Part shown: piece by piece, positions 1-64,000 of the stretch
Layout: every line of letters begins with the position of its first letter
Position numbering within the stretch: position 1 is the stretch's first letter
Origin: Takakia lepidozioides
Taxonomy: Eukaryota; Plantae; Bryophyta
DNA: 64,000 bases
Assembly (NCBI GenBank): GCA_030704615.1
Contig: CM060734.1
Coordinates: 1,798,001 to 1,862,000 of the forward strand
Direction: 5' to 3'
Position numbers and translations under genes: made by a program
The notes under the pieces: generated by a model
What the model was told of the DNA's origin: nothing
The model's input: only the letters and a program-made list of their open reading frames with translations
Database searches by the model: none

Positions 1-161
1 AATATTCTTTTCTATTTTTTGAGGTCGCCATTTGGCGAAAATTCACCAAAAAAAATAACGCTGATATGAAGGCAAGACATCTGAGAGTGATGGATAACTT
101 AGTTGTTTGACACTCATCTGCTGATGATATTGATCGATTGATTGATTGTTTTTTTTTCGTG

Positions 162-162
<1 letters not shown>

Positions 163-192
<30 letters not shown>

Positions 193-3100
193 CTGAACAG
201 GGGACAGAGGCCCTGGCCAAGTTTATTAAAAAGAGGGGAAAACAAGAGAGCGGAGGAAAAAATAATCTCCAGGGAGGCCATAAAGGCGTATCACATGGGG
301 AACACCCAGCACTAATAGGTAGGGGGGGGGACAGCAGGAGCAAGCCAGATCGTGGCTAAACTATGGTGCCTGAGTGATGATGATGAAAGAGCCCAAAGTC
401 TTGAAATGAGCCAAAAGAAGGAGCCCCAAGTCTTAATTGGAACCAAAAGAAGGGGCAGAGGGCTGTAGTATGCTACCAATCCTAGGGGAAGGGTAACAGT
501 ATAACTTGTCCAGAAAACAAAGAGACTATCAACGACCGAAATCTAGATGCACTTTGGATTTAGAACTGTGGGTCTTGTTGTGCTTCCAATTGATGTCTGG
601 TGCGTCCGATTCAGCCGGTGACTTGCCAAGAGATGGGGAGGAGGTCGTGCCATGTAATTCAAGAGTCATCGACTCTGGAGCAGAGGATGTCGTCTTTGGC
701 CCAGGTGGTGTCGAAATCCGCAAGCAGCTGCCGGCTCCTGCCTTCACTGCACCTGCTGATGGCTATTTGCAAGGACACCCAAACCTTACGCTCCTCAGTC
801 ATTAGATCTGAATACAATTTGCAGAGGATCCGTCTGATGCTGGGTCGTTTTCCCTCAAAGATCAAAACACATATGGCCGTCCATATTGCCCATAGCGTGT
901 GTGCTCTAAGACAGGCCCAGATCAGGCATTCGTTCCAAGCAGCGCTTCTATGTAAATTAAGCAACAGGAGAGAAGCTGATAGGGGTGGGACGGCCTGCCA
1001 GTGGGAATAGAAGCCTACCACTATAGTCCAAATCCTAGCAGGAAGGTGGTAGGTGAACAAAACATGCTCCATAGTTTCATTGTAACCACAGTTGCACACC
1101 AAGCAGGCAGGGTTCTGACCCTGAAGGTTGGCTGCCATAGGGAGGATTTTATTGGCTATCTTCCATAAGAAAGCGCTGATTTTGGTAGAACGGTGCCCAA
1201 ATATCTTTCCGAATTTGCTTCCATCCCTTTTCCGGCAAGCTGAGGTTCCATTTTCCATTCCACTTAGCCGTGAAATTAGCGTTGCCCAGCAACAGCTTAT
1301 AGCCAGTCTTGACTTTGTACTCGAGGAGAGGTGTTTTCTTGACGTCCATCCAGGTCCATTCTCCCGGGTCAAGTTGAAGTCTGCTAAGGGGGTAACGCAA
1401 GAACCACGTCAAGGGTGTCCTTTCGGCCCAGCGGAACTCTCCTCCAGGGGGCGGCTTGGGATCTGGTATCCCAGTCAGAGTTTCTAAAACTCTAATTCTA
1501 AAGGCGGAGTCCCGGCACATGTGCCCTTGCCCGATATGCAGTAGGGTCCCTTCAGAGTCGGCAATAAATCTTAGGCCTTCCCAGTGCAATGCAGAGCTGG
1601 AGATAGCTAGTAAGGCAAAGAATCTGCCACCTTCATAGTTGCCGAACCAGCAGGGGAGACTGCTCTGTGAGTTGTCTCCCCTAGTCAGTAAAGGCAGAAC
1701 ATATGACACTCCTTGCTTAATGTGCTCCCATCCGTGTTTGATAGAACTCGCGGAAATGAGCGTGGACAGGATATCGGGCTGCAGAAAGTTTCCATTTTCC
1801 CAGATATCGGCTATGTGTGAGAGTCCTTTGGATTCCCAAGTAGCCCATTTTTTGTGAGGGGGGCATAGTCCAGATTGTTGTTTCCGAACAACGGCTGGCG
1901 AATTGCCTCCTCAAAGCAAAGTGCCCTTCTTTGAAACAGGTGAGGTCTGATCGACAGCCAGGCAGCCCAGATAGACCTCCATGCGGCACTCCCCGTGCAT
2001 CTAGATTTTGCTGATCCATGGGTCAACCACCTCAGAGAAGGAGCCCAAAAGGGGGAGGTAAGAGGAGTAGAATCCACCAAGTGGGCTCTTACCAAGTTGC
2101 ACCAGGGACTGTCACCATGCACAAGAGCTCTTGGTATCCATTTGACAAGGAGGGCTTTAATCTGTAGGGAGGGATCAATGATGCCTAACCCTCCTTCTTT
2201 TTTGGGCCTACAAAGCTACGCCCAGGAGACCAGGGCCCTCTTAGTGGGTGCTTGAGAGTTGAGAACTAAAACTCTGCCAGCCAGGGAGAGCATGGCGGAA
2301 CTCCAAAAGGCCAACTTTTTACGCAGCTTTTGTAGAATTGGCTCATACATTTGATCCTCAGAGAGCCCGATTCCAACTTGGAAACCCAGGAGAGTATGCC
2401 CCATGCCTGGCTGGAGCCACTTGAGACCTAACTCTTGTCCCCAAGGCACTCCATGGTGTCTTGTGGCACTGGGGGGAAGCTCTATAAGGAGACCCACTGA
2501 TTTATTCCAATTCACCTTCAGTCCAGAAGCAGAGCAGAATACCTGCAGAGCTTCAACTGCTCTGATACTATTGGAGGCATCCTCGTTACTCAACAAGAGG
2601 GTAGTGTCGTCCGCATACATAGACAGCTTAACAGGCGGGCCGTGCAGTAATTTCATGCCTACAATATCTTGTCTAGCAGTAAAGTAGTGCCCAAGAGCAT
2701 CTGCTACTATCAAAAAGAGGTATGGGGCCAATGGGCAACCCTGCCTGACGGATCTGTGAAGAGGGAAGGATTTAGATGTGGTACCATTAATCGTCACTTT
2801 GCTAGAGCCAGACGTAAGGAGCAACTTCACCCATCCAGAAAAAGAGGCTGGCAAGCCCATCTTTCCATGACTCTATGCAGGAAGGTCCAATCAATATTAT
2901 CAAACGCTTTCTCAAAGTCTAACATGAGGATAGCCAGGGGCTACTCAGACTCTTGGCTTCATGTAGAACCTCGTTTATAAGAAGCAGGTTGTCGAGAATC
3001 ATTCTACCTTTAAGAAAACCTGTCTGTTCCGGTCTGATGACCCGGGACAGGATAGGCTGAAGTCTCGGGGCCAATGCTTTGGCAATAATTTGGTAGGTGG

Positions 3101-5950
3101 TGTTGAGAAGCGTGATAGGACGGTAGTTGGTTATCAGGCTTCTGTCTCCTTTCTTAAATATTAGCATAATGAGACCTTCAGAGAGCTGAGAGGGCATGAT
3201 GCCCTTGGAGAGGATGTCCTTAGTTAATGCCACGAAATCATCCACTATCGCAGACCATAAGGCTTTGAATAATTCTACTGGCATACCGTCCAATCCTGGC
3301 ATTTTGTCTGCCTTGAGAGATTGCAGGGCCTCTGCTAATTCAGTGTCCTTGAGGGGAGCATCTAGGTCATCTTTTTCTTTTGCAGAGAGGAGAGACGGGA
3401 TATGCATGAGAATAATCTCAGAGGCTCGATCTGCCTTGGCAGAGGGGAGTCTCTTGGAGAAGAGAGCGGCATAATGCTTTTCAGCAATGGTAGCCATTTC
3501 TTTTGGAGAGGAGCAAGAAATCCCTTCTGGATTTTTTAGAGTGGCAATTGTCGAGGCCATTCTTCTTTGTTTGGCCTTAACGAAAAAGTATTTAGACATC
3601 TTCTCCCCTTTAAGGGACCAGTTAATCCCCGCTTTGAGCTTCAAGGCCTTCTCTTTTTCTTGCCTAAAGCTCCAGAGGTTGGTTTTTGCTCTATTGTAGT
3701 TCAACATGGTGCAAGGGCCTTCATCATTGTGCTCCAAAAGTTGCTGGCAGAGGTGAAGGCATTTGAGCAGGGATTTTTCTCTCTGGGTTCTAGCAAGGGC
3801 ATAGGCCCGAGATAGCTCTTGAGACTTAGCCCGGACAGCTTCTAGCTTAGAAAGGAATCTGAGAGTTGGGGACTCATAATCATTACCAGAGGAAGACCAC
3901 TCCTGCACTAGAGCATTAACCATAGCCTGAGATTTAAGGAGAGCAGGGTTTAGCTTAAAACATCTGCGCCCCTTAGACCTTGAGCCTGGGATGACAAAAC
4001 ATGATCTGATCTCAGCATGGTCATAATCTGGCAGTACAGGGCCCAACGGGCACGGCTATGCCCACAGAATTATACCACTGGTGCAGTAGATGCGGTCTAG
4101 CCTAGCCATGACTAGAGATGCGCAGGTTCCTATTCTCAGGAATGGAGATATCAATGAAACCAACAGAAAGACATAGAATTTCCCAGGCATTAAGCTCATC
4201 TGGGGTGAGGGAGAAAGAGCCAGGATCTAGCCTATCTTGTGTTCTATCCGTCATATTGAAATCCCCTGCTAAAATCCATTGATCTACATCAGATCGTTGA
4301 AGAATCTTTGAATGCAAAAACTTCCAGAAGGAAATTCTTTCAGCAACAGAATTAGGAGCATAAACATTAATAAAGCCAATTTTGCACCCTGGGGTAGGCA
4401 AAGAAAGGATGCCAAATTGTGCCCTGCCGACCATCCAAGTGCACACTTCCGAGACCTGACTGGCAAGGGTAGGAGAGACCAAAACTGTCGTGCCCCCTCT
4501 GGAATCCATTACAGTTCTGTTCCACCAAGCCACATTAGCAGGCCAGAGCAGTTGTCCAAGGGATGCAATTTTGGAGTCATTTAGTTTGTGCTCCTGTAAG
4601 AAGATGATAGAGTTATCCGATAACAAAGAGGCAGCCCATCTTTTAAGTCTAGATCTCTTAGGGGCAGTAGCATCTGATCCTATGCCCCTAATATTCCAAG
4701 ACTTAATGTTAAAGGACATCAAAGTGGGGGTGAGGGCCCGAGAGAACCTCTCAAAATGATGGCCCAGGAGAAGAGTGGAGAGTGATAGGTCCCCTATCTC
4801 GGGGAGAGGAGGAGAGGGTCCAACTTATTCCATTGGGGGGAGGTGCGGTTGAGAAGGTAGTAAGCTGGGAGGGAGTTATGCTGGTCTGGTGGACTTTATT
4901 GTTACGCAACCAAGCATGCAAGGGACACAATAATCTGCGACTAAGCCAAAAAAATAGACAGATCTGAGAAGGATGTAGATTATCTTTCTGTAGGCAAGGA
5001 AGAACAAAGTGTGGCATAGCCAGAGCAGGTTTAAAAGAGGGGGCTGGAGGGGGTTTGCCCAGAGGGATCCAACAACTTGAAACATGCCACCTACAGGGTA
5101 TGGGCAGGCATAGGGATGGAGCGATGGGGAGGCTTGCAGAGTAAGCAAGGCTTACCAGAGAATGCAGACTTGTGAAGGTTGTGGGCGAGGGAGCAGAGGG
5201 GGACCCGAGAGGAGCCTTCTTTCCCGTGCTAGTGTATGGCTGAAAGCCAACTTCCATGGACTTGCGAGCAGTTGATGATGGTGCAGTCGACGCCCCAGAG
5301 CCGAAGATGGCGTTGACAAGGGTGAAGCCTGCTCGCAGGACCTTGACGCTTCTGGCAAAACCTCCTGCTCACGGGAAGACCCCAGAGGGAGCATCCTTTC
5401 TATTGGGGCGAGACCCCCCGGAGATCTTCTCAGCAGCGGCAGAGCGATTAGAAGGGAGTGTGGCGTTGAGAAAAGGTGGCAGGACTGCAGTCCTGGAGGG
5501 CGACGCAGAATAATGAGCCGCCAAGAGTTGGAGCGGGGAGGGAGGAGGGACGGGGATCAAGCATGCAGATTTAATTAGGATATGCATGCAGAGGGCCAGC
5601 AAAGCGTGGTTAGGCCGCTTGATGATTACTTAGAAAGCACAATGGCACGATTAAGACTTAGGTTAGGGGAGATAGGGTTAGAGAGCCCGGAGTTCGCTCA
5701 GACCTAGCCTCCAAGACTTATTCAGCACACTGGCTGGGAAGGAGATAGGCAGCACTCCGGCTGGAGAGGAGATGTTGTGTGAGGAAGAAGTACAACAAGA
5801 AGGGGAGAGGGGGCAGTCGAGGGAAGGGCTAGGTCGACGCGAGCCTGGAGAGGGCAGAAAAAAATCTGAGTCCCTGGCTCGTCTCTCACCACAAAACGCG
5901 GAGCGCCTTCCATCTCCCCCCCCCCCGCGTCTTCCCCGTTTCTTTCTTTC
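163..5950 (-). mobile_element. L1/Tx1-clade LINE, near full length, frameshifted
   Basis: APE endonuclease motifs (SWNIRG, IFLQEHK, NVYAPN, ILAGDFN; 4102-4722), RT motifs (KMPGLDG, YRPITLLN, RQGCPLAPYLF, YADD; 2216-4046), C-terminal zf-RVT-like CLVC..ETMEH (659-1372), poly(T) on the + strand at ~163-192 as the poly(A) tail. 5' boundary approximate; no recognisable ORF1. Confidence 0.92.
659..4722 (-). pseudogene. LINE ORF2 (APE endonuclease - RT - zf-RVT), broken by frameshifts and stops
   Basis: Collinear ORF pieces 4102-4722, 2919-4046, 2216-2860, 1811-2122 and 659-1372 carry canonical L1 ORF2 motifs in the expected order. Confidence 0.9.
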
Positions 5951-6849
5951 TTAATTCCTCATGCATCGTTTCGACACCATTCTTTTTTTTTTCTTTTTTT
6001 TCTTTTGGGTATTGGTTCTTTTAGGACAATGATTTGATCAGGCTTTCAAAGTCCTAATCACTAATCATCTCTAGATGCGGATTGATCCCCCTTTGCTAGT
6101 GATCTCCCAAACAGTGATCCATTTTGTCCTCCATGTTAGTTTCTTAGGCATTAATGATTCCCTTAGACATGTTGAGATCATGTGTAGGGTGGGGATCGAT
6201 GCAAAAGGATTGGTGTCGAGTGTTGACCAAGGGGACCAATTCAAGGGTAAGTGGCCGGCTTAATACACTACCGCAAAGAATAGTTTTTTCTTTTTTTTAA
6301 TAAAAGGGGACGGAGGTATCCGGTGAGCACAACATGAGCATGGCGTGAGCAAACCCGCGGTCATAGGGGTTAAATGTTTTCAAACTGCGGTCATAGGAAT
6401 TACATGTTAACAGGCACGGTGCATATGAGTACCTTTAAATTTAATTTCTCAATACGAAATTAATTTTTCTAGGGCTTAGACTGCCGATACCCGGACTGAA
6501 AACCACGATTTTTGTTTTGCTGGGATTGATCTGCAATCAATAGTCTTTATAACACCCACAGGGGCAATGAGGACCCATGGGAGACTTTACACCGTTCGCA
6601 GGAAGCTCAAAAGCTTAAAAAAAGCAGGAAACAAGAAAGTCGGGGGGCCTCTACAAGCAGCCCAAAAACCATTGTTCGAAATCGGGAGTTTCAGAAAGGT
6701 TGAGAGGAGATAGAATTGGAGGAGGAGCAATTGTGTGAATTTCATGCTGGTATGATATGTTTTCTGTTCTTATTACGTCTTACATGTAGCCCCTATACGA
6801 GGAGGAAAAGACTCACTGCATGCAATGTGCCATCTGTGTGGTCACCAGC

Positions 6850-6984
6850 ACTCTTGAAGACGTGGATCCATTAAAACCATGGCAACTGAGTGTGACTGCT
6901 GGTCTTGCTGTGTCTGGAGCTGCAGTTGCATCTCATACACTCGACACTGCTATCACTAGGACTCAAGCTACTGTCTTTCCTCAG
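6850..6984 (+). pseudogene. Possible isolated exon of a mitochondrial substrate carrier family gene
   Basis: PWQLSVTAGLAVSGAAVASHTLDTAITRTQATVFPQ resembles a degenerate carrier repeat (AG..A....HPxDTxKTRxQ) and ends at a CAG|GTAACA donor; no flanking exons recognised. Confidence 0.35.
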
Positions 6985-7955
6985 GTAACACCCGTACACG
7001 TACATTTATATCTTACATCCTCTCAAATCGAACATAATCTTTGATGGTTGTTCTTGCTGATCAGCTCCATCCTTTGAAGATTGGTATCAGTTTATCAAGG
7101 GCCTAGGTTGTTTAGCATACATGAGATTGCATGGAGCTGCCATGTAGATGACCTGATTATCGCTAGTATATCTCTTCTCCTCACAACTTACTTGAAGTCA
7201 CAAGTGGTTTTACTTTCTCACAGCCAGGGTTGCTTATATCACAACTGTATTGTCTCACATTTCAACTTCTTCACCGTTCTTCCATTGTACAAATGATTAA
7301 TTTGAACCTTGTAGCCCGTCCTGTCTCCTGTGTGATGATTTACTTGTAATCTCTCATTCAGCGGTTTCACAGAAGAGAGAATCCGCAATTCAAATGAAGA
7401 AAGGATCTGCTGCCTCCAATGGAAAACAACTTTTCTGGAAGGTTCAAATAACAGTCAACCATGCAGTTTTGGCTTGACGTCTTGAGTTTTAGCTATTACT
7501 TTCCAAAATGCACTTGGATAAAGTTCAGCCCTAAGGATTCAATGGCATCTGCAGCACCTCTCCAATTGCAATTATTTTTCTTCATGTCATGAGCAAAATC
7601 ACAACAAGGTGATGTTGTGCCAGCCAAACCCGAACAGTCAATGGTTACAACTGTCAGCACATATATGGTCATGGTGATAACAGTGAAAGTTCACTAAGGA
7701 AGTCCCTAAATTTGTAGATATGCATTTGCACATAGTTCTCTAGGGTACAATGAGAGGCTCATGGAGCCATGTCATATATACTCCAGGCCACCCTCAAGAC
7801 CTTCACATGAGAGAAATGTGAGGGGTATCTTTCTTGATTGTGGCATCATATCCAATAGATACATCTGCAAAAAATAAAATTGGTTCCTCTTCAGTGTAGC
7901 CTTGCTGAGTAAACAGGCACCAGCTCTGCATACTCTGAATCAGGAGGCATACAAA

Positions 7956-7958
<3 letters not shown>

Positions 7959-7990
<32 letters not shown>
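7959..7990. repeat. (CT)n microsatellite
   Basis: Perfect CT dinucleotide run. Confidence 0.95.
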
Positions 7991-7993
<3 letters not shown>

Positions 7994-9153
7994 CCCTCAT
8001 ATTATCTGTTTTCACAACTGAACCTCATGCAATCAAATTCACTGAGTGCCTCTCTTGGTTTTACTTCTCAAGATCTAGCATAATGCAAGGCAGTTCATGT
8101 TACCATTAGTTCATGCCAGTCAGTGTTGCAGTCCATCTCTGGGTTTTGCTTATCATAGGTTCAAAATGATGCAAGGATACAACATCTGGTTTTCATTTGC
8201 ACACACAATGCCCCTTGATTTAATTTACTACCACCCCATGCAATCAGCCTACAAAAAGTTTCTTGTTAATCATTTGTCATTCAGATCTCTGCTACACACA
8301 GAATGCAACAGTACTCTTTCACACTACCTCCCTTCCTTATGCAAACTTCATCACCGGAGACAGGTTAATATACATCAACAAGCATGCAGCCCTTCAGACA
8401 TGAATTCATCAGACATGTGTCCCTTGGTGAGTATAATGGCGGGGAGGAGCCCCGCAGGCTCTGCTGGTGGGGAGCGTTGTGAAGCATGAAGGCTTGTGCA
8501 TAGTCGAAGTTGGGTTGAGCCGAGTGAGGTTCAGAGCACTCAAAAAACACTGTAAAAACTTCGAAAGGGACGCTTTGTCGTAGGAGATCGTATTGCCCAA
8601 CAATATCGACTCAAAAAACATCAAAACAGAGCTTAAAAGATGCGTTATGGAACAACTGTAAATGGTATTGCTAGAGTGATAGGTGAAATGGCGAGAACTC
8701 CTCATGAAGGTGCTGTGAGCAAGAGCAGAAGCCATGGCGGCGGACATGGCTGAATGTAGAGGTTCGGGTAAATAGCGGCACGGCTAAACCAGAGAACTGA
8801 GAAGACGAGAGAACTTAAAAATATGGCGGAACCCTAGGAGAATAGTTATAGCTTAAAGCTTTGCTAAGACATAGCCAAGATCATGGTGGGAGGGCGGAGC
8901 GCCGCTTTGCCCCCACTTTCCAGGGAAAAGCTGAATGGAAAAACCAGAAACATTGAAACATTGAAACATTCGAACATACAAACAGTGACACAATACACGG
9001 CCGGTTTTGTTGAAATGACATCTGTGAGGTTCGAGTGTATGCAATTTATTATTTACAACGGAACTTTATTTACTCGGGGGACCGGTACTGCTGCTGGAGC
9101 GCAACTGATGGTGCGAGTTCTCTATTGATTGGAGCTATCACAACCAATGTCAA

Positions 9154-9496
9154 CAATCATATTTACGGTAAGGTGTTTGATGCTATTGTTGTTCCTCTAG
9201 CTGAATTCTGTAATACTCTTTTTGCTATTCCTATGCCAACAATATCGGGTCCTCTAAGACTGTCATGTTCAAACGAACGTATCAGCCACCCCGGCCAGCT
9301 TGCAGCCACGACACCATCACTTGCATGAATTGGAGATTTGGTGCTCAGTTCCTGGTTTCATGTCCATGGTGGCTGATACGGAATATGGCAGTCCCAGTGG
9401 ACCTGATGTTGTTGGCATGGGAGTAGCAAAACGATTCCTAAAGAAATCAGCTACATGAACATCGGCAGTATGAAACACCTTGCAGTACATATGATT
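9154..9496. repeat. Diverged ~115-bp inverted repeat pair
   Basis: 9154-9270 and 9380-9496 are diverged reverse complements; the ORF track shows parallel translations NHIYGKVF..PMPTISGPL (+) and NHMYCKVF..PMPTTSGPL (-). Confidence 0.75.
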
Positions 9497-9689
9497 CTTG
9501 AGATTGTTTGCACGGATTATTTGTGTTTGTGCCTTCAAGTGACGAACATTTCCGCCATAGTGCGGAAGAGGTGCATTGGCTACATTAAACGGTTGATGTG
9601 ATACCATTTCACAAATGTATCACATCGCATTTCTGAAAATGTATCACATGAACCGTTCCATGTGGCCTATGGAAGTCTTCGACTAGTAC

Positions 9690-10735
9690 GAGATCAATGT
9701 GGCCTACGGGGAGGCATGATTGGCAGACGATGACGCGTTACCTTCAGCCTCCCACCAACAAACATGACATCATTTCAGAAACGCTTCAAGTGACGAACGA
9801 AATGGTTCATCTGACATCATCCAAATGCTGAACATGGTGAGGTCTTCTGTAATGTGTTTTACTTCGTAATGCGGTGCTTCTCTAGCTTTTCTTTTTCCAA
9901 TTTGATGAAATTCTCGATCTGGAAGACATCCAGACGTGTATAGAAATAATAATAATAATAATAATAATAAACCCATGAAAATGAGAAGTTGCGGTCCGGG
10001 AATGAGGCTTTAAATTTTGATGGTTTTTTTGGTTTTTTTTAGGATTTCTGCACACCTGTGGATCTCTTCCAGATCGAGAATGGCACCAAAAAGAGGACAT
10101 AGAGAAGCACCGCATTACGAAGCAGGAGACACTACAAAAAGAGCTTCAAAAAGCAGGGCACCCATGAAGGTGCTTAATCAATGGGCAATCGAATCATTCA
10201 CCTCCTTCTCAAATGGTTGACGATCCAAATGGTTTTTGTTTGCTTCAACTTAACCACTGCGTTCAACATACCATGCAACAGGTCCTGGTACATCAATGTG
10301 GCCTAGGGGGAGACATGGTTGGGAGACGAGGACGCGTTAGCTTCCACCAACAAACATGTGATCATTTCAGAAGCGCTTGAAGTGACGATGGGCAAGGTTC
10401 TTCATCCAAATGTTCAACATGTTGAGGTCTTCTGTAATGTCTCTTGCTTCGTAATGAGGTGCTTCTCCAACTCTTATTTTTTCAATGTTGATATTCTCCA
10501 TCTAGAACATATCCACACATGCATATATAAATACTTAAAAAAACAAACGACGATCAAAACTGGAAGCTGGGGATGAGGCTTATAAAAGTTGCGATGGTCA
10601 TTTGGTTACTTAAGGATTTCTGTACACATGTGTGGATCTGTTCCAGGTGGAGAACATCGACATATTGGATAAAGTGGACATGAAGAAGCACCGCATTACA
10701 AAGCAGGAGACACTAAAAAAAGAGCTTCAAATGAC
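9690..10735. repeat. Tandemly duplicated (~600-bp period) foldback unit
   Basis: Units start ATCAATGTGGCCTA at ~9693 and ~10291; each has internal inverted arms, e.g. CTTCGTAATGCGGTGCTTCTCTA / TAGAGAAGCACCGCATTACGAAG. Confidence 0.8.
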
Positions 10736-11150
10736 ATACCATGTAACAGGTCTCGGTCTAATATGAGACGAAACGAAATTCATTCAATGGGCGATCGAAT
10801 GGTTGCCCATCCAAATGATTTTCGTTTGCTTTCAATCTTTGTCACTATGTTCAACATACCATGTATTATGTCTCCGACTAATATGAGATCAATCAAAATT
10901 CATTCGATGGCTGAACGGATGGTTGCCCATCAAAATGATTTTGGTTCCCTTTGAGACTTGGCCAGTATGTTCAATGTACAATCTAAGAGGTCCCAGAGTA
11001 ATATGAGATGAAACAAAATTCGTTCAATGGGCCAACGGATGGTTGCCCATCCAAATGATTTTGCCACTGATTTTGCCAGCATGTTCAACGTACCATCTCA
11101 CAGGTCCCAGAGCAATATGAGATCAATCAAAATTCGTTCAATGGGCCAAT
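10735..11150. repeat. ~120-bp tandem satellite, left block
   Basis: About 3.5 copies of ...AATATGAGA..AAATTC.TTCAATGGGC.AACGGATGGTTGCCCATC.AAATGATTTT...; same family recurs at 23350-23760. Confidence 0.85.
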
Positions 11151-11310
11151 GAGGCGTTCACCTGTCATCCAGTTTTTGTTCATTGCGAAAAAAAAATCCT
11201 GCAATGCGTGCACGGCTATTGCACCCATTGAACGGATGTGGTTAAAGCCTATCTTTAGCATGTGCTTGAACATGTGTGCGACACATGTGCAGAGACACAA
11301 CAGAAGACAA

Positions 11311-11642
11311 TGTCAAGTTAAATAAGCACAGTGTGAAAACAACTAGAATAAAGCTAGTTATTTGTATTTAACACTTGGATTTAGGTCAAGTGTTAAATCA
11401 GGTGTCAAGTTTAGTTTGACACCTGAACCGCCTTATCTTCACGAGAGCGGCAGTCGCGCAGCTCATCTCTCTCGAGTTGAGCCTGCGCGACCGAGCTCTT
11501 GCATCGTTGAGGACTGAGTGTGCTTATGATGGGAGTATAGGTTGTTGTGGGGTGGAGTCCCCATAGCTTGGGGTGCCCCTGGCTCGACTTCTATTTTAAA
11601 GAATGATAGCGATGGATTTCATATTTCTTGTGTTGAGAGTGT
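11311..11642 (+). repeat. Repeat A1 (5' terminal repeat of copy 1; its 3' end and primer site are missing)
   Basis: Highly similar to 22457-22795 and 59436-59765; similarity stops at ~11642. Confidence 0.92.
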
Positions 11643-13525
11643 GAGAACCAGGAGCTGGTAGGAGCTGACGGGCATCTCTGCTGCATGGTTTTGGAGATTG
11701 ACGAGCATGCAAGCTGCTCATGTGTAACCCTTTGATCAGGTATTGGACCAAAACTTGCGATGGACTGAGTGCCCACCCTAGATGGCCTGTTTGGCATCCA
11801 TAATTGTTTCCCCTGCGAGATATGAAGCCAATGTTGTAGGGGCTTACTGGCATGACCAAATCGTGGATCGACAAAAGGGCTCGGAAATCAGCTGCATGAA
11901 CTAAGAATTCACCGCTACTTGACTACGCTTTCTGTTCACGATACCAGTGCCTTATGCAATGAGATCCGGTTTACTGGAGGACAAGGGGATTGCTACTGTC
12001 TGTCCTACACAGTAAGCAGCCATTGTGTTTGTAAGAGCATGACACTAGAAAATGGTTGTGGATGAAAGATGTTTGGTATTCACCTCCAATCTGAGGTGAG
12101 TCCTTCCACAAATTCATGACCTGCATGGGAAGGTCTTTGTGATGTGGGGCGAGCTGGGCCTCCTGGTACAAATGGGTCTTTTTGTTGCTGGAAAGGAAGC
12201 ATGCAGTCGCTGTCTGGGCACTCCGACGAAAGACCCAGTGACTGCTCAACCTTAACAAGACCCAATCCTTCAAAAAGCACTAGCTCCACAATTGGGTGGG
12301 CAGCTGGTTGATGAGATGAGAAGTAGCAATGTTCTCCTCATACTCGGTACACTGCAGCCTGCGCGCATGGAGACGAACTCCGTAACCGCGTCCTGTGCTC
12401 CCATTTGTCAGGGAGGGAAGCTGAGTGCATGGCATTAGGGTGTGCAGTGGAAGGGGTAGATCGATCGCACCGAGCATGGTCTGTGGTTCGCAGAGTGGGA
12501 GAGACAATGTGTGGTGTGGTAGAAGAGAGAGTAATGGTGGTCTGCCCAGATTCCTGTTGGCATTGGTGAGGTGTGCTTCCACTGTAAGGGCGCCGCTCGC
12601 CTGCGGAGGATATGCCGATGGTAGCTGGTGGTGGTGTGATGTCAGGGCCCCCATAGAGCCCGCTGCGGTGAATGGGAGCAGCGAATGGGGCAGCAGTGAA
12701 TGGGAGTTCAAGTAGAGCCAGCGGCTGGAGAGCATGAGAGTGGGAGACTGTGGACTCACCAAGTGACACTTGGTGTATGAGCGGGATATGAGCTGAAGGG
12801 GCCCAGCTCACTACACGACCTGCTCGGTCTATGTTTACAATCCAGAACTTGAGGGCAGCCTGTGCCAACTCCATGTAAAGGCTTACACAATCAGTGATAG
12901 CAGATCTGTTGTTGCCACCTTGAAAAATCAGCACGCATGAAGGGCTGTAAGCGTTCTTGATCAAGCTAGTTAGCTCTGGTGCTTTCCGGGGTTGCATTGT
13001 AAGTGCTCCTGCTTTTGTTGGGAATATTGGTGCAAAGGATTAAGGCTCGGCATAGCTACGGATCTCGACTGGAGGAGAGCAGGTCACTGGTAACCAAGAG
13101 CTGTGGGGGGTGCATTTGTAAACACAACTGAAATCCTAGGAATTATAGGGCACGTGGCCAGGGAACCTAGGAAACCATATAGAACTTAGGGAACCGGGAA
13201 CCAGTTACCAGATATTTTGGGTGTAACTTTAAATTTTTTAATTTGAAAACCTTTTTAAAAAAAAAACCCCCTTTTGATCTAATTTAAATGATTTAAAGCC
13301 AAATCGGTCATATCTTTGTCAAATTGACTCTGTTTGACTCAGTTCTTGAGGGGATAGCTGCAGAAAGGGGATATCTATCTATCTAGACCTGGTTTTTGTT
13401 TTTGGGACTCTGCTAGAAATCTATGGAATTTTTAGAGTGTGAGTGTGCCATGAAAGATCCACAATCCTGTTTCTAGAACCTGTTCTGGTCTACATGAGAG
13501 ATAAATCTGGGGATGTACTCCTTGT

Positions 13526-14272
13526 ATGGCTGGGGGAAATGAGGACGTAATTGAAGGGCAGGTCTCATCTCTTAGCCTGTGCACACAAGGGGACAAGATT
13601 TATGTTTCCCAAGGAACTCAAACTGATTTGAGTGGAGAACAGTTGGACGAGTTGATTGCATACTGGGAGTCAGGCATTAGCAGTAGACAACAAACTGCTG
13701 TAGTTGGCGTTGAGGGCCTCAATATTGCCTTGGACAGTCAGAACTCTGTTGGAGCCAGCAGTTCTCCAGCTATAGGTGACATACCAAAGTGGGTGAAAGC
13801 TAGGCTGGAACACAGCCAAAGACAGCCCCGGGGACCAAGGTGTTCAGCCACAAGGCCGTGGTGTACTGGAGCAGAGGAGCAGGAGCTGCACAAGTTTGTG
13901 CAATCAGACATGGTTGCAACCGGACACGCTCTGCACAAGGCAACCACGAGCGGGGGTTCATTAGCAATGACAAGTTTGTTTTGCTTGAAGGAGATGCAGT
14001 CATTCGCAATGATGACACCCACAACCGTCTCAAAGCTTTCGAGTTGAGAGACTATCAGACCCTACCTTTGTTTTCTTTAGCGTTCAGTGAGCGGGAGATA
14101 GTAGAGTATTGCTTTGTCTCTACCTGGCAGAAAGAGGAGGAGGGTTGGTTAGAGCGAGCTATGTAGCTTGGGAAAGGTTAATGGCAGGTTTCTGGACATA
14201 GATATACCTCCTACACCTTACCATCATGCAGAGCGAGGTACTTTGAGAGAAGTCTGGCAGTTGATAGCATAG
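13526..14272 (+). CDS. Subfamily-A-specific upstream ORF (ORF0, ~245 aa, unknown function, frameshifted as given)
   Basis: Conserved at 62131-62879 with synonymous and conservative changes (CAA/CAG, ATT/ATC, D/E, I/V); absent from copies 2 and 3. Confidence 0.6.
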
Positions 14273-14811
14273 ATCAAGATTAGATCTTGCTTGGTCGGCC
14301 TTCTATTCTTCCCCTCCATCTCTGTACTATTTTCATTACCTTGTACTTGTAGTTGCCAAAGCCTCTCTTGGTGGAGGCCAGTCAGTCCGGGGTTTTGAGC
14401 TGGGCTATTCTGCAGGATCAGCATTGCAGCTGGATTTTGGGTGGGGGGGGTGTTGATGTTTTGATTTCTTGTGTTTGGATCCCCCCCAACACCTGCATGT
14501 TTGACTGTGCGCCATGTTGGTTTTGTGTGGGCGCTTGCTTTCATAGGGATTAGGCCGGATTTGATCACCGGTCAATCCTAGAGTATGTTATCGGTGGTGA
14601 GGCTGGAGTGATGACCAGCAAGACCACCAGTGTTTCTTCTATGGTGAGACTGGGTTGATGACCAGCCAACCATAGGAGTTCTTGCGGTGGATGCAGGTGC
14701 AGGTGCCCTGAGCCATGGGATATGACCCTTAAAACTGCAACAGGTGCCTACCGTGTCACTATTAGAATTAGTAATAGAGTCTTATAGTGTCACGTGGGGG
14801 AGGTGCACATT

Positions 14812-17800
14812 GTGAGTGTCATCACGGAGTTACCCAGGGGTTTGAGGGGAGTACGGCTACAGGCAGTAGTAGCAGTGAGAGTGGGTTTCACCAGACGAGG
14901 TGTTTGTTTCAGACCACCTTCACCTCCACCCTCAACTAGTGCAGAGTCAGACACAGACTCGGAGGCTTCATCAACAGGAGTGCAGTTTCATTCGCCATTG
15001 TTGTGGGGACGACATGGAGGAGATGTATGGAGCTACCAAGGGGCCTCGTAGGTACTCTGGAGCTGTGGGCACAATCGAGTTGGATGACTTTATCCAGGAG
15101 TTCGACAGCTGGTGTGATTTGCAGCAGATGCGCAATCACAATCTATTCACCCCATTCATGGCGTGGAAGGGACTGTTCCAGCATTTGGAAGGCCCGCCTA
15201 TGGACGATTACCACGAGTTCAGGCGAGGACATGAAGCAGAGATTGAGGAGTGGAGGATGTATTGGTCACCTGACTACGTCTCCATTACTCGAGGCATGAC
15301 GCGACCAGTAGCTGCATCAGTACCAATATCTCCCATTGCCAGCACTAGTAGTGGAACAAGTAGTGCCGGTACTTCTGCAGGTGGTACCAGTTCAAAAGGT
15401 GCTACTACTCCTCCTGCCACGACTACAACACATGTGCCTAGATTCAACCCGGTGGTGGAGTTCTTCCAGGAGTTGCGGAGGAACTACCAAGGTGTACGGA
15501 CAGAGAAGCTGCGAAGTTTGCAAGACTTCCAGCGCAAACCCAATGAGAGCCTGCGAGAGGCGTACACTCGTATGAGGCGCTTGATAAGTGTGACCCAAGG
15601 GGTTACTGAAGCTCAAGCAATCCAGTTCTGGTATGGAATTTTGGACAAGGAGCTCAGGAGAAGGGTGCGGGATGCAACCCTGTTACAAGCAGCCCAACCC
15701 ACATTAGAAGAAGTGTTTCTGCTGGCTGCCGGATTGAGCTCAACATGGTGGAGGAGTGAGTTGTTACCATTGGATTTGGCAAGGACATGCCTGCACGAGG
15801 CGCAGCTGCCAGCCAATAGGGGCACAAGGGACTGCAAAACAGCGTGGTCAGGGGGGCAAGGTTTCCCAACCCAAGTTCCATGGAGCTTACAGGGGACCTC
15901 AGGTGCAGAGGCCCATGGCATCTTTTGCAGGGCCAAACAGCAACCAGGGGTGATATGTTGGACATGTGGAGGACCCCCTGTCAAGAGAGATTGCACAGAG
16001 AGTGGCAGAAGGCCGGCCAAGCACAGCCTGCACAGTTGCAGTGTGGGCATTGTGGCAAGTATGGGCATGGAGAATGCCCAGTGTTATGACTGCATCTGAG
16101 TTGCGCCCAGGCCAGTTCCAGGGAACAATGGTGGCCGGGGGTGAGGTGGACCAGCCCAGAGAGGACGAGGTGGTCGGGCACGAGGTGCAGACAAGGGCAA
16201 GCTCAACATGGCCAAGGACGCGGAGGTCAGGGTGTTGACCAAGGCATGGCCCAAACCGGCTTCAGCAGCTAGAGCAGAGGCTCGCTGCATGGCTACAGCT
16301 CAGGCGCGTGGTACCGAGCTCCCAGGAGGGATGGTCCGCCTCCTGCGCCTGAGGGAGGAGATATGGGAGGCATGGGATTCATGTGCGGAGCAGCACTACC
16401 ACTAGTGCAGGTGGAGTCTGTTGCAGCCATGACTCGAGGAGCAGCACGAGTTCCTGAGCCACGAGGTGCAGAGGTGGAATTGGATCCACAGCGTGGGGAG
16501 GCAAAGCCGTCAGGCGAGGCTTCTCAGTCATTCACATTGGCGGAGACTGTGTCGACGCCATCCATGGCACCTAGTTCTCGTCCGACTGTTACCGAGGCGG
16601 AGGTTACTATGTCATTGGGGAGAGCACACGTGCAGCACTGATACCTGCTACCAAGGCTAGTGCAGCCGGTGTGTTAGGGGGGCAGCCACCTCTGTGTGTC
16701 AAGCCCCACTTTTCTCGGCAACCATGATTGCGATGCCGGGGGTAAGGCTACCTGCAGTATTCAGACTAGCAGCAACACTCTATGAGTGTGGGGAGGTCAC
16801 TTAATCTTCTACGGAGTTACTGGAACGTGGTGTGGCAGAGGGATCCTCATATTTGAGGGTCAAGACTGCCACGGCTGCGCCGTGGCAAGCTGCAGCTGCC
16901 AAGTTGACGGAGTGGCCAGCTAGGCCAGCCTTTGAGCGCGCCATGGTGACACCTGGAGTTGTCTTGTTAGACAACCAGGATGGCATTTTCTCTTTGAGTG
17001 GACCGGCAGCAAGAAGTACCGGCCACTTCGGGTCTTGTTGGATTTGGGAGGATCAGAGCAGGTCTCGGGGCATGACACGGCGTGATTTGGCCATTGGACA
17101 CAAGTAGATCATCCTGTAGATGGCTCAGTGATGCGAGCCAAGGCCATTTGTGACAGACGCGGCCTTACAATGTCTCGTTGGTGGGGCAGTGTTATATCCC
17201 TGGGCTTCACCCTGGACTTTTGGGAGGAAGTCAACATCCTACAGGCCTGGATGGCAGTCAGGGGATAGTCGTCGTGCACAGCTCCCTGTGACATTCATTG
17301 GGGGTATTGCGGCGAATAAGGGGCAAGATGCCAACACTAGCCGCCTTTACAGCTACAGTTAGTTGGCCTGGAGAGTTGCTGAAGGCATGCCCATGACAGA
17401 GGATGTGTCACCTCCAGAAAAGCAGGATGACATGCATGGTATGGCGGAGTGAGTGCCTGCCATGGTTGCTCATACTCCATTGTGGGGTACGAGCAAGGAT
17501 TTGTAGCAGGTTGCTGATCGACGGGTGCAACAAGCCTGGGTAGAGGCTTTTGTACCGTCAGGAGAGGCGGATGAGGATTGAGGGGTATTGCACAGGACCA
17601 CCTCAGTTTTCACCATTGGATACACACCTATTGTGTGGCAGTATATGGATGAAGGCATTTGCCTTATGGACTTGTGGCTGGATCAGCACCGGATTGGCTG
17701 CTGTGCTACAGGCAGGTGTGCGGGAAGGCGTGTGTTACCTGTATGTGGAGATGGATGAGACTGACACGATGCATCTCACTGCGGCCAGGTAGCTTAGTTG

Positions 17801-18944
17801 GATACAGCAGTACCCTGACTTGTTGCCTGTGTCTGCAGTTCGTGGGATACCAACAAGCCTTGCCAGCAGACATTTCCTTGTTGGGGGCGCAGGATTTGGG
17901 GTAGGTTGGCTCCATTGATCTGATAGTGGCAGGTTGGCCCTGCCAAGAGCATTCATCAGCCGAGCATGGCAATGGATTGCGAGACTCGAGGACGGGTCTG
18001 TTTTGGGAGATGGTGCGCGGTTTGTGCCACTTGCAGCTTCATCAAGCTGTATCTCCAGCATACATCTTGGAGGAAAATGTGCCAATCGATGGGTATTCTG
18101 GGGCCAGAGTGATGGCCAGTGTGCATCAAGTCCGGTCGTGGCTTGGGTCAGCAGTGTTGCTGGAAGGCAGCTGCAAGTGGGGTCACGGGCTCATCGTCCA
18201 CGGCTTTGGTGGACAACTTAATGCCACCCGCAATGCTCAAGCGTGCATTTGCATGGGGTTTTTATTGCAGGCGGCCAATAGCAACCTCACCGTGGTGATG
18301 GAATTTTGGAAAAGGGAGGCAGTCTCAACGTGTGGACACGATTGACGTTCGCCTTTGGAGTGGGTAAACAGGGTGGGGTCAACCAAGAGCAGTGGGTCAA
18401 CCACGAGCAGCATTAACTACACTACTCAGCTTCCCAGGATCCCATGCTTTTCGGGATGGTGGACCTGGCGTCTTGTGGGATAGCCAGTTGCAACAGTTAG
18501 TGGAGCCTAATGCCGATGAGCGAGAGCGGGCTATGGGATTTTCCACTGGGACCACGGCGGTGCCTTCTCTTTCTGAGGCATCACGTCGTCAGGTGTTGGG
18601 GCAAGCAATGGATCTCAATTGCTTGACCTCGATTATCAGCTTGGCTATGGCCGAACAACGTAGAGTGCGGAGTGCACTTCCCTTGACGGTCTCTCTCTGC
18701 CTACCGAGACGGTACAGGCAGCGAGTGGGGGCGAGCCGGTGAAGACCACGGGTGTAGACATCCATGGCTCACGTGGGAGGTGCTCGAGGTTCAGAGGGAG
18801 TTGGCAGCCAAGGCAGCTGTGATGGATGAGGTTGGGGATTCTTCTCGGGCTGAGGAGGTTCTCAATGATGAGATGATGGGGCAGGATGAGGCCTTATCAT
18901 TGACTGAGCAAGAAGGGAGTACTGCTCAAGAGGTTGCAGCATAG
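14812..18944 (+). pseudogene. gag - protease - DNMT polyprotein of copy 1 (frameshifted)
   Basis: gag (MEEMYGATKGPRRYSG..., QRKPNESLREAYTRM), Zn knuckles (CWTC.., CGHCGKYGH), degenerate protease, DNMT motifs (GWPCQ, ENV, ERERAMGF, LGQAM); ends at TAG 18942-18944. Confidence 0.85.
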
Positions 18945-21900
18945 CAACCACGGGACGCGTCCTCTACCTCTAAGCCCACTGGACTTAACGTTGCAGTTAC
19001 GGAGGACAATTGGGAGCCTGACATTGGACCCATTGTCACCGGAGGAGAGAGACGACGAATACGGCGGTTCCTGAGGGCTTACAGGAATTGCCTTTGCCTT
19101 CAGTTTGAAGGACTTGGGAGCACTGAAGGGTCAAGAGATTCGCATTGAATTGGCTACTACTGACACGCCAATCTTTCGGAGACCCTATAGATACAGTGAC
19201 ATGGAGAGGTCCTTGATTCAGATGAGAACTCAGGATCTTTGGGAGGCTGGTTTGGTGGAGCTATCTGGGGGAGAGTATGCTTCAGCCACAGTGATGCCAG
19301 CCAAGAAGGATGTCTATGGCAATTGGACGGAGAGACGTATGTGCGGTGATTACCGGCCTGTAAATCGTTAGACCAAGTCCGATAGGTATGCCATGCCGAC
19401 ACCAGATGAGATCTTTGATGCCATTGGGCATTCCAAGGTCTTTAGCACGTTGGATTTACGATCCGGATATCACCAGTTGCCGATCAAGGAGGCGGATAAG
19501 CAAAAGACGGCATTCTGGGGGATCAATGAGCATGGGAAGGATTGCCTATACCAGTGGCGGTTCTTACCATTTGGGCTTAAAAACGCTCCTGCTGAGTTTC
19601 AAAGGGTCATGGACAGGATTCTAGCAGGGGTGGAGTTTGCTTGGTGCTACATAGATGACATCATCATCTTTAGTGCTACGGTGGAGGAGCATGAGAAGAC
19701 ACCTTCAGGGGTATTTGAGGCGCTTGAGGACGCACGGATTGAAGTTACATCCGGGAAAGTGCAAGTTTTTCTACAACCAGATTGAGTATCTGGGTCACAT
19801 GATATATCCTGGAGGATTGGGGGTACAGCAGACTAAGGTAAAGTCCATTGCACAGGTTCCACGCCCCACGGATGTGAGCTGAGTTCGAGCTTTCATGGGG
19901 TTAGCAAACTATACAGACGGTTTGTTAAGGGATTTAGTGCCATTGCAAAGGCTCTAACCAAGCTGACCAAGGTGGACCAGGAGTGGCAGTGGGAAGATGA
20001 GCAAGAACAAGCTTTTCAAGAGCTCAAGGCGAGGTTGACCTCGGCGCCCATCTTGAGACGACCTATTAGGGGGCGTCCTTTTCAGCTGCATACAGATTGG
20101 AGCATGCTGGGGCTTGGAGCGGTGTTCACACAGGTGGATGATGAGGGAAGAGAGTTCGTTGTGGTTTACGCTAGCCGCTCGAACAACATTGCAGAGTCTA
20201 AATATAGCTCATATGAGGGAGAATGCTTAGCTGCAGTGTGGGCCGTGGCACATTTCAGGTGCTATCTATACGGCAATCTCTTCACCCTGGTCACGGATCA
20301 CCAACCACTCAAGTGGTTGATGGAGTCAGACAAGCTTACGGGAAAGCTTGCACGGTGGGCACTCATCCTTCAAGAGTATGACTTTCAGGTGGTGCATCGA
20401 CCGGGTTTGGTCATCGCAATGCAGATGGGTTGAGTTACAATCCATGCATGAGCCAGCAGGATGACACTGGAGCTCGGTGGCATGGTGAGACGGACGAGGA
20501 GATGGTGACCGGATGGCATGCATCTGCATTTCTGTGTATCTTGGCAGCGGAAGGCCAGGTTGGACCTGCAACAGGGATGACTGTAGATCAAGTGTCTAAG
20601 GACCCTGAGGCCAGCAATGAGCAAGGTGGCGCCAAAGATATACATGAGGATTCAGTTGTGTTGGACTACCTCCGCACTGAAGACACTGCAGCCATTGTGA
20701 CTGCCAAGGAGAGGGATCGGATCCTACAACGAGCCAAGAGGTTCAAGTGGGAGGGGACACACCTGCTCCGAGTGTGGGAGGATGGTCGAGTGAGGATTGT
20801 GCCTCACCCAACATAGCGGGCACGGTTAGTGCGGCATGCCCATGAGGAGTTGGGGCATTTTGGGGTGCGACGCACCATAGTCTACTGCAGGGGCAGTATT
20901 GGTGGCGTGGTATGCACAGAGAGGTGCAACAATTTGTGGCTAGGTGCATGGTGTGTCACAGGGTGCGTGCTTCATTCAACGCCCCTACTCCACAATTGCA
21001 CCCTCTTCCGATCATGGGATTGGGCTACAGGTGGAGTCTTGACTTCGCAGGGCCATTGCCACTGACCATGCGTCACAACAAGTACGTGTTAGTGATGGTG
21101 GAGCACTTCTCCAAGTGGATTGAGTTGGTTCCATTCATGCCTGATAAGGCTAGTGAGGGAGCTGCGTATTTCATTCTTGGATTGTGTGCTTAGCCGATTC
21201 GGTGCCTCCAGTTGAGGTACTCACGGACCAAGGGAGAGAGTTCTTGGGGTGTTTTTTCAGGCTTTGTGTGAGAAGGCCTTGATAGAGAACCACCGCACCA
21301 CTTCTCGGGATCATCCTGAGGCCGATGGCTTGGCAGAGAGAGTTGTTCAGACAGTAAAGAGAGGTTTGCGCAAGTATGGCTTGCAGAAGGGACACCTAGG
21401 AGATTGGGACCTTCAGTTACCCTGGTTGGCCATGGGCTACAGGTTCAGCAAGCAAGCATCACTTGCCTCCTTCTCACCAATACTTTCTTCTCTTTCGGCC
21501 GAGAGCCGGATTTGCCTGCATCCATTCACAGAGAATGCTGCTACAGTTCTTAACCTTGACGATCCGGACGTGTGGGCACGTGCATTGTGAGCAGCTTGCA
21601 GAGTTGTTCAAGAAAAGTCATGGCCTGCCCATGGCTTTCGAGAACCTTGCCATTGCACAACATCGTGATACGTTGAGGTATGCTACCATACATCGTGGTG
21701 GGGGCTATCGTCCCTGGGGGTTCGAGATTCAACCCCTGGTGACTATGTCTATCTGCAGCAGACTGCTCCTACGACCTTGGATGTGACTGCAGGACGTGTT
21801 ATTTTGAGGGTTCGAGAGGTCTTGCCCTCAAGGCGTCTTGGTCTTGGAGGGTCGGGATGGCATAACTTGAAGGACCATGTGCGTAATTGTGCGCCATGTC

Positions 21901-22109
21901 ACCTTCCGAATGTCGATTGGCAGGATTGACCCAACCTGGCAGTGGTATCTGCAGGTTTGAGGTGCATGTTGTGTGGGTCTGCTAGAGGGGCAGCCACCAT
22001 GCTGGTGTGTGATCGATGCTCCTAGAGGGTTGGCATATGGGCTGCTTGACTCCACCTCTTGAGATGGTTCCGGATGGGGGATTGGTTATGTCCACATTGC
22101 ATTGGATAG
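18945..22109 (+). pseudogene. RT - RNase H - integrase - PHD of copy 1 (frameshifted)
   Basis: LDLRSGYHQ, LPFGLKNAP, YIDD; TDWS..ECLAAVWA..TDHQPL; HHCC, LDFAGP, TDQG, AERVVQTVK; C-terminal CMLC...CDRC...H..C...W.CPHC. Confidence 0.9.
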
Positions 22110-22369
22110 TGGGAGTGGATACAACCATGGAGGGCTAACAAGAAACGCAAGGTCAAGCTACTAGGGGACCTTGAACACACGAGGTCTTGACTCAAGTTCA
22201 TAGATTGCAAGACGGCGACTAGCGATGGGGCTATTCTTGTACCCGGCTTCTTGGTCTATAGAGTTTGAGTACAACAGGGACAGTGATAGAGGACTTAGTA
22301 CAGCTGTGGCTATTACATCTTGTAGCTATCTGGAGTTAGAGGGACCTATCCACCAGCTAGGGGGGCGAT

Positions 22370-22900
22370 TGTGGCAGACTACTTTATTGTGCATATATGT
22401 GTGGTGTGGTTTGGACAGCGATGGAGTTATGTAGCGATACGTATGCGCACGACAGCTGTCAAGTTAAATAAGCACAGTGTGAAAACAACTAGAATAAAGC
22501 TAGTTATTTGTATTTAACACTTGGATTTAGGTCGAGTGTTAAATCAGGTGTCAAGTTTAGTTTGACACCTGAAACCGCCCTTATCTTATCTTCACGAGAG
22601 CGGCAGTCGCGCAGCTCATCTCTCTCGAGTTGAGCCTGTGCGACCGAGCTCCTTCATCGTTTAGAACTGAGTGTGCTTATGATGGGATGATAGGTTGATG
22701 TGGGGTGGAGTCCCCATAGCTTGGGGTGCCCTTGGCTCGACTATTATCTTAAAGAGTGATAGCGATGGATTTCATGTTTCTTGTGTGAACAGTGTGTTCT
22801 TAGCTTTCTATTGATTGTGGCAGACTACTTTATTGTGCATATATGTGTGGTGTGGTTTGGACAACGATGTAGTTATATAGCGATACGTATGCGCACGACA
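22370..22900 (+). repeat. 3' terminal B1-gc-A2-B2 block of copy 1
   Basis: B1 22370-22454 (85 bp), GC 22455-22456, A2 22457-22815, B2 22816-22900 (85 bp; 3 differences from B1 by eye). Confidence 0.93.
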
Positions 22901-23349
22901 ACAAAATCATTTGCCTCCCCATCGACGCGCTCAGCCCTCAACCCATTCGAGAATTTAAATGAATTTGAAGCCAATAATTAGGTTAACACTGCCTTTCATT
23001 GGGGATTTCTGCCACGTATCGATTTTTTTTTTTTTTTTTTTTGGGCTGAATTTTGTTCTACGGCTTCAAATCTCCCACCGCTACATCCCTGCCAAAATTT
23101 GGACCAATACACATGATAAAAAAAAAATGTTGTCTTCACTCATTATTGCAGAACTCTCTGTGAAGAGTGCATGAAGTAAAACACAAAATCAAGTTTGGAG
23201 TGCAAACCACAGGGAAGAAATTGTGGTTCCCCGGTCCCAAATGAATTTGGTTCCCTCCCAAATTTGGCACGCACAGTGCATATGGAGTCATTACACATAT
23301 GGTTCAGAAACGGAATGAAAAAAAATTCATGAGCACGCGAAACGCAGTC

Positions 23350-23760
23350 CAACAAGTCCCAGAGTAATATCAAATCCAACGGAATTCATTCAATGGGTGA
23401 ACGGATGGTTGCCCATCCAAATCATTTTTGTTTGCTTTCAAACTTTGCCAGTATGTTCGAGAAACCCTCTTACAGGTCCCGTACTAATATAGATCAATCG
23501 AAATTCATTCGATTTGGCTCAACGGATGGTTGCCCATCAAAATGATTTCCGTTCGCTTTGAGACTTGGCCAGTATGTTCAATATAAACCATCTAAGAGGT
23601 CCCAGAGTAATATGAGAATGAAACGAAATTCGTTCAATGGGCCCAACGGATGGTTTGCCCATCCAAAATGAGTTTTTGTTCGCTTCGAGACTTGGCCAGC
23701 CGCCTGTTCAACCGTACCATCTGACAGGTCCCAGAGCAATAAGAGAATCGAAATCGAATT
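23350..23760. repeat. ~120-bp tandem satellite, right block
   Basis: Same unit as 10735-11150. Confidence 0.85.
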
Positions 23761-24179
23761 ATTTTTTTGTGCTTCTTTCGAGAACTTTTGTGGTATGTTT
23801 CGTCATACGTAGATAGATCATAGAATTTTGCGAAATGATTATGAAATACGCAGGGACTAGACAAAATTTTTGTTTTTTGGAAAGACGAACCATTTCGTAA
23901 CTCGTTATAACTTATTGGTTTACGTTAAATTTTCCTTAGAATCTCCAAACTTTCGGAGTTCATTGCAGATACCCACATAAACGTCATGACAAAATATGAT
24001 TCAAGCCATTGACGCCACAAGAAAAGCAAAGATGACGCTTGAATGGATTATGCCCTTTATTGCGGAGAAGAATATCCATAACATTAAATCTTAAACTAAC
24101 TACTCTAAATAACTATTAAAAACTTAAAACTGCCCCAACAAGAGAAGATTCAATACGAGGAGGTCGGAAACGAAGATGT

Positions 24180-26272
24180 CCAGTCACAGTAGGGACCATG
24201 CGGCTTGGACACCACAAATTCTTTTACCAAAAAAATGTCTCTTTCTACCTCCAGACCCTGCAACCTTGCTTTCACAGTTCCAATAAAAATCAGAGTGCAA
24301 AATCGAGATATCTCTGTAGAAACACTTTTGGACTCAGGGGCTTCAACATGTTTTATTGACAAAAACTTTGCGAAGCAATACAATTTAACGCTCGTAAAGA
24401 ATAAACTCTCGGCCCCGTTGAAGTCATCGATGGACCGACCGTTAGCATCAGGAAATGTTGACCATGAAACTTGACCACTTGAAGTGAAGCTTGAAGATCA
24501 AGCATCACGTATTGTTTTGAACATCATCCAGTCTGCAACGAATCTTGTGATCCTTGGACTTCCCTAGTTCGTACTTCACAATCCTGACATCGACTGGCAA
24601 TCGCGAAAAATTTCTAAAAGACAAAAATGTAGAAATATCAAAGGTATTCAACCCATGTTCCTTGGAGCTAGAGCTTTCGTGAGAGCTACCAAAAATGATG
24701 CGGCATTTGCAGTTTATGCGACTCTGATCAAGACCACAACAGACAAAGGTACTTCGACATTACCCACTCAATATCAAGCTTTCAATGATGTCTTCGAGAA
24801 GAAAAATGCAGACATATTGCCAGAACATCGACCTTATGACTGTGCAATTGAGTTACAATAAGGAGCCCAACCACCTTTCGGCCCAATCTATAACTTATCC
24901 CAGACGGAGTTGGCTGCATTACGTGAGTACATTGATGAAAATTTGTCGAAGAAATTCATCCGACATTCAAAATCACCTGCGGGGGCGCCTATCTTGTTTG
25001 TGAAAAAGAAGGATGGATTATTACGTATGTGTGTGGACTATTGCGGTCTCAACAAAGTCACAATTAAGAATCGTTATCCGTTGCCGCTGATTTCTGGGCT
25101 TCTCGACCAAGTGGAACGAGCGAAGATTTTCACCAAAATTGACTTGAGATGAGCTTATAACCTTGTACGGACAAAAGAAGGAGACGAATGGAAAAGAACT
25201 TTTTCGAACAATGTATGGACATTTTGAGTACATGTTATGCCCTTTTGGTCTTACAAATGCTCTAGCAATTTTCCAACATATGATGAATGACATCTTTCGA
25301 GAATTCTTAGATGATTTTGTAGTCATCTATTTAGACGACATTTTGATATTTTCACAGAATGAAGAAGAACATGGCCGCCATGTACGCCTTGTCCTTGATA
25401 AATTAAGAGAAAGATGACTATATGCCAAGTTGGAAAAATGTCTTTTCCATCAATCTGAGGGCGAATTTATGGGCTACATTATTTCCAACAAAGACGTCTT
25501 TATGGATCAGAAGAAAATACAAACCGTCATCGAGTGGATTAAACCAACTTCGGTCCGAGATGTACAATGTTTTCTGGGATTTGCAAATTTCTATAGAATC
25601 TTCATCAAGGACTACTCCAAAATTGCTGCACCATTGACACAACTCACAAGGAAGGACAAATTTGTATGGGACGAGAAGGCTGACCAAGCATTTGAAAAGC
25701 TGAAGCAGACATTTACAACGGCTCCAATACTGGTACATGCAAACCCATCTAAACCATTCTTTTTGGAAGCAGATGCATCGGACTTTGCACTTGGCGCGGT
25801 ACTCTCTCAATACGGTACATATGGCTGACTTCACCCTGTTGGTTTTCATTCTCGCAAATTTTCCGTTGCAGAGATCAATTATGAAATCCATGACAAAGAA
25901 CTTTTAGCGATTATCAATGCTTTTGAGGAGTGACGTCATGTATTTGAGGGAGCTAAATATCAGGTCATTGTCTATACTGATCACAAAAACCTCGAGTATT
26001 TTATGAGTGCTCGTGTTTTGAATCGACGTCAAGCGAGATGGAGTATGTCACTAATAATGTTTGATTTTGTTATTACTTACCGTCCCGGACATCTTCAAGG
26101 AAAACCAGATGCTCTTTCTCGACGATCGTATTTTGCGCCGAAAGAAGGGGATGCAGTTTTTGACCAACAAAAATCCATCATCTTGAAATCAGCAAATCTC
26201 CAATTGAATATGCTATACATGTCCACCTATGACAATGCAGAGATCATAAAGGAGATTCAGGAAGCACTGAAA
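24180..26272 (+). mobile_element. Degenerate Ty3/Gypsy (Tcn1/Tf2-like chromovirus-type) pol fragment
   Basis: [26 protein letters not shown] / YLDDIL, RNase [34 protein letters not shown]; many in-frame stops; cut off before the integrase. Confidence 0.92.
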
Positions 26273-26929
26273 AACAAGAAAGGAAGGAAGGGGCTGGTTT
26301 CCCTGTAGGGCATGTGGAGCATGCTTTCAGCCTGCTGAAGCTTGTATTTTCAGGTTTGTGGGTGCAAGAAATGAAGCAAAGGAGCTGATTCTCTTTTGGT
26401 GAGAGTGGGGCATGTGTGGAGCATGCCTTCAGCCCATTGAGGCTCTTGTTTTCAAGCTTTAGAGAGCTAGAATGGAAGGTCTAGGGCTGGTTTCCACTTG
26501 GAGTGAAAGAAAAGCACTTGTAGGGCCTATGTGAGTTGGGGTTTCAACTTCAAGCTTGAAGGGAGCGCAACTCTTGAAGCAGCAGGTGTAGGGGGCTGGA
26601 ATAGGCTCTAAGACAGATGTTATGGCCAAGGAGAGTGCTTGAATGAGTGCTCACAAGAGCTGGGAACCAGCAGGGCTTGGTTGTTTGCCATTGAGTTTAG
26701 TGGCGTGTTTGGGGAGGCTAAGTGAGAAAGAAGGCTTGGTTTGTGGCAACCACCTCATGGCTTAGGGCTACTATGGTGGTGTGTGGGAGCCGAAAGAGCA
26801 AGAATACCTTGCTGATTTCCTCACAGCCACCATAGCTCGGTGGAAAGAAGCCTAGAGTCCAAGAGACACAAACCCTAGCTTGGCGTGGCTAAACCCCTTG
26901 GAGAAATGGCTAAACTGCCAGAGCGGCCA

Positions 26930-27500
26930 TGGATGGGGCTGTGACGGCTGTGGGGCTGTGACAGGCTGTGCCTGGCCTTGGGGCTGTGTGTGACATGGGC
27001 TGTGACAGGCTGTGCCCATGGCCTTTGGGTGTGATGGGCTGTGAGGGCTGTGTTGCCTGAGGCCTGTGGGGCTGTGACAGGCTGTGAGCTGTGACGGGTT
27101 GTGCGGGGCTGTGACAGGCTGTGCCCAGTGGCCTGTGGGCTGTGACGGGCTGTACGGGCTGTGACAGGCTGTGCTGGCCTTTGGGGCTGTGATGGGGTGT
27201 GAGGGCTGTGACAGGCCGTGCCTGAGGCCTGATGTGGGCTAAGAAAGGGGCTGTGATGTGGGCCCTGTGCCCATGGCCTTTGGGCTGTGAAGGCCTTTGG
27301 GGCTGTGAGGGGCTGTTGTGAGGGCTGTGAGGGCTGTGACAGGCTGTGCCTGGCCTGTGGGGCTGTGACGGGCTGTGCGAGGCTGTGACAGGCTGTGAGC
27401 TTGACTGTGACAGGCTGTGGTGGCCTGTGGGACTGTGACGGCTGTGACCAGTGAGCTGTGTGGGCCTGTGCTGGTCTGTGGTGGCCCGTGTTGACCTGTG
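26930..27500 (+). repeat. GGCTGTGA-type degenerate minisatellite in the leader of copy 2
   Basis: Dozens of GGCTGTG(A/C) units. Confidence 0.9.
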
Positions 27501-28159
27501 GACGGCCTGTGCTGACTCGTGGAGGCACTGGTGGACTGCCTAAGGACTGGCATGTGGTCTGGAAGGCCGAATTTTGAAGCTCGTGGAGGGCGGTTTGAGG
27601 AGTATCTTCATGATATTCCCATGGTCATGCAGGAGAGAGTGTTGGGATGAGGGCATGCTGGGGTTAGGCATTGCTTTAGCTTCTCTTCCTCGTAGTTTCC
27701 ACCCTCTCATTAGGCCAAGACCTTTCCGTAGGTGGAGGCAAGAGTCAGTCCGGGTTTGGGCTGGGGTGTCCTGGAGCAACACCGTGGAGTTGTTTTTGGT
27801 GTGGGGGAGTTGTCGTTGATTTCTTGTGTTGGATCCCCTCCATACCTGCATGCTTGACTGTGCGCCATGCTAGTTTTGTGTGGGCGCTTGTTTTTATAGG
27901 TGATTGGTCCGGATTTGATCACCGGCCAGTCCTAGAGCATGCTGTCGATGGTGAGGCTGGGGTGATGACCAGCCAGACCATCATTGTTTCTCCTGTGGTG
28001 AGGTTGGAGGTGATGACCAGCCAACCATAGGAGTGCTTGCGGTGGATGCAGGTACAGGTGTAGGCTATGTTAGGAACTTAGTATTCCAAACCATAAGCCG
28101 CAACAGGTTCTCTACCCGGTTACCTTGTGAGAGGGGTTTAGGGACATGTTCATGACCGG

Positions 28160-31070
28160 TTGAGTGTCAACACGGAGGTGCCACTAGTTGCTGGGGACAG
28201 TGCCGGTTCGAGCACTAGCGATACTAGTGGGTACACGAGACGAGGTGTGCGGTTTAGGCCACCTTCACCTCCTGTGTCTTCCACGGAAGGTTCTGATTCG
28301 GATTGTGAATCAGGAGGACTCATACCGGCGGTGCAAGTTGTTTCTTTGCCATTGTTGTGGGACACAATGGAGGAGATGTATGGAGCTACCAAGGGGCCAC
28401 GAAGGTACTCTGGGGCGGTGGGCACCATCGAGTTGGATGATTTTATCCAAGAGTTTGATAGTTGGTGTGATTTGCAGCAAATGCGCAATCCACAACTATT
28501 TACGCCTTCATGGCATGGAAGGGCTGTTTCAGCACCTTGAGGGGCCGCCTATGGATGATTACCATGAGTTCAGGCGGGGGCATGAGGTTGAGATCGAGGA
28601 GTGGAGGATGTACTGGTCACCCGACTATGTCTCCATCACTAGGGGCACTAGAGCCACGAGGGCAGTGGCTACACCTGCCGCTGCACCGGCAGCTTCAGCA
28701 AGTAGCAGGGTGGGACTGGTGGTACAGTAGCTACGACGTCCACCCAAGCCACTACCGCACCAGCACTAGCACCCGTGCCTGCCTTCAACCCTGTTGTGGA
28801 GTTCTTCGAAGAGTTGAGAGGGAACTACCAAGGGGTGAGGACAGAGAAGTTGCGGAGCTTGCAAGAGTTCCAACGGAAGCCGACCGAGAGCTTGAGGAGG
28901 CTTTCACTCGCATGAGGCGCTTGATAAATGTAACCCAAGGGGTTACGGAAGCTCAGGCAGTCCAATTCTGGTATGGGATATTGGACAAGGAGCTGAGGAG
29001 AAGGGTGCGGGATGCAACTCTCCTACAAGCGGCCCAACCCACCTTAGCAAATGTGTTTTTGCTGGCAGCGGATAGAGCTCAACATGGTGGAGGAACGAGT
29101 GGTCATGGTGGGATTTGCTAAGGAGACACCACGGGGTAGTGGTGCTCCTAGCCAACCACTACCTCAACGTGCTCAAGGCAACAAGGGGGCTCAGGTGAAG
29201 CTCAGGGAAGGGCAGAGAGGACCTCAGATGCAGGGGTCTCTCCCTTCATTTGCTGGCCAACAACGGGCGGATGTGGTGTGCTGGACATGTGGAGGACCCC
29301 ATGTCAAGAAGGATTGCCCAGAGGGAGGCAAAGGGCGGCACATGCACAGCCTGCACAGTTGCAGTGTGGGCATTGTGGCAAGCACGGCATGGAGAGGCCC
29401 AGTGTTATGGTTTGCATCCTGAGTTGCGCCCAGCCAGTTCCAAGGGAACAATGGTGGCCGGGGGCGAGGTGGAGCAGCCCAGAGAGGACGAGGTGGCCAG
29501 CCACGAGGTGCAGGCCAAGGGCAAGCTCAACGTGGCCAAGGACGCGGAGGTCAGGGTTTGACCAAGGCATGGCCAACCGGCTTCAGCAGCTAGAGCAGAG
29601 GCTCGCTGCCATGGCTACAGCTCAGGTGGTACCGGCTCTAAGGCCGGATGGTCCACCTCCTGCTCCTGAGGGAGGAGATATGGGAGGCATGGGATTCATG
29701 TGTGGAGCAGCACTACCACTAGTGCAGGTGGAGTCTGCTGCAGCCGTGACTCGAGGAGCAGCACGAGTTCCTGAGCCACGAGGTGCAGAGGTGGAGTTGG
29801 ATCCACAGCGTGGGGAGGCAAGCCGTCAGGCTAGGCTTCCTCAGTCATTCACATTGGCGGAGACAGTGTCGACGCCATCCATGGCACCTAGTTCTCGCCC
29901 GACTGTTACCGAGGCGGAGGTTACTATGCCATTGGGGAGAGCTACACGGGTAGCACCACTACCTAGTGTTGCCAAGGCTACGGCAGCTAGTGTGCTGCTA
30001 GGAGCGGCCACATCTGTGTGCCAGGCTCCATTGTTCTCGGCTACCATGATTGCGACGCCGGGGGTAAGACCAGCTGAGGTGTTCAGGCTGGCAGCTACAC
30101 TCTGTGAGAGTGGGGAGGTTACTTCATCTTCTGCGGAGATAGTGGGAGGTGTAGTGCCGGAGGGATCCTCGGATTTGAGGGTCAAGACTGCCACGGCGGC
30201 GCCATGGCAAGCTGCAGCTGCCAGGTTGATGGAGCTGCCAGCTAGGCCAGCCATTGAGCGCGCCATGGTGACACCTGGAGTTGTCATGTTAGACAACCAG
30301 GATGGCATTTTCTGTTTGAGTGGACCGGCAGGCAAGAGGTACCGGCCACTGCGGGTCTTGTTGGACTCGGAGCTCAGCCATTGATGCTGGGCAGAGCTGC
30401 TATTGCAGGCTTGGGCCTCACGGAGGCGGATATGGAGCCTTGTCCTTTCCAGATACAGACGTCTCTGGGAGGATCGGAGCAGGCTCGGGGCATGACACGG
30501 CGTGAGTTGGCTATCAGACTACGGCCGGATCACCCTACAGATGGCTCAGTGATGCGAGCCAAGGCCATTGTGACAGACGCAGTCTCATACGATGTCCTGG
30601 TTGGTGGGGCAGTGTTGTACCCCATGGGCTTCACCCTGGATTTTTGGGAGGAGTCAGCTTCCTATAGGCCTGCATGGCAGTCAGGGGAGGGCCGGCGTGT
30701 GCAGCTCCCTGTGACGTTCATAGGAGGAGTTGCGGTTGCCCAGCGAGGCAAGATGCCGACACTAGCAGCATTCACAGCGGCAGTGAGTTGGCCTAGAGAG
30801 TTGCTTGAGGGCAATGCTCATTCAGAGGATGTACCACCTCCGGGAGAGCAGGATGACATGTATGGTATGGCGGAGTTGCCTACCATGGTTGCTCAGACTC
30901 CATTGTGGGGCACGAGCAAGGATTTGCAGCGGGATGCTGATCGACGGGTGCAACAAGCCTGGGTGGAGGCTTTTGTACCGTCAGGAGAGGAGGAGAGTGT
31001 GGGGATTGCACCAGGACCACCTCAATTGTCTCCATTGGACACCACACCTATTGTGTGGCAGTATCCGGAT
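28160..31070 (+). CDS. gag (two Zn knuckles) and aspartic protease of copy 2, with single-base frameshifts
   Basis: gag core; CWTCGGPHVKKDC and CGHCGKH; LRVLLDS(G)..YDVLVGGAVL protease signature at ~30350-30620. Confidence 0.85.
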
Positions 31071-32030
31071 GAAGGCATTTGTCTTCTGGACTTGTTTGGC
31101 GGGATCAGCACCGGATTGGCTGCTGTGTTACAGGCAGGTGTACGAGTTCGGCGTTACCTGTATGTGGAGAGGGATGAGACTGCACGCGTTTCACTTCGCC
31201 ATGTTGCTCAGTTGGTGCAGCGGTACCCTGAGTTGTTGTCGGTGTCTGCAATTCGTGGATATCAGCAGGCCTTGCCAGCAGACATTTCGTTGCTGGGGGC
31301 GCAGGATTTGGAGCGGGTTGGCTCCATTGATCTGGTAGTGGCAGGTTGGCCCTGCCAAGGGCATTCATCAGCCGGGCATGGCAATGGATTGCGAGACTCG
31401 AGGTCGGGTCTGTTTTGGGAGATGGTGCGGTTTTGCGCCACTTGCAGCTTCATCAAGCTGTATCTCCAGCATACATCTTGGAGAATGTGCCACTGATGGG
31501 CGATTCTCGGGCCAGGTGATGGCCAGTGTGCATCAAGTCCGGTCGTGGCTTGGGTCAGCAGTGTTGCTAGATGCAGCTACAGTGGGGTCACGGGCTCATC
31601 GTCCACGGCTATGGTGGACTAACTGATGCCACCCGCACTGCTCAAGCGTGCATTTGATGGGGTGCAGCGGCCAGCACATCTCACAGTGGATAACATTCTG
31701 GACACAGGGAGGCAGTCTCAGCGTGTGAGACACGATGACCGTTCGCCTTTGGCAGTGGTCAACAAGGTGGGTCAACCACGAGCAGCATTACCTACACTGC
31801 TCAGCTTCCCAGGATCGCATGCTTTCCGGGATAGTGGACCTGGCCTCCTGTGGGATGCTCAGTTGCAGCAGTTAGTGGAGCCTAATGCTGACGAGCGTGA
31901 GCGGGCAATGGGTTTTACCACTGGTACCACGGCGGTGTCGTCTCTTTCTGAGGCATCACGTCGTCAAGTGTTGGGGCAAGCAATGGATCTCAATTGCTTG
32001 ACCTGGATTATCAGCTTGGCTCTGGCTGAG
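31071..32030 (+). CDS. DNMT3-like C5 cytosine DNA methyltransferase domain within the retrotransposon polyprotein
   Basis: Motif I LLDLFGGI, II YVERD, IV AGWPCQ, SGLFWEMVR, VI ILENV, VIII AHRPRLWWTN, IX ERERAMGF, X RRQVLGQAM, in non-permuted order with a short TRD. Parallels DNMT3 AHRARYFWGN / EMERVFGFP / RQRLLGRSW. Read across small frameshifts. Confidence 0.93.
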
Positions 32031-32314
32031 CAACGCAGAGTGCGGAGTACACTTCCCTCAATGGTCTCTCTGCTACCGAGACGGTACAGGCAGTGAGTGG
32101 GGGCGAGCATGTGAGGACCACGGGGTGCATGCATCCATGGCACACGTGGGAGGTGCTCGAGGTTCAGAGGGAGTTGGCAGCCAAGGCGGCTGTGATGGAT
32201 GAGGTTGGGGATTCTTCTCGGGTTGAGGAGGTCCTCAAGGATGAGATGATGGGGCAGGATGAGGCCTTGTCATTGACTGAGCAGGCAGGGAGTACTGCTC
32301 AAGAGGTTGCAACA

Positions 32315-32323
32315 TAGCAACCA
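32315..32323 (+). promoter_or_regulatory. UAG-CAA-CCA stop-codon readthrough-type signal (also 18942-18950)
   Basis: Matches UAG-CAR-YYA; present in both subfamilies; in copy 1 it is in frame with the downstream pre-RT sequence. Confidence 0.75.
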
Positions 32324-35300
32324 CGGACGCGTCCTCTACCTCTAAGCCCACTGGACTTAAGGTTGCAGTTACGGAGGACAATTGGGAGCCTGACATTGGA
32401 CCCATTGTCACCGGAGGAGAGAGACGACGTATACGGCGGTTCCTGAGGGCTTACAGGAATTGCTTTGCCTTCAGTTTGAAGGACTTGGGAGCACTGAAGG
32501 GTCAAGAGATCCGTATTGAGTTGGCCACTGACACGCCAATCTTTCGGAGACCCTATAGATACAGTGACATGGAGAGGTCTTTGATTCAGATGAGGACTCA
32601 AGATCTCTGGGAGGCAGGTTTGGTGGAGCTCTCTGGTGGAGAGTATGCTTCAGCCACAGTGATGCCAGCCAAGAAGGATGTCTATGGCAATTGGACGGAG
32701 AGACGTATGTGCGTGATTACCGGCCTGTAAATCGTCAGACCAAGTCCGATAAGTATGCCATGCCAACACCAGAGGAGATCTTTGATGCCATCGGGCATGC
32801 TAAGGCCTTTAGCACTTTGGATTTACGATCCGGATATCACCAGTTGCCAATCAAGGAGGCGGACAAGCAGAAGACGGCATTCTGGGGGATCAATGAGCAC
32901 GGCAAGGATTGCCTATATCAGTGGCGGTTCTTACCATTTGGGCTTAAGAATGCTCCTGCAGAGTTTCAGAGAGTCATGGATAGGATTCTAGCAGGGGTGG
33001 ACTTTGCTCGGTGCTACATAGATGACATCATCATCTTTAGTGTTACGATGGAGGAGCATGAGAGACACCTTCAGGTGGTATTGGAGCGCTTGAGAGCGCA
33101 CGGATTGAAGTTGCATCCGGGGAAGTGCAAGTTTTTCCACAACCAGATTGAGTATCTGGGTCACATGATATATCCTGGAGGATTGGGGGTACAGCAGACT
33201 AAGGTAGAGGCCATTGCACAAATTCCACGCCCCACGGATGTGAGCCGAGTTCGAGCTTTCATGGGGTTGGCAAACTATTATAGACGGTTTGTCAAGGGAT
33301 TTAGTACCATTGCAAAGGCTCTAACCAAGCTGACCAAGGTGGACCAGGAGTGGCAGTGGGAAGATGAGCAGGAACGAGCTTTTCAAGAGCTCAAGGCGAG
33401 GTTGACCTCGGCGCCTATCTGAGACGACCTATCAGGGGGCGTCCCTTTCAGCTGCATACGGATTGGAGCATGCTGGGGCTTGGAGCGGTGCTCACACAGG
33501 TGGATGATGAGGGAAGAGAGTTCGTAGTGGCTTATGCTAGCCGCTCGAACAACGCTGCAGAGGCTAAGTACAGCTCATATGAGGGAGAGTGCTTAGCTGC
33601 AGTGTGGGCCGTGGCACACTTCAGGTGCTATCTATACGGCAATCTTTTCACCCTTGTCACGGATCACCAGCCACTCAAGTGGTTGATGGAGTCAGACAAG
33701 CTTACGGGGAAGCTTGCACGGTGGGCACTTATACTCCAGGAGAACTTTCAGGTTGTGCATCGACCGGGTTTGGTCAATCGGGATGCGGATGGATTGAGTC
33801 GCAATCCATGCATGAGCCAGCAGGATGACACTGGAGCTCGGTGGCATGGTGAGACGGACGAGGATGGTGCCGGGATGGCACGCATCTGCATTTTTGTGTA
33901 TCTTGGCATCGGGAGGTCAGGTTGGACCTACAAGGGATGACTGTAGACGGAGTGTCTGAGGACCCTGAGGCTAGTGATGAGCTAGGTGGTGCCAGAGATA
34001 TACATGAGGATTCGGCTGTGTTGGACTACCTCCGCACGGGAGACACGGCAGCCATTGTGACTGCCAGGGAGAGGGATCGGATCCTGCAACGAGCCAAGAG
34101 GTTCAAGTGGGAGGGGATACACCTACTTCGAGTGTGGGAGGATGGTCGGGTGAGGATTGTGCCTCACCCCCACAGCGTGCACGGTTAGTGCGGCATGCCC
34201 ATGAGGAGTTGGGGCATTTTGGAGTGCGACGCACTCACAGTTTACTGCAGGGGCAGTATTGGTGGCGTGGTATGCATACAGAGGTGCAACAGTTTCGTGG
34301 CTAGGTGCATGGTGTGTGACAGGGTGCGTGCTTCATTCAACGCCCCTACACCACAGTTGCATCCTTTACCCATCATGGGATTGGGCTACAGGTGGAGTCT
34401 TGACTTCGCAGGACCGTTGCCACTGACTATGCGCCACCACAGATATGTGTTTGGTGATGGTGGAGCACTTCTCCAAGTGGATTGAGTTGGTTCCATTGCC
34501 TGACAAGGCTAGTGAGGGGGCTGCGTATGCATTCTTGGATCGTGTGCTTAGCCGATTTGGTGCTCCAGCTGAGGTACTCACGGACCAAGGGAGAGAGTTC
34601 TTGGGGGAGTTTCAGGCTTTGTGTGATAAAGCCTTGATAGACCACCGCACCACTTCTCGGGATCATCCTGAGGCCGATGGCTTAGCAGAGAGAGTTGTTC
34701 AGACGGTGAAGAGGGGTTTGCGCAAGTATGGCTTGCAGAAGGGACACCTAGGAGATTGGGATCTTCAGGTTCCTTGGTTAGCCATGGGCTACAGGTTCAG
34801 CAAACAAGCATCACTTGCCTCCTTCTCACCATATTTCCTTCTCTTTGGCCGAGAGCCGGATTTGCCTGCAGCCATTCGTAGGGACACTGCTCAAGTCCTT
34901 AACCTTGACGATCCGGACGTGTGGGTACGTGCATGTGATCAGCGTGCAGAGTTGTTCAAAAGTCATGCCCATGGCTTTTGAGAACCTTGCCATTGCACAG
35001 CACCGTGATACGTTGAGGTATGCCACTATACGTGGTGGAGGATATCGTCCTGGGGTTCGGAGGTTTAGCCCTGGTGACTATGTTTATTTGCAGCAGACTG
35101 CTCCTACGACTCTGGATGTTACTGCAGGGCGTGTTATTCTGAGGGTTCGAGAGGTGTTGCCCTCAGGGGTCCTGATCTTAGGGTCGGGATGGCATGACTT
35201 GGAAGGACCATGTGCGTAATTGTGCGCCATGTCACCTTCCCAATGTCGATGGCAGAGTTGACCCAAACTTGGCAGTGGTACCTGCAGGTTTGAGGTGCAT

Positions 35301-35439
35301 GCTCTGTGGGTCTGCCAAAGGGGCAGCCACCATGCTGGTGTGTGATCGATGCTCAAGGGGTTGGCATATGGGATGCTTGACACCACCTCTTGAGAAGGTT
35401 CCTGACGGAGATTGGTTGTGTCCACACTGCTTGGGATAG
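32324..35439 (+). CDS. RT - RNase H - DDE integrase - PHD finger of copy 2
   Basis: YIDDII; RNase H TDWS/ECLAAVWAV/TDHQPL; HAHEELGH..CMVC; LDFAGP, TDQGREF, AERVVQTVK; PHD at ~35296-35430. Confidence 0.92.
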
Positions 35440-35699
35440 TGGCAGTGGACATGACTGGAGGCAGCTAACAAGACATGGGAGGCCAAGCTCATAGGAGTCA
35501 ATACATGAGATCCCAAGCTCAAGTTCACAGGTTGCAAGACGGCGACTAACGATGGGGCAACTCTTGCACCCGGCCTCTTGATCTATCGAGTTTGAGTGTA
35601 GTAGGGATAGTGGTGGAGGACTTAGTGAGGCTATGGTCACTATCACATCTTGTGGCTACCTGGACTTAGAGGGACCTAAGCACCAGCTAGGGGGGCGAT

Positions 35700-36381
35700 T
35701 GTGTGGACTAGTGACTGCCATAGTGGGCAGCATAGTGGCAGCCTAGTGACTGACTAGTTGTAGCCTAGTGGTTGGACTAGTGGTGGACTAGTGGTATACT
35801 AGTGTGTGGTGTGCACATGTGTTGTGTGGTTTTGGACAGCGATGTAGTTGTGTAGCGATATGTATGCGCACGACAGCTGTCAAGTTATTTTACCACTAGT
35901 GTGAAACTAGCTAGGAAATAGCTAGCTTTTACATATTGACATTTGGGATTGGCCCAAGTGTCAATCCAGGGGTCAAGGCAGATTTAGGCCCTGGAGTGGT
36001 TATCTTCACGGCAAGCGCGGGAGGCTCATCTTTCTCGAGTTGAGCCTCACCGCGCCTAGCTATGGCGCCGTAGTGTGGATTCCCCATGGCGTGGGGTGCA
36101 CTTGGCTTGACTTGTATTTGAGTGATGAGGTTATATATGCATGAGTTTATGCTTCAGCTTTGTGAGCTCGCATGAGCTTGTGCTTGTATTCTTCTTCTTT
36201 ATCATTGTGTGGACTAGTGACTGCCATAGTGGGCAGCATAGTGGCAGCCTAGTGACTGACTAGTTGTAGCCTAGTGGTTGGACTAGTGGTGGACTAGTGG
36301 TATACTAGTGTGTGGTGTGCACATGTGTTGTGTGGTTTTGGACAGCGATGTAGTTGTGTAGCGATATGTATGCGCACGACA
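35700..36381 (+). repeat. 3' terminal B1-gc-A2-B2 block of copy 2
   Basis: B1 35700-35875, GC 35876-35877, A2 35878-36204, B2 36206-36381; B1 and B2 (176 bp, CTAGTG-rich) appear identical. Confidence 0.93.
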
Positions 36382-36477
36382 AATGCTTAAAACACACCGT
36401 AAAAAACAAGTCAGAAAAAGCCTTGGATTTATGGGCATCGAAAGCAAAAGAGGCACTCGCCCACCTGGCCCCGATTG

Positions 36478-36890
36478 GGAAATGCGGCACCGCATTTCCC
36501 TCATGTCCCTGCATATGTCCGCAACCTTCACCTTGACTGTGCAGGTCGACTAGAAATGCGGCGCCGCATTCTGGCTCACGAACAAAACGGTGGGCACCTT
36601 TACAGAAAATGGCAGGCGTTTAGGGAATGCGGCACCGCATCTACATGTTGGACATGGAAATGCGGCACCGCATTTTCGTCCGTGGTAAGCAAATGCGGTT
36701 CCGTATTTCCATGTCCAACATGGAAAGCCTGCGCCGCATGTCCAATATGGAAATGCGGTGCCGCATTTGCATGTCCCGAATCAAATGCGGTGCCGTATTT
36801 CCGTTTTCAGTTGGAATTCCGGAACCTCATTTCCGGCTTAGGGATGGAAATGTGGTATTGCATTTCCGTTGTCCTTATCGGAAATGTGCT
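36478..36890. repeat. Array of palindromic AAATGCGG-NN-CCGCATTT units
   Basis: About 10 copies, ~32-33-bp period in the right part, degenerating rightwards. Confidence 0.85.
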
Positions 36891-37769
36891 CTCCTCCGTC
36901 TACAAATCGGATGAGGTTTCAAAAAGGAGAACAGGGGCCAGGTGACCTCCACTTCAAAATAAGTTCCTTAATATATTTGGAAGAAAGGATTAAAATGTAC
37001 AAGGACTCCTTAGAATTCCTACCTAGCATCCTGGAAGTCATCATCACTATCCTCAACCGCTCCATGATTGTCCTGCACTCCTTCCACCCCTTCATCTTCC
37101 TTCTCATGCCCAGCGGACTGATCGTCGGCTAAGCTTTCGAATATCCCGCCTTCTCCTTGAGGAACTGACCATCTGACTTTTGTTGAGTCGTCCCCCTCCT
37201 GGTCTACATTGCTCTCTTCCGCGGAATCGTAGACATACTTCAGCACGCGTCTAGCTGTCTCAGCTGCAGCCAACTCTCTCCGCTTCCTTCTCTCCTCTCT
37301 AGCCCTCTCCAAAATCAGCTCTACTTTACTGGGATTCTCACATCATCTAATTGCAACCCTTGCAAGCTTAGCTGCATAACTAGGAAGAGAGTAGTCCTTC
37401 ATAGGGCTCTTCAGAAAGGCCGACCTGGCAAAGAATGGGACATTCTCCCTTGCAACAAATTGAGGCGCCATTGATTTCGGCGCAGATCTTGGAATCCTGC
37501 ACATAATAATCACTTTCTCAGACCAATGAGAACCACAAACAGACAGTGACCTGAATGAAAGAATGTCCCAGAAGGCTTTGCAAACTTACAATGATTGCAC
37601 TCACTCGTATTCCGGGTTCTCCTCAGCATCAATGTCCACTGTCTCCTCCTCCTCGTCCGAAAAATTCTCCTAGGAGTCATTGGCTGCGATGGCAGCCTTC
37701 ACCGATAGTCGTTGAAGCCCTTCCCAGACTGCTACACCTGCTGAAAAGAACTATAGCACCACGGAGAGA

Positions 37770-38733
37770 AAAGCAGTGGCAATGATTTATGTTGATAAAT
37801 TTTTTTGGCATTATTTACTTGGCAATCACTTAAAGTTCAGTGTTGATCATCAGGCTTTGGTTCATTTGGCAAATCGACCATTAGCTAGTGGCAGGGTTGC
37901 TCGATGGTTATTACTTCTTCATGAGTATGATTTTGAAGTTGTTCATAAACTTGGAAGACACATGTTACAACAGATCATCTATCAAGACTTACCATCGGAG
38001 AACCAGCAACAGGAGTGGAGGATCAGCTTCCCGATGCATTTTTGTTTGCTGTTCAACCAGAAGCACAAGAAGAAGAGACAGATCCTTTGGACGCTGTAGG
38101 AGGGTTTCAAGTAAATTATGATCTTCCAAATTCTCTTAAATTGTTTGAGACAAATAACAACAGAGGATGGAGAATCCACAGATGAACGTGAAATAATGTA
38201 TAAGGAAAACTCAGAACCAGAAGAGGATGACAAGGGAAATGAGGAGTCAATCTCTCAAGGATTGACCAACATTAGCATTGGGACTTATGCAGTCACCAAG
38301 GAAGAATCAGAAGAAATTCAAGACCAAGATCAAGATGATTGGCAGTGGCCAATCAAATACTATCTGATAACATGAAAGTTTCCTGAAGAATACACCAAAG
38401 ATGACATAAGGAGGCTTTCAATGAAAAGCAACCCATACACGGTGATCAGGGGAATTATGTACAAACGAGAAATTGATTCCATCAGGAGGAGATGTGTGGA
38501 CAAAGAACAGGCCAAGACGGTGATGCAGGAATTACATGAAGGAATATCAGGAGGACACTTCAGTTCAGACCTAACAGCAAAGAAGATATTATTAGCAGGA
38601 TAGTGGCGGCCTACAATTTTCGGAGATACTTACAAACACTGCCAACAGTGTGATGTCTACCAGAGAATGGGACCAGTAGAAAGAACTGGAAAATGAGCTA
38701 TGCACTCACTACCACCAGCAGAGCCATTTCAGC
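37770..38733 (+). mobile_element. Degenerate non-chromovirus Gypsy RNase H / integrase N-terminal fragment, interrupted by copy 3
   Basis: VDHQALVHL..SGRVARWLLLLHEYDFEVVH; ELHEGISGGHF..KKILLAG..CQQCDVYQR..LPPAEPFQ, followed directly by TGTCAAG. Confidence 0.88.
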
Positions 38734-41700
38734 TGTCAAGTTATTTTACCACTAGTGTGAAGTTAGCTAGGAAATAGCTAGCTTTTATATATTGACATTT
38801 GGGATTGACCCAAGTGTCAATCCAGGGGCCAATACATGTTTGGGCACCTGGCGTTGTTATCTTCACGGCAGATCGCGGTGGGCTTATCTTTCTCGAGTTG
38901 AGCCTCACTGCGTCTAGCTATGGCGCCGTAGTGTGGATTCCCCATGGCGTGGGGTGCACTTGGCTCGACTTAATATATGAGTGATGTTTTCATGTGCAAG
39001 TATGTGAGTTTGAGAGAGCTTGTATGCTTGTATCATTCCTTTCTTTATCACTCGAGAAAGATCAGCTCGAGTATGTGAGTGCCAGGTTCGAGTTATTTTG
39101 TAGCACTTGTGTTTTCCTGAGAAGCGGTTCAGCCTAGAGTGCAGGGATCCGTGCATGAGCCTATCCAAAGTGGATAGAGTGCAAAGGTGAACAGGTTGCA
39201 GGTTTGCAATGGATAGAGAGGCGGGTAGCCTATGTTGAAGAGCGGCGTTGCATAGCTCAACACTATGGCAACCAAGTTTGGGCTTCTAGTGTGAAGCGGA
39301 GGAGATGCTGGCCACGAGTGGGCAAACTGGTGGTCGTCTTCTTCAGCTGCAGGCCGAGTTAAGGAGCTGCAGAAATGTGGGCTGCGCATGGACATCTAGC
39401 ATGTTGCAGGTTGGAGATGACATGATGAGCTCCAGGTATTTCTGCCCGAAACTAGATGTTGCGGGTAGATGAGGAGCAACCGAATGGTGGAGCTGCGAGG
39501 GGATGCATCGCAGCCCGTTGGGAGCTTCAGCTCCAAGCTCATGAAGAGGTATGAGTGAAGAGAGGGGGCTGGTCCCTCTTGTGTGCAAATCAGTGCACTG
39601 ATGAAACATGTGCTGAGTTGGAGTTTCAATCTGAAACTCAGCAGTGTAAGGGTTCTTGGAGTGGCAAGAGCGGGGCTAGAAGGGCAGCAACGAGGCGCCC
39701 TAGAGCGAGGGGATATGCATGAGAAGTGCAGGTGCACCAAGCTTGTAAAGGTGTGTATTTTCAGATTCGTTTTGTGAGCTTCATGAAGAAAGGGAGCTTG
39801 TTGGGCAGCATATAATTTGCTTGTTGAGTTGGGGGCACTTCTAGTGGGCCGTGAGAGCTCAGGAGTGTAGAGCGACAGGGCTGATGGCTCCGCAGAAGCC
39901 ATAGCTCGGCGGCAGCAGGTGCAGGAGCAAACCCCAGCTCGGGGAGAGCTCGGGAACGCGTGGGAACACCGGGAATGCCTCGGGAACGCATGGGGACTCG
40001 TTGGGAGTTCCAGGGAACGCAGGGAATAGTGACCGTGATGGGCCGTTAGGGCGGTATCACGAGATACCACGAGCCCAGGTCGTGATGGTTGACCGTGACC
40101 ATTGGAAGTCGTGGTGCGGACACAACGGGTGGGCACGGTGACCAGATCGTGGGGATGGCGGGCCGTGAAGGCTCGTGGGAGTGGTAGCACGGGGTATCAC
40201 TGGGCAGCCCGTGGCCAACAAGTGACTAGGGCGGGCCGTGAGGAGTAGTGGCGGTTAGAGCCACGGAAGGCCGCGAACAGGAAGAGTGAAAAAAAATAAA
40301 AAAATTAAAAAAATAAAAAATCACTCGTTTCGTGGGACCTTGATGGGGAGGTTGGGCTCTGAAGAACAATGGTTTTGAGCTAGCTGATCCGGCAGAAAAG
40401 TCGGAATTGCCTTCCTGTTGCGTTTTAACAAAGGGGATTACTTCCCTGCAGGTAATTTTTTTCGGGTTTTCAGCCCAGTTCTTAACTATGGGGGAGACCA
40501 GCCTGCAGGTAATTCCTTTGAACAGAATGTCGTTGGGGCCTATATGTACCTCTATTTGCTCCATTTTTGAACCTTCGGTGAACGGCGTTGTTTCCTGAGG
40601 TGGTTCCATTCTGAGGAATGACTGGTGGACGTAAGGAGGCACTGGCGGCCCCTGTGGAGGCTTGCATGGGGCCTTGGAGGCCAAGTTTCATGAGCTCGTG
40701 GAGGGCGGTTTGAGGAGTGTCTACAGGATGCTCTCATGGTCATGCAAGTGAGAGAAGAGAGGAAAAAAGAGGGTGTTGGGACGAGAGCGTGCTGGGGATA
40801 GGCATTGCTTTAGCTTCCCTTCCTCGTAGCTTTCCACCTTCTCTGTAGGCCGAGACCTTTCCGTAGGTGGAGGCAAGAGTCAGTCCGGGTTTGGGCTGGG
40901 TTGCAGGAGCGACACTGTGGAGAGATTTTCGGTTTGGGGGAGTTGTTGTTTTCATTCTTGTGTTTGGATCCCCTCCACACCTGCATGCTTGATTGTGCGC
41001 CATGCTAGTTTTGTGTGGGTGCTTGATTTTACAGGTGGTGGACTCGGGCTTGATCGCCGATCCCACCCTAGAGCATGCTGTCGATGGTGAGGCTGGGTTG
41101 ATGACCAGTCAGACCATCTTTGTTTCTCCTGTGGTGAGGTTGGAGGTGATGACCAGCCAACCATAGGAGTGCTTGCGGTGGATGCAGGTGCAGGTGCAGG
41201 CTATGTTAGGAACCTAGTATTCCAAACCATAAGCCGCATCAGGATCTCTACCCGGATACCTTGTGGAGAGGGGGTTAGAGACATGTTGATGACCGGTTGA
41301 GTGTCAGTTTGTCAACACGGAGGTGCCACTAGTTGCTGGGGAAAGTGCCGGTACGAGCACTAGCGATACTAGCGGGTATACGAGACGAGGTGTGCGGTTT
41401 AGGCCACCTTCACCTCCTGTGTCTTCTACGGAAGGTTCTGATTCGGATTGTGAATCAGGAGGACTCACACCAGCGGTGCAAGTTATTTCCTTGCCATTGT
41501 TGTGGGACACGATGGAGGAGATGTACGGAGCCACTAAGGGGCCACGAAGGTACTCTGGGGCAGTGGGTACCATTGAGTTGGATGATTTTATCCAAGAGTT
41601 TGATAGTTGGTGTGACTTGCAGCAAATGCGCAATCCACAACTGTTTACGCCTTTTATGGCATGGAAAGGGCTGTTTCAGCACCTTGAGGGGCCGCCCATG

Positions 41701-44094
41701 GATGATTACCATGAGTTTAGGCGGGGGCACGATGTTTAGATCGAGGAGTGGAGGATGTACTGGTCACCTGACTATGTCTCCATCACTAGAGGGACAAGGG
41801 CAGCAGCCATACCGGCAGCTTCCACGAGCAGCAGTGGGACTAGTGGTACAGAGGCTACGTCGTCCACCCAAGCTACTGTTGCACCAACACCAGTGGCGGT
41901 GCCTGCCTTCAACCCCGTTGTGGACTACCTCATCGTGCTCAAGGCAACAAGGGGGCTCAGGTGAAGCCCAGGGAAGGGTAGAGAGGACCTCAGATGCAGG
42001 GGTCTCTCCCTTCATTTGCTGGCCAACAACAAGCGGATGTGGTGTGCTGGACATGTGGAGGACCCCATGTCAAGAAGGATTGCCCAGAGGGAGGCAATGG
42101 TTTGGTACCGACACAGCCTGCACAGTTGCAGTGTGGGTATTGTGGCAAGTACGGGCATGGAGAAGCCCAGTGCTATGGTTTGCATCCTGAGTTGCGCCCA
42201 GGCCAGTTCCAAAGGAACAATGGTGGCTGGGGGCAAGGTGGAGCAGCCCAGAGAGGACGAGGTGGCCAGGCACGAGGTGCAGGCCAAGGGCAAGCTCAAC
42301 GTCCAAGGACGCGGAGGTCAGGGTGGTGACCAAGGCATGGCCAACCGGCTTCAGCAGCTAGAGCAGAGGCTCGCTGCCATGGCCACAGCTCAGGTGGTAC
42401 CGGCTCCAAGGCCGGATGGTCCACCTCCTGCTCCTGGAGGAGGAGACTTGGGAGGCATGGGATTCATGTGCGGGGCAGCACTACCACTAGTGAGGGGTGC
42501 CACTACCACTATCACTATGTGCGGGGGAGGACTACCACTAGTGCAAGTGGAGTCAGCTGCGGCAGTGACTCGAGGAGCAGCACGAGTTCCTGAGCCACGA
42601 GGTGTGGAGGTGGAGTTGGATCCACAGCGTGGGGAGGCAAGCCATCAGGCCAGGCTTCCTCAGTCATTCACATTGGCGGAGACAGTGTCGACGCCGTCCA
42701 TGGTACCTAGTTCTCGTCCGACTGTTACCGAGGCGGAGGTTACTATGCCAATGGGGAGAGCTACACGGGCAGCACCACTACCTAGTGTTGCCAAGGCTAC
42801 GGCAGCTAGTGTGCTGCTGGGGACGGCCATAGCTGTGTGCCATGCTCCATTGTTCTCGGCTACCATGATTGCGACGTCGGGGGTAAGACCAGCTGAGGTG
42901 TTCAGGCTGGCAGCTACACTCTGTGAGAGTGGGGAGGTTACTTCAACTTCTGCGGAGATAGTGGGAGGTGTAGTGCCGGAGGGATCCTCGGATGTGAGGG
43001 TCAAGACTGCCATGGCGGCGCCATGGCAAGCTGCCAGCTAGGCCAGCCATTGAGCGCGCCATGGTGACACCTGGAGTTGCCATGTTAAGACAACCAGGAT
43101 GACATTTTCTATTTGAGTGGACCGGCAGGCAAGAGGTACCGGCCACTGCGAGTCTTGTTGGAATCGGGAGCTCAGCCATTGATGCTGGGCAGAGCTGCTA
43201 TTGCAGGCTTGGGCCTCACGGAGGCGGATATGGAGCCGTGTCCTTTCCAGATACAAACATCTCTGGGAGGATCAGAGCAGGCTCGAGGCATGACACGGCG
43301 TGAGTTTGCTATCAGACTACAGCCGGATCATCCTACAGATGGCTCAGTGATGAGAGCCTAGGCCATTGTGACAGACGCGGTCTCGTACGACGTCTTTGTT
43401 GGTGGGGCAGTGTTGTACTCCATGGGCTTCACCCTAGATTTTTGGGAGGAGTCAGCTTCCTATAGGCTTGGATGGCAGTCAGGGGAGGGCCGGTGTGTGC
43501 AGCTCCCTGTGACGTTCATAGGAGGAGTTGCGGTTGCTCAGCAAGGCAAGATGCCAACACTGGCAACATTCACAGTTGCAGTGACTTAGCCTGGAGAGTT
43601 GTTGGATGACAACACTCATTCAGAGGATGTGTCACCTCCGGGAGAGCAGGATAACATGTATGGTATGGCGGAGTTGCCTGCCATGGTTGCTCACACTCCA
43701 TTGTGGGGTTCGAGCAAGGATTTGCAGCGGGTTACTGATTGTCGTGTGTAACAAGCCTGGGTAGAGGTTTTTGTACGGTCAGGAGAGGAGGAGAGTGCGG
43801 GTATTGCACCAGGACCACCTCAGTTGTCACCATTGGACACCATACCAATTGTGTGGCAGTGTCCGGATGAAGGCATTTGCCTTCTGGACTTGTTTGGCGG
43901 GATCAACACTAGGTTGGCTGCTGTTCTACAGGCAGGTGTACAAGTACGGCGGTACTTGTATGTGGAGAGGGATGAGACTACACGACACCTCTCCCTACGC
44001 CATGTTGCTCAGTTGGTGCAGCAGTACCCTGAGTTGTTGTCGGTGTCTGCAGTTCGTGGATATCAGCAGGCCTTGCCAGCAGACATTTCGTTGC
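38734..44094 (+). mobile_element. DNMT/PHD Gypsy element, copy 3 (subfamily B), truncated inside the DNMT domain
   Basis: A1 38734-39050, self-complementary primer site 39050-39066, cargo/leader, gag with ~350-bp internal deletion at ~41925, PR (LLESGAQP), DNMT motifs I-III; homology to copy 2 ends at 44094. Confidence 0.92.
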
Positions 44095-45850
44095 GGAGTA
44101 GGTGAAGGTGGCTTGGGCGTAGGTTGATAGCCAGGGATGCTTGCTTTGGCTTGAAGGGTTGCGGTGAGGATGTTTTTAGAGAGAAATGGGAATTTTGGTA
44201 GAGATAGTGTTGACCGCTTGTGGGGTGTCGGTAATGTGTTCCAGATGTGCACCCAGTATTTGATGAACATCTCCTGGTTTAGTTTGCAGTAGGTGGAGGG
44301 ATTCTTGAAGGTTATATAAATAGTGTGGTGGTGCTAGGTATTCATGGGGCTGTGCAGGTAGTTTTTGCAGTTGTTGTAGGAGCAAACATACATGCGTGTC
44401 TGGGTGGGTCTCAAAATAGTCATTGCATATAGAAGGGATCGGGGATACGGTGATGATTAGCGAGAAGAGGATATGTTGCATAGGGTATGCATGGAGTTTA
44501 TGGGTGACTTTCACTAGTGATGGGTTGTGGCAGGCTGATATACCGAAGGTGACTATTGGGTAGGTAGGTTTCCGGTTATTAGTGGGTGGGTTAAGAAAGA
44601 AGTGCGTGCTGAGGTGCTGGTATGAGGGGGTGAGTGAGACTGTTTTTGGTTGGAAGTATAAGTTATATTTTTTTTGGTGATCTTTGGGAAGTTTGTTTAT
44701 GATACTGGCGATGGTAGAGGGGCCTGGATTGGGGTGTATGTCACCACAACGGAGGGGTGTAAGCATTTCACATGCCCGTTTGTATTTTGTAAAATGGGAT
44801 GGTGGGTGATGGAGGGAGTGCTTGGATGGAGGGGGTTGGTGGTGGTACCGTCCATGTGGGCAGTGGGTTATGAGGTAGATGACGGGGGGTGGGGGTGTGT
44901 GGGATGTGGGTGTTATAATGATGTATAGTAATGTCATAGTGAGTGCGGGTGGAGCTGGTGGTTTGGGCGTGTATGGGGGATTTTATGATGTGGACATATG
45001 TGTGTAGACAAGCCAGGTGGTCCAGGAAATGAATAGGTAAGGAAGTATGTTTTAGATAGGGGGAGGGGAGGTGAGGTGGTCGTGTGGGTGGGTGAGTTTA
45101 GTTACATGCATGAGTGGAGTGATATCTAGCCGGGTAGAATGACGACTATGGGTCGCGATGTTATGATTGGGAGGATTTGGGTTGGAGGAGGACATGTGAT
45201 ATTGTCGTTTTTCCACTTGGCAATGTTGTGTTGAATGATTATGTGGGGTAGTAAGTGGGCTAATGAGGGTTGTGTTGTTGTAAACGGAGTACTGCGGGAC
45301 GCGAGGATTGAACGGGGGAGTTTGAGTGTAGGGTGTATTGGCGTAACAATACGTTAGAAGGTAAGTCATACAGGGGCCTTTAGTGTGGGAAAGGGATATA
45401 AATAATAGTGGCGATGGGCTGGGGTTGGGGATTAAGTGAAGGGGTTGGATGATAAAATGTATGGGTTTGGGGGGTATATATATAAATGAGGCTATAAGGT
45501 GATTGGACGAGGTACATGAATGGATGGTCTCGGGCATGGACGTGGATGAGGAAACTAGTGGATGAATGAAGTGGCGGTTAGGCGTTACGAGAGTTCGTGC
45601 GCTGGGGGGTTTGATATTGAGTGGGGGTACATGGCGTGTTTGGGTTACAGTGGGGGCAATTGGTGATGGGATGTAGTTGATAGAAGATGGATGATATGCC
45701 TCCGAAAGGAGGCGAGTAACGTAGTGACAGCAATAGATTTTGTAAAAATCATTGTATGAAAACATAGAGTAAAGATCATGGTGTAGAATTGTTTGAAGTG
45801 AGAACAGATCCTGGTGTAAAATCATTGTGTAAAAATCATGGTGTAGAATC
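44095..45850 (-). mobile_element. Probable 5' part of a non-LTR retroelement ORF with a 2A-like peptide
   Basis: A/C-rich sense strand; T/P/H-rich ORFs 44176-44937 and 45052-45852; LRCGDIHPNPGP at ~44719-44754; no EN or RT visible before the junction with copy 3. Confidence 0.5.
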
Positions 45851-46220
45851 ATGGTGTAAAATCATGGTGTAAAGATCATGGTGTAGAATTGTTGGCAACA
45901 TAGAGAACCAGTGTATCCGAGTAACTTGTGGAAAATAGAGTGGGTAGCAATAAAATGAGGTATCATTTTTCCAAGGTAACATTTTCTCAAGGTAACATTT
46001 TCCTAAGGTAACAATTCCCGATGGTAACATTTTCCCAAGGTAGCAATTTCCCAAGGGAGCCAGTAGTTCCGAGTATCTTGTAAAGAAGAGTGGGAACGTA
46101 CTGAGTGGCAATCGTTCGAGTTAGAGTGGTACAGTGAGGTAGCATTTTCCCAAAGGGAACCAGTAGCTCCAAAAATCTTGTAAAAGAAAGTGAGAATGTA
46201 CTGAGTGGCAATCGTTCGAG
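45770..46220. repeat. Short tandem repeats (ATCATGGTGTA[G/A]A; AAGGTAACATTTTCC) and a ~100-bp duplication
   Basis: Visible repeats at 45770-45890 and 45960-46055; 46040-46120 resembles 46140-46220. Confidence 0.85.
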
Positions 46221-47699
46221 AAATAGCCTGTAAGAGCACTTTGGGGGTTAGAGCAAGAATTATGGTACAAAACATATGAAGATATAACAGTACATGGGGA
46301 AAATGAGGCAAGAAGATCACAGTGTAAAACAGCAGGAGCATGTGCATCTGAGTTAGTAAGCTGTAGATAAACAGTAGGGGTGACGACAAGGAACGAGGCC
46401 TTGTCATATAGATGGGAAGAGAGGTACATGCTGGTCAGACATTGTTTGGTGTTGGTGTAAAAGCAGGTACGACTATGAGAGCACAGAACTATTATGTGGG
46501 AGGGCCAGGCATAATAGGGCAGGGGCAGGCCTGCTTTGATAGAGCCATGAGACCATTTACATTGGGTCTGATTTAAAGGAGCGGGCTTGACAAGCAGCAG
46601 ATGCATGGTGAAGTCAAGAGTCCTCAGCTTTGGAAAGGAATCATGCAGCATACAGTATGGCAGCACTAGTAAGGGAGAAATAGATAAGTCGAGGTGGTGA
46701 CCTGTGCTGAGACTAAGCTCAAGCGGATATAAATTGAGAGGTCTTGTACCTGGATAAGTAAATTTTGTTACCATGGGCGGTGGTTGACATGGGGAAGTCT
46801 GTTGAGATTGCTGGTCTTGAGCAGCAGAGTGCCTTTGGGGTTTGTGTGGCTGAGCCTGCTGGACAGTGGGTTGCCACTTAAAGTCGGGAGGCCATCTGGG
46901 ACATAACAACTGTACATCAGAGAGTGATGACAATACATTGTATGCAATGCGAAGTATTTTTATCAAGGAGGAGGGGAGTAGCCAAGACTGGGGAGAGGGG
47001 TGAGTGTGCTCCCTGAGAGTAAAGGGACATTGAGATGATTGGGGACAAAGGTGGAGCCGCCACTGCTGCCACTGCCAGGGCTCCATAGTGTTCTTACTGG
47101 CAGCTGCATTCCTGATGCTGGTGTGCTGGTTCTGTGGATGCATTGAGGCACGGGCAGGGACGGTAATCCAGCGGGAAGACATACAAGTGAAGGGAGTGGG
47201 TGAGCTGGAAAGGTTGAGAGGCCAGCAGTTAGGGGTGGCGCCGTCCATAGGGCAATGCTGCTTGGAAAAGAGAGTCGCTCGAGCATGGGAGTAGCTTTTG
47301 AAGTCCCAAACATAAGACAGAGCGCTGTTTGCTGCGACAGCAGGGCTCTTCATAGAGCAAAAATACTCAGACTGTTGTCTCGCATGAGTTGTGCTATGGA
47401 GCCTTTGCAGCAGTAAGTTACTGACGGCTGCAATCCTGTCATGTTTCCTGAAGCACTTGACATGCTTCTCTGATGGGATATGCCGAAGGTTGAGATCAAG
47501 GTGGAGAGGGTTGACGTCAAAATGGGAGGAGGCAAAAAGGCCCGCCTTGTGCTTGGAGTGAATACAGCCACTAACAGCAGCATTGCATCTGAGGCAGCGG
47601 GGGTGGAGTCTCATCAGCTGCCCATGCCGGAGCACCGGGGTGATAAAGTTGGTAGCTGCAGCTTGACGTGTATCGTTCATGCTCGCACAGTTGGCATAC

Positions 47700-49531
47700 A
47701 TATCTGCAGGGGCAGTCTCCAGGACGACATCTGTAGCAATTCCAGCTTTGACATGGCCATCCAACCTGGCCTGCTGCTTCTGCCGTGGAGGCAGGGGTAA
47801 TTCAACAAGAAGATCTCTACTTCAGAGGCCATAAGCATAATGAGAACCTGGGGAGGGACATTCATCAACAGGATGGGAGGCAATATAACTGAGTTCCTGC
47901 CATCTCTCAACATAACACCATGATCAAGTAGCTGCCCCTTCAGCTTCCTGTGATCGAACTCATAAGTTGTAAGAAATTCTATCAAGGTCCTCCAATGACG
48001 TGAGTTCATGAAAGCCACTGTACCGCATCCATTCTTAGCATATCCAGCTATCATTGTATTCCATGAGATCCCAGCTCGTTTAAGCATTGCATCAAACACA
48101 TGGCGTGCATCATTCAAGCTCCCGCATTTGGCATACATGGCAGAAAGGGCAGTCTTCAGATTGACATCTTGCATAATGCTAGCTTTGGTGATAACAACAT
48201 GAAACTCCTTGCCTGATACCTCAGAGAACATGTAAATGCCTGGCAGCCTATTTACAAGTTTGAGGCTGGAGACAGGAACATCTGAAACATTGAAACTGTT
48301 CATCCAACCACCTGTACTCCGATTCAGCTGGGTATTGTTCAAAACGACATTTGGTACATTTCCAGCTCTGATAATGTCGCCATGGACCAGAGCTGCCATA
48401 TTGCTTGCAAACGCACAACAAATGCACACAAACGTGCTGTGGTCTGGTTTCACCCCTTCCCCCATCATTTGATCATGGGTCTCCAAAGCCTCCATACCAT
48501 GTCCCTGCTGCGCATACCCTGCAAGCATCGCATTCCACGACACCACATCTCGTTCACCCATAGTGTCATACCCTCCCTTTGCCTCCTCAATGCACCCACC
48601 TTTCGCATACAAGATCACCAGGGTATAGTTCAGAATAACAGTTGGTACAATTCCAGCTCTAACGATGTCGCCATGGACCTCTTTGCCCTTTTCCAGAGCT
48701 ACCCGGGCAGTGTTCAAAATGACATTTGGTACAACTCCAGCCTGGATGATGTCAACATGCACCTCTTTGCGCTTATCCAGGGCCCAGGCTTGCCCAAGCA
48801 TTGCAAATGCATACAAACGTGATGTGGTTGGGTTTCACCCCTTCCCCCATCATTTGATCATAGGACTCCACGACATCTGTAACAATTCCAGCTTGGACAT
48901 GGCCAGTCGATCTGGCCTGCTGCTTCTGCTGTGGAGGCAGGGGTACTTCAACAAGAGGATCTTTGCTTAGAAGACCATAAGCATAATGAAAATCAATGAC
49001 AAAAAGTTGAGCCCCCAGGTGTAACTGGTGAACTATGGCATACAGATCAGCAAGGGCAGTCTTCAGAATGATATCAGGTGAGATTCCAGCTTTGATGATG
49101 TCAGCATGGACGCCTTTGTCCATTCCCAGGGCTGCAAGAGTGGCACACGTACTGAGAACACAAATGGGTGTTACATTGTCGGGCTGCACCCCTTTCCATT
49201 GCATTTGTAAGTACATCTCAAAAGTTTCCCTACCACAACCTTGCTGGGCATATCCTACAATGACCGAGCTCCATGAGACCACATCTCGTTGATTCATATT
49301 GTTGAACAGTACACGCGCTTCCTTCATGCCCCCGCATTTGGCCTACACATCAGCAAGGGTATTTTTCAGATTCATATATGATGGGATTCCAGCTTTGATG
49401 ATATCAGCGTGGACCTCTTTGCCCTTTTCCAAGGCACCAAGACTGGCACACGTATTGAGAACACAAATGAACGTGATCCTGTCTGGTCTCACACCTTCCC
49501 GTTGCAATTGCTCATAGATGGCTGGGAACAT
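47700..49531 (-). pseudogene. Rearranged PLS-class pentatricopeptide repeat fragments
   Basis: GVRPDRITFICVLNTCASLGALEKGKEVHADIIKAG, RDVVSWNAMLAGYAQQG, MYAKCGSLNDARHVFDAM; interleaved with unrelated sequence and a ~120-bp duplication (47725-47845 / 48871-48990). Confidence 0.85.
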
Positions 49532-50650
49532 GCCCCAAAGCGGTGAGTGTTTGACGGCAGGTGGCAGGCCATGTTGGAGGTTAGGAGAATCATACCAGCG
49601 CCCTTTGGGGGGTCTGTCGAGAAATTTGCCATCCTATGGTACAGCAGCTGGGTAACGAAATACGTTGGCCCCGATTCTAGGTCGAGCGGGGTGTGCTTCG
49701 TACCTTTCCATCACTGCCCCTTCCTTCCTGTTGTTGTCGTACTTGTACTGAAACTGTTTGTGGGGGTGGAGGCAGATTATGATGTCACTAATACCACTCA
49801 TATTATTGTTGTTCAAAACACCAGCCTGGCCAGCCACCATGCCTATCTGCCCAGCTCGTTTCTCCAAGAGCCTCCCCTGCGACCTTGTGCTCTCATTCAT
49901 GCCAGATCTGCGGCGTGCAAGGTTAGGGATCACTCCGCCAGATCTGCCAGATACCGCTCCTGAAACAGCACTAAACTGCATGTTGGGTTTAGCATTCAAT
50001 CCATCAGCCTGGGAATCACAGCTGAGGTACTGAGTAAGGAGGCGACCTTGGGGGAGAATCGTCCCATGGAATGCCTTGAAGCCAAAAGGGGCCAGTCTGA
50101 AATAAAATTGCCCTGATGGGTTGCGTTGCCATAAAAGCTCAGCACCCCGCCACTGCCTGGCGATGAGTTGCCCTGCAACGGCGCCAAACTTATGTCCTCG
50201 GTGGTTATCTGTTGTTGAAGAGCTCTGGGGGCAGGTTGCGTGGCAGACACCAGCTGTGAGGGCTCTTGCGGTGTACTCATAAGCTGCAGATTTAGCGTTG
50301 CACACCTTGGTCCATTTTGTGACCTCTTTCGCTGGGAACAGGGTACAGCCAGGCATGTAAAACAGTCGATTGGAAACACCAGGGGGATGTCGTTTGTACC
50401 GCTCCAGATGGAGATCGAACATGGTGTAGTGCAAGGTCTTCAAAACATGTAGCAAGCATCGTGCGAAGAGATCTTCAAGCAAGTGGGTTTGTGTATAGCC
50501 CAAAGTAGACACTAGTCTGCAGACGGGAAAATGGGCACCTTGCATAGTTCTAGGATAATCATAGTGTCCCGCACTTCGTTCCAGAAAATCGCAGAAGATA
50601 CATAGTGAATACGGGGTGGGGAGAACGAAACTTGTAAGGGCGCCCGCAGC

Positions 50651-50688
50651 AAACCCTAAACCCTAAACCCTAAACCCTAAACCCTAAA
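50651..50688 (-). repeat. Interstitial plant telomeric repeat (TTTAGGG)5
   Basis: AAACCCT x5 on the + strand. Confidence 0.95.
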
Positions 50689-50705
50689 AAAACCTACGAA
50701 AGTAC

Positions 50706-53287
50706 CTTCAAAGCAAATATTTTCGCCTTCACGATCACAGTCCAGCCATAGCACCAAATAGTCACATCCACGTGCTTCTTGTTGCAGATGCTTACACACA
50801 TGGGCCTGCCTTCATGCCCATATGTTAAGAGGAAGCAAGTATTCACTCATTATTTCCCAAATATCATTTACATTGGGAAGCCAACTCTGCTGCTGGCATC
50901 CAATTCATTAACTCCATCTCATCTAGCCTTTCTTTAGTGATGATAGAACTGATGACACGTGGCTTGAAGCAAATGGTGTCCCCTGATTAATCACAGGATT
51001 GAATGGTTGTATCTTTTCCAGCCAAGATTCACTACAAATATTACACAGAGAAATGTAGACAGCAGATTCAAACAATAAAGGGTAACTTTAGTGCAAAACT
51101 TATCTACCTATCTATCTGGAAATTCCTTATTTGACAAGTGACTTCATGGCCTGCAGTGACTCTTCTATTTTGAAACAAGAAAAGCTGATGGTACAATAAA
51201 AATGATACAAATCCAGTGGCCCATACCTTTGGGTTCGCCTCAGATTTGATAGTGGGTGCATCAAAGAGCTCAAAGGGGTCAGTGGTGTCCCAGCTCTGGT
51301 ACTTAGGAGGAAAATCAATACTGTCATGGAGGCAGCAAACAAAAATCACCCCTGCTCTGACGTAAAACATGGTGAGGCATAAATATTGTAAGACTTAATT
51401 ATCATGCAGATATCAGAATCCAACAGGAGAAAGGGAGGTGGAGATGACCTGTTGCACACTAACAGTGATTAGTTGCTATGGTAGAACAGTAGAGCAGCAA
51501 CCAACGAGTTGTTTGTGTCTGCCTCCCTAATCACTTGGTGCATGAAAGGACCCTAAAGTAGACATACACCCTCACTTAGGAGCTCAAAGGGAATGTGACC
51601 AATGCTGGCAACCTGGAGAGGGTTACGTCTGTACAATGAAGGATGGTAACAACCTGAGTGCAGCAGATCCTTTACAAAATAGTCTACACATTGAGTCATC
51701 TCTGATTGCCAGCTGCTTGCAAACTGCGAGTTATCAAGGGAACGAGCTCTTTATGCGATCTCTCTTGTAATAATGACCTTGGGAAGTAGAGAACTGTCAG
51801 ACTCCAATTCTCAAATTCTTTAGGGTATTCAAACTCTTTGTTTGAGCTGCTGGTGACCTCCATTGGGGTGCCACCCTTGCAGTCATGAGCTTAATTTTGC
51901 ACATGCCTTGAACACCCCAGGTTTTGGGCTTGGGTATCACATGTCGTGAACACTGACGGCTTTGTATAGAATAATAGTTCCATAGCTCTGAGGTTTGAAG
52001 TCCAGAGAAGCTGTAGGCACCTCAGAACATGCCCAATAAGTGAAGTGACTTTGTAGCGCACAGCAACCCCTCTGAAGGTCCCATCGAACTCATGCACCTC
52101 CAAGTATGATCTCCTGGAATTCATAAGTTTCCATCTCCGTGTCAGGCAGACATTTAATCACACAATGTGAGGGTTGAAATCTGCCGATTTAAGAGCTGGA
52201 GTTAAATTTACACTTGGCATCAAATTGAATAAATAAGATGAGTTGTCTTCAACTTTGATTCATATAGACTTTTGCAAATTCAGCCAAAACAGAAGCCTTC
52301 CAAAATAAACTTGATTCCATAGCAATGAAATGATTTTAGTAATCACCCCACATGTCGAGTGTTTGCTCCTATGTGCTCTCTGCAGTGTGTTGTACGGGAG
52401 AGATTAACTCTTGTAACTGTCTTGCTTCTATAATCTACTCTTTGACATGGTACTGAAAGACCATGCTTGGACGTACATGTAGAGGCTACAAAGTTGAAAA
52501 GTCAAGGTCTTTCGAAATCAGGGTTTAGGGGTTAGCTCTTTAGCTCTTCGTCCAGAGCATGGCAATCTCCCTTCATGTGATTTGACCACATTACTCCGTC
52601 ATGAAAAAATACTGCAAGACCCTTATCAAGCTTCAAACAAAAGGCGACAGCCCATGACTCTAAATGTCATCCTCATTGCATTTCGGTCACCGAATCAATA
52701 GAGGTGGTCCAAAATGCATTCAACTGCGTGCAAGAATGGGGAGGACAAAAAGGTTTAGATGAAAGCTACACGTCCAGCCGAAAGGATCGACGCAATTGAT
52801 GATCCAATGCTCGGCTTCTCAGCCACCTAGATTCCAAAAACACACAAAGAATTAGGTGTTTGGTACTCAATCGCGTCCAAGTCACCAACTGACTTGCACA
52901 CTTATAAATTGACCAATGTTTATTGCAAACATGTCTAGGTTGAAGGTAGTCCGTTCCTCGCATCTCAGGAGTCAGAAGCAGGTTTTGAAATGTTATGTGG
53001 AACTATCGTGCCTCAATCTACTTGTCACTCCTCTGTAAGATGCAATCCTTTTCCGAATGCGGAAAGTCTAACTTCAACCCATTCTTTTCTCTTCAAACAA
53101 ACGAAGGGGAGGAAGAACGTATTTCTAAGAGAACAAGGGACCTTAAACGAACCACATGTCAGTCACCAATATGAACATTTGAGTAACCTGAGAAGATTAA
53201 GTTGGGAGACTATGAAGTTTCAATTGCTGCTGTCCACAGAGTAAGATCTCGTAGAGGAAAAGATACCATTAAGACGGAGGGCGCCAT
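50706..53287 (-). pseudogene. TOP3B: DNA topoisomerase III beta, first five exons only (Toprim domain)
   Basis: Exons 53267-53287 (MAPSVLM), 52770-52826 (VAEKPSIGSSIASILSAGR), 52021-52124 (MNSRRSYLEVHEFDG..VTSLIGHVL), 51227-51320 (IDFPPKYQSW..DAP..NPK), 50706-50805 ([24 protein letters not shown]). GT/AG sites are present except that exon 3 lacks an in-phase AG; no later exons seen. Confidence 0.88.
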
Positions 53288-56200
53288 GGGCGCAAGACAC
53301 ACACTTCGACAGAGCTCAGTGATCTATCGGATCGCACAAACACCATGAAATATATCAGTGAGGATTTGAGAATGCAGTGAAGGCGGCCATAGCTTGGAGG
53401 ACCAGAGAACGAGCTTAGACACAGAGCGACTGGTCCTGGGTTCAACCCACACCTGCCTTTGTTGAAGCGTGGTTGCCGATGGGTTGAAATAGATCCGGCA
53501 GTAAATCAGGACCCAAGGAGATCGGCAGCGTGCCTTGTCTCAACCTAGGTTCGATTGGGCGAGACAGTTATTGCATACTAGTAACAGTCATGTCGGCAGA
53601 GCTCTGCCCAGTTTGGGTCCTGGAATGGAGAGGGAGAAGGGGAGAAAGAGCCCCAAAAAACAGCACATGGCGTTGGAGAGGTGGAACAAATTGGAGAAGA
53701 GGTTGAGGGAGATCGTGTCGATTGGGGCCCCAAAAAAGTTGGTGGGGAATCAGGGGAAGAATGTAGAGAAGTTCGGTAACCGAAGGCGGGTTCAATCTGG
53801 AGAGAAGTCGGTGGAGCTGGAGAGGAAATTGGCCGAGAAATATAGGAGGCTTTTGTCAACAAAGTTTGAGGCTGAGATGGCCTCCCAGATCACAGAATTG
53901 ACAGCTCAAGAGTACCTGCATTGCGGTATGGAAATGAGATCGAAAAGTATGATGTTAGAAAACCTCCGAGGGCGATATCGGTTACTGGAAGTGGGTCCAT
54001 CTCAACGCTTTTCATTTTAGATCTGCCTAACAAGATTCCTGAGATCTCTGTCACAGTGTCGAATTGCATCACACGTGTCTGGATTCTTCTTAGCAATCTG
54101 AAACTGGCATTAATTCCAATTTCAAGGCAAAGCTCTTAGCCTTTCTCGTGAATTTCCATAAGGTCAACAGATGTTGCAGCATTTGCAATCTGAAGATGTA
54201 CTAACATCATTACTTGCCATGCAGTTTCGGTCAAGCCAGCGTTTCCAAAGAAAGACCGCTCTAGAGAGGCAGAATGGGATTGGAGTAAGGTTAACAGATA
54301 CGGCACAAGGTACAAAGGAGCATACGATGCCACTACTTTTTGAAACCCAAAGGGCTCCAAAGGGCAAACCCCAAGTAATTTCAAGCAGAGCAGAGTGGCT
54401 CAGAGACTCAGACAGGCAGATTAAATATATGGCATAATCACATCATGCTGTGGCACCATTCCATCTCTGGTTTGTGCTCTGGTAGTCCAAAGGCTGGTAC
54501 CAATCAACTGAACTGTTTCAGATTACCCCAAAAACTACCTCAAGCAACATGACAAGATAGATCCAAGCCAAATTTACACTCCAGCTTTTTTCCTGCATTT
54601 CAGCAGAAGTGCTTGTACAGGATTACAATGGCTTTAATTTGTTACCAAATAAATAAACATGGTTACTAGCACAACACCATTTCCCCCCTCCTTTTTGACA
54701 TATCGAAGTCCTAAACTCATTGTTTGCAAACCATGCGAAACCAGGTATGAATGATGAGGAAGCAAAATAAAGTTGCAGTCAAACCTTGGCAAAAGGTGGA
54801 GGGCTGGGGTCAGATGATGAGGTACTCAATAGACTTTTCTTGCTGCACATTCCCCGTCCTTCATCTACAGAATAGAAAAGTTCGAGTGGAGGGAGAGGCA
54901 TGCAACGAAAGCAACAGGGCAATTAACTTTTCAGGGGCTTGCTGCATTAGACACACCCCCCAGAACTTCAGATCACACAAGGTCCCTGGTCCCTGGTCTT
55001 TCACAATGCCCAAAAAGAGGGCACAGTGGTAGTTTTATTATGCTTGCTAAGTGAGTGAGAAAATCACTCCACTGCAGTAGAGAGCAGGCCAGGAAGGGAG
55101 ACAAATGGCCAGACAGAGATGTGCATGTGTGTAAGTGCACAGTAACCCAGTCTCAAAATATACCAGCTTCTTAATTACAAGGGCTTCACAAATAAATTTC
55201 TCTCTCGATCTATACGGCTGTAACCTTCAACCGTCAATGGCTGGGAGGCACTGCATTGGATATGATGCCACAACTCTTTAGCAAAACAATGGGTACCTAA
55301 AACCACATGCACCTGCAGGGTCTAGATCTGCTTTTGAAAGTCGGAATCACATAGGGAGCGACACACAAGATATCGGGAAAACCTGTTACAGCATTCGCAG
55401 TTTTGAATGGAAGCATGCATATAATCTACCAAGATCTAACCCAGATCCTTCATGGTCTTGCTTTTCCGATTTCCTGACAGCTTCCTTCATCACTGAGGTA
55501 TCTCAAATTTCAAATTTCCTCACGAGTTCCTTCCTCATGATTAGTCCTTGGCCCAAAACTAGAAACTTCCACAGAAATGTATAACACTGAACACGGCAAG
55601 CTAGATTCATTCCAGTGCCAGTACATTTTCAGCAGTCTTGTTTAGCCTGGAGTTCTAAGGGACCAAAGAGCAAGACGCTCGGAAGGTATCACTGCAACAG
55701 AAGAATCCTTTAGTCCTCCCTCGTTGAAAATCTGAGTAATCGGTCCAATCTCGTCACCGACACAGGACCTCCGCTCCAAAGGCTCCTGTATTTCAGCCAA
55801 TATGAACTTGGAGCTGAGTGGAGAATGCCCCAGTGAGTATAGAAACCATGACATGAGAAATGGTAATTGGAGTGAAACTACATGCCCTTGGAGAGAACAC
55901 TGATGGCTTTATCATCTACCACTTTCCTTCGAAATATGACTAAACTCTTGGAGGAGGTGGGTCATACTGCCACAGGCAAAGAGAAACAACTCTTCACTTA
56001 CCACGTATGCCATCAAGTGAAACTTGACGCCTGATACTCATTGGTGAGTCGGGCACTTCTGGTGGGCGTCCATCCGATACCCTGGCAACAAAGCAGAGAC
56101 CCCACCGCAGCCAGAGTTGTTAGATTCCCTGCACAGTGCTCTTTTCTCTTCCCACTCCCCACCGTAAAAGCGATTCTGCCTTGCGACTATGTACCACCTC

Positions 56201-56464
56201 TAGGTGATGCTGGCACCATTCACAGTTCACTCCCTTACACCTGACTGGTTCATAAAGATAGCTTGCTCGGCTAGTACCTTTTAACCAGTGATATTGTGTG
56301 TGGGCCACTCTGCTTGTCCACCATTATAAAGATATGATAGGCTCAAGTTTGGCATCTGCAATTTTCCCTTGCAGTGGTGCTTGATAGCAGAATCAAAACC
56401 ATCGGTATTGTGGCTGGGCCCGACTCCAAGGCAGGAATTTGAGCCCCGAGAGAATGGGAATATT

Positions 56465-57632
56465 TTACCAAATCCGATTTCCTGTACACGTTTGGTCAAT
56501 TGACTGATTGACCACCAGAATCTTCATCAGCAAGTTGGCCTTGCGCTTGGCGCGCTCGCTGCCCACGGTGAGAAGGGAGCAGAGAGAGGCAACAACAACA
56601 TGATTGTGTTGCAAGATATGATTCACGACGTCATCTCCCCCAGTCTCACAAAGAGACAACAGCAAAGCTGTCGCATTCTCCTTAGCCCTTGGAGAACCCC
56701 CCTTAAGGACTTGAACTACGGCCAACAATGTGGATACTTGCATGATGGCCGCCACCCCATCAACAGAGTGTGCCAGCAGGGTTAGCACTGACAGAGCGTC
56801 CTCTGTGAAACCCTCAAACCTGCCATTGATGAGTGAACAAAGTAGAGGCACCGCCCCAGCCGCCACTAGCTTGGGTTTGTTTTCGGGGTGGAGGGCCAGG
56901 TGGAAGAGGACCTGTTTCACAATGAAGGAACGAGGCTATATGAAGTAATCATGAGGAATCATTAGAATAGGAAGTGTTAGGAATCAGCAGGATGATCTGC
57001 CATGGAGGAGGACATTGGAGAAGTTGTCTAAGAGATACTGTTCTATGCATTCTGGAGGTTTCCATAGGCCTAAAGACTGGTTGGAATAGGTCACTGACAG
57101 TAGGAATCAGTATAAAAAATCCGGGCTATTTCCACTGCGAAAGAGTCCAACTTCTGGGGGTTCGTACCTTGATTGCATCCTTCTTCCCGCGCAATTTACC
57201 CTCTCGAAGAAGCTCAAGGAGCGAGGCTATAGCTCCAGGTTGTCGCCCCACAACCACCCTATACTCTTCTACGATCAACAAGCTAAAAAGAGTTGCGGCT
57301 GCATTCTGTCTCGCTTCAGCAGTTAGACCTAATCTCAGTACCTGCAGAATACCATTGAGTGCTCCGGGGATCTCCATAATCACAAGCCGATTTCCGGGAA
57401 AAATCGACAGATTGAGCAATGTGGTGACCGCATTCTCCTGAACATTTTGTTCCTCCGATGACAGCAGGGGTATTAGTGCAGGTATAGCCCCTGCTTCTGC
57501 TATGAGTTGCCGAGTTTCCATATCACATTTTGCTAGTAACCTAAGGTCTATCACAGCTAATAACTTCTCCTCTAAGCAACCCAATTCAATCTTTGTGACT
57601 AGATCAACTATACTACTCTTCCTCTCCTCCAT
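56465..57632 (-). CDS. Armadillo-repeat protein (PUB-like ARM region, no U-box seen), two exons, 303 aa
   Basis: Exons 57168-57632 and 56465-56911 joined by a GT-AG intron in phase 0; motifs IAEAGAIPALIPLL..QENAVTTLLNLS, ARQNAAATLFSL, RGKKDA, GSPRAKENATALL, GSERAKRKA. Confidence 0.88.
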
Positions 57633-60600
57633 GAACCCAGAAGTAAAGCTCGGAGCGCCGCCGCCCCCACACCTTACCCTCCTCTCCGGTCACTCTTATC
57701 TAACTGTCATACCAAGCCTGAGAACTGCAGGTGGGTTGTTACTTTTGTTCTCGGAACGATCAGGGCCAAAACTGAAACCTCTATAGCTGACGATCAGACC
57801 GTCGCCAGTGCCGGAACAGCATCTCTCCCTCTTCTCCAACTTTGCTGTCACCACCTCTCCCTCTCCGTCCGTTTGTGCTGCTCGAGGGCGGTACGTCAGA
57901 CCCAACAACAGTCCTACATATCGCATCCGCGGAAGCAAGACAGGCTGCATTGAAGCCTAGGCCGAGAAAGACAGAAGCCCACCATTTCTCACACGTGCAT
58001 TCCCCACGTGTTGCGTGCGTAAGAAAGATAGAGGAAAAATGAAAGGACATCATCAGGTCCACGGGAAGCGACTCAATCAAGGAGCTCCTGGGACAAAGGA
58101 AAGGAGTAAACATGATACAAAAGAGAAGTGGGACCCCAGCAGGGTTGAGACGAACTCAATTTGGTTGACAGGCCTGAGACAACAGCGGACCAGCAGAAGC
58201 ATGCAGACGTCTGAGACTAGAAAAGGAAGCTTGAATTTGCCACCGAACAGACAAAGCTCGGTCTAGCAAAACATGTGGGATTTAACAGTTGCACAACAAA
58301 TACTCGCATCATGCCGTAGTGGGGCCCATCTGTTGCCCAGCCTGGTCAAGCACAAATTTGGGAAGTTGACTTTCTAATCTAAGCCTGGATGGAGTTGAGC
58401 TGGACATGTTGATCAGCTTCCTAGCCTACGGTATTCGTAGAAGACAGTTTGCAGGTGCGAGGTGCCCAAAGCCCCACCTGCTCAATTATGTAAGTAAATG
58501 CTCATCATCTCGTCCACGCGCAAAGTCCACCGGTTGGCTTCTTCAAAGAATTTACAGAGAGTACAGTGTACCGAACAGATCTGGAATTTGGAAGCAGCTT
58601 TCAGATCTACATACAATAACCATCACATCCCTCACCACCCGGGGCCAAGCTAGTTTGTACAACCTGCAAATTCAAAGCTTAGTTCCCCCTCACATCAGGT
58701 CTCTAGGAATATCCATGTATATATTTACAGAGATTCTTCGTGTTCGGTGTAAAGATCCGGCTTCCAACCGAAGATTAGGAACATATCCCATACTTGAATG
58801 AAATATATAATGGAGTGAAGTATACGAGTCATCTCTTTGTATCTCTCTCTCACAAGTCACTTGCCCGAGCTAGTCCAATCCCTTTGTCTTCCCAAGCGAT
58901 TTTTTTTCATAATCTCCGGGGGAACGAAACACTCCAACATCTTGAATACAGTATCCTTCTCAGCGCAAGACCAAATCGCAGCATGAAAATGAGTCAATGC
59001 AAGTATAAGAAATTCCAACACTCTAGGTCTTGGAACCACAAACGGTCTTGCGGGCACACGAATTGTAACCTTTCTCAAGTGGAACCTCTGTTTAAACAAC
59101 TTATACCCGTAGGAGGTGGCCGGTAGCACAGAAGTCCACTAACACTTAGGACCAGCAACATGCGTTTCTGCTTTCGGACAACACAAGTGGGTTGGGAGAC
59201 AGTGTTATGAACCATCGCATTAGTTTCTATTATGTGACCCAAAATAAAATTATTATCTGCAGACAGTATATCCTCTACCTCGGAATTGCTAGGACGCACT
59301 TGCGTTTTTTGGTCTAGGTTGCGTCTCTCTCCCTGGAATCAATATGTAATCAAAAGGATGTTCATGAAACAGCTTTGTGACACCGAAAATGACATGAGAC
59401 CAACTAGCTCCTTCATCCGGAGGAACTGAGTATAGTGTCAAGTTAAATAAGCACAGTGTGAAAACAGCTAGAATAAAACTAGTTATTTGTATTTAACACT
59501 TGGATTTAGGTCAAGTGTTAAATCAGGTGTCAAGTTTAGTTTGACACCTGGTCCGTCTTATCTTCACGAGAGCGGCAGTCGCGCGGCTCATCTTTCTCGA
59601 GTTGAGCCTGCGCGACCGAGCTCCTGCATGCGTTTAGATCTGAGTGTACTCATGATGGGAGTGTAGGTTGTTGTGGGGTGGAGTCCCCATAGCTTGGGGT
59701 GCCCCTGGCTCGACTACTATTTCTAAGAGTGATGGTTTGGTTTTCATGTTTTGTGTCAACAGTGTGTCCTTAGCTTTCTTATCACTCGAGAGAGATGAGC
59801 TGTCTAGTTTTCTAGTGCTAAGCTAGATATGATGTTTTTATTTTATTTTTAAGCACTATTATAATATAGCTTGGTCACAGGGAGCCTGCAGTCAGACTGG
59901 CTATGTGTGCCGAGTGGAGCAGTACAAGAAGGCGGAAACCATTTGAAGTGTTGCTGCAACAGTTCAAAGCCAACAATAATCAGCCTGGGAGACAAGGAGG
60001 CCTGCCGTGCTCAGTTTATGAGGGCACTCGTGCTGCAGCGCGAGAAAGACCATTGGTCGGAATCCCCCGTTTGGGCTGGCTGGGCTTGATTTATATTGGC
60101 GACTTGGAGGCGCTCCAGAGTTTCGTTGGCAGTGGGTGCTGAGCCGTTCAGGCTATTCGTGTGTGGCTTGAACCTTACCAGCCTGCCTAGCACCTGTGTG
60201 AGGGGGCTTGTTACACCACTGCCTGTATATACTGGGATTCTTGCAGGGCCTGGCTTGTACACGTTCATGATTTCAAACTCGTCCCGTGGTCTGCCAATAC
60301 TACCGTCTAGCTCTCAGTTCGATCATATTCCGTCGGAAGACATTGACCGTGATGACACTTACAATCATAGTCAGGAAAGCATCCGTTGGGAGGATAACCG
60401 GGGGGTGTAAGTGGATCTCTCAGCCTTTGCGAAGGTAGACTGCGCTGCATGGTTGGTCGCTAATACAAATTTGGCTTCAGACTGCTGCTTCCGTTGGGAT
60501 TGAGGCTCCTGGACTCTAACCAGAGGAGCCTCAACGGGAAACGGATCAGGAAAGTGCAAAGGTAGTAGAGTCGTCGTTTTAACTTCCTGGGGTTGTGCAT

Positions 60601-60854
60601 GTCCCTTGTGGAGACGCTGGCAGAATTGAAACTTAACACACAAGCTAGGTTCAAGCGGGTACGTGCCTGTGAGCAGTGCTGCGGGGCCCTTATGCCGAGT
60701 TATTCACGCTGGTGGTGTTCCTACTAGTAGGGAGTTATTCTAGCTAACTTCGAGCTATAATGCCTCAGTCCCGTCATGCTCATTATGTCTATCATAGTGC
60801 ACCGTGGCCTTACGATGTCACAGGAAGACAAATCTAGCTGATAACCCTGGACCT

Positions 60855-61100
60855 CGCAAAGTTCTCACACCCTACCAGGAGTGGAACAAAGAAAGTGCTC
60901 GAGAGATCCCCATTGAGAAATTGAAGGTTATCGGTTCCTTGGACAACTGGGCGCAAGAGAATTTGCTACCCCTTTTGAAGCCCGTAGACAAGTGCTGGCA
61001 ACCCCAGGACTTCCTTCCTGAAGCTTCATCGGAAAAGTTTCTTTGATGAGGTAACGGAGCTCCGAGCCGGGCCAGGGAACTGCCTGATGACTATGTGATG
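60855..61100 (+). pseudogene. Captured fragment of a stearoyl-ACP desaturase (SAD/FAB2 family)
   Basis: [59 protein letters not shown] matches the family signature [19 protein letters not shown]...E.PDDY. Confidence 0.88.
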
Positions 61101-63411
61101 TGGCGTTACAGAGAGGCCAGATACTGGGCCCACTTTGGTACCCTTGGGTAATTGATAAGGTGATAGGAGCTGACCTTCTCGCCCATCAGTCTTGTAGCAG
61201 GGAAGAAGGGCTGAAGGAACTCGTCATGCTAATGGCCAATGCTCCAAGTGTGTGGAAATCAGACCAGTTGCAGATCACACAGATTACTCAACTGCACGAT
61301 TTTGGAGGAACAAATGACCTACAGATACGGCACACAAAAGGTCACATCAACAGATCAAGGCTGAGAGTGGATTAAGTGTGAGTTTCGGAGATATATGAGC
61401 GATTCAGGAGGAAACAAGAGCAGTCGGCCCCATACTGGTCACAGAGCAACGGACGGATTGGATGCGTGATCAATCATTGAAGTCAAGCATCAAAGTAATC
61501 AGTGGAAGAAAGGGTGGAGAGTGTAATAGAGACCTCAAGACATGGTCTGGCAGTCGAGTTGAAGTGCAGGCTGCCGTAATCTCCCTCCATGCGAGCTGGA
61601 ACTTACGGGAAACGACCTGAGAGTCAGCAATGATAAGTATGTGGGACGGACACCTGAACAAATGCAGCTGAGGGATGACGAAGCGGCAACGCGGTCCATC
61701 ATGGAGGAGAAGCCGATCGGAGTTCAACAAATCGAGCTGCTCCATGGTAATGGCGAGGCGACCCCAAAACAACAGAGAACTACATGAACATGTTCGGAAC
61801 CTGTAGATAACCTGGGAACAGTTTTTAATGGTGAGAACGTTTTGGTGTTAAAAAAAAAAAAAAAAAAAAAAAAAACTTTTGATCTAATTAAATGATTTAG
61901 AGCCTGGTTGGTCATATCTTTGTCAAATGAACTCCGTTTGACTCAGTTTTTGAGGGGATAGCTGCAGAAAGGGGAAATCTACCTACCTAGACCTGGTTTT
62001 TGTTTTTGGGACTCTGCTAAAAATTCTATGGAATTTTTAGAGTGTGAGTGTGCCATGAAAGATCCACAATCCTGTTTCTAGAACCTGTTCTGGTCTATAT
62101 GAGAGACAAATCTGGGGATGTACTCCTTGTATGGCTGGGGGAAATGAGGACGTAATTGAAGGGCAGGTCTCTTCTCTTAGCCTGTGCACCACAAGGGGAC
62201 AAGATTTATGTTTCCCAAGGAACTCAGACTGATTTGAGTGGAGAACAGTTGGACGAGTTGATTGCATACTGGGAGTCAGGCATTAGCAGTAGACAACAAA
62301 CTGCTGTAGTTGGCGTTGAGGGCCTCAATATCGCCTTGGACAGTCAGAACTCTGTTGGAGCCAGCAGTTCTGCAGCTGTAGGTGAAATACCAAAGTGGGT
62401 GAAAGCTAGGCTTGGAACACAGCCAAAGACAGCCCGGGGACCAAGGTGTTCAGCCACAAGGCCGTGGTGTACTGGAGCAGAGGAGCAGGAGCTACACAAG
62501 TTTGTGCAATCAGACATGTTGCAGCCGGACACGCTCTGCACAAGGCAACCACGAGCGGGGGTTCATTAGCAATGACATGTTTGTTGTGCGTGAAGGAGAT
62601 GCAGTCATTCGCAATGAGGACACCCGCAACCGTCTCAAAGCTTTCGAGTTGAGAGACTATCAGACCCTACCTTTGTTTTCTTTAGTGTTCAGTGAGCGGG
62701 AGATAGGGGAGTATTGCTTTGTCTCTACCTGGCAGAAAGAGGAGGAGGGTTGGTTAGAGCGAGCTACTGTAGCTTGGGACAAGGTTAGTGGCAGGTTTCT
62801 GGACATAGATATACCTCCTACACCTTACCATCAAGCAGAGCGAGGCACTTTGAGAGAAGTCTGGAAGTTGATAGCATAGATCAGGATTAGATCTTGCTTG
62901 GGCGGGCTTCTATTCTTCCCCTCCATCTCTGTACTATTTTCATTACCTTGTACTTGTAGTTGCCAAAGCCTCTCTTGGTGGAGGCCAGTCAGTCCGGGGT
63001 TTTGGGCTGGGATATTCTGCAGGATCAGCATTGCAGCTGGATTTTGGTGTGGGGGTGTTGTTTTGATTTCTTGTGTTTGGATCCCCCCCAACACCTGCAT
63101 GCTTGACTGTGCGCCATGTTGGTTTTGTGTGGGCGCTTGCTTTCATAGGGATTAGGCCGGATTTGATCACCGGTCAATCCTAGAGTATGCTGTCGGTGGT
63201 GAGGCTGGAGTGATGACCAGCAAGACCACCAGTGTTTCTTCTATGGTGAGGCTGGGTTGATGACCAGCCAACCATAGGAGTTCTTGGTGGATGCAGGTGC
63301 AGGTGCCCTGAGCCATTGGGATATGACCCTTAAACTGCAACAGGTGCCCACCCGTGTCACTATTAGATTAGTACTAGAGCCTTATAGTGTCACGTGGAGG
63401 AGGTGCACATT

Positions 63412-64000
63412 GTGAGTGTCATTACGGAGTTACCCAAGGGTTTTGAGGGGAGTACGGCTACAGGCAGTAACAGTGAGAGTGGGTTCACAAGACGAGGTAT
63501 TCGGTTCAGACCACCTTCACCGCCACCCTCAATTACTGTAGAGTCAGACACAGACTCGGAGGCTTCATCAACAGGTGTGCACTTTCATTCGCCATTGTTG
63601 TGGGACGACATGGAGGAGATGTATGGAGCTACCAAGGGGCCTCGTAGGTACTCTGGAGCTGTGGGCACAATCGAGTTGGATGACTTTATCCAGGAGTTCG
63701 ACAGCTGGTGTGATTTGCAGCAGATGCGCAATCCACAGCTATTCACCCCATTCATGGCGTGGAAGGGACTGTTCCAGCATTTGGAAGGCCGCCTATGGAC
63801 GATTACCACGAGTTCAGGCGAGGACATGAAGCAGAGATTGAGGAGTGGAGGATGTATTGGTCACCTGACTACGTCTCCATTACTCGAGGCACGACGCGAC
63901 CAGTAGCTGCATCAGTACCAATAGCTCCCACTGCCAGCACTAGTAGTGGAGCAAGTAGTGCTGGTACTTCTGCAGGTGGTACCAGTTCAAAAGGTGCTAC
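63412..64000 (+). CDS. gag N-terminus of copy 4 (partial)
   Basis: GFTRRGIRFRPPSPP...MEEMYGATKGPRRYSGAVGTIELDDFIQEFDSWCD as in the other copies. Confidence 0.85.

Follow-up and report, generated by a model that had tools for sequence, protein, structure and literature searches.

How a Ty3/Gypsy element with a DDE integrase comes to end inside its own long terminal repeat (LTR) is the question raised by copy 1, one of four related copies in the 64-kb stretch of DNA that we analysed (the window). The order A-int-B-GC-A-B, the 4-bp duplications, a polypurine tract (PPT) ahead of B and a primer site behind A were observed directly. We propose, with a probability of about 0.7, that copy 1 belongs, in broken form, to a green-lineage Ty3/Gypsy clade with insertions that end at the halves of an internal palindrome, the cDNA ends being joined before integrase cuts CA^GC in the left repeat.

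Table 1. Features of the four element copies in the window
Feature	Position	Strand	Remark
Copy 1, whole element	11311-22900	+	order A-internal-B-GC-A-B, between ACAA repeats
Left target-site duplication ACAA, copy 1	11307-11310	.	read from sequence
Repeat A1, copy 1	11311-11643	+	TGTCA start; lacks last ~25 bp and primer site
Leader, copy 1	11644-13256	+	no Pfam match; does not align with leaders of copies 3 and 4
gag, copy 1	14879-16099	+	weak Retrotrans_gag match below cut-off, CCHC knuckles after it; frameshifted
Aspartyl protease region, copy 1	16805-17360	+	broken; domain recognised in the intact relatives L015 (E 2e-4) and L082 (E 8e-4), below cut-off
C5 cytosine methyltransferase, copy 1	17650-18740	+	PF00145, E 3.5e-10; broken
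In-frame TAG CAA CCA, copy 1	18942-18950	+	between methyltransferase and reverse transcriptase; likely leaky stop
Reverse transcriptase and RNase H, copy 1	19075-20430	+	broken
Integrase (H2C2, DDE core) and C-terminal PHD finger, copy 1	20382-22100	+	broken; approximate limits, domains scored on copy 2
Polypurine tract AGCTAGGGGGGCGA, copy 1	22355-22368	+	
Repeat B1, copy 1	22370-22454	+	85 bp; CACGACA at end
Palindrome GACA-GC-TGTC, copy 1	22451-22460	.	putative integrase site
Repeat A2, copy 1	22457-22814	+	
A/B junction ATTGA-T-TGTGG, copy 1	22810-22820	+	putative join of both cDNA ends
Repeat B2, copy 1	22816-22900	+	right end of copy 1
Right target-site duplication ACAA, copy 1	22901-22904	.	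read from sequence
Copy 2	27521-36381	+	second subfamily; 5' end lost
Leaky-stop motif (likely), copy 2	32315-32323	+	
Integrase core, copy 2	34427-34978	+	D,D(34)E; domain scored on copy 2
PHD finger, copy 2	35182-35436	+	
3' end, copy 2	B1 35700-35875, GC, A 35878-36204, T, B2 36206-36381	+	
Copy 3	38734-44094	+	3' part lost; nested in another Gypsy integrase gene
Repeat A, copy 3	38734-39050	+	
Primer site, copy 3	39051-39066		complementary to 38882-38897
Copy 4	59436-64000	+	extends past window end
Repeat A, copy 4	59436-59784	+	
Primer site, copy 4	59785-59800		complementary to 59586-59601; predicted self-priming fold, z -4.9

Within the window, the structural description given by the first-pass annotation held almost throughout. 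All three 5' ends begin with TGTCAAG (11311, 38734 and 59436), copy 1 lies between ACAA repeats (11307-11310 and 22901-22904), and the 3' ends of two subfamilies read PPT-B-GC-A-B (22370-22900 and 35700-36381). The B/A-junction palindrome was found at 22451-22460 and 35872-35881, and GACAGCTGTC occurs nowhere else in the window (chance expectation 0.056). The A/B junction of copy 2, TATCA-T-TGTG at 36200-36209, was also confirmed and is unlike that of copy 1 (ATTGA-T-TGTG). The PPT and primer site bound a B+GC+A unit, as claimed, the primer-site boundary being visible only in copies 3 and 4. The A repeats of copy 1 (11311-11643 and 22457-22796) are 92.6% identical with gaps (15 substitutions in 320 aligned positions), and its B repeats (22370-22454 and 22816-22900) differ at 3 of 85 positions; those of copy 2 (35700-35875 and 36206-36381) are 100% identical over 176. 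Frameshifts are present in all four copies, and the leader of copy 1 (11644-13256) is foreign relative to copies 3 and 4. CAGC, which matches the last 4 nt of B-GC, precedes the 5' end of copy 3 and leaves a 4-nt ambiguity in the boundary; these bases are equally explained by the host integrase frame that the insertion interrupts (PFQL). CAGC as a preferred target was rejected, because the flanks of other insertions differ.

The gag-PR-RT-RH-IN order of Ty3/Gypsy is present, the protease match being below cut-off and found in relatives. The rve and H2C2 matches and a catalytic spacing of D,D(34)E identify a DDE integrase with an HHCC domain; its best matches, by sequence and by fold, are the Ty3 and PFV integrases, and a C-terminal PHD finger lies where Tcn1/Tf1-type chromoviruses would have a chromodomain. 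In line with the first-pass annotation, no tyrosine recombinase was found among 84 ORFs of the window, L003, L082 and L015 (for two long ORFs, among the best 5 of 7 families), and PF00589 is absent from the domain lists of 120 matches. A missing Tyr in the integrase loop was rejected as a diagnostic trait, since Ty3 also lacks it. The primer site and PPT flank a repeated unit, as is required of an LTR retrotransposon. No tRNA genes were found in the 64-kb window, and self-priming is predicted from the complementarity and fold of the primer site. An in-frame stop separates the methyltransferase from the reverse transcriptase (RT) in L082, L015 and the window copies; TAG CAA CCA is likely a leaky stop.

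The A-int-B-GC-A-B layout is real and lineage-wide. We analysed 81 loci (L002-L082), most of them too short or distant for an end to show, with duplicate assemblies merged (L003/L007, L011/L012, L010/L013 and L026/L029). Relatives with the same pattern have RT identities of 55-78%. All 11 5' ends begin at A, and the 21 classifiable 3' ends comprise 15 with B-A-B and 6 with a single B. Both kinds of end lie at TGTC/GACA (11/11 5' ends and 21/21 3' ends, one decayed, L053), and each of the five complete insertions carries a 4-bp target-site duplication, as had been predicted. Neither the 39 rows with a B start nor the 32 with an A end showed a conventional LTR end; inserted copies thus do not have two complete LTRs as their ends, which sets the lineage apart from ordinary Ty3/Gypsy members and agrees with the predicted lack of normal BA...BA copies. 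The A-int-B form, another earlier prediction, was found with a target-site duplication at L013 and L047; no solo A-B product was seen among these loci, which had been picked by RT. Left out of the 3' tally were L020, a rearranged locus (A, ~11 nt of primer site, GCTA, B), L023 (contig stops in A) and L032 (B truncated), together with L015 and L082, whose PPT-B-GC-A-primer site arrangement (a collapse, a tandem or a one-repeat circle) falls outside the classification of ends. The repeat of L065 was rejected, being unrelated flank. Searching genome contigs by RT gave 78 loci, of which L082 alone is close; viral contigs gave one unrelated locus and 23 pattern matches, none with element domains.

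The internal junctions have a 2-nt spacer in 18 of 18 cases, and the A/T positions of the motif are invariant. The putative cut site GACA-GC-TGTCA is conserved between families, while the ends set by reverse transcription vary. These read TTTTG/GTTTGG and TCTCC/TTGAGG elsewhere, so the TG...CA ends earlier ascribed to the B+A unit are not shared across the lineage. The A/B junction follows each family's changing ends and always unites the primer-site-side end with the PPT-side end, as the first reading had it. These junctions are mostly flush and uniform inside families, with some variants carrying added bases in read contigs.

The layout is not an assembly artefact, because the joint and flanks recur in contigs from independent runs, and unrelated assemblies repeat the layout with target duplications of their own. 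Among public runs from two other studies, one contig (X5) carries the A/B joint and another (X7) continues from the B end into unrelated DNA. After GACA, read contigs diverge into many flanks (40 contigs, agreement 0.36; 20 + 20, agreement 0.39). No left-end loose ends appeared among the loose-end rows listed, single pieces only (X5 and X6), which counts against the joined-end reading set out below. X1, X3 and X4 represent a single sample, possibly also the origin of the window.

In the reading that we favour, ordinary LTR reverse transcription with Tf1-like self-priming would yield B-GC-A-int-B-GC-A, and the A end would be joined, mostly flush, to the B start. The DDE integrase would then cleave each strand of the left-repeat palindrome at CA^GC and insert the resulting ends. 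A 2-nt staggered cut would leave CA-3'OH ends with 5' GC overhangs, the geometry of processed retroviral ends, and the GC would be lost during gap repair. One-repeat circles cut likewise would give A-int-B copies. Against this reading, A-int-B could also come from a collapsed assembly or from recombination between B1 and B2, and a flush, family-uniform join is also compatible with inheritance through RNA.

Its weakest step is the choice of the left palindrome, presumably made because that one comes first after the join. The symmetric two-LTR circle of the first-pass annotation finds no support in its simple form: its two equal palindromes would produce a mirror form, A-B-A-int-B, about half the time, and this form was seen in 0 of 11 5' ends and is possible in at most 4 of 19 3' ends (P = 0.0096), so that an asymmetry is needed. 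Four junction-B-flank pieces were not counted as evidence on the mirror product, because long pieces are biased against it. We propose that reverse transcriptase, on completing the plus strand, jumps from one end of the cDNA to the other, reaching the 3' end of the minus strand, and displaces B up to the integrase-bound site, which would leave a nicked circle and favour the left palindrome. Alternatively, integrase might be held near the junction of a ligated circle. The circle as a molecule we infer, and joining could come after cutting.

Comparison of the B repeats suggests that B1 and B2 of one element derive from one template, which supports the joined-end reading. B1 and B2 are also 100% identical in L161, and the B of L082 is 5% different. 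In one family, private columns were shared by 5 of 8 own pairs and 2 of 56 cross pairs; the comparison was uninformative in another (own pairs 0/4, cross pairs 1/12). Both B repeats of copy 1 have A at a site where G makes up 98-100% of read depth. However, the own partner is the nearest B in just 6 of 14 elements, and the tree of B copies is mostly unresolved. First and second B copies show no column fixed for different bases.

If cutting came first, integrase would cut the left palindrome on linear cDNA, keep hold of both products, the long fragment and the short B fragment, and insert them, and host repair would join A to B in the chromosome with no free circle. The final layout, the duplication and the loss of 2 nt would all be the same, the added bases of some junction variants are compatible with repair, and the distance of the palindromes from the cDNA ends (left 85-176 bp, right ~330-360 bp) could bias the choice. 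However, a chromosome break would be required at each insertion, the junctions are mostly flush, and A-int-B copies (6/21 3' ends) would not form unless by later recombination; we regard it as unlikely. A PAT/Ngaro-like route with integrase replacing the recombinase, in which a full-length transcript carries B2, internal B-GC-A splints the circle, integrase cuts the new junction and RNA passes on the A/B junction, appears improbable. It has the A1-B1-A2-B2 layout in common with those elements as outlined in PMC4157794, and would account for the absent mirror product and the uniformity of junctions within families. However, the conserved PPT adjoins B1 and the primer site adjoins A1, an arrangement typical of LTR-type reverse transcription, in which RNA past the 3' R would not be copied; the lack of fixed differences between first and second B and the constant pairing of ends at the junction also argue against it. 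That ordinary LTR elements were rearranged after insertion, nested or mis-assembled is hardly credible despite the frameshifted, nested window copies, the foreign leader of copy 1 and the collapsed or tandem contigs L015 and L082, given identical breakpoints in at least four families, TGTC/GACA duplications in 5/5, zero conventional ends, and a joint and flanks recurring in independent runs.

Bacterial DNA transposons of the IS3/IS30 type integrate a circle whose two ends abut across a 2-3 bp spacer and are cut by a DDE enzyme; there the transposase makes the junction, whereas in the present elements the LTR already contains it. Foamy virus (PFV) integrase is described as cleaving both strands of the junction palindrome, each after CA, with 2-nt 5' overhangs and the loss of 2 nt (PMC1180852), and LTR-LTR junction cleavage by the foamy virus and HIV-1 enzymes resembles the cut proposed here (PMC1180852, PMC4372172). 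In those viruses, however, the palindrome lies where the cDNA ends meet and a conventional provirus results, whereas here the palindrome would be a separate internal site with the junction carried along. Canonical Ty3/Gypsy elements, including self-priming Tf1/Sushi and Tcn1, share the domain order, PPT, self-priming site, DDE integrase and 4-bp duplication, as far as PMC6317226 and PMC11042837 describe them; here the ends lie inside the LTR, a PHD finger replaces the chromodomain, the spacing is D,D(34)E where those elements have D,D(35)E, and the RT-defined ends need not be TG...CA. The split-direct-repeat elements PAT, Ngaro and VIPER have the same A1-ORFs-B1-A2-B2 layout and use a tyrosine recombinase (PMC4157794), whereas none was found here, with integrase, PPT and duplications instead.

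The layout itself is not new. The first-pass annotation knew of no described Gypsy lineage with it, but a legend (Fig. 4c) in de Mendoza et al. 2018 (PMC5890265) already gives KnitGypsy-Dnmt3 of Klebsormidium nitens the repeat structure of a DIRS element with Gypsy domains; in the accessible text of that paper, neither end sequences nor a palindrome, a duplication or a mechanism are mentioned. Both have a Gypsy pol region, a C5 methyltransferase and DIRS-type repeats (PMC5890265), and the in-frame stop after the methyltransferase distinguishes L082, L015 and the window copies. A Klebsormidium RT (P0050), which may not be that of KnitGypsy-Dnmt3, falls in the same 56-row clade (SH-aLRT 83).

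Whether circular cDNA can be an integration precursor is an old question in retrovirology, where it is usually called a dead end (PMC4372172). The clade presents this question in nature, with a defined 10-bp site and relatives whose integrase genes are naturally intact, and its layout connects the LTR and split-direct-repeat designs. We give slightly better than even odds to the wider reading, an old green-lineage Gypsy clade whose attachment site moved to an internal palindrome, with obligate end-joined (circular) cDNA, a one-residue-shorter core acting as a double-strand site-specific cutter, and use of one-repeat circles too. If true, it would be a natural LTR retroelement with circles as obligate precursor and a model for the origin of split-direct-repeat elements from LTR elements. 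LTR finders requiring two full LTRs would probably miss or mis-trim such elements. Marchantia matches with PF00145 show that Gypsy elements carrying a methyltransferase, described from an alga, extend to liverworts.

One retrotransposon family was represented in the window by four broken copies belonging to two subfamilies. Copy 1 retained both ends and had ACAA on each side. The 3' end of copy 2 showed the same arrangement with a longer B (176 bp) and identical first and second B parts (B1 and B2), and the A...B-A-B layout claimed by the first-pass annotation was thus borne out. Further 5' ends were available from copies 3 and 4, that of copy 3 being uncertain by 4 nt (CAGC). GACAGCTGTC was found at two window sites, each a B/A junction, against 0.056 expected. 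The first A part (A1) of copy 1 lacked its terminal part and the primer site, and its A/B junction sequence was unlike that of copy 2. Copies 1, 3 and 4 had 5' leaders that could not be aligned with one another; downstream of them, copies 1 and 4 were 95% alike. Related tandem units flanked copy 1, consistent with its insertion into a single repeat tract.

Coordinates of features in the window and of the stop context in two relatives
Feature	Position	Remark
Copy 1	11311-22900	both ends kept; A1, coding region, polypurine tract (PPT), B1, GC, A2, B2
Copy 1 A1	start 11311	
Copy 1 B1	22370-22454	then GC
Copy 1 A2	22457-22814	
Copy 1 B2	22816-22900	
Non-aligning 5' leaders	11644-13256; 39075-40634; 59810-61861	copies 1, 3 and 4
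Copy 2 integrase	34427-34978	D,D(34)E and R[DNEQ]HP-type loop, common across PHD clade
TAG CAA CCA, copy 1	18942-18950	in-frame, between methyltransferase and RT
TAG CAA CCA, copy 2	32315-32323	in-frame, between methyltransferase and RT
Corresponding stop context	L082 3489-3497; L015 5083-5091	relatives
Tandem repeats	9693-11149; 23345-23758; 26934-27512	
Related units flanking copy 1	10738-11147; 23345-23758	
Another Gypsy family, integrase	38400-38733	fragment, interrupted by copy 3
Another Gypsy family, RNase H	25418-26305	fragment, upstream of copy 2
LINE-like element	659-5368 (-)	broken; RT match E 1.8e-8; endonuclease-like frame noted by eye
PPR gene	47680-48834 (-)	PPR-repeat frame, 47.7-48.8 kb
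SUFU match	44179-44982 (-)	weak, below cut-off

Relatives in other assemblies were collected with an RT profile (80 metagenome loci plus L082) and a B-end pattern, which added L161; ends were counted after merging duplicate assemblies. All 11 5' ends (3 from the window, 8 from loci) read flank, TGTC, A, and B was found neither upstream of the 5' A nor after A in any of them. Among 21 classifiable 3' ends, 15 read B-GC-A-B then flank and 6 PPT-B then flank. No unrelated flank met the start of B (39 rows) or the end of A (32 rows), L020 excepted, and 4-bp duplications bordered 5/5 complete insertions (ACAA, AAGG, CATA, TACA, TACA). On the checks set by the first-pass annotation, TGTC starts were fixed, 4-bp target duplications were present and no conventional B-A...B-A end appeared among these rows; the A-int-B product it sought was present at L013 and L047, each flanked by TACA. 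B-A-B also occurred in three families outside the window (the L003 group, the L026 group and L082/L161). These results demonstrate that the layout is real and lineage-wide. Locus L020 (4923-5819) was rearranged: an inverted A fragment was followed by an incomplete A, roughly 11 nt from the primer site, GCTA, B and then flank. It could have arisen through aberrant reverse transcription or by deletion. Within a bacterial bin, L082 was a circular 9285-bp contig (1-127 = 9159-9285) carrying a single B-GC-A unit and two ORFs, both intact; it represents a collapsed repeat or a one-repeat circle of eukaryotic origin.

The spacer at the internal junction was 2 nt in 18/18 cases (GC in 11), and the A/T positions of the internal motif GCACGACA-GC-TGTCA were invariant, decay at C/G being mostly transitions. 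The RT-defined ends differed by family (TATCA/TTGTG, TTTTCA/GTTGTG, TTTTG/GTTTGG, TCTCC/TTGAGG); the TG...CA ends proposed for the B+A unit thus held in some families but not in those with the last two pairs. Conservation of the internal site while these ends vary suggests that selection maintains the internal palindrome rather than the cDNA tips.

The PPT directly adjoined B1. In copies 3 and 4, the 16 nt after A were complementary to a segment about 150 nt inside A, and the primer-site/A region folded on itself more strongly than any of 200 shuffles (z -4.9). Such complementarity, with differing letters, recurred in six relatives (L003, L013, L023, L057, L082 and L015) and was weak in L011 and L047. 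The arrangement is predicted to be Tf1-type self-priming, which has also been predicted for plant Tcn1 (PMC6317226). With these two signals, the expected reverse-transcription product carries B-GC-A at both ends; unlike this cDNA, the inserted copy begins and ends within the B-GC-A unit.

The coding region comprised gag, protease, C5 methyltransferase, RT, RNase H, integrase and PHD, with best RT matches in Calypogeia (79%) and Marchantia (77%). Together with the PPR gene, these matches suggest a host among the non-seed land plants. The integrase of one intact relative matched Ty3 (E 5e-21) and PFV (2e-18) by sequence, as did its predicted fold (pLDDT 85), and no tyrosine recombinase appeared among the matches listed for a set of 84 ORFs drawn from three relatives as well as the window, in agreement with the DDE integrase originally assigned. 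Where the motif was readable (51/120 proteins), D,D(34)E was present in 21/21 PHD-bearing matches, as in copy 2, and D,D(35)E in 25/30 non-PHD matches, the remaining 5 being close relatives. In a quick RT tree of 75 rows, a 56-row group with support 83 united PHD/methyltransferase rows with those of Klebsormidium, Closterium and liverworts; 37 of these rows formed an inner group (support 97), and chromodomain rows fell outside. In the distant elements L077 and L081, which lay on a long branch and whose ends were not located, the methyltransferase came after RNase H and ahead of integrase, and a PHD was also present. The element is a variant of Ty3/Gypsy. The first-pass annotation knew of no described Gypsy lineage of this structure; however, the Fig. 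4c legend of PMC5890265 already gives KnitGypsy-Dnmt3 DIRS-type repeats with Gypsy domains. That name was absent from the three supplementary text files of PMC5890265, whose Fig. 4 and any supplementary figures may show more, and from every other paper in the literature collection searched. The layout is recorded once in print, and its mechanism is unexplained in the literature searched, including the portions covered of PMC8557442, PMC9977147, PMC6338049, PMC4157794 and PMC4372172.

In every family, the A/B junction set the primer-site-side end against the PPT-side end, and is best read as two cDNA ends joined. B1 and B2 behaved like copies from a single template, although two of the tests gave weak results (the nearest B was the own partner in 6/14, and 0/4 own pairs in one family were informative). 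A two-repeat circle carries two equal palindromes, which poses a symmetry problem. The mirror product (A-B-A-int-B) expected from the simple symmetric circle first proposed was not seen: it was present at 0/11 5' ends (upper 95% bound 24%), and at most 4/19 3' ends could represent it (P 0.0096 at 50:50), so that version is not supported as stated. Together, these points favour joining followed by cutting, with a bias to the palindrome right after the join, to which we assign a probability of roughly 0.7. The end of A would first be joined to the start of B; integrase would then cut both strands of GACA-GC-TGTC just 3' of CA, giving CA-3'OH ends with 2-nt 5' overhangs, which would account for the loss of GC. 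PFV integrase cleaves its own junction palindrome in vitro with the same geometry (PMC1180852). The simplest hypothesis for this bias is that the plus strand completed last makes an end-to-end jump during reverse transcription. Tf1 cDNA ends often retain primer-site sequence and extra bases (PMC11042837), and by analogy such bases would fit the A/B junction variants and perhaps L020. An order in which cutting comes first and the ends are joined later in the chromosome is unlikely, and a PAT-like splint route is more improbable still.

Among the matches listed from public sequencing runs, 40 contigs departed from the copy 2 repeat after GACA into unrelated sequences (X3, agreement 0.36), as did one from a different organism (X7), and the primer site followed TATCA in 9 contigs of X1 and 2 of X5. 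The A/B joint was present in X1, X3 and X5, with variants carrying extra T, TAT or CCT; X1, X3 and X4 derive from the same sample. For the copy 1 repeat, the matches listed included 20 and 20 contigs departing after GACA, 15 and 9 that entered B out of sequence with a terminal TATC, and a single PPT-B-flank piece. Left ends were single pieces only, among the matches listed.

In 22/49 RT starts examined (19 with duplicates merged), and in window copies 1 and 2, the RT match was preceded at a distance of 387 nt by an in-frame stop with CAA CC directly after it; in L082 and L015 this was the sole stop separating two long ORFs. CARYYA is a leaky-stop signal. A stop with CARYYA occurred within 480 nt upstream of the RT match in 15/49, several out of frame, and inside RT in 0/49. 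From its sequence context, the conserved CAR-YYA-like stop between methyltransferase and RT is likely a readthrough site, which would set protease and methyltransferase at the Gag level, in the Gag frame, and RT-integrase by readthrough. The arrangement was not universal, several matches having methyltransferase and RT in a single predicted protein.
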